This document shows, piece by piece, positions 1 to 64,000 of a DNA stretch of 64,000 bases; positions within the stretch are counted from its first letter, which is position 1, and every line of letters starts with the position of its first letter. This stretch comes from Eledone cirrhosa (Eukaryota): assembly GCA_964016885.1 (NCBI GenBank), contig OZ024746.1, forward strand, positions 44,888,001 to 44,952,000. Reading direction: 5' to 3'. A model generated the notes under the pieces. That model worked only from the letters and a program-made list of their open reading frames with translations, was not told where the DNA came from and ran no database searches. The translations under genes were made by a program, and so were the position numbers.

Positions 1-405
1 ATATTCAGAAGATTATTTGGAATACTTGGTCGTCAATTAATTTTTTTACCTGAGTATATATATATAATTTGTCCTATACATTTTCACGTAGACGTAATAT
101 TTTAGTCAACCATTAAATGATTTAGTTTCTGGTAAGATCCCACATTGATTATACTTTCGTAAACAGTATACAGGTTACGGCATCCAATCACATTCTAAAC
201 CTCATTAATATCCTGTTTATTTATTATTATATCAAAGAAAAGATAATGATTCTGATCGTCCATAGCTATTTTGACTAATGGGATTCATTTTGGTTGATGC
301 ACAGCTTAAGCATCTATAGGTCATAGTTTTCCGTAGGGTAGGTCACTCGTGAAGGCAAACGTTCTGAGAATGGTTATTTTTTAAAGTAAGGCTTCTGAGA
401 CACAA

Positions 406-598
406 TAATTGTTTCTACTTTTGGCACAAGGCCAGCAATTATCCCAGTGTATTACTGGTACTTTATTTTATCGACCCCGTAATGATGAAAGGCAAAGTTA
501 ACCTCGGCGGGATTTGAACTCAGAATGGCAAGGGCCGTAACTCTATGCGTCAAAGCATGGCGTCCGACCCTCTGCCGATACTGCCAATCCACTACCCT
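406..598 (-). mobile_element. tRNA-derived SINE, near full length
   Basis: The minus strand reads TGGCAGTATCGG (A-box-like) and GAGTTCAAATCC (B-box), then a GCCTTTCATC..CGGGGTCGATAAAATAAAGTACCAG central domain and a CCTTGTGCC..AAGTAGAAAC tail. The same family recurs at 3421, 4910, 37982, 56083 and 60451. Confidence 0.85.
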
Positions 599-859
599 AT
601 AGTAAATAATATTTACTAAAAAATATGCGGGTGTGCCAGGTAGAATTTGGAGGAGGATGTTTCTTCTGTCTAAATAATTGTTCATATCATCTTCTCACAA
701 CACTTAAATCATTAACTAAACATTTTTGTTCAGGCCACAACTTACATTCCAGGCTGACCCAGAAAATTAGTGTCTGTGTTTGTGTAGAATACTCTTTGCA
801 GACTTCCAATTACTCTCTTCTAACTTTAAGGAAGCAGATACTAGAAATCATAAAATAGG

Positions 860-1175
860 ACAGAAACACATGTTGATGGATAAGTGATCAAACCAAATAT
901 AAAATAACAAAATATATTAAGCAGATTAGGTGAGCATAGCATGTGGTAGGCACAAATGATCACGGACGGATACAGTTTTGTAATGAATGGAAATCGAGGC
1001 GGACTGGTGTATGAAGTCAAAGAAGAAAGAGTATAAGGTAAATAAATGAGATCGATATATTTATGGGCAATATATGGATCAGGGTGATGAAGGACAGAAA
1101 CAGATGGTACTATCTTGGTAGAGACGTATTCCTTGCAGAGTGTAGTTAATTGCTAAGTATGGTGATGGTGATGAT
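860..1175 (+). mobile_element. Ancient, decayed 3' end of an RTE-like LINE
   Basis: Broken reading resembles an RTE C-terminus (..HV..; EW..R; W.R...DRNRW..LG) and ends in a (GAT/GGT)n tail. No intact ORF. Confidence 0.4.
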
Positions 1176-3420
1176 ATTAAAGTTATTAATATATGTATGT
1201 TTATGAACTGAAAATATGTATTTCAGCTGTAGAATGCCAGTCCGTAAAATTCCATTTTACGTTTCATGAAGAAAACTATTGGATAATACAAACACTTTTC
1301 AATACCCTAACGGATATACAATCAGGTTAGTAGACACAGCTATTTAACAATACAGAAACAAATTTAATTCATTTTATATAACAGGTCCTACCTAAATTAA
1401 AATCAATGAAATAAGAGATAGTCTATATAATCTACGTTCATCCTGGCTATACAAATTATGTGAATACCGTAAAAACAAACACTCACATGTAAGAACACAT
1501 CATATAGTAAGCTTATTTATAAACTAAAACTAAAATATATTACAGAAATACCATACTTAAAAAACCTCCTCATTAACGAGCCCAAAAGGTGCTGAACAAA
1601 CCTCTTATTTGGAAATGTATATGTATATATATAAGAAAATACAAAATATCGTTAACAAACAAATAACAGTAAAGTTCTAGATATGATTTAATCATGTTCT
1701 CTCTCAAACAAATTGTACCAATAGTTAAGAAAATTATCTCAAAAAATTGTGCTAATATTTGTTTGAGATGATTTTCTTAATTATGTAAAATATATAGACA
1801 GAAAATATATGAATTTCGACAAAGCTATTAGTTAATTGTGTACTGCATCTATACATTTTCCTGCAGATGTGTCAATAAAATCATGTACAACAGTAATAAT
1901 TACACCAATGTATAAAGTAATTTTCATGTCGGTGCCGAACAACACTGGGTGTAAAAGTTCAGTTACTTCTTTCAGGAGACCAAATTTCGGTAGAACAAGC
2001 GAACGTGAATCCCATACATTCATCAGCTGCGATAGCGGCTGATGACTGGAAGAGATTGCCTTAACCAATGTTCTTAAGTTTTCAGTCTACTCGATCATTT
2101 CATCTCACTTTCTACCTGATATAAGCAACAAATGATGTATAGCTTATTCTTCACATTAAACAAAGCTACATCCTGCTCCCCTTGTGAGCAATCATATTTG
2201 AAGAGATTGTTGGTGAAGACCAGAAGAAAAAGAGTTTTTGTCAGATTGAATGCTCGCAGTGGAATAATGTTCTTTCTGTATATATGTGCTCATGGTTATC
2301 TTTAAATTGATATGTATAGCTCGGCTAAATGCAAATTACATATATATTCCTTTAAAGACCTAGATGAATCACCATTATCACTGGATTCTACACTCTAATT
2401 GCATCAGAATAATAGTACCCAGATGAGACAGGTACTATGGAGGAATTATGGAGGTATTTGCATGTGTGTTTTAATATTATACTGTTCATGTCCGTAAGCC
2501 ATTTTCAATTGTTTTTTTCCTTATTGTAGATTTCGAGTATTTTTCTGGGTTGAATTAAGACGTACAGATACTAACGGCTTCTACATTTCATCGTTGCTCT
2601 TTTCCTGAATTGTAACTTCAAATTTAATTTATTTTCGATTAAATTCGCTTGTAACATCAATTAAATATTTTGCTGTCCTGTGAGTAGAAAACACATGGTA
2701 ATGTGTCAGAGCAGTGATTTAAATACATATGCAACCTTCCATATACTTACTTTGATCAATCATTTTATAGGTAAATGTTTTCCCCAAAATAACAAGTATG
2801 CGGCAGATAGACAGTTATTAAAGTAGCCAAGAGGACAATGTACTGTACATTAGTAAGAGAATTTGGCATCTGAAGGAAACTGAAGAAGTATATCTAGAGA
2901 GATAAACGAGTGATATTGTGATAAACAGAGTGTGATGGCAGATGGAAGTATTGCAAGAAAAATGGGTAAGTGGTTACATAAACATTATTAAAACGAAGTT
3001 TCTTACACGTAATCTATCAGATTATATGCATAAAAAGAATCAAATAAAGGCAGAATAGCAATGGTGATGATGTCGCAGTGATTAACGTTCAGCATATATT
3101 TACGCACAAATATAGTGAAACGACTCCGTGCGATCGTTCATTCACCCTAATATTTATAAAGTTATATTTTTGGATGAGTGTGATTAACAATGAGATTTTG
3201 CTGGATTTTAATGAACTGTACTTGAAGTATAATTGTAGCTGAAAACCATATTAAATTTCTACTTAAGTGTTGTATGCAGAAATATAGAATATAGGCACAT
3301 ATTCGTTCATTGGATTTGCAATTTTCATTCACATGATTACAGCCTTAAACTACAATGAATTACATCATAGGATACATATTTAGCACTGTTAAATATGAAT
3401 ACTGTGACTGTTACTTCAAA

Positions 3421-3512
3421 TAATTGTTTCTACTTTAGGCACAATGCCAGCAATTATCCAGTGCATTACTGGTACTTTATTTTATCGACCCCGTAAGGAT
3501 GAAAGGCAAAGT
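3421..3512 (-). mobile_element. SINE 3' half
   Basis: Matches the central domain and tail of the SINE at 406-598. Confidence 0.8.
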
Positions 3513-4721
3513 CTGTGAGTGTTTCAGTAGGATGCAAAGAATCAAACGGTAATTGTAAATACACGCATACACACACACTCACACACACACATACACACGC
3601 GCACCCCCACCCCACACACACACATACATACAAAACGAGCATGGGAAACTGTCATAGATACGAAACTGTCGAAGATACGAAAAGAAGAAGAATAGGGTAA
3701 GCTGATCAACGAAACTAATTTTGCAAATGTGTACCTCTTCTCGCTTTAGTTTATCCATATAGATAACTATCAAACATTGAATTACGGATTGTTTCATTTC
3801 AAAATATGAATAAACTCTAAATGGTATAATATATCATGTAATGTTGCCCACTTTAGACATTCAGGCTTCGTCAATGAAGTACCTTAAATATACATATAGG
3901 TGTAATTCATTAAAATACAATATTACATTATATTTTGTGATATAACATTTCTTATAATGTATAAAAATTGGCGAGTTGTGTCAAAATATCTGAAATAGGG
4001 TAGTTATGCAAAGTGCCTACAATTCTTCGAATCCCAATTGAGCAAATGAATTGCTTAAATGTAAAATATTTCATTTCCAACATAAGAAGTTTGATGAGAT
4101 TAAAGGAAACAAACTACTGGCGAACAACGAATGTGCTTCTTAAATTACATGGAAAATTGGCAAGTATAGCTTTTGGCTGTATACGTATTAAGATTTGTTT
4201 AAAATTATGGACATATGAATACATTTCAATAAATTCTATGAATAAATGAAAGAATCAGGGAATAAGGCAATGCCAGAAAGAAACCGAATTGTATTCAGAC
4301 GTAAGTGCAGGGTAATTTGTAATTTCTAATTACTTTAGGCAATATAGAGAAAAGAAAGTGCGACACTGAATAATGCAACAAATGTGGTTGACATACTATA
4401 TTTAGAATAGAGAGAGGAACGCCTGAGTGGAAGTACAATTGTGGAGACTATGAGTGATTTGGTGGAGTTAACATATCCCAGACAGTATCTTTAGGTTACA
4501 GAAATGTCGATCAGGCTTGGCCAAAGATTGTTCCTAATAGTGATATGTTCTATTTATTTACCACCAGGGTTCATTCATATAGAAACTTGAAAAGGTGGCA
4601 CAGAACATATAAGTATGAACATACATAGTCATATTTAAGATAAAAGAATATTTACACAATGAATTAAGAACTAACATTGATAACTAAACGCAAACAATTT
4701 AGGCAAAATAAGTATAAGCAT

Positions 4722-4723
4722 AT

Positions 4724-4807
<84 letters not shown>

Positions 4808-4862
4808 ATTTCTCTCTCTCTCTTTGCATATATATGTATATATATTTATATATATATATAAT
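4722..4862. repeat. (TA)n/(TG)n/(TC)n compound microsatellite
   Basis: Directly visible. Confidence 0.95.
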
Positions 4863-4909
4863 GTATACGATACAGTGAATTACTGGTGGTGGTATATAGA
4901 AACACAATG

Positions 4910-5127
4910 TCAGGCTTATGGATTGGAAGTATCGGTAGAACGTCGGACAACATGCTTTGAGATATCGAGTTAGGGCGCTTTACTTTCTGAGTACAAATGC
5001 CACCGAGGTTAGCTTTGCCTTTCATCCTTACTGGGTCGATAAAATAAGCCCCAGTAATGCACTGAGGTCGATTTAATCAACTGTCCCCACCCACAAAATT
5101 GCTGACCTTGTGCCTAAAGTAGAAATC
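4910..5127 (+). mobile_element. tRNA-derived SINE (diverged) whose tail runs into (ATT)n
   Basis: GGAAGTATCGGTAG head, GCCTTTCATCC..GGGTCGATAAAATAAG core and CCTTGTGCCTAAAGTAGAAATC tail, followed by (ATT)8. Confidence 0.85.
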
Positions 5128-5151
5128 ATTATTATTATTATTATTATTATT
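5128..5151. repeat. (ATT)n tract, left boundary of the retrotransposon array
   Basis: Directly visible. Confidence 0.95.
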
Positions 5152-7988
5152 GTTCTTTGAGTCTCAGTCATTGATGTTAGTTAACTGGAAAGTTTGTTGA
5201 AATGAATATCAAGCCACTACCTGCAGCCTCAGATATTCATGACGTATCGGAGAGTTCTTGCTGTTCCCAGCAAGCATGCCTTTTGAAGTGTTCCAAAAAG
5301 CGGGCGGGGCCAATTTTCTTTAACCATCCCTGGAAACTTTTTGAGATAGTACCTAGTGCGCCTATGACAATCGGGACCACTTTGACTTCATGGCAGTTCC
5401 AAATCATTTTTACCTCCCACTTTAAGTCCTGGTATCGGTTAATTTAATCCCTCTCCTTCTCTTGCACTCTCGTGTCGAATGGGCAGGCCACATCCACAAT
5501 CAGGTACGATCTTTTTTCCTTGTCCAAAACCACCAGGTCAGGTATATTGTGTTCCAGTTTCTTGTCCGTCTGTATCCTAAAATCCTATATCACCTTCACC
5601 TGATCGTTTTCTATCACCGACTCTGGCTTATGCTCATACCACTTCTCAGAATGTGGTAAATTGTTTACTTTGTATATGTGCCAGTGGATCACCCTGCCCA
5701 TCACATCATGTCTCCAGCCTTTATAGTGACTCTGGGCTAGGTGCTTACACTCGGATACAATGTGAGCCACAGTCTCCTCTCTCTCTCCACAGATCCTGCA
5801 CAGTGGGCTAGCCTTCTCCTTGTAAATATGGTGTTTCAGCCACTTCGTTTAAGGGCCTGCTCTTGCGCAGTCATTAGCATTCCTTCTGTAGCCTCTTTAA
5901 GGTCTCCTCTTCTCAACCAGTTCCATGTCTGTGGATCTCTGAATTCCGTTTTCTCAAAGAAGGTACTATGAAGGGATTTTCATGAAGGTTGGTCTTTCTC
6001 CTCGTTGTTATTTCCTCCTTGGACATCCCCTGGTCTATTGTCTTCTCCTTCAGTACAATTCTGAGCATTGGCACCTTACTATCGGTCACGTATTTGTGTA
6101 GGTTGTTTTTCTCCATCTGAACACAGTCCTCTATGCTGATAAGACCTCTTCCACCTTCAGATCTCCTAAGTAGAGTCTATCGACATCACTCCTCTTGTGG
6201 AACATGTTGTACATAGTCAATAGCTTCCTAGTCTTCCTATCCATTTCTTTTTGTTCAGCAACATTCCATCTCAGGATTCCCGCACTGTACCTAATAATAG
6301 ACACATCTCGGGAATTTACTGCACTTATGGCATTCCTACTGTTAAGATGTGACTTTAATACGCTCCTTATTCTCCAAATGTATTCAGATCTTATCAATTC
6401 CTTCATTTTTTCGTTCTTGATGTCATCAGCCTCCAGAATACCCAAATACTTGTATCCTTCTTCAGTGTCAATTTCCTTTATCATCTCACCTGTTAGTACC
6501 TGGATTCCGTTACTTCTGCTCGATTTACCCCTCTTCATCACAAGGACTCCACACTTACTAATACCAAATTGCATAATATATCATTGCTGAAAATACGGAC
6601 AGTGTCAACAACCACATCCAACTCCTTTTCACTCTTCCCGAAGAGCTTAAGATCGTCCATGAAGAGGAGGTGATTGATAGTAACTCTCCCTTTCCCAACT
6701 TGTATCCTGCTCTCACTTTTCGCAGTATAATGGTCAGGGCATCAGGGCGAGGACAAACAACAGAGGGGACAGACTATCTCCCTGGAAGATACCTCTCTTG
6801 ATCGTCACGCCTCCCAAGGATTCTCCAGCTGATGTTAACTCTTTTCCAGGACTTCATACTTTTGCCGAACAACTGTCTGATGTTATCTGCCACCTTGAAG
6901 ATCTCTAGGCTTTTGGTGATCCAAGAATGAGGCACCATGTCAAATGCCTTTTTGTAGTCTATCCATCCCATGGCAAGACCAGTGTTTCTCGTCTTGCAAT
7001 TATTCATTACCATCTTATCAATAAGTAACTGGTCCTTTGTACCACGGGACTTCTTTCGGCATACTTTCTGTTCGTCCGGTAACAAGTTGTTTGTGTGGAG
7101 GTGATGGTAGATTTCCTCAGACATAATGCTTGTCAACAGTTTCCACATTACGGACAGACATGTGATAGGTCTATAGTTGGTAACATCATTACCCTTGATT
7201 CGGTCTTTCATTACCAGAACTGTGGTACCTTTTGTCAACCACTCTTGTACATCACCTGACATCAAGCAGTCATTGAACATGGTTGTCAGTTTCGGGTGGA
7301 GGGATGTTATATTTTTAATCCAAAACCCCTGCACACCATCTGGGCCTGGTGATTTGCAGTTGGTTAGTTTTTTGGCCTGCCCCTTAAGAGTTTCAACTGT
7401 GATACTCAAATCAGTCTGTTGGTGTGCCTGTTCACTAATCTCCTTTTGTACTGTCTCAATCCACACTGCCTGGTCATTATGTTTAACATCCTGCTCCCAT
7501 ATTCCTCTCCAGAATGTCTTAGTTTGCTCCGCCTCAGGGATCAAGTCCTTGCCTCTTTCTTTCCCTTCAAGCTGTCCAAACAGCATCTTCTGGTTGTTGT
7601 CAAACATGCGGTTCTGTCTATACTCCTGACTCTGCTCTCGTATCGCCTAATCTTTGCACTCTTTGCTACAATGCGTTGCTTCAGTTCCTCTATGATAATA
7701 TTTAGCTTTTGCCTCCTAGTTGTGTACTTTATTTCCAGTCTATTTTTAGTGTCTATCTATTTTAGTGTCCCATTCAGTAGGGACTCAAGCTTTCCAATGT
7801 CATTTCTCATTTCCCTGATTTGACCATTCAGTCGTTTCTTCCACCAAGGTTCTGATCTTTCTTGTTTGTTGTTTCCTCTCGCTTTTATGCCAAGTAATTT
7901 CCTAACCGCATTTGCTGTTGTTTTGAGGATATTGTTGCTCTGGTGAAGGCTCCTCGCCTCAAGGTATGGGATGACTTTGTTTACCTTA
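5152..7988 (-). mobile_element. R4/Dong-like RLE non-LTR retrotransposon, family A, 5'-truncated and frameshifted
   Basis: Minus-strand fragments carry RT motifs (KSPGPDG, NYRPITCL, WIDYKKAFD, LLFMDDLKL, YKYLG) and an RLE end (HIVSEC..RHD, VPIVIGALG, KACLLGTARTLRYVM*). The 3' end abuts (ATT)n. Confidence 0.88.
5230..7988 (-). pseudogene. RT-RLE polyprotein, disrupted (pieces 6774-7607, 6131-6574, 5913-6116, 5585-5770)
   Basis: Collinear RT-thumb-zinc-knuckle-RLE fragments in shifting frames. Confidence 0.85.
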
Positions 7989-8349
7989 GAAAGTCAGGGT
8001 AGAGAGGGAAGTGATCTCTTCCCAGCATTTTGTTGAAAGATGGGTGAGAGAAGCAAGTATGGCCCGAGTGAATGGGCCTACTCTGAGTATGTGTCTGTAA
8101 ATTAAAGGTGGAAAACTGGGAGAGGGCACTTGCCCTGGTGGTCAGGGTCACTGTGGCCTTTTAATGGGCTTTCTCCACAAATGTCCCTCGGAAGTTACCC
8201 CCCTATTGGGGAATTTTTCATTGTTATTTTTTTTATTACATCCTCTGTTTTTTTTTACACGCAGAAATGACAATTTGTACCGTCCTGTATTGTCCTGTAC
8301 TCTCCTTAATGTCTACTTTATGTAAACCCTTGTGGTTAATAAAGAAAGA
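7989..8349 (+). mobile_element. Tx1-clade LINE, 3'-terminal fragment
   Basis: Matches the last ~110 nt of ORF2 plus the 3'UTR of the full copies (e.g. 34761-35112). Ends AATAAAGAAAGA-(ATT)n. Confidence 0.92.
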
Positions 8350-8369
8350 ATTATTATTATTATTATTAT

Positions 8370-10282
8370 AGTTGCATTTATCTTGCTTTATGTTCATACG
8401 AGTTATCACCAAGTCACAACCAGTGACCTCAAGAGACAACAAGGTCCGCCATGTTCAAGAAAGAACATACATATTCACACATGCATCCTTAGTGTTTAGA
8501 CTTGTGATGTACTTATATTGACAGCATCTTCCTTAGTATATGGGCAGTTCCCATTAGTACTATCTTTTTTATTTCTCCTATACGCGGGTTTCCTGGGATT
8601 TGCGATATGTAATCATTAGACCCCTTAGGTATCATTCCCAGAGCGCCTACAACCACTGGCATTGTTTTAGTTCTCAATTTCCACATTTTTCCAATTTCTA
8701 TCTCCAGGTCCTTATACTTGCTCAATTTTTCAAATGTTTTTATAGATACATTCTTGTCTATTGGAACAGACATATCAATTACCAGGCATACCCTCTTTTG
8801 AAAGTCCTTCAATATTATATCAGGTCTATTTGCATCTATTTTTCGGTCTGTTTGGATGCTAAAGTTCCACAAGATTGAGATGTGATCTTTTTCAAGTATG
8901 GGAGGTGGTTGATGCTCCCACCAATTCTTTTGATGGGGCAGGTCAAAATGTTTACACATTATCCAATGTATGTATTGTGCAGCTCTGTCATGCCTGTTTA
9001 GGTATTCGGTTGGAGCTATAGGACTGCACATTGAAATTATATGGTCAATGGTCTCTGGTTGTTTTTTGCATACACGGCATAATGGGCTGCACCTATTTTT
9101 TATTATGTTGGCTTGGTAATTTTTTGTTGGCAGACACTGATCTTGTGCTGATATAATCAGTCCTTCAGTCTCCGATTTCAGTCCAGAGGATGCCAACCAC
9201 TGATGGGTTAAAGTTTTGTCAATATCAGGATTGTTAGCTCGCTCTGGGTATTTTCCATACAGAGGCTTTTCTTGCCATTTCTTAGCCAGTTTCTGTAGCA
9301 GTTCTTTCTTTCCAGTTACTTTTACCTGCTTTGCTTTTTCTGTGTTTTCCATTTCAGCAGTAAATGGGACTTCTGAAATTTGTAGTCCATTACTGTATCT
9401 TTGTGCATCTTTTGTAATGGAATATGATCTTTTGATGTTTTCGTGTTTCAAAAGAGTTTGACCATCCAATCAGGTGATTCCCTTAGATATGTAGATAATC
9501 CAATTGTTGCAGTTTTCAACGCAATGTCTAACTGGATTAACCCACGTCCTCTTTCTTTCCTAGGGAGATATATTCTATCTGTATCTTCCTTAGGGTGATG
9601 CATTCTGTACATGGTTAAGAATTTTCGAATTTTGTTATCGAGCCTACGGATCTCTGTGCTTGACCAGTTGATGACATTGTAACTGTAGGTTACTACTGGT
9701 ATGGCAAGCGTGTTTATGGCATCGATCCTATTCCTTGCATTCAATTCCGTTCTTAAGATTGCTCTTACTCTGCGGTAACATTCTTTCCTTATCCTTTCCC
9801 TCATTGTCGAGTGCTTGATTCCGTCTCCTTCACAAATACCTAGATATTTGTAAGATTTTTCTTGATCAAGTTCTCTTATCACGTTACCCCGATCAAGATT
9901 AATGTCTGAACTCTTCAGCAGCTTTCCTCTGGTGAACGTTGCTTTGGCGCATTTATCTAGTCCAAACTCCATCTTAATGTCATCACTGAACTGCTCCACA
10001 GTGGATAATAGCCCTTGCAATTGTTCATCACTTTTTGCAAATAGTTTCAGGTCATCCATGTAGAACAGGTGATTAATGGTTTTGTCATAGACTTTATATC
10101 CATGTTTTGTTTCATTGAGCATTTTACTTAATGGTATAAGTGCGATGCAGAATAAAAGCGGTGATAAAGAGTCACCCTGAAAAATTCCACAATTAATATT
10201 AACTTCTCCAGCTTCCAGTGATTTTGTTTCACTATTCAAAAGGAGTGTCGTTTTCCATGTCTTCATACTGAATGACAAAATC
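8370..10282 (-). mobile_element. R4/Dong-like RLE element, family B, 5'-truncated, flanked by (ATT)n on both sides
   Basis: RT motifs (GIFQGDSLSPLLF, LFYMDDLKL, YKYLG) and RLE motifs (CRVC..ETIDHIISMC, RHD, RPDIILKD..IDMSVP, LMGTAHILRKML). (ATT)n at 8350-8369 and 10283-10302. Confidence 0.92.
8513..10282 (-). pseudogene. RT-RLE polyprotein C-terminal part, one frameshift near 9455
   Basis: ORFs 9448-10311 and 8513-9469 overlap in different frames at ..SPDWMVKL/..LLKHE. Confidence 0.88.
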
Positions 10283-10517
10283 TTATTATTATTATTATTA
10301 TTGAATGCCATGGTTGACGGAGGCTCGGCTCTGTAAGGTATAGTAATTTTTAACCGTTAAAACAATTGTAAATTGTTTAAAACTTGAACCAAATTGTTGA
10401 TAAAGACACCCTCCTCCTCGTGAGAGGGGTCTTTCTGTCCGTTATTTGGCCTTCGGGGTTAAATAACCAGTTATTGGGGTTTTGTACCCAAAATTTCATT
10501 TTAAACAAAAAAACAAC

Positions 10518-12614
10518 ATGGCTACGAAAAAGAAATTTCATACGTCACTCCCACTCATTCCGTCTTCTTCTTCCTCAATCATCACTACAGCAGAGAGAAG
10601 ATTGTCTCTCTCCCTCCCTTCTTTAAATGTGTCTCTCTCCCTCCCTTCTCTTTCGCAAGCGACGAAAGAAAAGAAAAGTCTCGTGCAAAGCGTGCAAGGT
10701 TTCTCCACGACGACGACGACAGCGACGAAACAGGTGTGCGGGAAATACGAAAACCCAGTTCATTCGTCTGACGTCAGGAATAATAGCAGTAGCAGCCGTA
10801 ATAACAACAGCAACAGTGACAATGAAAACAACAGTAGCAGCCGCAACAGCATCACCAGCAGCATAAACAACAACAGCATTAGCAGCAGCAACACCAACAA
10901 CAACCACAGCAACAGCGGCGGAGGCAGTAGTCGTAGCACCTGCAGCAACAACAAAAGTACCAGCAGCTCTGACGACAACAACAACAGCAGAGAAAAACCA
11001 ATCTCATTTGCAGGTATTGCGAAAAACTTGGAAACAATCCTCATAACAAATGAGGAATTAGAGGAAGCGAAGAAGATGGTGACAAAGAACGGACACCGAG
11101 CAATCTGCAAGGCAGCGGAAAAATTTTTCGAAACCCAAGAGCAATGTACGGTCACGTACCGTACAGTAAGTACAAAATCCCGTAGGGTGGAAAGAGCCAC
11201 AGAGGCCCAAATACAAAAAGCCTTGGGGTCTGTGTGGCAGCGGAAAACGCACATCACCCGAGGCAAAAAATATGCCACCGTAGACGTACTTTTTGCCACA
11301 CCCCAGGAGGCAAAGGCCCAATCAGTAGTGACCCTAAGGAGCGAGGAAATGGTGTTGGTGCCCTCCTACTGTGGGCAAAAAATTGTGAGGGTCAAACTGA
11401 CCCACGTCCCCCCCGGAATGACCCCTTCTTGGCTGGCCGCGTCTGTCCTCGTCGGAATCGAGGACAAAACAACTGTACTGCAAGTACAGAAAAAAGTAAG
11501 AGAAGATTGGGTCGGCTCCTCCATTGAGATGCTAATCCAAACCAACCAGGAGTGCATCGAAGCTATCCCGGATGTGATAGACTTCGATAACGGCACTCAA
11601 CTGCCCATAAGTGTTGAGGGCAAACGCCCGAAATGCTTTCGCTGTGGATCGAAGACTCACCTCAGGGCCTTCTGCAACGAGAAGACCCTGAGAAAGGAGA
11701 AAACCCCCCTCCTTCCGAATCCGGCTCCACGGCTACCAGCAACAGGACAAGCGGCAACCAGGAACGATAGGCCCGTGGCACCCATACCCACTCCACGGAA
11801 ATCAAAAACAGCAGCAGCAGTGGAAATACTAACAACAACAACAGCAATACCAAATGCAGCTGCAACAGAGACTCCAGTGCAAACATCACCAACAACAACA
11901 AGTGAAAGAGTGGAGTTGGTACCCCTCCCCGACCTCACAGAATCAGACATGGAGTGTGAGGTGGGAGAGAGATGGCAAAAGGTCGTAAGAAGGCACAAAC
12001 GCAGAAGCAGCGCATCGTCGCCTTTGAAAAGGGAGGAAAGAAATGAGAAAAGGGTAAAGTCTACTGCAAAGAGACCCACAGCAGCAACACCACCAACACC
12101 ATCACCACCCACACCGGCACCACCATCAACACCGGCGACAACCCCACCGCCAACAACACCTTCAACACCACCACCACAAGCACCAACATCGCAAACACAA
12201 CAACAAAACACACACACCCAGCAACAACGACAAGAAAATAGCAGAACCACACCCCACCCCCAGAAAAACAAATGCACGGCAATAAACACACACAACAAGA
12301 AACTAATGACTTACATAATTGAACACACAGACATTTCACAACAGGACTACATAATACCAGCACCAATCAAAACGCCAACTAACATAAGACTGCTAAAAAT
12401 AGCACAGAAACAATACACAAACATTAAAACGAAATTCCCCAACGCAGTTGGTGATTTCAGGGACCTAGGAGGAACCATCAATCGAAGAGTATATTCAGAC
12501 ATTCTCTTAGAAGAGCCGACGACCAGCCGAAGGGACGATTCAACGGTCCCTTCACCAGACGATCAAGTGAAAAGGGATGTAAAAACCATCCCTCCTCTAC
12601 CAAAAGTACGGTAA
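10518..12614 (+). CDS. Tx1 ORF1p type A (698 aa; CX2CX4HX4C zinc knuckle, low-complexity N/S- and T/P-rich segments)
   Basis: ATG at 10518 matches the copy 2 start. Contains CFRCGSKTHLRAFC. Confidence 0.88.
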   Translation: MATKKKFHTSLPLIPSSSSSIITTAERRLSLSLPSLNVSLSLPSLSQATKEKKSLVQSVQGFSTTTTTATKQVCGKYENPVHSSDVRNNSSSSRNNNSNSDNENNSSSRNSITSSINNNSISSSNTNNNHSNSGGGSSRSTCSNNKSTSSSDDNNNSREKPISFAGIAKNLETILITNEELEEAKKMVTKNGHRAICKAAEKFFETQEQCTVTYRTVSTKSRRVERATEAQIQKALGSVWQRKTHITRGKKYATVDVLFATPQEAKAQSVVTLRSEEMVLVPSYCGQKIVRVKLTHVPPGMTPSWLAASVLVGIEDKTTVLQVQKKVREDWVGSSIEMLIQTNQECIEAIPDVIDFDNGTQLPISVEGKRPKCFRCGSKTHLRAFCNEKTLRKEKTPLLPNPAPRLPATGQAATRNDRPVAPIPTPRKSKTAAAVEILTTTTAIPNAAATETPVQTSPTTTSERVELVPLPDLTESDMECEVGERWQKVVRRHKRRSSASSPLKREERNEKRVKSTAKRPTAATPPTPSPPTPAPPSTPATTPPPTTPSTPPPQAPTSQTQQQNTHTQQQRQENSRTTPHPQKNKCTAINTHNKKLMTYIIEHTDISQQDYIIPAPIKTPTNIRLLKIAQKQYTNIKTKFPNAVGDFRDLGGTINRRVYSDILLEEPTTSRRDDSTVPSPDDQVKRDVKTIPPLPKVR

Positions 12615-12649
12615 GTGGTCTTTCCCATCTTTTCCACTCTATTTTAAAC

Positions 12650-15600
12650 ATGACCTCACTCAGAATAGGCAGCATAAATGCGCGTGGCTTGGGGTCGTCA
12701 TGGAAGCAGGGTCACCTGCTCAACGACCTCAGGTCACTAAACATAGATGTAGTGGCCATCAGCGAGACCAGAATCTCCGAAGCACGGGCCTTCGCACCGA
12801 TCTTCGGCGGCTACGATGTGTACGCATCTCCCAGCCGTCCTGGATCGGGTGGAGGAGTTGCTGTGCTTTTTCGGAGAGGTTTGGATCTCGCCATACGGGT
12901 CATCTTCCTGGACCCAGAGGGTAAGCTGGTGGTGCTGGACGTGACCAGCGGAGACGGGCAAGCTTTCAGGCTAGTGGCCGTCTATGCCCCGACAGGAGCA
13001 GGGGGGCCTGATTTCTTCCGGCGTCTGGAGACCTTTCTTGGAACGTCCCGCTCTTTAGTGTTAGTGGGCGACTGGAACGGGATCTTAGATGCACGCTGGG
13101 ACTGTGTGGGATTAGCGGATAGGGGTGGAGGGTGCAAGAGCCTCACCAACCTGCTCAGGCGTTTTGAACTGTCTGACAGGTACCGATTGGATTTCCCGAA
13201 TGTGCCAATGTGGACTTGGACAAACCGCATAGGGTCATCCAGATCATATCTAGATAGAGTATTTTGTAGGGAAATAGATAGGTCTAGCATAGGCTGTCCA
13301 CAATTCAAGATAGTCAGCTACACGGACCACAAATTCGTGACCTGTGTGCTTGACTTAGATAGGCTTCATAGACGAGGACCCGGCTACTGGAAGCTAAACG
13401 CGTCCTTACCAGCGCGCAAGGCCTACAGAGACCGGATTAGCGAACTAGTTAAGCGGGCGTTGACGGGGGCCATCGTCAACAACAAGTGGTGGTTTGCTCT
13501 GAAAAGAGCGATTAGAATAGAATCGATTAGGTTTAGTAAGGCTTTAGCAATAGAGAAAAATAGAGCAGAGGGAGAACTAGTTAGAAAATTAGACGAGGCG
13601 CTTAGCAAAGGCATTGCGACCGACGTGCTTGCGACGAAATTGGCCCTTGACCAATTCTTCAATGCAAAGCACGAAGGCTGCGTTGTCAGAGCTAGGGTGC
13701 GTGCTCTCAGACACGAGGGGACGAAAGCCGTTCAATGGGCCCGAGTGGCGGAGGCGCGTCGTGGCAACAAAGCCACGATCCGGTCTTTGGTGGACCACGA
13801 CGGGCGCATGCTACTCGATCCCGGGCAAATGTGTGAAGCTTTTCAGCGACACTTCGCTCAGCTGTTCGGGGGCAGCGGGGGGCCGGGTAGAGGGATGGAC
13901 TTTAGTGTCTACCTCGCGGGCTGCCGCGGCTCTCGGCCACTGAGGCGAGGTGTTGCGAAAAGCCGATAACAGCCGCTGAAGTACGGGAGGCAATGACTGG
14001 CTGCACAAGGGGTAAATCGCCTGGTTTGGATGGTCTGCCCTATGAACTTTACGTACAGATGCCAGACTTGTTCGGAGGCCTCTTGGCGGACGTCTACTGC
14101 AACTGGCAACAGAACGGGAGAATTCCCAGTTCTGTGAGCCGAGGAGCGGTGGCACTGCTGAGAAAGGATCCGAACAAGGGGGATAACATAGACAATTTCC
14201 GGCCCATAACTCTGCTAAACACAGAGTTTAAGATTTTGGCCAAGGTGCTAGCAAAGAGGTTGGCGCTTGTCGTTGGTGGTCTGGTGGGAGCGGCGCAGAC
14301 ATGCGCCATTCCCGACAGATCCATCCACGACAACCTCCACCTCATGCGATACATCGTAGAGAGGGTAGCTAGGGAACCTGGCACGGGTGGGTCCTTGATC
14401 AATTTAGATCAGTCGAAAGCTTTCGATAGGGTCGACCATCGTTACCTAGCGGCAGTCCTGAGGGCGGCTGGCTTTGGGCCCGTCTTCAGAGGCTGGATCG
14501 CTGCCATGCACAGCGACATCTGCTCTGTGGTGAGAGTGAACGGTCACCTGTCGGAACCGTTCAACATAATGCGCTCGGTCCGCCAAGGATGTCCCCTCTC
14601 GTCCCTCTTGTACGTATTGACGCTCGAGCCATTACTGCACAAACTGGAGACGTTGAGGGAAGTCCCGCGCGAACTAGGATGCGGAAGATCCGTGTCAGCA
14701 TATGCGGACGATGTCACCGTAGTGGTGTCGAACGCCAAACACATCGAGGTGATCGGCACTACACTAAGAGAATACGAAGCGGTGACAGGAGCAATGATCA
14801 ACCAGGAAAAGTCAGTGGGCCTGCAGCTCGGCACCTGGAGAGGCAGGTCCATGCCGTCCAACAGCGTCGTCGGACGCTGGACGGACGGACCGGTTAAATT
14901 GCTAGGGGTCTGGTTCGGTCCGGACCTCCAGACGGACAAAAACTGGGACGAGGTGACGAGCAGGGTGGCTTCTCTCACCCAGAAATGGGCGGAGAGGAAG
15001 CTATCCCTGAAAGGTCGAGCGGAGGTGGCTAACGCGTACATCGCGTCTGTCATCTGCTACCGCCTAACCGTCGTACCTTGTCCTAAGCCTCGCCTGACTG
15101 CGCTGGAGCGTTTGCTCTTTCGCTTTTTGTGGAAGGGACGTGCTCCGATGGTCAGGCGGTCCATCTGTTGTCAACACCCGCTACGTGGAGGGCTGGGCAT
15201 GCCGTGGCTGATGATGCGCAGGCACGCGCTCAGGCTACGACATCTCCACCTCTTCCTCGACGGTGATCAGGTGTGGTCGCCGTTTGCTAGACGCGTTTTT
15301 CCCCAGCTCGTTTCCTTGACGGAGCTGCAGTCCTGGGTCAAGCGAAGATCGAGAGGGAGCGCCTGGAGACTGGAATGTCTTCAGGCGCTCACAGCCCTCG
15401 ACCAATCGGGCAATGTGATCGGTGGAAACTCCACCTCGGCGTTCTATAGAGGATTAGTGGAGGGGAAGAGCGACGACGTACTTGGGGAAACTCTAGGCGT
15501 CGACGAAAATCAACTAGCCAATCTCTTCGGAAGAACTTTCGGGCCAGGGCCTATGGACAACTTCCAGAAATCTCTGGCCTGGCAGTGCTAGCGAGGAGCC

Positions 15601-16068
15601 TTGCCAGTTCGGGATAAACTCTACAGGCATGGAGGTGCCGTCAGCCGGGCATGTCCGAGATGCGCGCAGGGCGACGAAACCGTCCTGCACGCACTCGTCC
15701 AGTGTCCGAAAATTGCTGACTTGTGGGTTTATGTCGAACACCTGCTGTCGCGTTTAGGACGGATCCAGCTATCATCTGAGTCTATCGTGAGGATTGCCCC
15801 GCCCTCCTCCTTTAGCCGGGAAGGGCAGGCAGTTTTTATCTGTCTGGTGGCCATGGCGAAAGAGATAGTATGGTGGACACGTTTGAAAGGGCTGAAGACG
15901 AGCACTTACCTCTTCGGTGATGCTCTGATTGACTTTTTCAAATTTCATTTGAAAAGGAAAATCAGAGTAGAGAAGGAAGTGCTCTCTTCCCAGCATTTTG
16001 TTGAAAGATGGGTGAGAGAAGCAAGAATGGCCCGAGTGAATGGGCCGACTCTGAGTATATATCTGTAA
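12650..16068 (+). pseudogene. Tx1 ORF2 (APE endonuclease + RT + C-terminal CCHC), frameshift near 13916 and TAG at 15589-15591
   Basis: SINARGL, ISETR, VGDWN, LDR, TDH (APE); KAFD, RQGCPLS, YADD (RT); CPRC..ETVLHALVQC. Lesions seen by comparison with copy 2. Confidence 0.92.
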
Positions 16069-16562
16069 ACTAAAGGTGGAAAACTGGGAGAGGGCACTTG
16101 CCTTGGTGGTCAGGGTCATTGTGGCTTTTTACTGGGCTTTCTCCACAAATGTCCCTCCGAAGTCTCCCCCCTATTGGGGAATTTTTCATTGTTATTTTTG
16201 TTACATCCTCTGTTTTTGTTTTGTACACGCAGAAATGCCCATTTGTACCGTCCTGCATTGTCCTGCACTGTCCTTAATGTCTACTTTATGTAAACCCTTG
16301 TGGTTAATAAAGAAATCATTATTATTATTAATATTATTATTATTATTGAATGCCATGGTTGACGGAGGCTCGGCTCTGTAAGGTATAGTAATTTTTAACC
16401 GTTAAAACAATTGTAAATTGTTTAAAACTTGAACCAAATTGTTGATAAAGACAACCTCCTCCTCGTGAGAGGTGTCTTTCTGTCCGTTATTTGGCCCTTC
16501 GGGGTTAAATAACCAGTTATTGGGGTTTTGTACCCAAAATTTCATTTTAAACAAAAAACAAC

Positions 16563-18659
16563 ATGGCTACGAAAAAGAAATTGTATACGTCACTCCCACT
16601 CATTCCGTCTTCTTCTTCCTCAATCATCACTACAGCAGAGAGAAGATTGTCTCTCTCCCTCCCTTCTTTAAATGTGTCTCTCTCCCTCCCTTCTCTTTCG
16701 CAAGTGACGAAAGAAAAGAAAAGTCTCGTGCAAAGCGTGCAAGGTTTCTCCACGACGACGACGACAGCGACGAAACAGGTGTGCGGGAAATACGAAAACC
16801 CAGTTCATTCGTCTGACGTCAGGAATAATAGCAGTAGCAGCCGTAATAACAACTGCAACAGTGACAATGAAAACAACAGTAGCAGCCGCAACAGCATCAC
16901 CAGCAGCATAAACAACAACAGCATTAGCAGCAGCAACACCAACAACAACCACAGCAACAGCGGCGGAGGCAGTAGTCGTAGTACCTGCAGCAACAACAAA
17001 AGTACCAGCAGCTCTGACGACAACAACAACAGCAGAGAAAAACCAATCTCATTTGCAGGTATTGCGAAAAACTTGGAAACAATCCTCATAACAAATGAGG
17101 AATTAGAGGAAGCGAAGAAGATGGTGACAAAGAACGGACACCGAGCAATCTGCAAGGCAGCGAAAAAATTTTTCGAAACCCAAGAGCACTGTACGGTCAC
17201 GTACCGTACAGTAAGTACAAAATCCCGTAGGGTGGAAAGAGCCACAGAGGCCCAAATACAAAAAGCCTTGGGGTCTGTGTGGCAGCGGAAAACGCACATC
17301 ACCCGAGGCAAAAAATATGCCACCGTAGACGTACTTTTTGCCACACCCCAGGAGGCAAAGGCCCAATCAGTAGTGACCCTAAGGAGCGAGGAAATGGTGT
17401 TGGTGCCCTCCTACTGTGGGCAAAAAATTGTGAGGGTCAAACTGACCCACGTCCCCCCCGGAATGACCCCTTCTTGGCTGGCCGCGTCTGTCCTCGTCGG
17501 AATCGAGGACAAAACAACTGTACTGCAAGTACAGAAAAAAGTAAGAGAAGATTGGGTCGGCTCCTCCATTGAGATGCTAATCCAAACCAACCAGGAGTGC
17601 ATCGAAGCTATCCCGGATGTGATAGACTTCGATAACGGCACTCAACTGCCCATAAGTGTTGAGGGCAAACGCCCGAAATGCTTTCGCTGTGGATCGAAGA
17701 CTCACCTCAGGGCCTTCTGCAACGAGAAGACCCTGAGAAAGGAGAAAACCCCCCTCCTTCCGAATCCGGCTCCACGGCTACCAGCAACAGGACAAGCGGC
17801 AACCAGGAACGATAGGCAAGTGGCACCCATACCCACTCCACGGAAATCAAAAACAGCAGCAGCAGTGGAAATACTAACAACAACAACAGCAATACCAAAT
17901 GCAGCTGCAACAGAGACTCCAGTGCAAACATCACCAACAACAACAAGTGAAAGAGTGGAGTTGGTACCCCTCCCCGACCTCACAGAATCAGACATGGAGT
18001 GTGAGGTGGGAGAGAGATGGCAAAAGGTCGTAAGAAGGCACAAACGCAGAAGCAGCGCATCGTCGCCTTTGAAAAGGGAGGAAAGAAATGAGAAAAGGGT
18101 AAAGTCTACTGCAAAGAGACCCACAGCAGCAACAACACCAACACCATCACCACCCACACTAGCACCACCATCACCACCGGCGACAACCCCACCGCCAACA
18201 ACACCTTCAACACCACCACCACAAGCACCAACATCGCAAACACAACAACAAAACACACACACCCAGCAACAACGACAAGAAAATAGTAGAACCACACCCC
18301 ACCCCCAGAAAAACAAATGCACGGCAATAAATACACACAACAAGAAACTAATGACTTACATAATTGAACACACAGACATTTCACAACAGGACTACATAAT
18401 ACCAGCACCAATCAAAACGCCAACTAACATAAGACTGCTAAAAATAGCACAGAAACAATACACAAATATTAAAACGAAATTCCCCAACGCAGTTGGTGAT
18501 TTCAGGGACCTAGGAGGAACCATCAATCGAAGAGTATACTCAGACATTCTCTTAGAAGAGCCGACGACCAGCCGAAGGGACGATTCAACGGTCCCTTCAC
18601 CAGACGATCAAGTGAAAAGGGATGTAAAAACCATCCCTCCTCTACCAAAAGTACGGTAA
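16563..18659 (+). CDS. Tx1 ORF1p type A (698 aa)
   Basis: Open ORF with CCHC knuckle. Confidence 0.9.
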   Translation: MATKKKLYTSLPLIPSSSSSIITTAERRLSLSLPSLNVSLSLPSLSQVTKEKKSLVQSVQGFSTTTTTATKQVCGKYENPVHSSDVRNNSSSSRNNNCNSDNENNSSSRNSITSSINNNSISSSNTNNNHSNSGGGSSRSTCSNNKSTSSSDDNNNSREKPISFAGIAKNLETILITNEELEEAKKMVTKNGHRAICKAAKKFFETQEHCTVTYRTVSTKSRRVERATEAQIQKALGSVWQRKTHITRGKKYATVDVLFATPQEAKAQSVVTLRSEEMVLVPSYCGQKIVRVKLTHVPPGMTPSWLAASVLVGIEDKTTVLQVQKKVREDWVGSSIEMLIQTNQECIEAIPDVIDFDNGTQLPISVEGKRPKCFRCGSKTHLRAFCNEKTLRKEKTPLLPNPAPRLPATGQAATRNDRQVAPIPTPRKSKTAAAVEILTTTTAIPNAAATETPVQTSPTTTSERVELVPLPDLTESDMECEVGERWQKVVRRHKRRSSASSPLKREERNEKRVKSTAKRPTAATTPTPSPPTLAPPSPPATTPPPTTPSTPPPQAPTSQTQQQNTHTQQQRQENSRTTPHPQKNKCTAINTHNKKLMTYIIEHTDISQQDYIIPAPIKTPTNIRLLKIAQKQYTNIKTKFPNAVGDFRDLGGTINRRVYSDILLEEPTTSRRDDSTVPSPDDQVKRDVKTIPPLPKVR

Positions 18660-18694
18660 GTGGTCTTTCCCATCTTTTCCACTCTATTTTAAAC

Positions 18695-21600
18695 ATGACC
18701 TCACTCAGAATAGGCAGCATAAATGCGCGTGGCTTGGGGTCGTCATGGAAGCAGGGTCACCTGCTCAACGACCTCAGGTCACTAAACATAGATGTAGTGG
18801 CCATCAGCGAGACCAGAATCTCCGAAGCACGGGCCTTCGCACCGATCTTCGGCGGCTACGATGTGTACGCATCTCCCAGCCGTCCTGGATCGGGTGGAGG
18901 AGTTGCTGTACTTTTTCGGAGAGATTTGGATCTCGCCATACGGGCCATCTTCCTGGACCCAGAGGGTAAGCTGGTGGTGCTGGACGTGACCAGCGGAGAC
19001 GGGCAAGCTTTCAGGCTAGTGGCCGTCTATGCCCCGACAGGAGCAGGGCGGCCTGATTTCTTCCGGCGTCTGGAGACCTTTCTTGGAACGTCCCGCTCTT
19101 TAGTGTTAGTGGGCGACTGGAACGGGATCTTAGATGCACGCTGGGACTGTGTGGGATTAGCGGATAGGGGTGGAGGGTGCAAGAGCCTCACCAACCTGCT
19201 CAGGCGTTTTGAACTGTCTGACAGGTACCGATTGGATTTCCCGAATGTGCCAATGTGGACTTGGACAAACCGCATAGGGTCATCCAGATCATATCTAGAT
19301 AGAGTATTTTGTAGGGAAATAGATAGGTCTAGCATAGGCTGTCCACAATTCAAGATAGTCAGCTACACGGACCACAAATTCGTGACCTGTGTGCTTGACT
19401 TAGATAGGCTTCATAGACGAGGACCCGGCTACTGGAAGCTAAACGCGTCCTTACCAGCGCGCAAGGCCTACAGAGACCGGATTAGCGAACTAGTTAAGCG
19501 GGCGTTGACGGGGGCCATCGTCAACAACAAGTGGTGGTTTGCTCTGAAAAGAGCGATTAGAATAGAATCGATTAGGTTTAGTAAGGCTTTAGCAATAGAG
19601 AAAAATAGAGCAGAGGGAGAACTAGTTAGAAAATTAGACGAGGCGCTTAGCAAAGGCATTGCGACCGACGTGCTTGCGGCGAAATTGGCCCTTGACCAAT
19701 TCTTCAATGCAAAGCACGAAGGCTGCGTTGTCAGAGCTAGGGTGCGTGCTCTCAGACACGAGGGGACAAAAGCCGTTCAATGGGCCCGAGTGGCGGAGGC
19801 GCGTCGTGGCAACAAAGCCACGATCCGGTCTTTGGTGGACCACGACGGGCGCATGCTACTCGATCCCGGGCAAATGTGTGAAGCTTTTCAGCGACACTTC
19901 GCTCAGCTGTTCGGGGGCAGCGGGGGGCCGGGTAGAGGGATGGACTTTAGTGTCTACCTCGACGGACTGCCGCGGCTCTCGGCCACTGAGGCGAGGTGTT
20001 GCGAAAAGCCGATAACAGCCGCTGAAGTACGGGAGGCAATGACTGGCTGCACAAGGGGTAAATCGCCTGGTTTGGATGGTCTGCCCTATGAACTTTACGT
20101 ACAGATGCCAGACTTGTTCGGAGGCCTCTTGGCGGACGTCTACTGCAACTGGCAACAGAACGGGAGAATTCCCAGTTCTGTGAGCCGAGGTGCGGTGGCA
20201 CTGCTGAGAAAGGATCCGAACAAGGGGGATAACATAGACAATTTCCGGCCCATAACTCTGCTAAACACAGAGTTTAAGATTTTGGCCAAGGTGCTAGCAA
20301 AGAGGTTGGCGCTTGTCGTTGGTGGTCTGGTGGGAGAGGCGCAGACATGCGCCATACCCGACAGATCCATCCACGACAACCCCCACCTCATGCGATACAT
20401 CGTAGAGAGGGTGGCTAGGGAACCTGGCACGGGTGGGTCCTTGATCAATTTAGATCAGTCGAAAGCTTTCGATAGGGTCGACCATCGTTACCTAGCGGCA
20501 GTCCTGAGGGCGGCTGGCTTTGGGCCCGTCTTCAGAGGCTGGATCGCTGCCATGCACAGCGACATCTGCTCTGTGGTGAGAGTGAACGGTCACCTGTCGG
20601 AACCGTTCAACATCATGCGCTCGGTCCGCCAAGGATGTCCCCTCTCGTCCCTCTTGTACGTATTGACTCTCGAGCCATTACTGCACAAACTGGAGACGTT
20701 GAGGGGAGTCCCGCGCGAACTAGGATGCGGAAGATCCGTGTCAGCATATGCCGACGATGTCACCGTAGTGGTGTCGAACGCCAAACACATCGAGGCGATC
20801 GGCACTACACTAAGAGAATACGAAGCGGTGACAGGAGCAATGATCAACCAGGAAAAGTCAGTGGGCCTGCAGCTCGGCACCTGGAGAGGCAGGTCCATGC
20901 CGTCCAACAGCGTCGTCGGGCGCTGGACGGACGGACCGGTTAAATTACTATGGGTCTGGTTCGGTCCGGACCTCCAGACGGACAAAAACTGGGACGAGGT
21001 GACGAGCAGGGTGGCTTCTCTTACCCAGAAATGGGCGGAGAGGAAGCTATCCCTGAAAGGTCGAGCGGAGGTGGCTAACGCGTACATCGCGTCTGTCATC
21101 TGCTACCGCCTAACCGTCGTACCTTGTCCTAAGCCTCGCCTGACTGCGCTGGAGCGTTTGCTCTTTCGCTTTTTGTGGAAGGGACGTGCTCCGATGGTCA
21201 GGCGGTCCATCTGTTGTCAACACCCGCTACGTGGAGGGCTGGGCATGCCGTGGCTGATGATGCGCAGGCACGCGCTCAGGCTACGACATCTCCACCTCTT
21301 CCTCGACGGTGATCAGGTGTGGTCGCCGTTTGCTAGACGCGTTTTTCCCCAGCTCGTTTCCTTGACGGAGCTGCAGTCCTGGGTCAAGCGAAGACCGAGA
21401 GGGAGCGCCTGGAGACTGGAATGTCTTCAGGCGCTCACAGCCCTCGACCAATCGGGCAATGTGATCGGTGGAAACTCCACCTCGGCGTTCTATAGAGGAT
21501 TAGTGGAGGGGAAGAGCGACGACGTACTTGGGGAAACTCTAGGCGTCGACGAAAATCAACTAGCCAATCTCTTCGGAAGAACTTTCGGGCCAGGGCCTAT

Positions 21601-22114
21601 GGACAACTTCCAGAAATCTCTGGCCTGGCAGTGCTACCGAGGAGCCTTGCCAGTTCGGGATAAACTCTACAGGCATGGAGGTGCCGTCAGCCGGGCATGT
21701 CCGAGATGCGCGCAGGGCGACGAAACCGTCCTGCACGCACTCGTCCAGTGTCCGAAAATTGCTGACTTGTGGGTTTATGTCGAACACCTGCTGTCGCGTT
21801 TGGGACGGATCCAGCTATCATCTGAGTCTATCGTGAGGATTGCCCCGCCCTCCTCCTTTAGCCGGGAAGGGCAGGCAGTTTTTATCTGTCTGGTGGCCAT
21901 GGCGAAAGAGATAGTATGGTGGACACGTTTGAAAGGGCTGAAGACGAGCACTTACCTCTTCGGTGATGCTCTGATTGACTTTTTCAAATTTCATTTGAAA
22001 AGGAAAATCAGAGTAGAGAAGGAAGTGCTCTCTTCCCAGCATTTTGTTGAAAGATGGGTGAGAGAAGCAAGAATGGCCCGAGTGAATGGGCCGACTCTGA
22101 GTATATATCTGTAA
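18695..22114 (+). CDS. Tx1 ORF2p, APE-RT-zinc finger (1139 aa)
   Basis: Uninterrupted ORF with the APE and RT motifs, including YADD. Confidence 0.95.
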   Translation: MTSLRIGSINARGLGSSWKQGHLLNDLRSLNIDVVAISETRISEARAFAPIFGGYDVYASPSRPGSGGGVAVLFRRDLDLAIRAIFLDPEGKLVVLDVTSGDGQAFRLVAVYAPTGAGRPDFFRRLETFLGTSRSLVLVGDWNGILDARWDCVGLADRGGGCKSLTNLLRRFELSDRYRLDFPNVPMWTWTNRIGSSRSYLDRVFCREIDRSSIGCPQFKIVSYTDHKFVTCVLDLDRLHRRGPGYWKLNASLPARKAYRDRISELVKRALTGAIVNNKWWFALKRAIRIESIRFSKALAIEKNRAEGELVRKLDEALSKGIATDVLAAKLALDQFFNAKHEGCVVRARVRALRHEGTKAVQWARVAEARRGNKATIRSLVDHDGRMLLDPGQMCEAFQRHFAQLFGGSGGPGRGMDFSVYLDGLPRLSATEARCCEKPITAAEVREAMTGCTRGKSPGLDGLPYELYVQMPDLFGGLLADVYCNWQQNGRIPSSVSRGAVALLRKDPNKGDNIDNFRPITLLNTEFKILAKVLAKRLALVVGGLVGEAQTCAIPDRSIHDNPHLMRYIVERVAREPGTGGSLINLDQSKAFDRVDHRYLAAVLRAAGFGPVFRGWIAAMHSDICSVVRVNGHLSEPFNIMRSVRQGCPLSSLLYVLTLEPLLHKLETLRGVPRELGCGRSVSAYADDVTVVVSNAKHIEAIGTTLREYEAVTGAMINQEKSVGLQLGTWRGRSMPSNSVVGRWTDGPVKLLWVWFGPDLQTDKNWDEVTSRVASLTQKWAERKLSLKGRAEVANAYIASVICYRLTVVPCPKPRLTALERLLFRFLWKGRAPMVRRSICCQHPLRGGLGMPWLMMRRHALRLRHLHLFLDGDQVWSPFARRVFPQLVSLTELQSWVKRRPRGSAWRLECLQALTALDQSGNVIGGNSTSAFYRGLVEGKSDDVLGETLGVDENQLANLFGRTFGPGPMDNFQKSLAWQCYRGALPVRDKLYRHGGAVSRACPRCAQGDETVLHALVQCPKIADLWVYVEHLLSRLGRIQLSSESIVRIAPPSSFSREGQAVFICLVAMAKEIVWWTRLKGLKTSTYLFGDALIDFFKFHLKRKIRVEKEVLSSQHFVERWVREARMARVNGPTLSIYL

Positions 22115-22376
22115 ACTAAAGGTGGAAAACTGGGAGAGGGCACTTGCCTTGGTGGTCAGGGTCATTGTGGCTTTTTACTGGGCTTTCTCCACAAATGTCC
22201 CTCCGAAGTCTCCCCCCTATTGGGGAATTTTTCATTGTTATTTTCATTGTTATTTTTGTTACATCCTCTGTTTTTGTTTTTTTACACGCAGAAATGCCCA
22301 TTTGTACCGTCCTGCATTGTCCTGCACTGTCCTTAATGTCTACTTTATGTAAACCCTTCTGGTTAATAAAGAAATC

Positions 22377-22432
<56 letters not shown>

Positions 22433-22433
<1 letters not shown>

Positions 22434-23420
22434 AGTTGCATATTATCTTGCTTTATGTTCATACGAGTTATCACCAAGTCACAACCAGTGACCTCAAGAG
22501 ACAACAAGGTCCGCCATGTTCAAGAAAGAACACACATACACACACATGCATCTTTAGGTTTTTAGACTTGTGATGTACTTATATTGACAGAATCTTCCTT
22601 AATATATGGGCAGTTCCCATTAGTACTATCTTTTTTATTTCTCATATACGTGGGTTTCTTGGGATTTGCAATAAGTAATCATTAGACCCCTTAGGTATCA
22701 TTCCTAGACCGCCTACAACCACTGGTATCGTTTTAGTTCTCAATTTCCACATTTTTCCAATTTCTATCTCCAGGTCCTTATACTTGCTCAATTTTTCAAA
22801 TGTTTTTATAGATACATTCTTCTCTATTGGAACGGACATATCAATTAGCAGGCATACCCTCTTTTTAAAATCCTTCAGTATTATATCAGGACTATTTGCA
22901 TCTATGTTTCGGTCTGTTTGGATACTAAAGTTCCACAAGATTGAGATGTGATCTTTTTCAAGTACGGGCGGTGGTTGATGCTCCCACCAATTCTTTTGAT
23001 GGGGCAGGTCAAAATGCTTACACATTATCCAATGTATGTATTGCCTGTTTAGGTATTCGGTTGGAGCTATAGGACTGCACATTGAAATTATATGATCAAT
23101 GGTCTCTGGTTGTTTTTTTACATACACGGCATAATGGGTTGCATCCATTTATTATTATGTTGTCTTGGTAATTTTTTGTTGGCAGACACTGATCTTGTGC
23201 TGATATAATTTGTCCTTCAGTCTCCTATTTCAGTCCAGAGGATGCCAACCACTGATGGTTTAAAGTTTTGTCAATATCAGGATTGTTAGCTCTTATTTCC
23301 CATACAGAGGCTTTTCTTGCCATTTCTTAGCCAATTTCTGTAGCAGTTCTTTCTTTGCAGTTACTTTTACCTGCTTTGCTTTTTATGTGTTTTTCATTTC
23401 AGCAGTAAATGAACTTCTGT
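22433..23420 (-). mobile_element. R4/Dong-like family B, second 5'-truncated copy (RLE domain + 3'UTR)
   Basis: Collinear with 8370-9380 with substitutions and indels. (ATT)n on both sides (22377-22432 and 23421-23448). Confidence 0.9.
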
Positions 23421-23661
23421 AATTATTATTATTATTATTATTATTATTGGTTATCATTACAAAACGGTGGTAACTACGGCGGAGTAAGCTGGTTGAATTA
23501 TTATGAGTTATCGAGTGTTCTAATAATATATGTTTACATCGGTATGTAGTCAAAGAGCCCCTCTGTCAAAGGAAGTGGTTTTTTTAACTGTATCTCGCGC
23601 GCTTGAGGGCAACATTTGCTTTTATTTACAATCATAACCCCAAAATAAAAAAAATAAAAAC

Positions 23662-25501
23662 ATAGCGGACAAAAAAATTGTCCACAGGGAGGAACAGCGA
23701 GTTGTTCAGAGGGTGGAACAGCCATTTCCACCCAATCACAAGGCAAAGTAAAAATCAAGAGAAACAGCAGCAGCAGCGACAGCGACAGTGATAATGATAT
23801 CAGCAGCAGCTGTCCCTGGAACAGTAGTTGAAGTAGTGAAAATTATAACGAAAAATTTCCTGCGTTACAGAAATCAAACACCACTACCACCCCAATAACA
23901 ACAATAACAACAGCAACAACCACAAATAACCCAAAGAACAACAACTATAACAGCAGCAACACAGAGGAAAAAGAAACAAACAAAAACACCGGCGACGGCA
24001 ACAAAGACAAAACTAGTGACGTGCCAACACAACTCAAAACAAACACGTCTTTCGCGAAAGCGATCAACAAGTTTGAGCAAATAAACATCACTAACGAAGA
24101 GATAAAACAAGCAAAGCTCTTGGTAAAAAAAAACCGGACACAGAGTAAGACTCAGCTGAGATAATAAGAAACAAACTTTTGTGTTCGGTCAGTTATCGCA
24201 CGATCGGATCAAAATCCAGGCGAGTTGAACGGGCAACGAATTCACAGATCCAACGAACTATGGGTGTCGTCTGGGCATAGAAAACATATATAGCCCAGGG
24301 ATCGAGATATGGCACTGTGGAGGTGCTCTTAGCTACACCAGAGAAAACCAGAGCACACTCCATTGCACCACTCCTCAGCGACGAAATCACAATGATGCCC
24401 ACATATTGCGGCCAGAGAGTCGTGAGGGATCGAGTAGGCCAGGTTCCACCCTCAGTGGAGATGGCGTGGTTGACGTCAGCGGTCCTCGCTGACGTTGAAG
24501 ATTCAACAACCATACTCAACGTCATACAAATAAGACACTAAAATTGGACAGAGTCGGGGATGGAGCTAATCATCCAAGCAAACCACGAAAGCGTTGAGGC
24601 CATCCCCGATGTAATAGACCTGGACGACGGTAGCCATCTACCCGTGACTGTCGAAGGTAGGCACCCAAGGTGTCATGGATGCGGTGACAAGACGCACCTT
24701 AAGGCATTCTGCCCCAAAATTACCAAAAGAGGCACGCGCCCACCCCTTCTCCCCACGCCGTGCCCCGCAACTGGAGCAGACAAACAAACAAAGAACACAG
24801 TGGCAGAAGAGAAATCACCATCCCCAACAACAAAAACACCATCTCTTCTACCACCCACAAAACCAATGGAAAGCATACCCCTTCCTGATATAGCCAAATC
24901 GGACAACGAGTGCGATGAGGCTGAAGAGTAGAGAATTATTCCAACAAAAAAAAGGAAGAACTCCCTACCCTGATCCCCCCCCCAACAAAAAAGAGGAAGA
25001 AAGAACCTTAAAAAAAAGTAAATGAAAATTACCCCACCTCCTCCACCACCATCAACAGACACACACCCACAATCACATACACCATCTCCACCACCACCAA
25101 CACCACCACCACCCTTACCATCTACACCATCGTCAACTCCAACCACACGACAGCAAACACAGAAAACACAACACCCAAACAGCAGACACAATACACAGCC
25201 ATAGACACAGACAACACAAAGCTTTTAAATTACATTCAACACCACACCAACATCACAGAAACAAGCTACGTACAAACCACCAAAATCCCCCCCCCACACA
25301 CACACACACACAAACACATAAAAATAATAGAAATTACACAAAAAAAATTACATAACATTAAAAAAAATGTTCCCCACATCAATTGGAGACCACCGAGGGA
25401 ACATCACCAGAAGAATATTCACGGATATTCTCGTGGAGAAACCCACCAATGGAAGGAGGGATGGATCACCCACCCCCTTCTAAAAGAAGAGCCACAGGTA
25501 A
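23662..25501 (+). pseudogene. Tx1 ORF1 type B, disrupted
   Basis: Fragments ..PTYCGQRVVR.., ..VEGRHPRCHGCGDKTHLKAFC and ..RRIFTDILVE.. are homologous to type A. Start coordinate approximate. Confidence 0.8.
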
Positions 25502-25551
25502 TTTGTTTGTACCTCTCCCCTCTCAGTTGTTTAAATCCTATCTTAGCCAAC

Positions 25552-28500
25552 ATGGCTACTCTCAGAATAGGTAGCATAAATGTACGTAGCCTGGGGTCAT
25601 CTTGGAAGCAGAGAAACCTGCTGAACGATCTCAGGTCGCTAAACATAGATGTGACGGCCATCAGCGAGACCAGAATCTCCGAGGCACGGGCCTTCGCACC
25701 GATCTTCGGCGGCTACATTGTGTACGCATCTCCCAGCCATCCTGGATCGGGGGGATGAGTTGCTGTGCTTTTCCGGAGAGGTTTGGATCTCGCCATACGG
25801 GCCAACTTCCTGGTGCTAGACGTGACCAGCGGAGACGGGCAAGCTTTCAGGCTAGTGGCCGTCTATGACCCGACAGGAGCAGGGCGGCCTGATTTCTTCC
25901 GGCGTCTGGAGACCTTTCTTGAAACGTCCCGCTCATTAATGTTAGTGGGCGACTGGAACGGGATCTTAGATGCACGCTGGGACTGTGTGGGATAAGCGGA
26001 TAGGGGAGGAGGGTGCAAGAGTCTCACCAACCTGCTCAGGCCTGTTGAACTGTCTGACCGGTACCGATTAGATTTCCCGAATGTGCCAATGTGGACTTGG
26101 ACAAACCGCATAGGGTCATCCAGATCATATCTAGATAGAGTATGTTGTAGGGAAATAGATAGGTCTAGCATAGGCTGTCCACAATTCAAGATAGTAAGCT
26201 ACACGGACCAGAAATTCGTGATCTGTGTGGTTGACTTAGATAGGCTTCATAGACAAGGACCCGGCTACTGGAAGCTAAACCCTTCCTTACCAGCGCGCAA
26301 GGCCTACAGAGACCGGATTAGCGAAATAGTTAAGCTGGCGTTGACGGGGGCCATCGTCAACAACAAGTGGTGGTTTGCTCTGAAAAGAGCGATTAGAATA
26401 GAGTCCATTAGGTTTAGTAAGGCTTTAGCTATAGAGAAAAATAGAGCAGAGGGAGAACTAGTTAGAAAATTAGACGAGGCGCTTAGTAAAAGCATCGCTA
26501 CCGTCGTACTTGCGGCGAAATCGGCTCTTGACCAATTCTTCAATGCAAAGCACGAAGGCTGCGTTGTCAGACCTAGGGTGCGTGCTCTCAGACACGAGGG
26601 TACGAAAGCCGTTCAATGGGCCCGAGTGGCGGAGGCGCATCGTGGCAACAAAGCTACGATCCGGTTTTTTGATTGACCACGACGGGCGCATGCTACTCGA
26701 CCCCGGGAAAATGTGTGAAGCTTTGCAGCGACACTTTGCTCAGCTGTTCGGGGCCAGCAGCGTGCCGGATCGAGGAATGGACTTTAGTGCCTACCTGGAC
26801 GGACTGCCGCGGCTCTGCCGAAGGACTGTTGCGAAAAGCCGATAACAGCAGCTGAAGTACGGGAGGCAATGACTTGCTGCACAAGTGGTAAATCGCCTTG
26901 TTTGGATGGTATGTCCTATGAAATTTACGTACAGATGCCAGACTTGTTCGGAGGCCTCTTGGCGGACGTCTACTGCAACTGGCAACAGAACGGGAGAATT
27001 CCCAGCTCTGTGAGCCGAGGAGCGGTGGCGCTGCTGAGAAAGGATCCGAACAAGAGGGATAACATAGATAATTTCAGGCCCATAACTCTGCTAAACACAG
27101 AGTTCAAGATTTTGGCCAAGGTGCTAGCAAAGAGGTTGGCGCTTGTCGTTGGTGGTCTGGTGGGAGAGGTGCAGACATGCGTCATTCCCGACAGATCCAT
27201 CCACGACAACCTCCGCCTCATGCGATACATCGTGGAGAGGGTAGCTAGGGAACCTGGCACCGGTGGATCTTTGGTCAATTTAGATCAGTCGAAAGCTTTC
27301 TATAGGGTCAACAATCGTTACCTAGCGGCAGTCCTAAGGGCGGCTGGCTTTGGGCCCGTCTTTAGAGGCTCGATCGCTGCCATTCACAGCGACATCTGCT
27401 CTGTGGTGAGAGTGAGCGGTCACCTTTCGGAACCGTTCAACATCATGCGCTCGGTCCGCAAAGGATGTCCCCTCTCGTCTCTCTTGTACGTATTGACTCT
27501 CGAGCCATTACTGCACAAACTGGAGACGCTGAGGGGCGTCCCACGCGAAGTAGGATGCGGAAGATCCGGGTCAGCAAATGCGGATGATGTCACCGTAGTG
27601 CTGTCGAACGCCAAACACATCGAGAATACGAAGCGGTGACAGGAGCAATGATCAACCAGGAAAAGTCAGTGGGCTTGCAGCTCGGCACCTGGAGAGGCAG
27701 GTCCATGCCGTCCAACAGCGTCGTCGGACGCTGGGCTGACCGGTTAAATTGCTAGGGGACTGGTTCGGTCCGGACCTCCAGACGGACAAAAACTGGGACG
27801 AGGTGACGAGCAGGGTGGCTTCTCTCACCCAGAAATGGGCGGAGAGGAAGCTATCCCTGAAAGTTCAGCGGAGGTAGCTAACGCGTACATCGCGTCTGTC
27901 ATCTGCTACGCCTGACCGTCGTACATTGTCCTAAGCCCCGCCTGACTGCGCTGGAGCGTTTGCTCTTTCGCTTTTTGTGGAAGGGACGCGCTCCGATGGT
28001 CAGGCGGTCCATCTGCTGTCAACACCCGCTACGTGGAGAGTTGGGCAGTTCGTGACTGATGATGCGCAGACACGCGCTCAGGCTACGACATCTCCACCTC
28101 TTCCTCGAGGGTGATCAGGTCTGGTCGCCGTTTGCTAGACACGTATTTCCCTAGCTCGTTTCCTTGACGGAGCTGCAGTCCTGGGTAAATCGAAGACCGT
28201 GAGGGAGCGCCTGGAGACAGGAATGTCTTCAGGCTCTCACAGCCCTCGACCAATCGGGCAATGTGATCGGTGGAAACTCCACCTCGGCGTTCTATAGAGG
28301 ATTAGTGGAGGGGAAGAGCGACGACGTACGTGGGGAAACTCTAGGCGTCGACGAAAATCAACTAGCCAATCTCTTCGGAAGAACTTTCGAGCCGGGACCT
28401 ATGGACAACTTCCAGAAATCTCTGGCCTGGCAGTGCTACCGAGGAGCCTTGCCAGTTCGGGATAAACTCTACAGGCATGGAGGTGCCGTCAGCCGGGCAT

Positions 28501-28916
28501 GTCTGAGATGCGCGCAGGGCGACGAAACCGTCCTGCACGCACTCGTCCAGTGTCCGAAAATTTCTGACTTGTGGGTTTATGTCGAAGACCTGCTGTCGCG
28601 TGTAGGACGGATCCGGCTATCATCTGAGTCCATCGTCAGGATTGTCCCGCCCTCTTCCTTTAGCCGGGAAGGGCAGGCAGATTTTATATGTCTGGTGGCC
28701 ATGGCGAAAGAGATAGTATTGTAGACACGTTTGAAAGGGCTGAAGACGAGCACTTACCTCTTCGGTGATGCCCTGATTAACTTTTTCAAATTTCATTTGA
28801 AAAGGAAAATCAGGGTAGAGAGGGAAGAGCTCTCTTCCCAGCATTTTGTTGAAAGATGGGCGAGAAAAGCAAGAATGGCCCGAGTGAATGGGCCTACTCT
28901 GAGGACGTATCTGTAA
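25552..28916 (+). pseudogene. Tx1 ORF2, disrupted
   Basis: Runs from MATLRIGSIN.. to ..GPTLRTYL* in multiple frames. YADD reads NADD. Confidence 0.9.
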
Positions 28917-29164
28917 ATTAAAGGTGGAAAACTGGGAGAGGGCACTTGCCTTGGTGGTCAGTGTCACTGTGGCCTTTTACTGGGCTTTCTCCACAAATGT
29001 CCCTCCGAAGTCTCCCCCCTATTGGGGAATTTTTCATTGTTATTTTTTTGTTACATCCTCTGTTTTTGTTTTTTACACGCAGAAATGCCCATTTGTACCG
29101 TCATGTATTGCCCTGCACTCTCCTTAATGTCTACTTTATGTAAACCCTTGTGGTTAATAAAGAA

Positions 29165-29206
<42 letters not shown>

Positions 29207-29413
29207 GGCCACCTACGTAGTAAATCGTTTCATCGTGAGCTCCGCAAAGGTTTGTTATTTCCGTTTGTTAAAAATTGTCATTTATGGAAAATGTTATTGT
29301 TAACTGTTTATAAGCGCACATACATTGTTTTCCGAAAAGGACACCCAAAAAGATTGGGGCCTTGTGCCCAAAATTTAAACTTTTATTATTATCAAAAAAT
29401 TTCTTTGAAAAAA

Positions 29414-31408
29414 ATGGCTAATTCACCTCTGCAACAAGCAGCTGAAAGCCTTCCTCACAAATTAACACCTCACACCGACACCACCATTGTAAATGTTACT
29501 ACGTTTGCCAACACAAAAAAAATATAAGCAGTAGCAATATTTTAAATTTGTCTCAGGCAGACATTCATTTCCCGCCATTACCAATGACTGCAGGTCTTAA
29601 AGCCTCCACCACCACCACCACCGTGACAACCACCACCCCCACCACCACCGCGACAACAGAAACAAAAGAAGAAAAAAATAAATTAACTCGTGATGTCGAA
29701 ATGAAATCAAGCAAAATGGACTCTTCCCCACCAAAGACGACTGACGTCACCACCACCACAACTGAAACTAAAATTAATATTAACACAAATAACGATAGCA
29801 ACAACAACAACAACAATGACATTATAAAACCGACCCTCAGTTTCGCCATAGTAGCAAAACAGTTTGAAGCATTCACGGTAACTCAGGAGGATTTAGAAAA
29901 TGCCAAACAAATGGTAAAGAAAGATGGGTACAGGGTCAGCCTCACCCCCCCCCTATTAAAATGGAGCATCGGCGCCTATGCACCGTGTCGTATAGAACAA
30001 TAAATGTAAAATCGCGCCGAGTGGAACGGGCATCCGAGTCCCAAATCCAAAAAGCTTTGGGACATGTGTGGGCAAGAAAAACCCACATCAGACGTGGGCA
30101 AAAGTATGGAACCGTGGATGTGTTCTTTGAAACACCAGAGGAGGCTAGAGAACACTCCATGGCCCCATTGAAAAGTGACGACTTCACACTCGTCCCAAGC
30201 TATTGTGGCCAGAGACTCGTAAAGATCAGGGTGACCCACGTTCCACCGGCCATCGAAATTCCCTGGCTAATAGCGGCTGTCCTCGCCGGCATCGAAGCCA
30301 ACACGAAAATAATAGCAATAGCAAAAGAAAAGCATGAGAAGTGGTCCGGATCTGGGATGGAGCTCCTGATCCAAGCGGACCAAAAAAGCATTGAGGAGAT
30401 CCCAGAGGTAATAGACCTCACTGACGGCAGCTACCTCACGGTAATTGTCGAGGGCAGAAGACCTAGGTGTGTCGTTTGTGGTGAAGGAACCCACCTAAGG
30501 GCTTTCTGCCCTCAGGCTAAAAGGTTGAGGCCACCTCTCCTACCTACCCCAGTGACACAACCATCAACACCACCAGTAGCAGAGATGGCAGCAACAACTG
30601 TAGCAGCAACAACAGAAGCAACTATAACAGCAACAACCCCAGCAACAGTAGCAAAACCAACACCACTACCACCACCAGCAAAACCAACACCACCACCACC
30701 CAACGCTTCAGAACTAGCACCAGTGCCTACACCATCCACCACACCACAACCAAAACTAACGGCTGTGGAGGATTTTCCACTCCCCGGCCTATCACAACTG
30801 GAGACAGATTGTGACGACGAGGAGTGGGAAACGATATCCGGAAAAAAAGAAGAAACCAAAAAAGAAAAAATTCTCTTCCTTCCCCCTCCAAAAACAAAAT
30901 ACAGAGGGAAACAAATAAATTAAGAAACAAAAAAGTTAGGACAGATATGCCACCATCCACACCAGCATCACCAACCCCATCAACCCAAACACCAACACCA
31001 TCACCATCATTAACCCCAGCACCACCATCACCTACACCACAAAAGTCACCAAAATGCGAAACAGAAACAAACCCACAACAATGGCAAACAAAACAAAACA
31101 ACCAAAACGATACACACTACACAGCATTAAATTTGAACAACAAGCAATTATTACACTACATCCAACACAACACCAGCTTCACAGAAAAAGACTACACAAC
31201 AACCCCAAAATTCACACCACCTCCACACATACAAATCACTCGCATCACACAGAAAACGTACATGACACTAAAACAAAAATTCCCCAAAGACATCGGAGAC
31301 TTCGGACAAGCACTCTCCAGGAGGATTTATAAGGACATCCTTCCTGAGGAGGCCACAAGCAGTGAAAAGGATGGAAAAACCGTCCTTCCCCTACGAGAAG
31401 TAAGGTAA
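29414..31408 (+). pseudogene. Tx1 ORF1 type C, frameshifted mostly at homopolymer runs
   Basis: MANSPLQ.. start, VEGRRPRCVVCGEGTHLRAFC knuckle, ends ..PLREVR*. Confidence 0.82.
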
Positions 31409-31442
31409 GTGGTCTTTCCCATCTTTTCCACTCCTTTTCAAC

Positions 31443-34400
31443 ATGACCTCACTCAGAATAGGCAGCATAAATGCGCGTGGCTTGGGGTCGTCATGGAAGC
31501 AGGGCCACCTGCTCAACGACCTCAGGTCACTAAACATAGATGTAGTGGCCATCAGCGAGACCAAAATCTCCGAAGCACAGGCTTTCGCACCGATCTTCGG
31601 CGGCTACGATGTGAACGCATCTCCCAGCCGTCCGGGATCGGGGGGAGGAGTTGCTGTGCTTTTTCGGAGAGGTTTGGATCTTGCCATACGGGCCATCTTC
31701 CTGGACCCAGAAGGTAAGTTGTTGGTGCTGGACGTGACCAGCGGAGACGGGCAAGCTTTCAGGTTAGTGGCCGTCTATGCCCCGACAGGAGCAGGGGGGC
31801 CTGATTTCTTCCGGCGTCTGGAGACCTTTCTTGGAACGTCCCGCTCTTTAGTGTTAGTGGGCGACTGGAACGGGATCTTCGATGCACGCTGGGATTGTGT
31901 GGGATTAGTGGATAGGGAAGGAGGGTGCAAGAGTCTCACCAACCTGCTCAGACGTTTTGAACTGTCTGACAGGTACCGAATGGATTTCCCGAATGTACCA
32001 ATGTGGACTTGGACAAATCGGATAGGGTCATTCAGATCATATCTAGATAGAATATTTTGTAGGGAAATAGATAGGTCTAGCATAGGCTGTCCACAATTCA
32101 AGATAGTCAGCTACACGGACCACAAATTCGTGATCTGTGTGCTTGACTTAGATAGGCTTCATAGACGAGGACCAGGCTACTGGAAGCTAAACGCGTCCTT
32201 ACCAGCGCGCAAGGCCTACAGAGACCGGATTAGCGAACTAGTTAAGCGGCCTTGACGGGGGCCATCGTCAACAAGAAGTGGTGGTTTGCTCTGAAAAGAG
32301 CAATTAGAATAGAGTCCATTAGGTTTAGTAGGACTTTAGCAAAAGAGAAAAATAGAGCAGAGGGAGAATTAGTTAGAAAATTAGATGCGGCGCTTAGCAA
32401 AGGCATCGCGACCGACGTACTTGCGGCGAAATTGGCCCTTGACCAATTCTTCAATGCAAAGCACGAAGGCTGCGTTGTCAGAGCTAGGTTGCGTGCTCTC
32501 AGACACAAGGGGACGAAAGCCGTTCAATGGGCCCGAGTGGGGGAGGCGCGTCGTGGCAACAAAGCCACGATCCGGTCTTTGGTGGACCACGACGGGCGCA
32601 TGCTACTCGATCCCGGGCAAATGTGTGAAGCTTTTCAGCGACACTTCGCTCAACTGTTCGGGGGCAGCGGCGGGCCGGATCGAGGGATGGACTTTAGTGT
32701 CTACCTCGACGGACTGCCGCGGCTTTCGGCCACTGAGGCGGAGTGTTGCGAAAAGCCGATAACAACCGCTGAAGTACGGGATGCAATGACTAGTTGCACA
32801 AGGGGTAAATCGCCTGGTTTGGATGGTCTGCCCTATGAACTTTACGTACAAACTTTACGTACAAACTTTACGTACAAACTTGTTCGGAGGCCTCTTGGCG
32901 GACGTCTACTGCAACTGGCAACAGAACGGGAGAATTCCCAGCTCTGTGAGCCGAGGAGCGGTGGCGCTGCTGAGAAAGGATCCGAACAAGGGGGATAACA
33001 TAGATAATTTTAGGCCCATAACTCTGCTAAACACAGAGTTCAAGATTTTGGCCAAGGTGCTAGCAAAGAGGTTGGCGCTTGTCGTTGGTGGTCTGGTGGG
33101 AGAGGCACAGACATGCGCCATTCCCGACAGATCCATCCACGACAACCTCCACCTCATGCGATACATCGTAGAGAGGGTAGCTAGGGAACCTGGCACGGGT
33201 GGGTCTTTGATCAATTTAGATCAGTCGAAAGCCTTCGATAGGGTCGACCATCGTTACCTAGCGGCAGTCCTGAGGGCGGCTGGCTTTGGGCCCGTCTTCA
33301 GAGGCTGGATCGCTGCCATGCACAGCGACATCTGCTCTGTAGTGAGAGTGAAAGGTCACCTTTCGGAACCGTTCAACATCATGCGCTCGGTCCGCCAAGG
33401 ATGTCCCCTCTCGTCCCTATTGTACGTATTGACTCTCGAGCCATTACTGCACAAACTGGAGACGTTGAGGGGGGTCCCGCGCGAACTAGGATGCGGAAGA
33501 TCCGTGTCAGCATATGCCGACGATGTCACCGTAGTGGTGTCGAACGCCAAACACATCGAGGCGATCGGCACTACACTAAGAGAATACGAAGCGGTGACAG
33601 GAGCAATGATCAACCAGGAAAAGTCAGTGGGCCTGCAGCTCGGCACCTGGAGAGGCAGGTCCATGCCGTCCAACAGCGTCGTCGGGCGCTGGACGGACGG
33701 ACCGGTTAAATTGCTAGGGGTCTGGTTCAGTCCAGACCTCCAGACGGACAAAAACTGGGACGAGGTGACGAGCAGGGTGGCTTCTCTCACCCAGAAATGG
33801 GCCGAGAGGAAGCTATCCCTGAAAGGTCGAGCGGAGGTGGCGAATGCGTACATCGCATCCGTCATCTACTACCGCCTGACCGTCGTACCTTGTCCTAAGC
33901 CCCGCCTGACTGCGTTGGAGCGTTTGCTCTTTCGCTTCTTGTGGAAGGGACGCGCTCCGATGGTCAGGCGGTCCATCTGCTGTCAACACCCGCTACGTGG
34001 AGGGCTGGGCATGCCGTGGCTGATGATGCGCAGACACGCGCTCAGGCTACGACATCTCCACCTCTTCCTCGACGGTGATCAGGTGTGGTCGCCGTTTGCA
34101 AGACGCGTTTTTCCCCAGCTCGTCTCCTTGACGGAGCTGCAGTCCTGGGTCAAGCGAAGACCGAGAGGGAGCGCTTGGAGACTGGAATGTCTTCAGGCGC
34201 TCACAGCCCTCGACCAATCGGGCAATGTGATCGGTGGAAACTCCACCTTGGCGTTCTATAGGGGATTAGTGGGGGGGGGGAGCGACGACGTACTTGGAGA
34301 AACTCTAGGCGTCGACGAAAACCAACTAGCCAATCTCTTCGGAAGGACTTTCTATGGACAACTTCCAGAAATCCCTGGCCTGGCAGTGCTACCGAGGAGC

Positions 34401-34869
34401 TTTGCCAGTTCGGGATAAACTCTACAGGCATGGAGGTGCCGTCAGCCGGGCTTGTCCGAGATGCGAGCAGGGCGACGAAACCGTCCTGCACGCACTCGTC
34501 CAGTGTCCGAGCATTGCTGACTTGTGGGTTTATGTCGAACACCTGCTGTCACGTGTAGGACCTATCCAGCTATCAGCTGAGTCCATCGTGAGGATTGCCC
34601 CGCCCCCTTCCTTTAGCCGGGAAGGGCAGGCAGTTTTTATCTGTCTGGTGGCCATGGCGAAAGAGATAGTATGGTGGACACGTTTGAAAGGGCTGAAGAC
34701 GAGCACTTACCTCTTCGGTGATGCCCTGATTAACTTTTTCAAATTTCATTTGAAAAGGAAAATCAGGGTAGAGAGGGAAGTGCTCTCTTCCCAGCATTTT
34801 GTTGAAAGATGGGTGAGAGAAGCAAGTATGGCTCGAATGAATGGGCCTTCTCTGAGTATGTGTCTGTAA
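31443..34869 (+). pseudogene. Tx1 ORF2, frameshifts near 32250, 32850 and 34352
   Basis: Pieces 31443-32255, 32252-32998, 32823-34418 and 34354-34869 are collinear with copy 2 ORF2. Confidence 0.92.
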
Positions 34870-35115
34870 ATTAAAGGTGGAAAACTGGGAGAGGGCACTT
34901 GCCCTGGTGGTCAGGGCCACTGTGGTCTTTTAATGGGCTTTCTCCACAAATGTCCCTTGGAAGTCTCCCCCCTATTGGTGAATTTTTCTTTGTTATTTTA
35001 TTTCAACCTCTGTTTTTTTACACGCAGAAATGCCCATTTGTACCGTCCTGTATTGTCCTGTACTGTCCTTAATGTCTACTTTATGTGAACCCTTGTGGTT
35101 AATAAAGAAAACATT

Positions 35116-35154
<39 letters not shown>

Positions 35155-35798
35155 GCTGTTGTGCTATTTTATTTAGCTCTGTTCTGTTTCTCTATTGCCG
35201 GATTCAGGCCTTGAATCTAGGGCAATAGATGCTCTTATTGTGAACTCGTCTGAGAATGTGTGCTGTTCCTAGTATCCCGATCTTCTGTAGCTCATATTTG
35301 CTGATCTTGCAGAGCAAAATGCTAAGGTGCAGGTTTGAGGATTTGGGTGTTAATCCTAATGCTCCTATTACCACGGGGATAGCGTTTGTAGCCATCCTCC
35401 AAGGACTTCATACTTTTACTTAATAGCTGTTACGTTGTCTGCCACCTTGAAGATATTTAGGCTTTTGGTTATCCAAGAATCAGTAACCATGTCAAATGCC
35501 TTCTTGTAATCTATCCATCCCATGGCTAGACCGGTATGCCTCCTCTTGCAATTCCTTATTACCATCTTATCAATGATTAACTTGTCTTTTGTACCATGGG
35601 ACTTCTTTCGGCATCCTTTCTGTTTGTCCAGCAATAAGTTGTTTATGTGGAGGTGATAGTAGATTTTCTCAGACACAATGCTTGTTAGTAGATTCCACAT
35701 TACGTATAGATATGTGATAGGCTTATAGTTAGTAACCTCATACCCTTGATTTGGTCTTTCATGACCAGATCTGTGGTACCTTTTGTCAACCACTCTGG
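35155..35798 (-). mobile_element. R4/Dong-like remnant: family-A RT fragment (35400-35798) joined to an RLE 3' end (35155-35398)
   Basis: EWLTKGTT..NYKPIT..WIDYKKAFD matches 6840-7225. IPVVIGALG..LQKIGILGTAHILRRV is an RLE terminus. Confidence 0.82.
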
Positions 35799-35807
35799 TA
35801 TTATTAT

Positions 35808-35879
<72 letters not shown>

Positions 35880-35887
35880 CAGCAGTA
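35799..35887. repeat. (ATT)n then (AGT)n tract, right boundary of the array
   Basis: Directly visible. Confidence 0.95.
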
Positions 35888-36575
35888 GGTTTATGGAATT
35901 TTTCTTGGAAATATTCATTTCTAGGCAACGTAATAAATATCATCGCTCCTTGGGCCAGTATTGATTACCAATTTGTTAATTCCAATAATGATATTGTTTG
36001 TAATATCACAAGACTAAACTTACCGGATTCCATATGATAACTAATATCACTGATGTTAAATATATCAACGCAGATATGCATTCAGATCAGAAATATGAGA
36101 AAAATATAACAAACCATATTGTCTTTTACTGTGACTCATATTTATGAAACTCTAATGAATATTTACAATAACGTAAAACTAGTTAAAGAACACGTTTACG
36201 AGAAATATGATAAATAATATGTTTGTTTAAAGCTGTGCGAAACATGTTTATAATTGTTTTTATTTCATAAATGTTTTGCAATTCTTCTCTAGAAAATGAC
36301 ATCACTTTTTATTTGTCGCTTCTGTCATGCTGTACGCGTATCAGACACATACACTCACACACACACACACACACACACACGCCCCCCCACCCTCGCCCAT
36401 ATATTTATATATATATATATATTTATATCCGTATGTGGTTGACAGCCGAGAGAAAAAGTACTCAATACCGAAGTAAAATATTCAATATTGTTGTTGTCTC
36501 ATGTCGCTGTGATAATCAGGCGAAACTCTAGAGGAACAAGACTCACTATTCAGCCTTAATAACAATATAATAATA

Positions 36576-36627
<52 letters not shown>

Positions 36628-37981
36628 ATTTGTGTATGTGTGTGTGTATGTGTGTGTGTGTGTGTTAACGTACGAGAAAGCGTAATATAGAGACATTGAG
36701 AGTGAATGAACTAGGCAGATTAACATTGTGAGGATGAAATTGAACTGAAATATTAGAATGCGATAGATTTCATTCTAATTACCTTCCTTATTAATAACTA
36801 TTCTTACTCCTACCACCAGCTATGATTCACCATTATCTCTATATAATTTAATATCACAGACATTATATTATATTTTAACATCCTTCATGAAAATATACTT
36901 TGTTGCATATTGAGATAACCCCCGTTATTTTCACAGGCACTATGCTATTTCTAAAATAATTCCTATGAGAAAAAAAATGACATTATCATGTCGGAAGGTA
37001 TTAGTGAATTTGGTTTTCACATTTTGCGTCACCTAAACATGTTAACCCTTACTCAAGACTATGTTAAGAGCTGCAAGAACTCATTAGTGTCCATCGATTA
37101 ATTAAGTAAGCAAAGCTGCATTTCCTGTCATAGCATATTCATTTAAAAAGTTAATCTATTTAACCTTAGAATTCAGAAATTAAGTATCCAAATCAAAACA
37201 TCCTTCTTATTACAGTATTAATATAGACGTGTTCATATTCACAAGAGTTGCAAATTAAATCAGCCATTAACAACTTTTTAAAGTGTTATAGTTGATACAC
37301 GATCGTCATTCGAGTTTAATCAATATACGAATTCTTGTACAGGGGATGGGGAAAATAACAAAGACTAAATCTACAGATCACACCTTCAATAAAGATAATT
37401 ATATTTCGTCATATGAACAAGGATTGACCTAAAATACTGTCATTGGTTCTGGTTCATAACGTACTATTTTAATGTGTAGTTCGGTCTTTCTGGTAATATA
37501 ACATCATTCTACAATTGAAAGCTAGCTTCATAATAGGGATATAAAACCTAGTTATTACATTTTCTTGAAGGGAATTGCTATTATGAAAAGCAAGAATATG
37601 GAGGAATTGAAAAATATATTTCTTCACATTCAAGTATAGGTTTTTATGTCAACTGTTCCTGATAAGAAATAAGAATGGGAATACAAATGACTTATAATTA
37701 AATTTTGCAGCAACAGGAACACCACTTAGCTTTTACTGACACAAATAGTAAGCTGTATATATTTATTTCGAACAAGAAAAAAAAGCGAATACCACTGAAA
37801 GTGATAACATAATACTATTTAGATGGACAGTGGACAATTATATCTCACATAAATAGTTCGCCAAATGTGATTGAATACATAGGAATCCTGAATACATAAT
37901 GTGCCAAAAATATGATGATTTTAGTGGCTTATAGCAGAGTGAAATGAAATAGAAGGAACCCGTGTATATGTGTATTTATCA

Positions 37982-38055
37982 AAATACCACCGAGGTCAAC
38001 TTTGCCTTTCATCCTTTCGAAGTCAATAAAGAAAGGACCAGTCTAGTACTGGGAT
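37982..38055 (+). mobile_element. SINE central-domain fragment
   Basis: CACCGAGGTCAACTTTGCCTTTCATCCTTTCG..TCAATAAA..ACCAG matches the SINE core. Confidence 0.7.
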
Positions 38056-38915
38056 TAATTCTTCCTCTGTCTGGAAGAAATCTGCTGTACTTAGGCCTGG
38101 AGAGGGATTGGCTCCGCCAGGCTTAAAATGGCCAAGAAACGCTGTATGTTAATACGGCGCCCCTATGACTCTATCAGGAGTTACGAGACCATACATATAT
38201 CATTTTGTAAGCGTCCTCATATGAGAAATCACGTTGGTTTTGTCAACTCTATATAGGCCAGAAAGAACATAAGCGAAACATGTATAATAATAAATGGAGA
38301 GTCCTCGAGAAACGTAAAATCTTCATAACGGGTTTTGCATAATTGAAAATGCTCTAATTCTTCATTGTCTGAAATGCCTCAATGAATATACCATTTCCAA
38401 GACTGAAATGTTTGTATCAGTTTTAGAAAATAGAGATGTGTTAGGATCAATTGTAAGTGATATCTCTTAACACTTCATGCTCATCTTCAATTATATAAAC
38501 CTCACAATCCTAATATTCACCCAGCACTGTTGTTGTTTTGGTTATACAAGCTTCAGGATCAATATCTCGCTTAGTTTGATACCACTTTTACATTTTTGAT
38601 ACGATATTATTCTACTTCACACTCTGTATATATGATTCGCTTTCACCAACATATAGCTCCTCTGTGGATATCATCTATAGAACAAAGGAATTGCAACGTT
38701 TTCCTAGCTTGATTGGCCTTTTGTTGGACATGATAGTATTTGTCACAATTGATCTCTACGCAGAGGGATTATATTACCTCCATTAATGTGACTTTTTGCC
38801 TGAACGCAGCTGGGAGCTTTAACAAATGCTGTGTAACGTCGTTATAAAATAGATATACATAACTTCGCGCAATATAGAGCTCTCTATCTCCTTGTGGTTA
38901 TAAAACCACATTGAT

Positions 38916-39040
38916 ATGTATATGTGTGTGTGTGTGTGCTTGTGTGTGTGTGTGTGTGTGTGTGTTTGTGTGTGCTTGTGTGTGTGTGTGTGTGTATGTG
39001 TGTGTGTGTGCTTGTGTGTGTGTATGTGTGTGTGCGTATG
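38916..39040. repeat. (TG)n microsatellite
   Basis: Directly visible. Confidence 0.95.
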
Positions 39041-39649
39041 TATTCATTTTCTTAAGGTTCAACAGTGAGTCTTGTGACTCTGTAATTTCGCCTGCTTATC
39101 ACGGGGTCATCAGAGAAGAACACACAAACACACACACATATATATACAAACGCAGTAACACTCCATTTATGTATGTGTGTGTGTTCTTCACCATTTATGT
39201 GTGGATGTGTGTCTCAGTACTTGCATTTAGATTTATTCAATACGAAAGAAGATTATATTCTATATTTTCATCTTATTACTGAGAGTATATTTTATTACTA
39301 TTTGATATTCGTGCTTGACGCTGATCACGCAAATATATATATGAGCAGAATCACATCCTAGGACAATGTGGAAAAAGAAGCAATGTATAGAATACCGAGA
39401 CATTCGGCAAAAGGCCTGTAAAGAATGAAAAAAAAACATCTGTGCACATTTCTTCGGCATTCTTTCCATCAAATATTTAAGAATATACACATCGACACGT
39501 AGAGTGACTTTCGTGAATAGACAAATGCAGCTCTTTCACAAAAGTTGCCACGGACAGCGATTTGGAGAGTAAAAGTTGAGGCACAGATGGAAGGTTTCAC
39601 AATACATACTTATGTAGCCCCCTAGATACACCAACACACACACACACAC

Positions 39650-39699
<50 letters not shown>

Positions 39700-39962
39700 G
39701 GAAACATTGAAACGAAATTTCATTTCCCACTCCTAGCACGGTTGTTACTTAAATATAAGTACGTACACGTACATAAATATATGTATACAGACGTACAGTA
39801 GTATGTATATATATATATACATATATGCACACATATATATATGTACGTATGGATTCACCGAACATTTATTTTAATGCTCGGTGTGTTTGTAAACAAACAT
39901 CCCGTATTAAGCCGCAGTGTCCAGCTACCTACGTTGCTCGCCTGTTCAACACTGACAAACAA

Positions 39963-40005
39963 ACGCCGTACTAGTTTCAAGCTTACTAGCTATAGTCAGC
40001 AACGC
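39963..40005 (-). ncRNA. Hammerhead ribozyme copy with core substitution (CTGACTA)
   Basis: Reverse-complement copy of 40457-40499. Confidence 0.65.
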
Positions 40006-40456
40006 ACAGCTTCCTGCCAGATTGTTGAACGTATATACCCACCTTAAGCATATTAACGGCTGAGTAGCCCAATTTGCATATCGAGTGGGTCAATCGTCAG
40101 GCGAGCAACGATGGTTGCTGGACACTGCGGCTTAATACGGGATGTTTGTTTACAAACACACCGAGCATTATAATAAATGTTCGGGTAATCCATACGTACA
40201 TATATATATGTGTGCATGTATGTATATATATATACATACTACTGTACGTCTGTATACATATATGTATGTACGTGTACATACTTATATTTAAGTAACAGCC
40301 GTGCTAGGAGTGGGAAAGGAAATTTCGTTTCATTTTCTCCGTTTATCGTTTTCGGTGCACCCGGCCGATTGACCCACTCGATATGCAAATTGGGCTACTC
40401 AGCCGTTAATATGCATAAGGTAAGTATATACTTTCAACAATCTGGCAGGAAGGTGT

Positions 40457-40499
40457 GCGTTGCTGACGATAGCTGGTAAGCTTGAAACTAGTACAGCGT
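40457..40499 (+). ncRNA. Minimal type I hammerhead ribozyme
   Basis: GCGTTG-CTGACGA-T-AGC(tggtaa)GCT-T-GAAA-CTAG-TA-CAGCGT. Stem I GCGTTG/CAGCGT pairs with G-U wobbles, and stem III ACTAGT is palindromic. Confidence 0.8.
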
Positions 40500-40700
40500 T
40501 CTTTTGTCAGTGTTGAACAGGCGAGTAACGATGGTTGCTGGACACTGCGGCTTAATACGGGATGTTTGTTTACAAACACACCGAGCATTATAATAAATGT
40601 TCGGTGAATCCATACGTACATATATATATGTGTGCATGTATGTATATATATATACATACTACTGTACGTCTGTATACATATATGTATGTACGCGTACATA

Positions 40701-40743
<43 letters not shown>

Positions 40744-40756
40744 ATATATATATATA

Positions 40757-40946
40757 TAGGAAAATGTTTGGCCCGGCGGCAGAGCTCAAGCCGTTTCGAC
40801 GTCTATTTCTGGTCAGAAATAGTCATGGAAATTGCTTGAGCTCTGCCGTTGGGGTTAAACATTTTCCTATTACCCACTCTACTAACCTAAGTATTGAGTA
40901 CTCTGATGCGTTATGGTCCATCAGGTTCCTTACCACACCTCCTTCG
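40757..40946. mobile_element. Short non-autonomous element with a ~113-bp terminal hairpin, in (TA)n
   Basis: TAGGAAAATGTTT..AAACATTTTCCTA fold-back (40757-40869) plus a ~75-bp tail. Second copy at 60174-60362. Confidence 0.75.
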
Positions 40947-41230
40947 TTATATATATATAAATATATATGACAAGATTCGGGGTCCTGAATCTTTTTATAT
41001 TACCCACTCTATTACCCCAAGTATCGAGCACTCTGGTGGGTTAAGGTGAAGGTGATTTTTACCATACCCTATCTGTTATATATATATATATATATATATA
41101 TATGGACGGATGATGGCTGAGAGAAAAGAGTACTTAATGCCGAAGTAGAGATTTAATATTAATTAAAGGCGAATATCCAGTGTATGAGTATGTATATGTA
41201 TGAACATGTATATGTATATATATATATATA

Positions 41231-41600
41231 GAATTCACAAGAATCAAAGCTGTGTTCAAAGCATTTATTCACTTACAATTGTTTCATCCAAACCTAGGCT
41301 TGGGGTCTTCGGAGCATTTTTCAATGTTTGTACACATACTTGACCTCCTTTCCAACGCAAGAGACATACAGATGCATATATATATATATATATATGCCTA
41401 GGTTTGGATGAAACAATTGTAAGTGAATAAATGGTTTGAACACAGCTTTGATTCTTGTGAATTATATATAACTGCTCTGTAGAACAACTGATGTTATTAC
41501 ATTGAGCTATTTATCTTACTGGAAATAAGGTAATAATAAATTACTGTCCTTCACTGTTTAGGGTTTAAAATATACATAACTATAAAAAGTTTTAGTATAT
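41231..41600. mobile_element. Mini inverted PLE-pLTR-like remnant
   Basis: 41232-41299 is the reverse complement of 41396-41463. The minus strand has a TGAAAAA..GATGAAACAATTGTA hammerhead-like motif. (TA)n flanks. Confidence 0.6.
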
Positions 41601-41606
41601 ACATAA

Positions 41607-41608
<2 letters not shown>

Positions 41609-41705
<97 letters not shown>

Positions 41706-41708
41706 TAT
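41609..41708. repeat. (TA)n
   Basis: Directly visible. Confidence 0.95.
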
Positions 41709-42297
41709 AAACAAATAGTAGAAAGAAAAAATATTTTTTCAGTAGAAAATGCCGAAGAGATTCTTTCAGTGTAATATCAAAACATTTATTTATTTATAAG
41801 GATGATATTTCCGTATTTAATAATGGTACGGGTTTCAGCATCATATGCCTTGTATGCATTGTATCCGTGAAATCACTATACATATTTCAATGAATCAACT
41901 CCATCATGCATTTATGATGCAAGATAGGACAATCTCATTAGGTATTATCAACAGAATTTCTGTATATTGGTATGAGGCAGTCACCGATTCGTTATATTGT
42001 TATGAGGCTAATCAACCCTCCTGATGGAATCCAGTTCACAACACATTCTGACAGCCGGCGGCTTGTGCGTATCCCCACTCCTACATGTGCAGGCATGTCT
42101 GGCTCCAGACCTGATGAATAGTGGAGTTTCCATCCTCCATAGGAATCTCTAGTACCAGAGCCACGGAACTTTGTTGAGGAAACCCCTACTATACCTAGCC
42201 AGTAGCATCAAGCTAACTCCACTATTCCTGCTCCTTACAGGTAAGAGTTGTGATGTTAGAGGTTTCAATACTTCCAAACTGCTTCCTTCTAAACCGC

Positions 42298-42423
<126 letters not shown>

Positions 42424-42494
42424 AAGAAAAAGGGATGAAATCGAAAATGCAACTGAAGTCTTATTTTTTTAAAAGTATATATATTTATTTGATT

Positions 42495-42532
42495 CCTTTA
42501 CCGGTTTCGCAGTTCTTCTGCTTTTCAAAAGG
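42495..42532 (-). ncRNA. Minimal hammerhead-like motif (variant core TTGAAAA)
   Basis: Reverse complement of 47731-47768. Confidence 0.6.
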
Positions 42533-43044
42533 TGAGTTGAGATGGAGGGTCTGTGGTTTTTCTCACATCTGGTTGGTCTCTAAATGTTACTTGTTTTATA
42601 TGGAAAAACTGGCTCGAAAACCAAGTTTTTCGAGAAGTAATTTGATTGGTTTGTCAATAATTATAATAAATTTCGCGCCAGTTCGCGTTACAATAGTTCT
42701 TCAAATAAGAGAGGGGGGGGGTTTGTCACAGGTTGTTTTTTCATATATGAGTGTTTGAATTTCTTTTTACTTGAAAAAATGAGGCTCACGAAGGCTTTTT
42801 TTTTGGTTGGTTATAAATGAAATTTGGCTGTCACGTGAACAAGTTTTCATTACATTTTTGCGCCCTTATTTGGAAAACTATTCTGTAGTCTATAGTGAAT
42901 GTTATGACGATGGAGAGATAGTGGTCAAGGGAAAAGGGATTGGGAGAAATGTTCTGGTTCAGTGAATATGGCCAGCTGTCAGAGTTCAGGTGTCAGAGTT
43001 CAGATTTTCTATTGAGACTGAAGATATGTGTTTATTTGTGTGCT

Positions 43045-43083
<39 letters not shown>

Positions 43084-43333
43084 ATTGGAAGATGATTCTA
43101 TTAGTAGAGATGGGGGAGGGAGTTGTGTGTGTGTGTATATGGGTGTTATGTGTGTGTGTGCGAGTATGTTAGATAGAGAGAATATATATTTTTTGTGTGT
43201 GTGTATATATATATGTGTGTAGGAAAGTGGTTCTATTAGTAGAAATGGGGAGGGTGTTGTAGGTGTGGGGGTTTTTATGTGTGTGTATGGGTGTTATGTG
43301 TGTGGGAGTATGGTTAGCATGTTAAGATGAAGA

Positions 43334-43374
<41 letters not shown>

Positions 43375-43578
43375 GTGTGTGTATGTGTGTGTGTAGGAAA
43401 ATGATTCCTTTAGTAGGAATATTTTTGAATGAACATATTTTCCTGACTTTTTCGTGTTTGCTGTTGTATTGCCAGTGCAAACGTATGTTTAAGGTTTATT
43501 TAGTTCGGGTTTTTATTTTCTAAAGTAGGTGTTATGTGTGTGTGTGTATGTCATATTGTGGTGTTGACATAATGTATA

Positions 43579-45420
43579 TTAAACCTTATTTAATGTTGGT
43601 CTATATTTTTGAATAAACATATTTTCCTTATTTATTCGCATTTGTTCTGTTGTATTGTTAGCGCAAAGGTAAAATGGGAAGACTTGGAATTTGGGTGTCT
43701 TATTACTTGCGCAAATGTCTAGATGTGCACTTAGTGGTATTTGTCTCGTGGTTGGATCTCGTAATTGTTGGCGATGAACTGTCATTCTGTTTCTGAGTGT
43801 GAGTTTAGTTTGTCCTATATAATCTTCATTGCATCCTTTACATTTAATGGCATAAATTAGATTTTTTGATGAGCAAGTGAAGTGATTTTTTACAGTAAAA
43901 TTTTGTCCTGATTTAAATGTATACGTGTTGCCTTCAATGAGGTGAGTGCAGGTTCCACAATTAGAGCGACCACATTTTTTGATACTTGGTTGTGGGTTTG
44001 TGGTAGGTAATTTGGCATTGGTGAGTAATGTTTTCAGTGATTTTGGTTGTCTTTTGCTTTTGATTATTTTGTGTGTTTCAAGGGCTTTTTTCATTCTTGG
44101 GTTTTGTTTTAGTAGTGGGATGTTATTGTGAATAGTGTTGTAAGCTTCCGCATTTCTTGGGTTGTGTGTTGAGATATATGATAGAATATTGGACGTACCT
44201 TGAATTTGTTTCTGTTTCCGTAATTCATCAATGCCTATTGCTTTAGCCCTTTCTATTCCATTATTTATTAGTAATAGTGGGTACTCTCTCTCAAGTAGAA
44301 TTTCCTTTAATTCTTGAAGTCTTTTATTTCGCGTTTCATAATTGGAGACAATTGTGCAAATTCTTCTTGCTAGGTTAAAAGGAATGTTCGTCTTCGTGTG
44401 CTTTGGATGGTTGGAGGTGAATAGCAGATATTGTTTGGAATCTGTTGGTTTGTAGTGTATGTCAGTTTCGATATTTGTGTCTTTTTTTGTGATTAAGATG
44501 TCCAGAAATGGGAGTTGATCTTGGCTGTATTCCATTGTGAATTGGATGTGGTTATTGATGCCGTTTATTAAGTTTTTGAAATCCTTCAGTTGGTCGAGTG
44601 TGTGGGACCAAAGAATGAGGCAATCATCCAAGTAGCGTTTCCAATTCTCTGATAAATATTTGTGGAAGTTCAATCCGTATTTTGATTTGGACTGTTCATA
44701 TATCTGGACTTCTAAGTATGCCATGACTAAGTTGGCATAAGTTGGAGCGGCTTTTGTGCCCATCGCAGTCCCCGATATTTGCTTGTAAGTATTGCCATCG
44801 AAATCAAAAAAGTTGTTCTGTAGGATGAATTTTAATCCCTCGGTGATGAAGCTTTTTTCTATTCTGTCAGGTATCTCATTGGGATATTTCTCTAGCCAGA
44901 ATCCTATTGCTTCTAGTCCGTATTGGTGTGGGATCGTTGTGTAGAGATTCACTACATCGAAAGATACAATAATAGTGTCGTTGTTGACATGTTTGGGGAG
45001 GTGGTTTAAGAGGTCCAGATCGTCTCTTACAAGGCTTGGTATGTGTTTCAGTATTGGTTTCAGTAGTATGTCTATAAAGTTGCTCAATCTGTGTGTTTCA
45101 CATTGTGGGCCCGCTACAATTGGTCTTAATTTAAGGTCTGTGGGGTATTGTGTGTTCACGCAGGCTGAGGTGGATTGTTTACAGGCATCGTTGATTATTT
45201 TACATTTGTGGATCTTCGGAAGTCCGTAAAGGTTGCTGGTTTTGTATTCAAAATTTGTTAAATAATCGCGTTCCTTTTTAGTTAGGTCTTCCTGGTATCG
45301 ATAAATCAGTGTGTTTAATTTGGTCATTATTTTTGATTGCTGGTAGTTTTTTACTCTTTCATAGTAATTAGCATTTTGTAAGAGAGAGAACATAGAATTT
45401 TTATATTTTTCAGCCTCCAT
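43579..45420 (-). CDS. PLE RT + GIY-YIG endonuclease, 5'-truncated (613 aa)
   Basis: LYGLPKIHK, LRPIV, SFDVVNLYT, GTAMG, RYLDD, LPFLD; CGRSNCGTC linker finger (Neptune-type); NLIYAIKCKGC..YIGQT..R...H. Confidence 0.93.
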   Translation of the reverse strand: MEAEKYKNSMFSLLQNANYYERVKNYQQSKIMTKLNTLIYRYQEDLTKKERDYLTNFEYKTSNLYGLPKIHKCKIINDACKQSTSACVNTQYPTDLKLRPIVAGPQCETHRLSNFIDILLKPILKHIPSLVRDDLDLLNHLPKHVNNDTIIVSFDVVNLYTTIPHQYGLEAIGFWLEKYPNEIPDRIEKSFITEGLKFILQNNFFDFDGNTYKQISGTAMGTKAAPTYANLVMAYLEVQIYEQSKSKYGLNFHKYLSENWKRYLDDCLILWSHTLDQLKDFKNLINGINNHIQFTMEYSQDQLPFLDILITKKDTNIETDIHYKPTDSKQYLLFTSNHPKHTKTNIPFNLARRICTIVSNYETRNKRLQELKEILLEREYPLLLINNGIERAKAIGIDELRKQKQIQGTSNILSYISTHNPRNAEAYNTIHNNIPLLKQNPRMKKALETHKIIKSKRQPKSLKTLLTNAKLPTTNPQPSIKKCGRSNCGTCTHLIEGNTYTFKSGQNFTVKNHFTCSSKNLIYAIKCKGCNEDYIGQTKLTLRNRMTVHRQQLRDPTTRQIPLSAHLDICASNKTPKFQVFPFYLCANNTTEQMRINKENMFIQKYRPTLNKV

Positions 45421-45425
45421 AATGA

Positions 45426-46682
45426 TTAAAATTCATCCTACAGAACAACTTTTTTGATTTCGATGGCAATACTTACAAGCAAATATCGGGGACTGCGATG
45501 GGCACAAAAGCCGCTCCAACTTATGCCAACTTAGTCATGGCATACTTAGAAGTCCAGATATATGAACAGTCCAAATCAAAATACGGATTGAACTTCCACA
45601 AATATTTATCAGAGAATTGGAAACGCTACTTGGATGATTGCCTCATTCTTTGGTCCCACACACTCGACCAACTGAAGGATTTCAAAAACTTAATAAACGG
45701 CATCAATAACCACATCCAATTCACAATGGAATACAGCCAAGATCAACTCCCATTTCTGGACATCTTAATCACAAAAAAAGACACAAATATCGAAACTGAC
45801 ATACACTACAAACCAACAGATTCCAAACAATATCTGCTATTCACCTCCAACCATCCAAAGCACACGAAGACGAACATTCCTTTTAACCTAGCAAGAAGAA
45901 TTTGCACAATTGTCTCCAATTATGAAACGCGAAATAAAAGACTTCAAGAATTAAAGGAAATTCTACTTGAGAGAGAGTACCCACTATTACTAATAAATAA
46001 TGGAATAGAAAGGGCTAAAGCAATAGGCATTGATGAATTACGGAAACAGAAACAAATTCAAGGTACGTCCAATATTCTATCATATATCTCAACACACAAC
46101 CCAAGAAATGCGGAAGCTTACAACACTATTCACAATAACATCCCACTACTAAAACAAAACCCAAGAATGAAAAAAGCCCTTGAAACACACAAAATAATCA
46201 AAAGCAAAAGACAACCAAAATCACTGAAAACATTACTCACCAATGCCAAATTACCTACCACAAACCCACAACCAAGTATCAAAAAATGTGGTCGCTCTAA
46301 TTGTGGAACCTGCACTCACCTCATTGAAGGCAACACGTATACATTTAAATCAGGACAAAATTTTACTGTAAAAAATCACTTCACTTGCTCATCAAAAAAT
46401 CTAATTTATGCCATTAAATGTAAAGGATGCAATGAAGATTATATAGGACAAACTAAACTCACACTCAGAAACAGAATGACAGTTCATCGCCAACAATTAC
46501 GAGATCCAACCACGAGACAAATACCACTAAGTGCACATCTAGACATTTGCGCAAGTAATAAGACACCCAAATTCCAAGTCTTCCCATTTTACCTTTGCGC
46601 TAACAATACAACAGAACAAATGCGAATAAATAAGGAAAATATGTTTATTCAAAAATATAGACCAACATTAAATAAGGTTTAA
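45426..46682 (+). CDS. PLE RT C-terminal part + GIY-YIG, inverted duplicate (more truncated)
   Basis: Translation identical to the C-terminal part of 43579-45420. Confidence 0.9.
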   Translation, partial: LKFILQNNFFDFDGNTYKQISGTAMGTKAAPTYANLVMAYLEVQIYEQSKSKYGLNFHKYLSENWKRYLDDCLILWSHTLDQLKDFKNLINGINNHIQFTMEYSQDQLPFLDILITKKDTNIETDIHYKPTDSKQYLLFTSNHPKHTKTNIPFNLARRICTIVSNYETRNKRLQELKEILLEREYPLLLINNGIERAKAIGIDELRKQKQIQGTSNILSYISTHNPRNAEAYNTIHNNIPLLKQNPRMKKALETHKIIKSKRQPKSLKTLLTNAKLPTTNPQPSIKKCGRSNCGTCTHLIEGNTYTFKSGQNFTVKNHFTCSSKNLIYAIKCKGCNEDYIGQTKLTLRNRMTVHRQQLRDPTTRQIPLSAHLDICASNKTPKFQVFPFYLCANNTTEQMRINKENMFIQKYRPTLNKV

Positions 46683-46886
46683 TATACATTATGTCAACAC
46701 CACAATATGACATACACACACACACATAACACCTACTTTAGAAAATAAAAACCCGAACTAAATAAACCTTAAACATACGTTTGCACTGGCAATACAACAG
46801 CAAACACGAAAAAGTCAGGAAAATATGTTCATTCAAAAATATTCCTACTAAAGGAATCATTTTCCTACACACACACATACACACAC

Positions 46887-46925
<39 letters not shown>

Positions 46926-47175
46926 TCTTCATCTTAACATGCTAACCATACTCCCACACACATAACACCCATACACACACATAAAAACCCCCACACCTAC
47001 AACACCCTCCCCATTTCTACTAATAGAACCACTTTCCTACACACATATATATATACACACACACAAAAAATATATATTCTCTCTATCTAACATACTCGCA
47101 CACACACACATAACACCCATATACACACACACACAACTCCCTCCCCCATCTCTACTAATAGAATCATCTTCCAAT

Positions 47176-47216
<41 letters not shown>

Positions 47217-47730
47217 AGCACACAAATAAACACATATCTTCAGTCTCAATAGAAAATCTGAACTCTGACACCTGAACTCTGACAGCTGGCCATATTCACT
47301 GAACCAGAACATTTCTCCCAATCCCTTTTCCCTTGACCACTATCTCTCCATCGTCATAACATTCACTATAGACTACAGAATAGTTTTCCAAATAAGGGCG
47401 CAAAAATGTAATGAAAACTTGTTCACGTGACAGCCAAATTTCATTTATATCCAACCAAAAAAAAGCCTTCGTGAGCCTCATTTTTTCAAGTAAAAAGAAA
47501 TTCAAACACTCATATATGAAAAAACAACCTGTGACAAACCCCCCCCCCCCTCTCTTATTTGAAGAACTATTGTAACGCGAACTGGCGCGAAATTTATTAT
47601 AATTATTGACAAACCAATCAAATTACTTCTCGAAAAACTTGGTTTTCGAGCCAGTTTTTCCATATAAAACAAGTAACATTTAGAGACCAACCAGATGTGA
47701 GAAAAACCACAGACCCTCCATCTCAACTCA

Positions 47731-47768
47731 CCTTTTGAAAAGCAGAAGAACTGCGAAACCGGTAAAGG
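47731..47768 (+). ncRNA. Minimal hammerhead-like motif (variant core TTGAAAA) in pLTR
   Basis: CCTT-TTGAAAA-GCAG(aagaa)CTGC-GAAA-CCGG-TA-AAGG. Stems I and II pair perfectly, and stem III ACCGGT is palindromic. Confidence 0.65.
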
Positions 47769-47898
47769 AATCAAATAAATATATATATTTTTAAAAAAAT
47801 AAGACTTCAGTTGCATTTTCGATTTCATCCCTTTTTCTTTATACTTCCACTCGTGTAGGACACCTCGGTTATTTTTCATTTTGTAAAAAAAACCTCAC

Positions 47899-48015
<117 letters not shown>

Positions 48016-48143
48016 AAGTTATATTTAAAATTGTTGGGTTACAACTAGTAAATATTTATAACTGATATAAAAGCACTCGACAAATATTTGGAGTATATTT
48101 ACAATATTAAATAAATGGAAAACTATATTTATAAAACCATATT

Positions 48144-48209
48144 TATTTCATTATATATATTTCGGGGATATCATATTAACAATATGCTATGCCTTCATCA
48201 GACAAAATA
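48144..48209 (-). ncRNA. Type I hammerhead ribozyme in pLTR (left arm)
   Basis: Reverse complement of 54516-54581. Confidence 0.72.
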
Positions 48210-49793
48210 CAATATAAACAGTTTTATAGATAAATATATTCGACATACCGTAATAAACATCGACTTCCTTTGAAGAGGTTTACGCTAGCAGTGAAAATAC
48301 AGAGAGACAGAAAGAGAGAAAAAAAAGGGAGAAAAAAGGGAGAAATAAGAAAGAAAGAAAGACAAAACGAAGAAAAGGAAGAAAAAGAAGAAAAAGAAAA
48401 AGAAGGAATGCATGGAACAAAATAGAGAGATGGAAAAATAGATAAAGCGAAGAGCTTCATGTAAAGAAACAGAAAGATATATATAGAGAGAGAGAGGAAA
48501 TAGAGATAGATACATATATATATATATAGAAAATTAGGTAGTGGGAGGTCATTTTGAGTAAGTGTATCAATGATACATTTATTAATTTATTTATTTATTT
48601 ATTTATTTATTTAGCTCAGGTATTAATGTAAAGGAGATATATAGAGAGATATAGAGAGATATAGAGAGAAAAAAAATTTAAAAATAGCCAGACATATTCG
48701 AGGCGTAGAAAACCCTATGTTTTAATGTATTAGTATTTATAAAACTTACACTATATTGTAAATATCAGTATTCCTGAATGAAACAAGTATCCACAATGTG
48801 TGAAAATTCATTATCTTATGTTTAGTTTTAAAAAATTCATATGTTTATGTGACAGCTACAAACATCAATGTGAATCCAACTGATTCACTCTGTAAACTCC
48901 AAGTTACCGGAAAACATTCTCAATGTGGTATAAAAATTTGAGCGTATTATTATTCTTGCGATTACTCTACAAGATTATCTATCAAGCAGAAATAGAGAGC
49001 AGATTTCAATATACCAATCAAAAATATATATTATATTATAAACAAAACTAAAAATAAAAAGATAACAATAATGATAATAATAAGTAAAAATATAAAATAG
49101 AAAACTAAAAAAATATATTAGGAAAGAATATTACATAATAAAAATATTGCATATTAAAAATACTACATATTAAAAAATATTACGTATTAAAAATTTACAT
49201 ATTAAAGATATTAAAAATATTAAAAATAAAAAATAAAATAAAAATAAAAATAAAAAATATTATAGAATACTACAATACTAAAAGAATAAAAATAAAAATA
49301 AAAATAAAAATAAAAATAAAAATAAAAATAAAAATAAAAATAAAAATAAAAATAAAAATAAAAATAAAAATAAAAATAAAAATAAAAATAAAAATAAAAA
49401 TAAAAATAAAAATAAAAATAAAAATAAACCACAAAGAACAACCCTTCAAAGTTAATTGACAATATATTGCCAAGTTCATTACAAGACAAAGCCAAAAATT
49501 ATCTATCAAATCACATCAAGCAAAGAACATCTCAAAAGGATTATGATGTCCAATTATGTCTACATATGTTCCTATATTTAATATAGAAGTTTATCTAGTG
49601 TAAGGTTAATTCAAAAAATTTGGAGCATCGGCTTTTAGGGTAGCTTAATTTTTCATGAGGAATGTTTAGATAAAAATAAAAATAAAAAAATAAAATAAAC
49701 AATAAAAAAAGAGTAAAAAGAGGGAATCAAAGATTTAGGAATCAAAAAATTTATCGGCTAGTTCTCATATAAATATAAATCAAACTAAATATA

Positions 49794-51337
49794 CTACATT
49801 TTAAATTTAAATTTATATTTAAACGTTGAGTTTAATCTATGTTTGCAACAACTGAATAAATTTGTCCGTAGGTTAAGGGAATTTTTAGATTTTAGTATAA
49901 AGAATATCTCCTATGCGCAGAGGTCACATGTCTCAGAGGATGAATTAAAAGGAATCCCTCTTGAGACTATATTCCAAGCCGTCGAATATCTAACGTTATC
50001 TAGCTTAAGTTGCCAGAGTACGCCTGATAGTGCCGTTGAAGATTTTTTATTTGGATCTGTGAAAGAATTCTTGTGGTTATTATAGCGAAGTTTAAATTCC
50101 GTCGATGTGGAACCGACGTAGTTAAAAGAATTAGAGTCAGTATTAACATTACAATTGTATACTATATTTTTAACTAAGCAGTTGTTATTTAACGGACATT
50201 TAGATCTATCTCTACAGTTACATTTGTTAACTTGTATATTATTTATGCTATTATCAGTAGGTTTTAAGTTCCTATTATTTATTCTATTAATATTTTGTGC
50301 TAAATTTTTGGTGGATGAGTAGGTTAATTTAATTGTATGCCTATTTAAGATTGAGTGATACCTATGTGTTCTAGGGAAGCGAATATCAAGAGCTTTGAAA
50401 AATAATTTAGCGATGTGGGTTTTAATGTTTAGTGAGAAAGGGGGGGCAAACCAAATTATGTTCCTAGTTCTATTTCTTTTTTGTCCTTTGGAATTATTGT
50501 AATGCTTTCTATTATAGTTGTTAATGCTGTTGCCGTAATTAAAAAAGTTGTTACTTTGTTTAGTTTGTCTATCATTATCTATGTACACAATCTTATCAGC
50601 ATACCCTGCCCTAGCTAGTGCATCATTATAGTACTGGGCCTTTTCGTCAAAAATCTTTCTATTCGACGAGATCCTAGAGATACGTTTTTGGACTGAGTTT
50701 ACTATAGTGTTTTTGACAGATCTGGGGTGGTTAGAGTTAAAGTTGACATAGTTTAAGTTTTCATTCAACTTGTGAAAAGGATAGTGGAGACATGTGTTGA
50801 GATTTAATGTTATATCTAGGAAATTGACTATTCTATGGTTGTTCTCAATTTCTATTTTAAGGTTAAAGTAATTTAAAAATTTTGTAATTTGTTTACATTT
50901 TCTATTTAGTTCAGGGTTATTATTATTAATAAGTAAAAGCATGTCATCCCTATATAAACCTCCGGTAGTACCAGGTATTTTCCTATGTAGCGAATTGATT
51001 AAAAATAAGCCCACAAGGTCAGTTACCTGAGCTGAGTCGGAAGATCCCATAGTTATGTCAAAATTGCTATCTATATCTGCTCTGGTCCATAATTTGTCAT
51101 TAAATTCTATCAAAGTTTTCCTAGCCGATAATATAATATGCATTTCTTTGCTAGTTAGGTCCGTATGTTTGAATGCGTAATTTAGTGCCTTATTTAGTAG
51201 ACTAGGGGTAATAGAAGAATAATAGTTAGCTATATCAAGTTGAATAAACCTATTATTATTGTTATATTTAATTTGCCTAAACCACTCAACAACCTCTCCA
51301 GTTCCCTTCCACAAGCTCAGGTTAGATACACAATCCA
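49794..51337 (-). pseudogene. PLE RT + GIY-YIG (Naiad-like), 5'-truncated, internal TAG at 49911-49913
   Basis: FIQLDIANYYSSI, FDITMGS, GLYRDD, VNFLDITL, SNHP, CNC..CPL...C, NIVY..YVGST..FKLRYNNHK, CDLC. The frame continues past the TAG to LNLRTNLFSCCKH. Confidence 0.88.
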
Positions 51338-51341
51338 GGGG

Positions 51342-52912
51342 GTGATACAGCAAATTAAGAACTTGGATTGTGTATCTAACCTGAGCTTGTGGAAGGGAAC
51401 TGGAGAGGTTGTTGAGTGGTTTAGGCAAATTAAATATAACAATAATAATAGGTTTATTCAACTTGATATAGCTAACTATTATTCTTCTATTACCCCTAGT
51501 CTACTAAATAAGGCACTAAATTACGCATTCAAACATACGGACCTAACTAGCAAAGAAATGCATATTATATTATCGGCTAGGAAAACTTTGATAGAATTTA
51601 ATGACAAATTATGGACCAGAGCAGATATAGATAGCAATTTTGACATAACTATGGGATCTTCCGACTCAGCTCAGGTAACTGACCTTGTGGGCTTATTTTT
51701 AATCAATTCGCTACATAGGAAAATACCTGGTACTACCGGAGGTTTATATAGGGATGACATGCTTTTACTTATTAATAATAATAACCCTGAACTAAATAGA
51801 AAATGTAAACAAATTACAAAATTTTAAAATTACTTTAACCTTAAAATAGAAATTGAGAACAACCATAGAATAGTCAATTTCCTAGATATAACATTAAATC
51901 TCAACACATGTCTCCACTATCCTTTTCACAAGTTGAATGAAAACTTAAACTATGTCAACTTTAACTCTAACCACCCCAGATCTGTCAAAAACACTATAGT
52001 AAACTCAGTCCAAAAACGTATCTCTAGGATCTCGTCGAATAGAAAGATTTTTGACGAAAAGGCCCAGTACTATAATGATGCACTAGCTAGGGCAGGGTAT
52101 GCTGATAAGATTGTGTACATAGATAATGATAGACAAACTAAACAAAGTAACAACTTTTTAATTACGGCAACAGCATTAACAACTATAATAGAAAGCATTA
52201 CAATAATTCCAAAGGACAAAAAAGAAATAGAACTAGGAACATAATTTGGTTTGCCCCCCCCCCCCCTTTCTCACTAAACATTAAAACCCACATCGCTAAA
52301 TTATTTTTCAAAGCTCTTGATATTCGCTTCCCTAGAACACATAGGTATCACTCAATCTTCAATAGGCATACAATTAAATTAACCTACTCATCCACCAAAA
52401 ATTTAGCACAAAATATTAATAGAATAAATAATAGGAACTTAAAACCTACTGATAATAGCATAAATAATATACAAGTTAACAAATGTAACTGTAGAGATAG
52501 ATCTAAATGTCCGTTAAATAACAACTGCTTAGTTAAAAATATAGTATACAATTGTAATGTTAATACTGACTCTAATTCTTTTAACTACGTCGGTTCCACA
52601 TCGACGGAATTTAAACTTCGCTATAATAACCACAAGAATTCTTTCACAGATCCAAATAAAAAATCTTCAACGGCACTATCAGGCGTACTCTGGCAACTTA
52701 AGCTAGATAACGTTAGATATTCGACGGCTTGGAATATAGTCTCAAGAGGGATTCCTTTTAATTCATCCTCTGAGACATGTGACCTCTGCGCATAGGAGAT
52801 ATTCTTTATACTAAATTCTAAAAATTCCCTTAACCTACGGACAAATTTATTCAGTTGTTGCAAACATAGATTAAACTCAACGTTTAAATATAAATTTAAA
52901 TTTAAAATGTAG
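51342..52912 (+). pseudogene. Inverted duplicate of the Naiad-like ORF, with homopolymer frameshifts (~51825, ~52157, ~52260) and the same TAG (52793-52795)
   Basis: Reverse complement of 49794-51337. Confidence 0.88.
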
Positions 52913-53277
52913 TATATTTAGTTTGATTATATTTATATGAGAACTAGCCGATAAATTTTTTGATTCCTAAATCTTTAATCCCTCTTTTTACTCTTTTTTT
53001 ATTGTTTATTTTATTTTTTTATTTTTATTTTTATCTAAACATTCCTCATGAAAAATTAAGCTACCCTAAAAGCCGATGCTCCAAATTTTTTGAATTAACC
53101 TTACACTAGATAAACTTCTATATTAAATATAGGAACATATGTAGACATAATTGGACATCATAATCCTTTTGAGATGTTCTTTGCTAGATGTGATTTGATA
53201 GATAATTTTTGGCTTTGTCTTGTAATGAACTTGGCAATATATTGTCAATTAACTTTGAAGGTTTGTTCTTTGTGGTT

Positions 53278-53449
53278 TATTTTTATTTTTATTTTTATTT
53301 TTATTTTTATTTTTATTTTTATTTTTATTTTTATTTTTATTTTTATTTTTATTTTTATTTTTATTTTTATTTTTATTTTTATTTTTATTTTTATTTTTAT
53401 TTTTATTTTTATTTTTATTTTTATTTTTATTTTTATTTTTATTTTTATT
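53278..53449. repeat. (TTTTTA)n in the Naiad-like 3' region (mirror (TAAAAA)n at ~49285-49428)
   Basis: Directly visible. Lengths differ between the arms. Confidence 0.95.
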
Positions 53450-54515
53450 CTTTTAGTATTGTAGTATACTATAATATTTTTTATTTTTATTTTTATTTTA
53501 TTTTTTATTTTTAATATTTTTAATATCTTTAATATGTAAATTTTTAATACGTAATATTTTTTAATACGTAGTATTTTTAATATGCAATATTTTTATTATG
53601 TAATATTCTTTCCTAATATATTTTTTTAGTTTTCTATTCTATATTTTTACTTATTATTATCATTATTGTTATCTTTTTATTTTTAGTTTTGTTTATAATA
53701 TAATATATATTTTTGATTGGTATATTGAAATCTGCTCTCTATTTCTGCTTGATAGATAATCTTGTAGAGTAATCGCAAGAATAATAATACGCTCAAATTT
53801 TTATACCACATTGAGAATGTTTTCCGGTAACTTAGAGTTTACAGAGTGAATCAGTTGGATTCACATTGATGTTTGTAGCTGTCACATAAACATATGAATT
53901 TTTTAAAACTAAACATAAGATAATGAATTTTCACACATTGTGGATACTTGTTTCATTCAGGAATACTGATATTTACAATATAGTGTAAGTTTTATAAATA
54001 CTAATACATTAAAACATAGGGTTTTCTACGCCTCGAATATGTCTGGCTATTTTTAAATTTTTTTTCTCTCTATATCTATCTATATCTCTCTATATATCTC
54101 CTTTACATTAATACCTGAGCTAAATAAATAAATAAATAAATAAATAAATTAATAAATGTATCATTGATACACTTACTCAAAATGACCTCCCACTACCTAA
54201 TTTTCTATATATATATATGTATCTATCTCTATTTCCTCTCTCTATATATATATATATCTCTTTCTGTTTCTTTACATGAAGCTCTTCGCTTTATCTATTT
54301 TTCCATCTCTCTATTTTGTTCCATGCATTCCTTCTTTTTCTTCCTTTTCTTCGTTTTGTCTTTCTTTCTTTCTTTCTTTTTTCTCCCTTTTTTCTCCCTT
54401 TTTTTTCTCTCTTCCTTTCTCTCTGTATTTTCACTGCTAGCGTAAACCTCTTCAAATGAAGTCGATGTTTATTACGGTATGTCGAATATATTTATCTATA
54501 AAACTGTTTATATTG

Positions 54516-54581
54516 TATTTTGTCTGATGAAGGCATAGCATATTGTTAATATGATATCCCCGAAATATATATAATGAAATA
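54516..54581 (+). ncRNA. Type I hammerhead ribozyme in pLTR (right arm)
   Basis: TATTTTGT-CTGATGA-A-[GGCATAGCATATT gtt AATATGATATCCC]-C-GAAA-TATATA-TA-ATGAAATA. Stem I pairs with two G-U wobbles, stem II has two mismatches, and stem III is palindromic. Confidence 0.75.
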
Positions 54582-54698
54582 AATATGGTTTTATAAATAT
54601 AGTTTTCCATTTATTTAATATTGTATATATATATATATATATTTATTAAAATAACAGATTAAAGTTTAAGCAAAGAATCGCTGCTTTCACCCTTAAAT

Positions 54699-54730
<32 letters not shown>

Positions 54731-55060
54731 TATTTTAATAAATATATATATATATATATATATACTCATCTTTATATATATATATATATGTGTTATTTTA
54801 ATAAATAGTTGCTCTATGGTTCTTATATATTTGATATATATTTATCCTAATCGAACCCTCTATGGATTTTAGTCTTCGCATTTATTTTATTATTACTATT
54901 ATATATATACTCAATTAATATTTTTTCGGGAATTCTCAACAATATATGAATTTGCACTGCTCTAGCATTAATTTGTAGACAATCCTTATGAAATCTTGCA
55001 TTACAATGCATTGAAATGAAGTATTTTGAGAAATATATATAAATGTATATATGTATGTAT

Positions 55061-55500
55061 GTTTGTGCGAGACTCTGCCTAAGTAAAGCTGGACTCGAAA
55101 GTCATCTTCGCAGTCATAAAGTAAGACCAGTGGTTGACTACCAGGCTGCTGTTGGAGATGCTACTCATCATGCTTGCCAAGTATGTGGTAGAGAATGTAA
55201 ATCAGCAGGAGGGCTCAAGCGACATGCAAAAGTACATGAACTCCAACCACAGCCGGCTATTCTGAGTGAATGTTTTGGTTGCCGACTCTGTGCAAGACAT
55301 TTTAGATCATTGGCTGGTCTAAAATGCCACATTCGATCGCAGCGCTGTTAGTTGCTATCGTGTGTGTGTGTATGTATCGATATGTTTATGTGTGTGCGTG
55401 TGTGTGTATATATATATGTATATGTATATTATTATTGTTGTTATTATTATTATTATTATTGTTATTAATGTATATGTGTGTGTGTATATATATGTATGTG

Positions 55501-55531
<31 letters not shown>

Positions 55532-55575
55532 CTCGTGCAATGGCCATACTCGATAACGAGGGGCAGCCATCATGT
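55061..55575 (+). mobile_element. RTE-clade LINE 3' fragment encoding three C2H2-like fingers
   Basis: CARLCLSKAGLESHLRSH, CQVCGRECKSAGGLKRHAKVH and CRLCARHFRSLAGLKCHIRSQ resemble the RTE terminal C..C.R.C.S..GL.SH.R motif. The end ATGGCCATACTCGATAACGAGGGGCAGCC is RTE-like, followed by (ATGT)n. No TGEKP linkers. Confidence 0.65.
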
Positions 55576-55584
55576 ATGTATGTA

Positions 55585-55622
<38 letters not shown>

Positions 55623-56082
55623 CAGGGAGAGGGGGGAAAAGAGAGAGGTTGATATTATGAAGAATGTGATACAAAAAGAAATATAAAATAAATTGCTATG
55701 TGGCTCCAGAGGAAAAGATTTAATACATAGAACAAGCTAATATTATTGAACAGACTATTACAAATAAAATCACTATTTTACTATTTATCCGATTTCTATC
55801 GATCGCTATAAATAACTTGTCTGAAACAATGGCCAATTGTGACAATATCGTTGCAATTAGGAGACTTGATATGCAAATCAGAAAATAACCATTATTAACC
55901 AATGTTGTTTGGGCTTCTGAATTATTTATTAGTTGATAGATTCATCAATTTATCTCGTCATTAGTTATTTTTAATAAAGTAAATTATATATGACAATTTC
56001 AGATTCTGATTGTATTCATGTAAAAATTCCTATTTTGATTTTCTTTTCAAATATCACATTGGAAGTTATTATCTGTTGTTCT

Positions 56083-56272
56083 GAAGGGTGGTGGATTTGC
56101 AGTATCGGTAGAGAGTCGGACGCCATGCTTTGAAGCATAGAGTTACGTACCTTTACGGCCTGAGTTCAAATCCCGCCGTGGTTTACTTTGCCTTTCATCC
56201 TTACGGGGTCGATAAAATAAAGTACCAGTAATGCACTGGGTAATTGCTGGCCTTGTGCCTAAAGTAGAAACA
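56083..56272 (+). mobile_element. tRNA-derived SINE, full length, with 15-bp target-site duplication
   Basis: B-box GAGTTCAAATCC. TSD ATTATCTGTTGTTCT at 56068-56082 and 56273-56287. Confidence 0.92.
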
Positions 56273-59200
56273 ATTATCTGTTGTTCTAAAATTGGAACAG
56301 TAGATCAATTAGATTAGAGAAATGAACTGATACTGTTCTGTTCTATTTCGTGTCTTTATCTCTCCATATTTTTGTAATAGTCTCAGAAGCAATGAAACCA
56401 AAAATTCATTCGCTATTTCAATTGTGTAATGTTGCACCAATAAAAGAGCGTCACTGATTATAAGTAGGAGTGTTTGATAAAAGCTTCAATGTTAATTATG
56501 GAAAATGTAGTTTACCTTGTTTCCTGCTTCTAGCAAAGGAATTAGATTGTGCACATTACGAATTATCATTAGACGATTAGAATACCAAGAGAATTTACAG
56601 AGTATTCAACAGAATTGTAAAATAAAACGATTAAAAAATGTTCGTAGAAATTAATAGTATTCGTATTTATGATATGACGGATAATGTGAGCTCCGGAAGA
56701 ACAGCATGATGAAGAATTTGGTTAAACTATAAAAAGATAGTTTCAGTTTCATTTATCAAGTGTTTCAAATTCAAAACTTTAACTCGTGCTCAATTAGATA
56801 CAGAAAAGATGTAATGTTTTATACTAGAAATTCTATACATCAATCGGAAGTAATATATCGAAAATGCAGGTTTATATTTATGCTATACAAGCATGCCCGT
56901 TTCTTATGAATTGCCATTCTTTTAAATAATTCTAAGGAAATAATTCATGTAATTATTTGAGAAATTATAAGTTTATCACCAAATCAGCAGAAGTGAGCAG
57001 AGACAATAACATAAACATGTTTAATATGGAATAGCTTAGTAAAACAATTTTGAACAGATCAATCAAATGTTTCTGTTACCATTTACAATATAAGCAAAAC
57101 GTTCCGAATGTACTCTGCTATATCTTTGAAAACAAATAATAGTATAAGTAAATGAGACCGCCTAATACTTAATAGGATTTATGACTTGCTATGAAGATGT
57201 AAAAATGTGACGAAACTACTTCTGATAATATGTACGTGTGCTGCTGACACCTCGGTATCAGTAAATGAAATTATTTTGTTTCCCACAAACCCCCCAGATT
57301 TGTATATTTCAAGATAACTTTGTAGATATGTTGAAAAAGCGACTCATAATAAAATCGAGATTAAATGTCTATCGTTCGTTCTGTCACAAATAAAATGTGG
57401 TATGTAGTCACATAAGGCTTCTAGGGACATTACGGTACGTGAACAAAACATAGAATGTATTTTATATACATAGTTTGTCATTGCTTTCTCTGGATTTCTA
57501 ATACATAACTTCTGTCTCAAATCTCAATCATTGCTATAGAAAATATGCTTTTCCAGGATGCAATGTAGTGATATCGAACCAGGTTTTTGGAAGCAAACTT
57601 CCTAATACAGACGACAATGCGAACCTAGTTATCATTTCAAAAAACTTACTCTAATTTCAACAATCTGTAATATGATAATGGAACTATTAAATAATACATC
57701 ACACCGTACACATAAAAGTTATGTATACATGTGAAATGTACTATTATTTAGAATGGTCGTTTTAAAGCAAGAGAAGTCAAATGCACTAAGTATTTCTTCA
57801 TCAATCGGAACTCAACCGTTCGGTGAAACGGATCAATTCTTCCATTTCTTCCATCGTTATAATCCGGTGAAGGAAAATATAAACATATTTATATCTTACG
57901 CAACAAAGTTGGGCAGAACTAATATAGTGAAGGATTTAAATTCCGCTGAGGTGTCTGTTGTTACTGATATATATCATATAAATATATAACACATATTATA
58001 GATATTTTGTCTAAATGAAATGCACTTTATTTGGTAAAAAGATATAAAATACTAGAATATCAGTTTCTAGTAAAGGAATAAATGCGAATAGACTTTTTCA
58101 TATGTATATATATCTTAAAGCCAAATAGAATAGTGTAAATTCATTCTTTCGTCTCATGTGCATCAACCTACAGTGGAAACTGCATATGTATGCAGAAGGA
58201 TAACCCAAAAGAATGCAACCAATGTCATATAGCACAACATGGTAAACGTAATGACCCAGAACTTTCTGTTCATGTGTGTAATATGTTATTATCCTGTATT
58301 TAATTGGGAATATAAATATTTCCTGTAAGGTTAAGCTATATTGCATGACTATAAACACAAACATAATAGTAGACATCAAAATTAGTCCAAACAAGAGATA
58401 TTACGGTGAAAGAACCATGCAGCGAAAGAAGTAGCTTGATTCTTCATATCGATCGATATGAAATAATTGATCTTCTCTCTACAACGTTTGGTGGTATATA
58501 CAAGCTCGCTTATAATGCACCACAAGAAAGCCGACTAAACATCATTAAATGTTCGAAGCACCCCCTCCAAAGAATAATAAATATAACAAAGAAAACAAAT
58601 GGCAGAGATTTATGAATCTCAGAGTATAATAGAGCACTTTATCCAAAACCAATTCTTCAAAGTTTCTCCATAACATTTTGTCATGTCTGATTTTATATAT
58701 GTCTCTCTGATTGATGGTATTATAAGTGCGTGATTATCAGGCTGACTTTTCAACAATATTCTATGTTGCATAACAAAAAAAGGTCTTATATTTTCACATG
58801 TAATGTCACAGGAAGAACTTGCCTGTTGATATATAAACAGTAAAATAATAAGGAACGTCGCGTGATTTCTGATTTCAGTAAAGGAAAGAAATATTTATGT
58901 AGTTTATGCACACGTTGGCAACAGTTACTTGAGATATATTTATTAAATTATGCGCAGCAATGTTCAGAATAGAATACATTAGAACAATCATAACAAAATG
59001 TTTTTATTGAACTCTTATAAAAACATAAATATATTAAGCCTACAAGGGATGACTCTATTTGGAGAAGTAAATATGGTTTTGTTTGATTAAATCAGAGATC
59101 TAATTTTAGATATGAAATGATAAGATTTAACAGATATATTGACAGTGTAACTAAAGCGAAATAATTTCAAGTAAGTAAGAAATCAATACAAAAGAGTGAA

Positions 59201-60173
59201 GGAATGGTACATAATTAAAGATTGAGCAGAATAAGAAATATTAAAATAATTATATGCAATGATTGCATATACAACATATGTGTGGACGTACGAAATTGAA
59301 CTACTGATGTTTTAGAACGATATTAGTCATCTACAGAACGATCTTTACGATTCATAACTTAAATGTACATGCTTGTTTATATAGTTTTAATTAAGATACA
59401 ACGAAGTAATCACGGCATATGTTGTTAAGAGATTTGGGGAAAACTTTTTAAGATTAACAGAAAATATGTTACACTGATACCTACAGGAAAGGAACTAATG
59501 CTGAAAATGTTTTGACATTCAATCCCCTAGAGTAAACTATTAAATTGTTGCAATTCAATGAAGTTTTTAAACGTATATCACGTGGGGCTTCAAACATTCA
59601 ATCGGCCACCAGAGGAAAAGTAACTTGTATATTTGAGGTAAAGAACACTGATTCGCTGAATCGCTATAAAGCGATGCAATATACAAACTTACTAGAACAA
59701 TGAAATACGCCGCATGTTCTAATGGTTGATAAGTCTAACACGGTAGCCCAATAGTGTATTTAATAAAATGAACATATGTTTCGGAATGGTTATACCACGA
59801 TATGTTGGTGCGTATATTCCAAATGCAACGTATGTAGATAGCACACAGAAGGTTTGAGACCATCTAAAACATTTCTAGAAATTGACTTATCAGCTGATAC
59901 ATAGCAATTCGATGTATTCAATACTCCAGCTTCTATTTAGTAATTCACGAACAGGCAACGTTGTAGAACAACGAATGAAAATGAAGGTTAGCTACAGTTC
60001 AGTACTTCTTCTGTTGTCTAAACTCACAAGCATAACATATTCAGACAGTATGCACTACCTAAAATCTCCCGAAGTATTCTCCAACCTCTTGTAAAAGACG
60101 AAGATGTTATTACCATTGCAAATCTTACAGGAGTACATATCACACACGCGAGACCGATATATATATATATATA

Positions 60174-60359
60174 TAGGAAAATGTTTAACCCCGACGGCAG
60201 AGCTCGAGCCGTTTCGACGGCTATTTCTGTCCAGAAATAGCCATCGAAACGGCTTCAGTTCTGCCGTCGGGGTTAAACATTTTCCTATTACCCACTCTAC
60301 TACTCTAAGTATAGAGTACTCTGGTGCGTTATGATCCATCTGGTTCCTTACCACACCTC

Positions 60360-60362
<3 letters not shown>
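60174..60362. mobile_element. Second copy of the terminal-hairpin element, in (TA)n
   Basis: Near-perfect fold-back at 60174-60287 plus the same tail as 40870-40946. Confidence 0.78.
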
Positions 60363-60402
<40 letters not shown>

Positions 60403-60413
60403 ATATATATGTA

Positions 60414-60450
<37 letters not shown>

Positions 60451-60452
<2 letters not shown>

Positions 60453-60628
60453 CTGTTTCTACTTTAGGCACATGGCCAGCAATTACCCAGTACATTACTG
60501 GTACTTTATTTTATCGACCCCGTAAGGATGAAAGGCAAAGTTAACCTCGGCGAGATTTGAACTCAGACTGTAAAGGGACGTAACTATGCTAGAAAGCATG
60601 GCGTCCAACCCTCTACCGATACTGCCAA
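60451..60628 (-). mobile_element. tRNA-derived SINE
   Basis: Matches 406-598. Confidence 0.85.
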
Positions 60629-60697
60629 TTAACGGCGATGAATTAGTTTTGTGAGGTTTTTTATATGAAATCGCGCGTCGAAACAAATATTGTTATA

Positions 60698-60771
60698 CTT
60701 GGGGAGGGTCACAGTGAGTGTGTTCTGTTATTAATTATGGCAATATTATTACACAAATATGACCCTCCTCA

Positions 60772-60773
<2 letters not shown>
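60698..60773. mobile_element. 76-bp MITE-like element
   Basis: 14-bp TIRs CTTGGGGAGGGTCA / TGACCCTCCTCAAG (1 mismatch), with TA on both sides. Confidence 0.55.
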
Positions 60774-60810
<37 letters not shown>

Positions 60811-60929
60811 GTATATGTTCTTCTGATTTAATAATTTCACAAATGTTTTACCAATAGAGAGAGAGAGTCGGTTTCTAGCATAGACACAAGACTCTCTCAT
60901 TGGAATTTACACATCAACTAGGTAGATAT

Positions 60930-63450
60930 GTATGGATGCATGCATGTGTAGATATGGATGTTATTGTATGTGTGGATGTGTATATTTTGAGTTGTATGTG
61001 TGCATGTGTATATGTTTTGTATCTGTACATGTGTATATGCAGTTATTAGATGCAAAATGTTTGGAATGTTTTACATATTTTTACTGTTCCATTAATGGAT
61101 TGTACTTGTAGTTTCCTAACTAGTTGTGCTCTTTCTGTTCCTGTCAAGCCTAGCTTCTCAAGATTTGTATTGAGGCAGTTACTAACATATCCCAGTGCCC
61201 CAATAATCACAGGCATAAATCTGAAGGTGTAATCAGGGTGGAGTATCTGCAGATTTCTCAACAGTTCTGCATAAATATTCTCCTTTTCACTAATCTTTGA
61301 TATTATATTGGCATCTGCTGGGCAGCTAATTTCCACTACTGTGCATGTTTTCTTCTCCCTGTCCCATATCATAATATCTGGTCTGTTATGCCTGCATTTT
61401 ATTGGGGTTTTTACTGGAACATTCCACCAGTACTCTTTTATATTATGTACATGGATGTCTTCCACATTGTTGTAGCTTTTAATGTGTTTATTATCGGAGC
61501 TATCGTTTTTACGAACTGCATTGTACAGTGTTTTGTCCACTACATCATGCCTCATAGGTAGATAGTACCGCGATGACATCTTTGGGCAGCTGTCGATGAC
61601 ATGGGTGATATCCTCGATGTTAGTTCTGCAGAGTCTGCACTTGTTATCACATCGAGGTGTTTTGCCTGCATCCCTATCTCTTTTGTGAATCAGGTATTTC
61701 GTGCTAATCTCCTGTTCTTGGATTGCAACAGCGTATCCTTCAAAGTGGGAGCCAATATAGCAGTTGTTGGTCCAAGATAGACTTCTTTCCTTATCTATAT
61801 TACTCTCACTCTGGAGCTTCCTGGCAACATATCCATGCATGATTCTTTGCTGATAGGCATGCAGTTTTTCATCCATGGATTCACTGCGATACTGCTGAGC
61901 AACATCCCTGGGTGTGAGTTTTTGATTATCACACAGGGAATATCTCTCAAGGAGTTCCTTCCCAACTCTCATGATCTTATCTGTTTCATGCAGATAGACT
62001 TGCTCGAGAAGCGGGCCCCTACGCTTCGAGGTTCGTAGATGTTGTCGGAGAGATATGATGCGACATTCAAACGTTATCTGGACTGATGTTAGGCCTCTGC
62101 CTCCCTGCTTACGTTTCAAGTAAAGGCGGTCTATGTCACTGTTGATGTGGAAGTTTTCGGTGTTGTTCAGTATTTTTCGAGTTCCAACATCAACTGCTCG
62201 GATTTCGTCTATCGTCCAATTGAGTATTCCAAACGTTGGTGTTAGGACAGGCACAGCAAACACATTGTGAGCCACTGTTTTGTTTTGCGCAAAGAGTTCC
62301 GATGACCAGATCTTTCTTAATCGGGTGTAGTATTCCCTGGTTACACGTTCTTTATTACAGATACCATTATAGGATATGTTCTCATCTATCCCCAGGTATC
62401 TGTAGCAGTCCTCATCAGATATTGGTGAAAGAGTTAGACCATTGATGACAACGTTGTTAGATTGGGTTGTTGTTTTTCCCCGCTTTACAGTCATGTATGA
62501 GCATTTATCTTGGCCAAACTCCATTCCTATATACTTTGAGAACGTTGTAAACAGGTCAAGATTTTTCTTCATCCCATCCATGTTCTTGGCATAGAATTTC
62601 AGATAGTCCACAAAGAAGTTATGGGTTAGGTTCGTATTTCTGTCCTCCTGTGAGCCAATGATGTATCCCTCACATTTCTTGAGCAGAAAGGACAATGGGT
62701 TTAATGACAAGATGAATAATATCACAGAGAGACTGTCCCCCTGAAATATAACCATGCAATATTTTATTTTATCAGTGAAAATAGAGTCCTCCCTCTCTGT
62801 CTTTAACCTTAGGATAGTAGTCCAAGAAGAAGACAGCCTCTCTATGGCTCTGACAATAATGTCTGGGACTTTAGCAAGTTGGAGGGCCTCTATTATCCAA
62901 GGATGGGGAACAGAATCCAAAGCTTTCTTGTAGTCCAGCCCGACTCTAGTCATATTCCTCCTAAGTTGTCTCACCTCTGACATCGCAGTTTTGTTGATTA
63001 GGAGTTGTTCAGCACATCCCCAAACCCCTTTATTTCCAACTGCTTGTTCATCTGTGATGATGTTATTATTTTCACAATGATCTAGGTTCAGGCAGGCTGT
63101 ATACATCTTATACATCAGGTTCTGGCATGCGATGGGTCGGTAGTTTTTTGCCAAGTGGGTGTCTTTGTTCTTGGGGACCAGTAACGTTTGTGCTAATGTC
63201 AACCATTCTGGTATAAGTGTATCTCCCTGAAGAACTTGTTGGTCGAGGTCAGTAAGATACCTCCGATAGAATATTAGTTTTTTGTACCAGTAGCCGACAA
63301 TCGTGTCTCTTCCTGGTGTTTTCTTATCTTGGAGTTTTTCTATCACAGTCTCAAGGGTACCCTTACTTATTTCGTATGTTTTTGTTGTAGTGTAGGCGCT
63401 ATAGTTCTTTCGGATTTCTCTGAGCCACACTGCATCTTGGTTGAAATATG
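60930..63450 (-). mobile_element. R4/Dong-like RLE non-LTR element, family C, 5'-truncated, abutting (ATGT)n
   Basis: Long RT-RLE ORF. (ATGT)n at 63453-63512 on the 5' side and a degenerate ATGT-rich tract on the 3' side. The 3' boundary is approximate. Confidence 0.88.
61046..63430 (-). CDS. RT-RLE polyprotein, 5'-truncated (794 aa open), catalytic DD mutated (FVDY)
   Basis: NYRPIAC, DYKKALDSVPH, FQGDSLS, HNFFVDYLK, YRYLG, CRLC..EDITHVIDSC, RHD, RPDIMIWD..VVEISCP, PVIIGALG. Confidence 0.88.
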   Translation of the reverse strand: MWLREIRKNYSAYTTTKTYEISKGTLETVIEKLQDKKTPGRDTIVGYWYKKLIFYRRYLTDLDQQVLQGDTLIPEWLTLAQTLLVPKNKDTHLAKNYRPIACQNLMYKMYTACLNLDHCENNNIITDEQAVGNKGVWGCAEQLLINKTAMSEVRQLRRNMTRVGLDYKKALDSVPHPWIIEALQLAKVPDIIVRAIERLSSSWTTILRLKTEREDSIFTDKIKYCMVIFQGDSLSVILFILSLNPLSFLLKKCEGYIIGSQEDRNTNLTHNFFVDYLKFYAKNMDGMKKNLDLFTTFSKYIGMEFGQDKCSYMTVKRGKTTTQSNNVVINGLTLSPISDEDCYRYLGIDENISYNGICNKERVTREYYTRLRKIWSSELFAQNKTVAHNVFAVPVLTPTFGILNWTIDEIRAVDVGTRKILNNTENFHINSDIDRLYLKRKQGGRGLTSVQITFECRIISLRQHLRTSKRRGPLLEQVYLHETDKIMRVGKELLERYSLCDNQKLTPRDVAQQYRSESMDEKLHAYQQRIMHGYVARKLQSESNIDKERSLSWTNNCYIGSHFEGYAVAIQEQEISTKYLIHKRDRDAGKTPRCDNKCRLCRTNIEDITHVIDSCPKMSSRYYLPMRHDVVDKTLYNAVRKNDSSDNKHIKSYNNVEDIHVHNIKEYWWNVPVKTPIKCRHNRPDIMIWDREKKTCTVVEISCPADANIISKISEKENIYAELLRNLQILHPDYTFRFMPVIIGALGYVSNCLNTNLEKLGLTGTERAQLVRKLQVQSINGTVKICKTFQTFCI

Positions 63451-63452
63451 TT

Positions 63453-63512
63453 TGTATGTATGTATGTATGTATGTATGTATGTATGTATGTATGTATGTA
63501 TGTATGTATGTA
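63453..63512. repeat. (ATGT)n
   Basis: Directly visible. Confidence 0.95.
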
Positions 63513-64000
63513 TAGGGATCTGTTTACATTCCTGTAAGATTTGAATTCAAATATCATTTCGAAGATAAGAGTCCGGAATATTTTTTTCTCTGAGAGTTCC
63601 TAATAATCTGAGGAAAGGAACTTTCAGCTCTGAAATATTAGGACGAAAGAAACAAATAAAATAAAATGAAATAAAATAAAATAAAATAAAAATAAAGATT
63701 ACCTTGTAACTAACTTTGTCTTCATCTTCTCATCCATTTTTGCTAAATAGAATTCAAAGAATTATCAACGAGGTGCTACATCCTTCTTAAAATGGTTATT
63801 AAAATCGTTACGTGGTAATCTTTGTTTTGGTTTTTTGGTGTTGTTCTTTTTTCTGTCTAATATTTCGAGATCTAAAAGTCCATTCTCTGGGGTCTAAGGA
63901 ACGCTCGGAAGATAATGTTCCTATTTCCACTTTTTGGGATTAAATTGTGGGCTCCTGCAATGCTACCGTGGGCCCCCTCGGGCTCACTGGCCATTGGGAA

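Follow-up and report, generated by a model that had tools for sequence, protein, structure and literature searches.

A 5' splice-donor motif at the end of ORF1 is kept in 12 of 12 lineages of a Tx1-like LINE in the genome of Eledone cirrhosa (A, B, C, D1-3, E, E2, F, G, H and I, all names being our own labels), with unrelated sequence on its flanks. We regard it as an evenly balanced call that this donor serves to splice out ORF2 and yield an ORF1-only mRNA, much as in copia elements, with splicing throttled by a predicted helix that would mask the donor. The stretch of 64,000 nucleotides analyzed here (the window) had initially been annotated as carrying such a splicing switch; donor conservation, joins at sister-lineage donors and the bracketing of ORF2 speak for that reading, but its acceptor at 16232, a 19-residue extension of ORF1 and the processed copies expected from it did not hold up. 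The element is a very active, young LINE family with thousands of near-identical copies, and relatives in other animals share 40-44% identity in ORF2; a metagenome scan for their DNA gave no match. Its features in the window are as follows.

7989..8349 (+): 5'-truncated copy, ORF2 end and 3'UTR only, candidate acceptor at 8264
10301..16317 (+): Tx1-like LINE of type A, copy A1, between (ATT)n runs (10283-10300 and 16318-16347), 99% identical to copy A2
10518..12614 (+): ORF1 of A1 (698 aa), bearing a CCHC knuckle and a core predicted to bind RNA
12566..12568 (+): seam within the type A chimera, probably a GT-AG join in fossil form
12608..12616 (+): 5' splice-donor motif ACG/GTAAGT across the ORF1 stop, cut between 12610 and 12611
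12610..12670 (+): 5' arm of the long-range helix as predicted, made up of the donor, a pyrimidine spacer of 35 nt and the initial ORF2 codons
12650..16068 (+): ORF2 region of A1 (APE endonuclease, RT, zinc-binding), broken
15605..15608 (+): cryptic CAG within ORF2; its counterpart in L468 forms the 3' side of the donor join
16039..16103 (+): 3' arm of the predicted helix, made up of the final ORF2 codons, their TAA stop (16066-16068) and the initial 35 nt of the 3'UTR
16166..16179 (+): small hairpin in the 3'UTR (C-run, TATT, G-run)
16180..16232 (+): T-rich tract and CAG, candidate acceptor, in the A/B/C lineage only
16233..16317 (+): candidate terminal exon, AATAAA at 16306-16311
16348..22378 (+): copy A2, with its donor at 18656, an intact ORF2 and a candidate acceptor at 22291
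23449..29165 (+): copy of type B, with its donor at 25498, a candidate acceptor at 29082, a mutated spacer and a failed helix test
29205..35112 (+): copy of type C, with its donor at 31405, a candidate acceptor at 35027 and a CAG inside ORF1 ending at 31362

ORF2 of A1 is split into ORFs at 12650-13969 and 13993-15591, and an intact version of 1139 aa lies in A2 at 18695-22114. Its Pfam domains (PF03372, PF00078 and PF13966) all score above the cut-offs, in a combination that is common to the L1 clade too. ORF1 had no match in the Pfam search, and the knuckle CX2CX4HX4C can be read directly in its sequence; its Atlas feature neighbours, CCHC and ZCCHC3/RRM-like proteins, offer a lead only. Flanking (ATT)n runs in four of the four long window copies indicate a target-sequence preference, and copies of G and I end in ATCT-type repeats. 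The hairpin at 16166..16179, kept in all aligned 3'UTRs and situated inside the initially annotated intron, may have a role in recognition by the RT.

The donor and the predicted helix

The initial annotation had correctly located the donors, CG/GTAAGT at 12611 and 18656, AG/GTAATT at 25498 and AG/GTAAGT at 31405 (the slash marking the cut). All three ORF1 types in the window do carry these ends, but they are not independent evidence, since the ends are homologous: from 12566/31361 onward, A and C align at 95%, and B aligns with both. Because the ORF1 ends and the 3'UTRs are homologous, the window alone amounts to about one observation per site. An Arg codon followed by TAA in a shared phase, as was described, is found throughout the window but not across the clade, where sister donors sit in phase 0 or 1 or at TGA or TAG stops. 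Taken together, the donor is in phase 2 in A, B, C, F, G, H and I (F and G being placed via homology), in phase 1 in E, D2 and D3 and in phase 0 in D1; the ORF1 stops at the donor are TAA, TAG or TGA, and the motif itself varies between GTAAGT, GTGAGT, GTAGGT and GTAATT. ORF2 DNA of the donor-bearing lineages is 70-96% identical to that of A2. Conservation of the donor in related families holds at the level of nucleotides.

By our own consensus-match score, the donor ranks within the top 1-4 among 273-326 GT sites in 14 of 14 scored copies (in A1, 12611 is the best of 297), a rank beyond chance. The donor also seems splice-competent, since two joins found in the genome sit exactly at the donor of a sister lineage, directly after an AG. 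One could suppose that the motifs descended by chance from a single ancestor and have no function, given that the window copies are homologous at both sites and that the AG at 16232 is lineage-specific. Such an origin is possible for that AG alone; for the donor, which is retained in 12 lineages although its flanks have been replaced entirely and although it occurs in three phases and with three different stop codons, it is unlikely, and as an account of the whole we consider it highly improbable.

A long-range helix over the donor had been overlooked in the initial annotation. By prediction, donor and spacer form base pairs with the beginning of the 3'UTR, which would leave ORF2 in the loop. 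The duplex of the two A1 arms has an energy of -40.7 kcal/mol, a strength that none of 300 shuffles reached and the best of 735 windows, and in cofolding a copy's own stop region was the best partner window for donor plus spacer in 16 of 18 copies; a further D1 copy, whose donor is mutated, was left out of the scoring. Among the lineages, the helix is marginal in D1 and H, where 37-46 of 300 shuffles were as strong, and in the window B copy it does no better than shuffles (155 of 300 match it), the donor being in a local hairpin instead; its weakness in these copies also counts against a splicing throttle.

It is conceivable that the helix is the conserved feature, serving translation (by bringing the ORF2 start beside the stop, or by damping ORF2 initiation) or the folding of the template, with the donor letters a by-product of stop context and pairing. 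The stem does run into both coding ends of ORF2, with the ATG facing the stop, and the fraction of Watson-Crick pairs is 0.51 in the best register versus 0.20-0.35 in the seven others. Against this, the donor letters are constant between lineages while their pairing partners and the remainder of the stem vary, the motif persists even in phases that do not make it the stop codon, the donor of B is in its local hairpin, and the two joins fall exactly at the donor, leaving this account rather improbable.

Candidate acceptors and joins in the genome

As initially annotated, each of the five window 3'UTRs, which are copies of one sequence, has the tract TACACGCAG followed by AAATG, with AG ends at 8264, 16232, 22291, 29082 and 35027 and an AATAAA that begins 74 nt past the AG. 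By pyrimidine content, the site comes first or second among about 125 YAG sites, with an AG-free zone of 63-82 nt across copies (pyrimidine fraction 0.75 and 69 nt at 16232). The proposed intron, 12611-16232, indeed spans 3622 nt from GT to AG, and the exon behind it reads NAHLYRPALSCTVLNVYFM and a stop in the phase-2 frame; the join would remove ORF2, as claimed, but in the cited copy ORF2 is already broken. The further expectation that the acceptor would be conserved in sister families failed: the 16232 site is missing from E, D1-3, F, G, H and I, and the 19-aa extension of ORF1 from all sister lineages. Of 69 fetched copies, 57 have a stop ahead of the poly(A) signal in phase 2 and 63 have one in phase 0, so this sign of constraint on the extension is not specific.

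The sister lineages have instead an acceptor-like TAG/G where ORF2 stops. Their stop codon is TAG in each of the 10 sister copies, and in A/B/C it was changed to TAA. This TAG is within the top 4 of 103-132 YAG sites in seven of nine copies, and a stop in the donor phase follows within two codons in seven of nine, versus 2 of 18 for the other phases, in counts that draw on related and so not independent lineages and leave out the I copy L407; neither G nor one of the I copies has the phase-matched early stop. Donor, acceptor-like stop and early stop in matching phase thereby bracket ORF2 in the sisters. One caveat for splicing is that the G after the sister TAG pairs in the helix and may owe its conservation to structure. 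Ancestrally, the ORF2 stop itself probably served as the acceptor; the change to TAA would have required a replacement, for which 16232 is the best candidate and, if splicing occurs in A/B/C, probably the site in use. That the intron is exactly 12611-16232 appears doubtful.

We searched the genome for retroposed copies of spliced RNA. None with the 12610-16233 junction was found genome-wide, as compared with 3,598 intact A/C donors; this test is weak, as the expected product would be without ORF2 and the conserved 3' hairpin. The join expected for type B gave 0 cases (37 of 41 matches inspected, the remaining four being unable to match), and joins to the stop acceptor gave 0 in D1 (23/23 matches), D2/D3 (7/7), E (36/36) and H (4/4). 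The absence of the expected product in A/C, B, D1, D2/D3, E and H counts against the splicing model. In searches from the A/C donor side, the matches inspected (7/7, 30/54, 46/160 and 35/40) were point variants, small deletions and unrelated matches. In pattern searches from the acceptor side, those inspected (34/57 and 47/109) were point variants, copies truncated at the 5' end and two deletions internal to ORF2 (L082 and L236), which end at the acceptor and neither of which begins at a GT; as these surfaced, the search was able to detect joins there. In addition, contigs of five sequencing runs, whose kind is unrecorded or guessed and may be DNA, were compared with A1: no 12610 join was present among the best 15 of 993 and 15 of 55 joints, and contigs in X5, X6 and X7, runs that are possibly DNA, cross the donor unspliced, which counts neither for nor against splicing.

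A much shorter intron of 52-53 nt, from the donor to an AG 14 nt inside ORF2, would give an in-frame fusion of ORF1 to ORF2 in types A, B and C, and the spacer is rich in pyrimidine. No genomic copy in A/C has this join, though its product would retain ORF2 and be expected to copy itself in cis; the fusion is out of frame in phase 0 and 1 lineages, and the intron would measure only about 39-42 nt in H and F. This candidate is largely refuted and is the least probable of the readings considered.

Two joins at sister donors were found. At the type A seam, an ORF1 of the E2 lineage stops at its own donor position, 12567, and type C sequence follows, starting right after a CAG (window 31362). The 300 nt upstream are 86% identical to E2 and 54% to C, and the 150 nt downstream 92% to C and 45% to E2. 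The seam is likely a fossil GT-AG join, and a join at a sister donor appears to have built type A and founded an active family. At L468, an E-type ORF1 ends at the donor and resumes past a CAG at about ORF2 codon 987, with EN and RT gone; the matching CAG is a weak site (rank 60 of 123 YAG), and lineage E has this cryptic join and not the one to the stop acceptor. Both joins used cryptic AGs rather than the proposed acceptors, and each shows a 2-nt AG microhomology, so template switching could also have produced them. The L473 join in D2 was rejected as a microhomology deletion, not GT-AG.

A less probable reading, though one to be taken seriously, is that the donor binds U1 and is normally unspliced, with U1 guarding the nascent RNA from premature cleavage or retaining it in the nucleus up to synthesis of the 3'UTR; the helix would then displace U1 and free the full-length RNA, and splicing would be an occasional leak to cryptic AGs. 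The conservation of the donor far above that of any acceptor, the absence of programmed-junction copies together with the weak AGs of both joins, the almost full predicted pairing of the donor in A, C and E, and the suppression of premature termination by U1 in copia EVD (excerpts of PMC5580714) all fit. Left unexplained are the sister TAG/G stop with its pyrimidine rank and phase-tracking early stops, and why a strong AG arose in just that lineage which lost the TAG.

In the regulated splicing that we propose, U1 would bind the donor while ORF2 is transcribed; the 3' arm would emerge 3.4 kb later, and the helix would then compete with spliceosome assembly, a competition that may fix the ratio of ORF1-only to genomic RNA. 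Masking of the donor would keep part of the RNA full-length, and in the spliced RNA the ORF1 stop would lie in the last exon, near the poly(A) site.

Known systems and implications

Tx1-clade non-LTR retrotransposons that target microsatellites include Kibi, Koshi and crocodilian Tx1 (excerpts of PMC4494074), and 'L1-Tx1' families are described in Octopus vulgaris (excerpts of PMC13282606). As in these, the Eledone element has two ORFs, with APE endonuclease, RT and a zinc-binding domain in ORF2, and inserts into simple repeats, here (ATT)n. The splice donor, ORF2-spanning intron and clamp proposed here go unmentioned for Tx1 in the excerpts of both papers ('splic' and 'intron' occur 0 times in the main text of the octopus one), and a literature search, with subscription journals and Repbase reports outside its reach, returned nothing on such splicing for Tx1.

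The nearest likeness is with shGAG of the Arabidopsis Ty1/copia element EVD, a subgenomic gag RNA made by splicing, in which U1 has two roles, the second against premature termination (excerpts of PMC5580714). In both elements a U1-type donor is conserved close to where the structural gene ends, and more strongly so than the acceptor. EVD makes a structural-protein-only mRNA; the ORF1-only counterpart in Eledone is our proposal. EVD belongs to the LTR elements; its intron is short and tied to early termination, and its splicing has been demonstrated, whereas the candidate intron of Eledone is the whole 3.5 kb enzyme ORF, with a predicted long-range helix over its donor. The Eledone element is a bicistronic non-LTR element, not an LTR element with a single gag-pol ORF, and the likeness is in working mode, not membership. 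Human L1 likewise has usable splice sites, and its spliced RNAs (SpIREs), from 5'UTR or 5'UTR/ORF1 events and called dead ends, are occasionally retroposed (excerpts of PMC5860796); L468 and the type A seam resemble such products. Unlike in SpIREs, the Eledone donor is found clade-wide at the ORF1 end, and one join seemingly founded an active family. HAL1 (half-L1) elements are ORF1-only LINE derivatives that form genomic families (excerpts of PMC5753468); no ORF1-only family with the expected join was found in our search of the Eledone genome.

If true, the conserved donor and clamp would bring the solution of retroviruses and copia, alternative splicing, into a LINE. Bicistronic LINEs produce far more protein from ORF1 than from ORF2, and most of what is known of the mechanism comes from mammalian L1 and a few elements of insects; donor and clamp would offer two switches open to testing, in a family that is young and has thousands of near-identical members. 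More tentatively, the enzyme ORF may be a regulated intron clade-wide, the clamp masking both splice sites and setting the ORF1:ORF2 ratio, with an acceptor that moved away from the ORF2 stop in the youngest lineage and splicing across tandem arrays that made a new active family by ORF1 swap. The type A seam suggests splicing as a route of ORF1 exchange between LINE families.

The LINE family and its donor

Five copies of a two-ORF LINE lie in the window between 7989 and 35112, four of them long (A1, A2, B and C) and one truncated at its 5' end, and each adjoins (ATT)n runs. The ORF2 of this LINE encodes APE endonuclease, reverse transcriptase (RT) and zf-RVT domains. The putative label Tx1 fits by architecture and by microsatellite targeting (PMC4494074). 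In the 3.0-Gb assembly, the 150 matches scored for the ORF2 N-terminus have identities of 99-100%, many of them in full open frames, and the intact A/C donor motif occurs at 3,598 places; thus, the family is young and large. ORF2 is broken in A1 and intact in A2. The features referred to here are:

12611-16232, forward strand: intron proposed in the initial annotation (copy A1)
16166-16179, forward strand: small hairpin (C-run/TATT/G-run) in the 3'UTR
6774-10311, 22430-23420, 35416-35943 and 61046-63115, minus strand: pieces of a different LINE, presumably R4/Dong or CRE-like, that has RT and a restriction-like nuclease motif
42420-47843 and 48094-54631: two large inverted duplications, near-perfect (94-100%) and with arms of up to 1.5 kb, surrounding Penelope-like RT/GIY-YIG ORFs; they may be genuine inverted tandems or artefacts of the assembly

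The Tx1 copies are interleaved with the minus-strand fragments, placed in ATT runs at their edges.

The initial annotation joined a 5' splice site at the end of ORF1 (cut 12610/12611) to an AG at 16232, and the sequence confirms every coordinate, the span of 3622 nt and the 19-aa extension of ORF1. The three ORF1 ends and five acceptors that it lists are not separate support, since the last 45 nt of ORF1 and all sequence downstream are common to A and C, B is homologous to both, and a single sequence underlies the five 3'UTRs. Sister lineages (D1-3, E, E2, F, G, H and I) were gathered from the same genome, with ORF2 DNA identities to A2 of 83% (E), 76-77% (D1-3) and 70-71% (F, G, H and I). The donor motif is kept in 12/12 lineages amid unrelated flanks, and in every one of the 14 copies scored it places first to fourth out of 273-326 GT sites.

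Donor motifs by lineage (slash, cut position)
ACG/GTAAGT: A
AAG/GTAAGT: C, E, E2, D2, D3, I
GAG/GTAAGT: D1
TAG/GTAAGT: F
GAG/GTGAGT: G
CAG/GTAGGT: H
CAG/GTAATT: B

The donor lies in phase 2 in A, B, C, F, G, H and I, in phase 1 in E, D2 and D3 (where ORF1 ends in G-K-stop), and in phase 0 in D1, nine codons ahead of the ORF1 stop, so that an arginine codon plus stop in a constant phase does not hold as a general rule. The conserved donor is real, and its retention in three phases places the constraint on the nucleotides and not on Arg-stop. A second young family is lineage H (L409-L438, L496-L501), in which many 1152-aa frames are intact and the ORF1-ORF2 spacer measures just 25 nt; in one copy, L413, a stop mutation opens a 1781-aa frame spanning both ORFs.

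Candidate acceptor sites and a predicted clamp

Locally, a ranking of YAG sites places the AG at 16232 high. When ten 3'UTRs are aligned, most sisters read TGTAAA at its position, and the homologous motif in E is ACGCAC; this acceptor is lineage-specific. Conservation in related families, which the initial annotation had named as a check, is borne out for the donor and not for this acceptor. The sister ORF2 stop is TAG in 10/10 copies, mostly followed by G, which resembles an acceptor (TAG/G) and falls within the top 4 among 103-132 YAG sites in 7/9 copies. A stop codon lies at most two codons downstream in the lineage's own donor phase in 7/9 copies, versus 2/18 for the other phases, with G and one I copy failing and the lineages compared being related to each other. 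In A, B and C, the ORF2 stop is TAA, and the TAG stop and the downstream AG occur together in an older 3' end (L404, L495). This pattern fits a gain of the 16232 site and a later loss of the old stop acceptor, but it amounts to one event. Among the 20 type B copies fetched (L476-L495), L495 alone shows the older TAG-type end, and this end pairs with the spacer of B; most type B copies have an A/C-type 3' end.

A 26-bp duplex (-40.7 kcal/mol) is predicted in A1 and A2 between the donor with its spacer and the first 37 nt past the ORF2 stop; 0/300 dinucleotide shuffles match it, and it is the best of 735 windows. Duplexes in C, E, I and D2 are comparable (0-5 of 300 shuffles), those in G and D3 weaker (12 and 18 of 300), and those in D1 and H marginal (37-46 of 300); the B copy of the window failed the test (155/300), and its donor is predicted to lie mostly in a local hairpin. 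With flanking context, 16/18 copies find their best partner window in the stop region of the element itself. The predicted probability that the donor pairs with the 3'UTR is ~1.0 in A, C and E; it is 0.7-0.96 in H and I and 0.5-0.65 in D, F and G. At both ends of ORF2, the predicted helix reaches into the outermost codons. These values are energy-model predictions, and the clamp is a predicted structure.

Genomic joins at the donor

As a check, the initial annotation had named retroposed copies lacking ORF2 with the exact 12610-16233 junction, and a direct genome search with the A/C donor returned 0 matches; nor was a join to the proposed acceptor found among the type B hits inspected, or one to the stop acceptor in D1, D2/D3, E and H copies. 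This result tests the 16232 intron only weakly, since the product is without ORF2, needs help in trans and loses the hairpin at 16166-16179, a candidate RT recognition signal kept in every 3'UTR aligned, across lineages to 70% identity. The same direct search found 0 matches for the A/C donor joined to an AG 14 nt into ORF2, a strong test of this short fusion intron, as its product would copy itself in cis.

Two genomic joins sit exactly at an E-lineage donor and resume immediately after an AG; 7% of the positions in ORF2 have an AG directly before them. The first join makes type A chimeric. Its part upstream of 12567 shares 86% identity with E2 and ends at the E2 donor position; its part from 12568 onward shares 92% with C and begins behind a CAG (31362) that lies 43 nt upstream of the C donor. 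The seam obeys the GT-AG rule. One extra base relative to C, just past the seam, puts the C-type tail back in frame. In the second case, L468 (G000:C7:35089897-35092910), an E-type ORF1 ends at the donor and resumes after the CAG equivalent to 15605-15607, followed by the final 150 codons of an ORF2 of A/B/C type, and thus endonuclease and RT are gone. L468 is a candidate spliced, trans-mobilised retrocopy and a single one, with no second copy of its type among the 40 scored matches listed. Both joins suggest that the donor is capable of splicing to cryptic acceptors, and read-through transcripts of tandem arrays are the probable setting. Template switching could also have produced them, given that both have AG microhomology and that the search patterns themselves select joins at the donor.

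Possible splicing or protection of the full-length RNA

The conserved donor is real, the clamp predicted and the acceptor lineage-specific, and splicing itself is a hypothesis. Splicing out of ORF2 at the donor, throttled by the clamp, is the most likely reading, which we hold with about even confidence. The exact intron of the initial annotation, which adds the use of 16232 to this reading, is overall rather doubtful. The main rival, a U1 site that protects the full-length RNA or sets its timing while splicing is not a regular event, we consider possible at a similarly low level. For the copia element EVD, both roles, splicing and U1 guarding of full-length RNA, have been demonstrated (PMC5580714), and the logic proposed here is already known from copia gag splicing. 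Sporadic LINE splicing is likewise known from the human SpIREs (PMC5860796). In the literature searched, no description of such donor use or ORF2 splicing was found for Tx1-type LINEs.

If ORF2 is spliced out under control of the clamp, U1 would bind the donor co-transcriptionally. Once the 3' end is made, the spliceosome would remove ORF2, leaving an mRNA for ORF1 alone whose stop lies in the last exon; alternatively, the clamp would form, masking the donor and preserving the bicistronic template.

Follow-up and report, generated by a model that had tools for sequence, protein, structure and literature searches.

Copies of the LINE and their parts

A LINE of Eledone cirrhosa probably combines three old, homologous 5'UTR-ORF1 modules (types A, B and C) with a single ORF2-3'UTR module that they came to share recently, the front ends having been captured, probably, by template switching; splicing around ORF2 is a predicted part of this reading. 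The 64-kb stretch of DNA that was analysed (the window) carries four full-length copies of this L1/Tx1-type element, set within (ATT)n. The copies and their parts are as follows.

7989..8349, + strand: fifth copy of this LINE, 3' stub
10304..16318, + strand: c1A, full-length, type A; intact ORF1 at 10518-12614; ORF2 begins at 12650 and has a single frameshift near 13920
16348..22380, + strand: c2A, full-length, type A; ORF1 and ORF2 both open; 98.9% identity to c1A
16563..18659, + strand: type A ORF1 (c2A), 698 aa; low-complexity N-terminus, then a predicted tandem RRM core, a single CCHC knuckle (17679-17720), a P/T-rich linker and a conserved C-terminal domain
18695..22114, + strand: ORF2 of c2A, 1139 aa; APE-type endonuclease, RT and zf-RVT
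23449..29167, + strand: c3B, full-length, type B; decayed, with stops and frameshifts in both ORFs
23662..25501, + strand: type B ORF1, broken; knuckle at 24671-24712
25552..25655, + strand: B-specific ORF2 start (c3B), 82% aa identity and pS 0.39 across codons 1-40; probable remnant of B's own ORF2
25656..29167, + strand: c3B part of the shared module, with ORF2 (to 28916) and 3'UTR
29168..29206, no strand: (ATT)13 spacer between c3B and c4C
29208..35112, + strand: c4C, full-length, type C; a few frameshifts
29415..31408, + strand: type C ORF1, broken by frameshift; knuckle at 30468-30509
31443..34869, + strand: ORF2 of c4C

Both ends of the type B ORF1 are uncertain, the start since the likely position lacks an ATG and the end since there is either an in-frame stop or an indel 5 codons ahead of the Arg-stop. 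The CCHC knuckles of all three ORF1 types were present as given in a preliminary description of this DNA.

Analysis of the ORF2 protein placed it in the L1 group, with Exo_endo_phos, RVT_1 and zf-RVT all above the Pfam cut-off and human L1 ORF2p as the best solved-structure match (4e-105; R2, 3e-38). The predicted model of ORF1 (pLDDT 86.6) had tandem RRMs as top fold matches (E 2e-4) and CCHC and ZCCHC3-type proteins as atlas look-alikes (0.89-0.93), suggesting that the element has the separate ORF1 for an RNA-binding protein that characterizes the L1 group; no RRM was found by Pfam in the window proteins. Tx1 is a provisional label, drawn from the type of ORF1 and the preferred target; the ORF2 tree was made up of unnamed relatives. 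No relative was found in viral contigs.

At this one locus (ATT)n is present at four of four 5' ends and five of five 3' ends in constant orientation, the repeats other than the c3B-c4C spacer lying at 8350, 10285, 16318, 16333, 22381, 23422 and 35113, and a check for target-site duplications showed that the copy ends run into the repeat. The element thus has a specific repeated target, a Tx1 trait, at a single locus where the 3' repeats could be the LINE's own tail. The local array may have arisen via repeated insertion into (ATT)n, and looks like the outcome of such target-site insertion rather than a cause of exchange. The earlier suggestion that the tandem array promotes exchange is not supported here, since synonymous changes private to the lineage are found in the ORF2 of A and in that of C, and a contig of another study contains the C junction as well.

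Divergence of ORF1 and ORF2 among the three types

The ORF2 and 3'UTR were 93-95% identical between types and 99% identical inside type A, while identity between types in ORF1 was ~50-70% in 100-nt windows and the ORF1 proteins of A, B and C shared 52-59% of amino acids. The 3' parts are therefore close, as first described, but a pS of ~0.10 with lineage-specific synonymous changes means that they are not copies of one unit. ORF1 cores (185-208 codons) were synonymously saturated, with pS of 0.75-0.80 for A versus B and C and 0.66 for B versus C, whereas pS in ORF2 was 0.09-0.12 between types (1018-1132 codons). The pN of 0.25-0.28 in the ORF1 core indicates purifying selection on ORF1. Divergence differs on either side of the breakpoint, as in an inter-family recombinant LINE. 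Modular exchange, the central claim of the preliminary description, is supported by this contrast and by conflict between ORF1 and ORF2 trees in a related family; neither similar synonymous divergence nor congruent trees, which that description had named as evidence against it, was seen.

Fast evolution of ORF1 on a clonal element, with no recombination, draws on the report that LINE ORF1s are generally more variable than ORF2s (PMC4120745). We give it almost no credence, as it is refuted by saturation of synonymous sites in ORF1 and not in ORF2. Inside type A, c1A and c2A differed at 17 of 2097 nt in ORF1 and 24 of 3418 in ORF2, and these similar rates indicate that ORF1 is not hypermutable. 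The sharp change-points also argue against it, as do two types of the related family, T4 and T5, in which an ORF1 pS of 0.66 stands upon a 99.9% identical ORF2.

The 5'UTRs and ORF1 N-termini had been described as unalignable by eye, and the ORF1 cores as diverged. The cores are indeed diverged, but the ORF1s of A, B and C proved homologous across the core and C-terminal domain, and the 5'UTRs of A and C have one common 33-nt motif whose score was reached in 0 of 1000 shuffles. No motif common with A or C was found in the B 5'UTR.

Private ORF2 changes numbered 26 synonymous and 6 non-synonymous in A, and 43 and 36 in C, a pattern which suggests that both evolved under selection after the ORF2 split. 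The shared part of c3B had 86 non-synonymous and 48 synonymous private changes, the pattern of post-insertion decay. Mosaicism inside the window ORF2 was not detected (runs test, p=0.19; best MaxChi of three tests, p=0.035, not significant).

Mapping of the switch points

Comparison of A and C was best fitted by three levels of identity, 50%, then 82% (31361-31404), then 96%, and by a two-segment breakpoint at 31361 (interval 31361-31398). This graded fit, with its breakpoint ~45 nt upstream, replaces the abrupt switch at the ORF1 stop proposed before. Two features bear on how the junction arose.

31361..31404, + strand: shoulder shared by A and C, 82% identity; true start of the shared module
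18557..18655, + strand: type A ORF1 tail, doubled; A's own tail ~18557-18610, then C-like tail 18611-18655

The shoulder (8 of 44 positions differ) was compatible with the synonymous divergence of ORF2 (p=0.06) but incompatible with the level found upstream (p=2e-4), so a single A/C switch ~45 nt before the ORF1 stop suffices. Within the doubled tail, A's own tail was most like that of B (p=2.5e-4) and the second was C-like (p=5e-5). From these likenesses we infer an out-of-register A junction near 18611. A doubled tail is hard to obtain by in-register crossover, which counts for template switching.

The B switch was mapped to 25656 (support 25655-25668), in register and ~105 nt into ORF2, in agreement with the earlier estimate of convergence ~100 nt into ORF2 (~25660). 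B-specific sites made up 19 of 103 before this position and 25 of 724 after it (Fisher p=1.4e-7). For B, the data do not discriminate between template switching and recombination at the DNA level. Two exchange events only are seen in the window.

We consider it very unlikely that the junctions are assembly chimeras, or single dead chimeras formed by truncated insertion behind another element's ORF1, even though the region is repeat-rich and such a nested-insertion route has been proposed (PMC4120745). One junction is common to two A copies, and the C junction is bridged by record 30 of X7 (study P4, organism label D), which spans 31096-31560 with 9 differences and joins C ORF1 to ORF2. Moreover, A and C were under purifying selection after their split, and no (ATT)n scar was found at any module junction. 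The chimera reading is best served by c3B, whose private changes look neutral and for which no contig among those listed joined B ORF1 to the shared ORF2. Coverage of B ORF1, to which we give no weight, was zero in the X5 contigs and almost nil in those of X7. Record 15 of X5 runs from ORF2 into 672 letters unlike B, with none of the pieces listed falling on C.

Capture by template switching would then involve a young 3' module acquiring the front ends of other families during reverse transcription. Type A may have originated from a C-lineage RNA whose reverse transcription, having gone through ORF2 and the final 15 codons of ORF1, switched out of register to an A-type ORF1 at its end; both A and C would still have been transposing after the exchange. 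c3B would be an older in-register recombinant, perhaps a one-off. Switch points may cluster toward the 3' end of ORF1 for two reasons: inter-family homology resumes there, and a swap at this place keeps both proteins whole.

Exchange in a distant related family

A distant related family (loci L081-L120), whose ORF2 is 41% identical to that of the window, showed 11 upstream clusters, with ORF2s up to 100% identical beneath differing ORF1s (T7/T8 100%, T4/T5 99.9%, T1/T2 99.8%). Among its five intact types, ORF1 pS was 0.66-0.80 in 9 of 10 pairs and 0.33 in one, and ORF2 pS was 0.00-0.14. The ORF1 and ORF2 trees were incongruent (starred conflicts), the ORF1 tree being built without T4, from whose representative no core was recovered. 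Switch points in 55 pairwise comparisons were staggered from -65 to about -630 nt relative to the ORF1 stop, and this spread indicates a broad, donor-independent exchange zone.

When 35 of the 52 units of this family were entered in a count of identities, ORF2 was at least 99.6% identical in 10 of 10 pairs in which two types lay on one contig, all from three contigs only and hence non-independent, versus 62 of 508 cross-contig pairs. T4 and T5 alternate along contigs 14 and 18. For the distant family, array-level homogenisation fits better than template switching, and array-promoted exchange, which is not supported at the window locus, is plausible there.

Concerted evolution at the DNA level would explain such patterns by unequal crossing-over and gene conversion in head-to-tail arrays, where ORF2-3'UTR borders each ORF1 module at either side, homogenising ORF2 and creeping 5'-ward until divergence halts it, so that ORF1 modules persist as cassettes between conserved repeats. 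The same-contig identities, the T4/T5 alternation, the staggering of switches (-65 to -628) and, in the window, the graded module edges are all in its favour. As the general explanation we nevertheless hold it to be unlikely, if a serious competitor. The A junction is out of register; window neighbours differ in ORF2 by a pS of ~0.10, which speaks against local homogenisation; the ten pairs are not independent; and recombination among genomic copies has been argued to give mostly inactive elements (PMC3600994). We retain template switching as the preferred explanation for the window.

Predicted splice sites around ORF2

Splice sites were scored with approximate matrices built on consensus frequencies, and those ranking highest were as follows.

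18653..18661, + strand: predicted 5' splice site at the c2A ORF1 stop, ACG/GTAAGT; first of 318 sense GT
25495..25503, + strand: predicted 5' splice site at the end of B ORF1, CAG/GTAATT; first of 286 sense GT
31402..31410, + strand: predicted 5' splice site at the C ORF1 stop, AAG/GTAAGT; ties with 31714 as first of 295 sense GT
22270..22291, + strand: predicted 3' splice site in the c2A 3'UTR, pyrimidine tract and CAG; 73 nt before AATAAA

The same donor of c1A, at 12611, was first of 316 sense GT, and the 3'UTR acceptor was the best sense acceptor in all four copies (16232, 22291, 29082, 35027) and is present in the 3' stub. Antisense strands had splice sites equally strong or stronger. A consensus donor and acceptor are thus predicted to flank the enzyme region in four of four window copies, in the manner of copia. 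All 52 units of the distant family have a perfect donor at the ORF1 stop, lying after the stop codon, and the 3'UTR YAG is retained in nine of nine aligned types; a strong donor at the ORF1 stop was absent from a third family (L111, 2 units). In the window family no second donor above 1.4 bits was found 3' of the ORF2 stop, and no RNA structure was detected in the 3'UTR (z 0.02) or at the junction (z -0.57).

The ORF1-stop donor and 3'UTR acceptor may together remove ORF2, a predicted skip of ~3.6 kb, and yield an ORF1-only mRNA, the unspliced RNA serving as source of ORF2p and as template. The predicted ORF1-to-3'-end junction had 0 matches at 65 ORF1 ends of G001, which covers only part of its host's DNA, and none in the window; HAL1-like ORF1-only genomic copies were likewise absent from the window and from these 65 ends. 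Neither 52/68-nt nor ORF2-spanning GT..AG joints occurred among the 15 listed of ~950 joints, in contigs that drop rare forms, and X1 contigs, whose RNA origin is a guess, held only scraps matching ORF2. A word-index search gave no ORF1 relatives. A profile search gave 592 matches, and among the 150 listed, 9 fit a loose motif of the C-terminal domain and 2 of these 9 end in GK or GKS. Such ends resemble read-through of the donor in another phase, offering a protein-level lead.

The donor could instead be used with a 52-68 nt intron reaching an AG in ORF2 codon 5, giving an in-frame ORF1-ORF2 fusion. In each of the four copies donor and AG do share a phase, and join in frame, but this acceptor ranks 10th-45th of ~400 (score -3.9 to 0.5), the distant-family donor lies 3' of the stop codon, and a weak search found no ORF1 relatives of 1508-4305 aa; we regard such a fusion as extremely improbable.

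The preliminary description had also placed an exchange hotspot at the splice donor, which might act, for example, through a jump of the RT onto the free 5'-exon end made in splicing. In favour of this idea, A's own tail stops a few bases from the homologous site that is the donor in B and the Arg-stop in C, and the boundary donor is conserved in two of three families. The window breakpoints, however, are both off the predicted donor: the C-derived part of A starts 45 nt upstream of it (-45 nt), and the B switch lies at ~+155 nt, in register and 105 nt inside ORF2. In addition, 0 of 55 switch points of the distant family were within 65 nt of the stop. A donor-specific hotspot is accordingly quite unlikely.

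Putting predicted splicing and module capture together, we tentatively propose, as a possibility somewhat short of an even chance, a LINE clade whose ORF2 is enclosed by a spliceosomal intron, so that a copia-like mRNA for ORF1 alone results, and in which a pool of ancient ORF1-promoter cassettes is shuffled onto one ORF2 engine. A promoter and an RNP protein would come with every module, and the boundary donor would keep the ORF1p:ORF2p ratio independent of the module.

Significance and comparison with known systems

Divergent ORF1s on one ORF2 suggest loose ORF1p-ORF2p co-adaptation and long-term diversity of ORF1 and promoter, with about ten modules on ORF2s up to 100% identical in the distant family. 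Such kept diversity is a prediction of a host-restriction arms race, and RT-based family counts would miss most of it. If the predicted splicing is true, it would be a simple LINE answer to the excess of ORF1p over ORF2p. In the open-access papers searched we found no report of ORF1 cassette exchange in Tx1 or of a LINE intron spanning ORF2.

Human SpIREs are spliced within their 5'UTR and ORF1, and such splicing is a dead end. ORF1-only L1 derivatives (HAL1) and spliced L1 RNAs (SpIREs) are described (PMC5753468, PMC5860796) and are comparable to the mRNA predicted here; in contrast to HAL1, neither the window nor the 65 ORF1 ends of G001 showed an ORF1-only genomic copy. The predicted logic is that of copia and the Ty1/copia element EVADE, in which the enzyme region is spliced out to give abundant structural-protein mRNA; those are LTR elements with a single GAG-POL ORF and splicing that has been shown (PMC7197481), whereas here splicing is predicted only, for a two-ORF LINE.

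As with the Tx1 elements Kibi, Koshi and crocodilian Tx1, we see an APE-bearing L1-group LINE in a simple repeat; that account names (TC)n, (TTC)n, (TTCC)n and (TTTC)n as targets (PMC4494074), and the target of the octopus LINE is (ATT)n. Tandem copies by sequential insertion are described there for SINEU-3 (PMC4494074).

Exchange of the 5' end is already known in L1, but here ORF1s only 52-59% identical serve one ORF2. In mouse L1MdTf and L1MdGf a young 3' end recruits the older 5'UTR-ORF1 of another family, with breakpoints toward the 5' end of ORF2, and RT strand switching has been proposed (PMC3600994). The activity of the mouse families falls in roughly the past 8 My (PMC3600994), whereas the partner ORF1s of the octopus LINE, at 52-59% amino acid identity, are synonymously saturated, and at least two recombinant lineages transposed side by side. 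CR1/L2 elements similarly have a tree-like ORF2 with ORF1 exchanged among lineages, but the transfers described are deep, at clade level, and often between differing ORF1 architectures (PMC4120745). The octopus LINE, in contrast, swaps one architecture, tandem RRM and CCHC, and does so recently, repeatedly and at junctions that can be mapped.

Element copies in the window

The window carries four full-length copies of one L1/Tx1-type LINE, each named with a letter for its ORF1 type (A, B or C), along with several other elements.

7989-8349, plus strand: 3' stub of the same LINE
10304-16318, plus strand: c1A, full-length LINE copy
16348-22380, plus strand: c2A, full-length LINE copy
23449-29167, plus strand: c3B, full-length LINE copy
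29208-35112, plus strand: c4C, full-length LINE copy
5309-7980, 8370-10284, 22432-23421 and 35155-35800, minus strand: incomplete RT-element pieces with a C-terminal restriction-like endonuclease motif
61046-63115, minus strand: 689-aa open RT ORF related to those pieces (26-37% identity)
43579-45420, minus strand, and 45498-46682, plus strand: Penelope-like RT and GIY-YIG ORF of an inverted pair

The ORF2 of c2A (1139 aa) is open, contains endonuclease, RT and zf-RVT domains above the Pfam cut-offs, and has human L1 ORF2p as its closest solved relative. The ORF1 core is predicted to fold into a pair of RRM-like domains with a single CCHC knuckle after them (pLDDT 86.6; 18 sequences), and its atlas look-alikes fall in CCHC and ZCCHC3-type clusters. 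The ORF1 relatives that carry a species name belong to Octopus sinensis, O. bimaculoides, O. vulgaris and Argonauta, which points to an octopod host. We infer the Tx1 label for the window LINE. Table 1 of one report gives 13 recently active L1-Tx1 families in O. vulgaris (PMC13282606). A 912-aa ORF2 relative, P0001, is 78% identical to the c2A ORF2, the level that would be expected of ORF2s lost from the A or B lineages. The 5'UTRs of A and C are unalignable apart from a 33-nt motif just before ORF1 (16518-16549 and 29352-29385), which B lacks.

ORF1 and ORF2 differ in history

The type A, B and C ORF1s are 52-59% identical in their cores (185-208 codons) and 45-50% identical in their C-terminal parts (37-64 codons), and by sequence they are homologous. 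Between types, synonymous sites in ORF1 are saturated (synonymous divergence, pS, 0.66-0.80; non-synonymous divergence, pN, 0.25-0.28), whereas ORF2 shows a pS of 0.09-0.12 (1018-1132 codons). Rates within type A are alike, with differences at 17 of 2097 nt in ORF1 and 24 of 3418 in ORF2. Taken together, these figures rule out fast evolution of ORF1 as their cause; judged from such comparisons, the two halves of the LINE have different histories. The unequal synonymous divergence bears out the modular exchange proposed in the preliminary description, with three ORF1 types on one ORF2, and the exchange is very probably real.

B alone differs, with A and C alike, at 19 of the 103 sites preceding position 25656 and at 25 of the 724 that follow (p=1.4e-7; support 25655-25668), which places the convergence of type B inside ORF2, as first described (~25660). 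The A/C comparison was best fitted by segments of 50%, 82% and 96% identity with edges at 31361 and 31404, in place of the abrupt switch at the ORF1 stop described earlier. The 82% shoulder (8 differences in 44) is compatible with ORF2 synonymous divergence (p=0.06) and incompatible with the upstream level (p=2e-4). Type A is longer than C near the end of ORF1 because its ORF1 tail is present twice, the first being most like the tail of B (p=2.5e-4) and the second C-like (p=5e-5). Probably an A-type front end was joined, out of register, to a C-lineage tail and ORF2, an event that is better explained by a reverse transcriptase jump than by an in-register crossover. Copy c3B is decayed, and the true end of the B ORF1 is uncertain. 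Tests inside the window ORF2 did not establish mosaicism (p=0.19 in the runs test; MaxChi at best p=0.035 of three tests).

A breakpoint hotspot had also been proposed at the donor, the predicted 5' splice site at the ORF1 stop. One point speaks for it, the end of A's own tail being a few bases at most from the donor-homologous position; as a whole the idea is not supported, since the changes lie at 31361 (A/C) and 25656 (B), and the switches of a related family are spread over a zone.

Repeated exchange in a related family

A contig search of GTDB found head-to-tail arrays of a relative, with ORF2 41% identical, in one bacterial bin (G001, loci L081-L120). At least 65 units of this intact, eukaryote-type LINE are present in the bin (65 ORF1 ends; array period 6.4-6.9 kb), likely through host contamination. 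We used 38 of 41 loci, setting aside L118, L119 and L121 as distant. In the main family, 52 distinct ORF2 starts were grouped by the sequence upstream of them, which gave 11 clusters (50 starts typed). For the five types in which ORF1 and ORF2 are both intact, pS in ORF1 was 0.66-0.80 in nine of ten pairs and 0.33 in one, and ORF2 pS was 0.00-0.14. ORF2s were 99.9% (T4/T5), 100% (T7/T8) and 99.8% (T1/T2) identical, and the sequences ahead of them 64-67%. The ORF1 tree (without T4) and the ORF2 tree place T6 and T8 differently, at starred nodes, again in line with modular exchange. In 55 pairs, which are not independent, the switch falls between 65 and 628 nt ahead of the ORF1 stop, with groups of switch points near -71, -120, -180, -205, -234 and -340. 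This pattern indicates that recurrent exchange close to the 3' end of ORF1 characterises the clade, and that it takes place across a zone, not at the donor itself.

Homogenisation at the level of the array is a live rival explanation for the shared ORF2 of these arrays, since ORF2s of different-type pairs were at least 99.6% identical in 10 of 10 pairs on the same contig and in 62 of 508 across contigs (35 of 52 units; same-contig pairs from three contigs). It is not a live rival for the window, where the suggestion that the tandem array promotes exchange is unsupported.

Insertion context

(ATT)n adjoins the 5' ends of the four full-length copies of the window LINE and, with the stub included, five of five 3' ends. 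Two of the 5' repeats come after an unrelated RT element of opposite orientation, so they cannot be explained as an upstream copy's tail; repeated insertion into a microsatellite is therefore the preferred reading of the array. The minus-strand pieces, which we take to be R4/Dong-like with a (TAA)n target, occupy the same (ATT)n tracts in opposite orientation, and one microsatellite target appears common to two unrelated LINE clades. The inverted pair (42298-48011; 97.6% identity over 2591 nt) has simple repeats at its bounds.

Lasting lineages and apparent decay

Private ORF2 changes, synonymous/non-synonymous, numbered 26/6 in A, 43/36 in C and 48/86 in B. Those of A and C point to selection on both ORF2s since their split, and c3B looks like plain decay starting near the A/C fork. 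Contigs from four of seven public runs were compared, against 23450-31560 only. Record 30 of X7, from another study and organism label, spans 31096-31560 with 9 differences and bridges the C ORF1 to ORF2. Record 15 of X5 has ORF2, then 672 letters unlike B, with none of the pieces listed on C; X2 gave B-like ORF1 pieces (87-89% identity to c3B), with no bridge from the B ORF1 to ORF2 among those listed. These contigs agree with A and C as lasting lineages and c3B as decay.

Predicted splice signals

Splice sites were scored by approximate matrices that use general consensus frequencies. In all four window copies the GT at the ORF1 stop was the top sense donor (of 286-318; tied in c4C), and a 3'UTR AG, 73 nt ahead of AATAAA, the top acceptor (of 397-440). 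Their predicted join would remove ORF2 (3585-3636 nt) and append 19 residues ahead of a stop. A donor of this kind stands beside just 33 of the 6419 stop-like triplets in the window. In the distant family all 52 units, which belong to one lineage, have AAG/GTAAGT after the ORF1 stop; it ranks first in 10 of 11 types and second in T1. All 9 aligned types retain a pyrimidine tract with YAG ~250 nt past the ORF2 stop, but just 6 of them have it among their four best acceptors; there is also a second donor after the ORF2 stop. Among 26 far relatives (ORF2 identity 22-31%), 20 had a candidate ORF1, and at the stop of none of these 20 did the donor rank first (2 and 7 were the best ranks). Several results count against splicing: a third family, L111 (2 units), showed no strong donor at the ORF1 stop, though a top donor lies 41 nt past its ORF2 stop and its 3'UTR acceptors are strong; antisense strands gave equally strong or stronger sites with the same matrices; and no intron-less ORF1-3'UTR junction was found in G001 (65 ORF1 ends). 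An ORF1-only mRNA made by splicing out ORF2 is a tentative prediction, which we rate slightly short of probable. A short in-frame ORF1-ORF2 intron from the same donor is possible on paper, but its acceptor is weak.

A second good donor occurs ~270 nt into ORF2 (31714 in c4C; 12921; 18966), the matching c3B stretch being lost by a 21-nt deletion. A strong donor soon after the ORF2 stop, with strong acceptors deeper in the 3'UTR, occurs in each of the two related families (L081 ~9485-9950; L111 5473-5840), giving a predicted 3'UTR intron whose loss would be expected in a retrotransposon; the main family has two poly(A)-like ends. The full-length octopod-type ORF1 relatives P0103 and P0110 end in GK and GKS, as a donor of a different phase would translate.

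Comparison with known systems

Recruitment of 5' ends or ORF1 exchange is known for mouse L1 (PMC3600994) and CR1/L2 (PMC4120745), spliced gag RNA for copia-type LTR elements (PMC7197481), and introns are reported in L1, Tad, Penelope and antisense TART transcripts (PMC1636488); HAL1 codes for ORF1 alone (PMC5753468). Microsatellite insertion is described for other Tx1 families with other repeats (PMC4494074); the window LINE would share it, with (ATT)n as the repeat. We found no account in the open-access literature searched that combines such ORF1 exchange with a predicted ORF2-spanning intron. Exchange of ORF1 or the 5' end is common to mouse L1, CR1/L2 and the window LINE; what is new here, and sets the window LINE apart from those systems as far as these sources describe them, is the depth of the exchange, its recurrence and the predicted ORF2-spanning intron.
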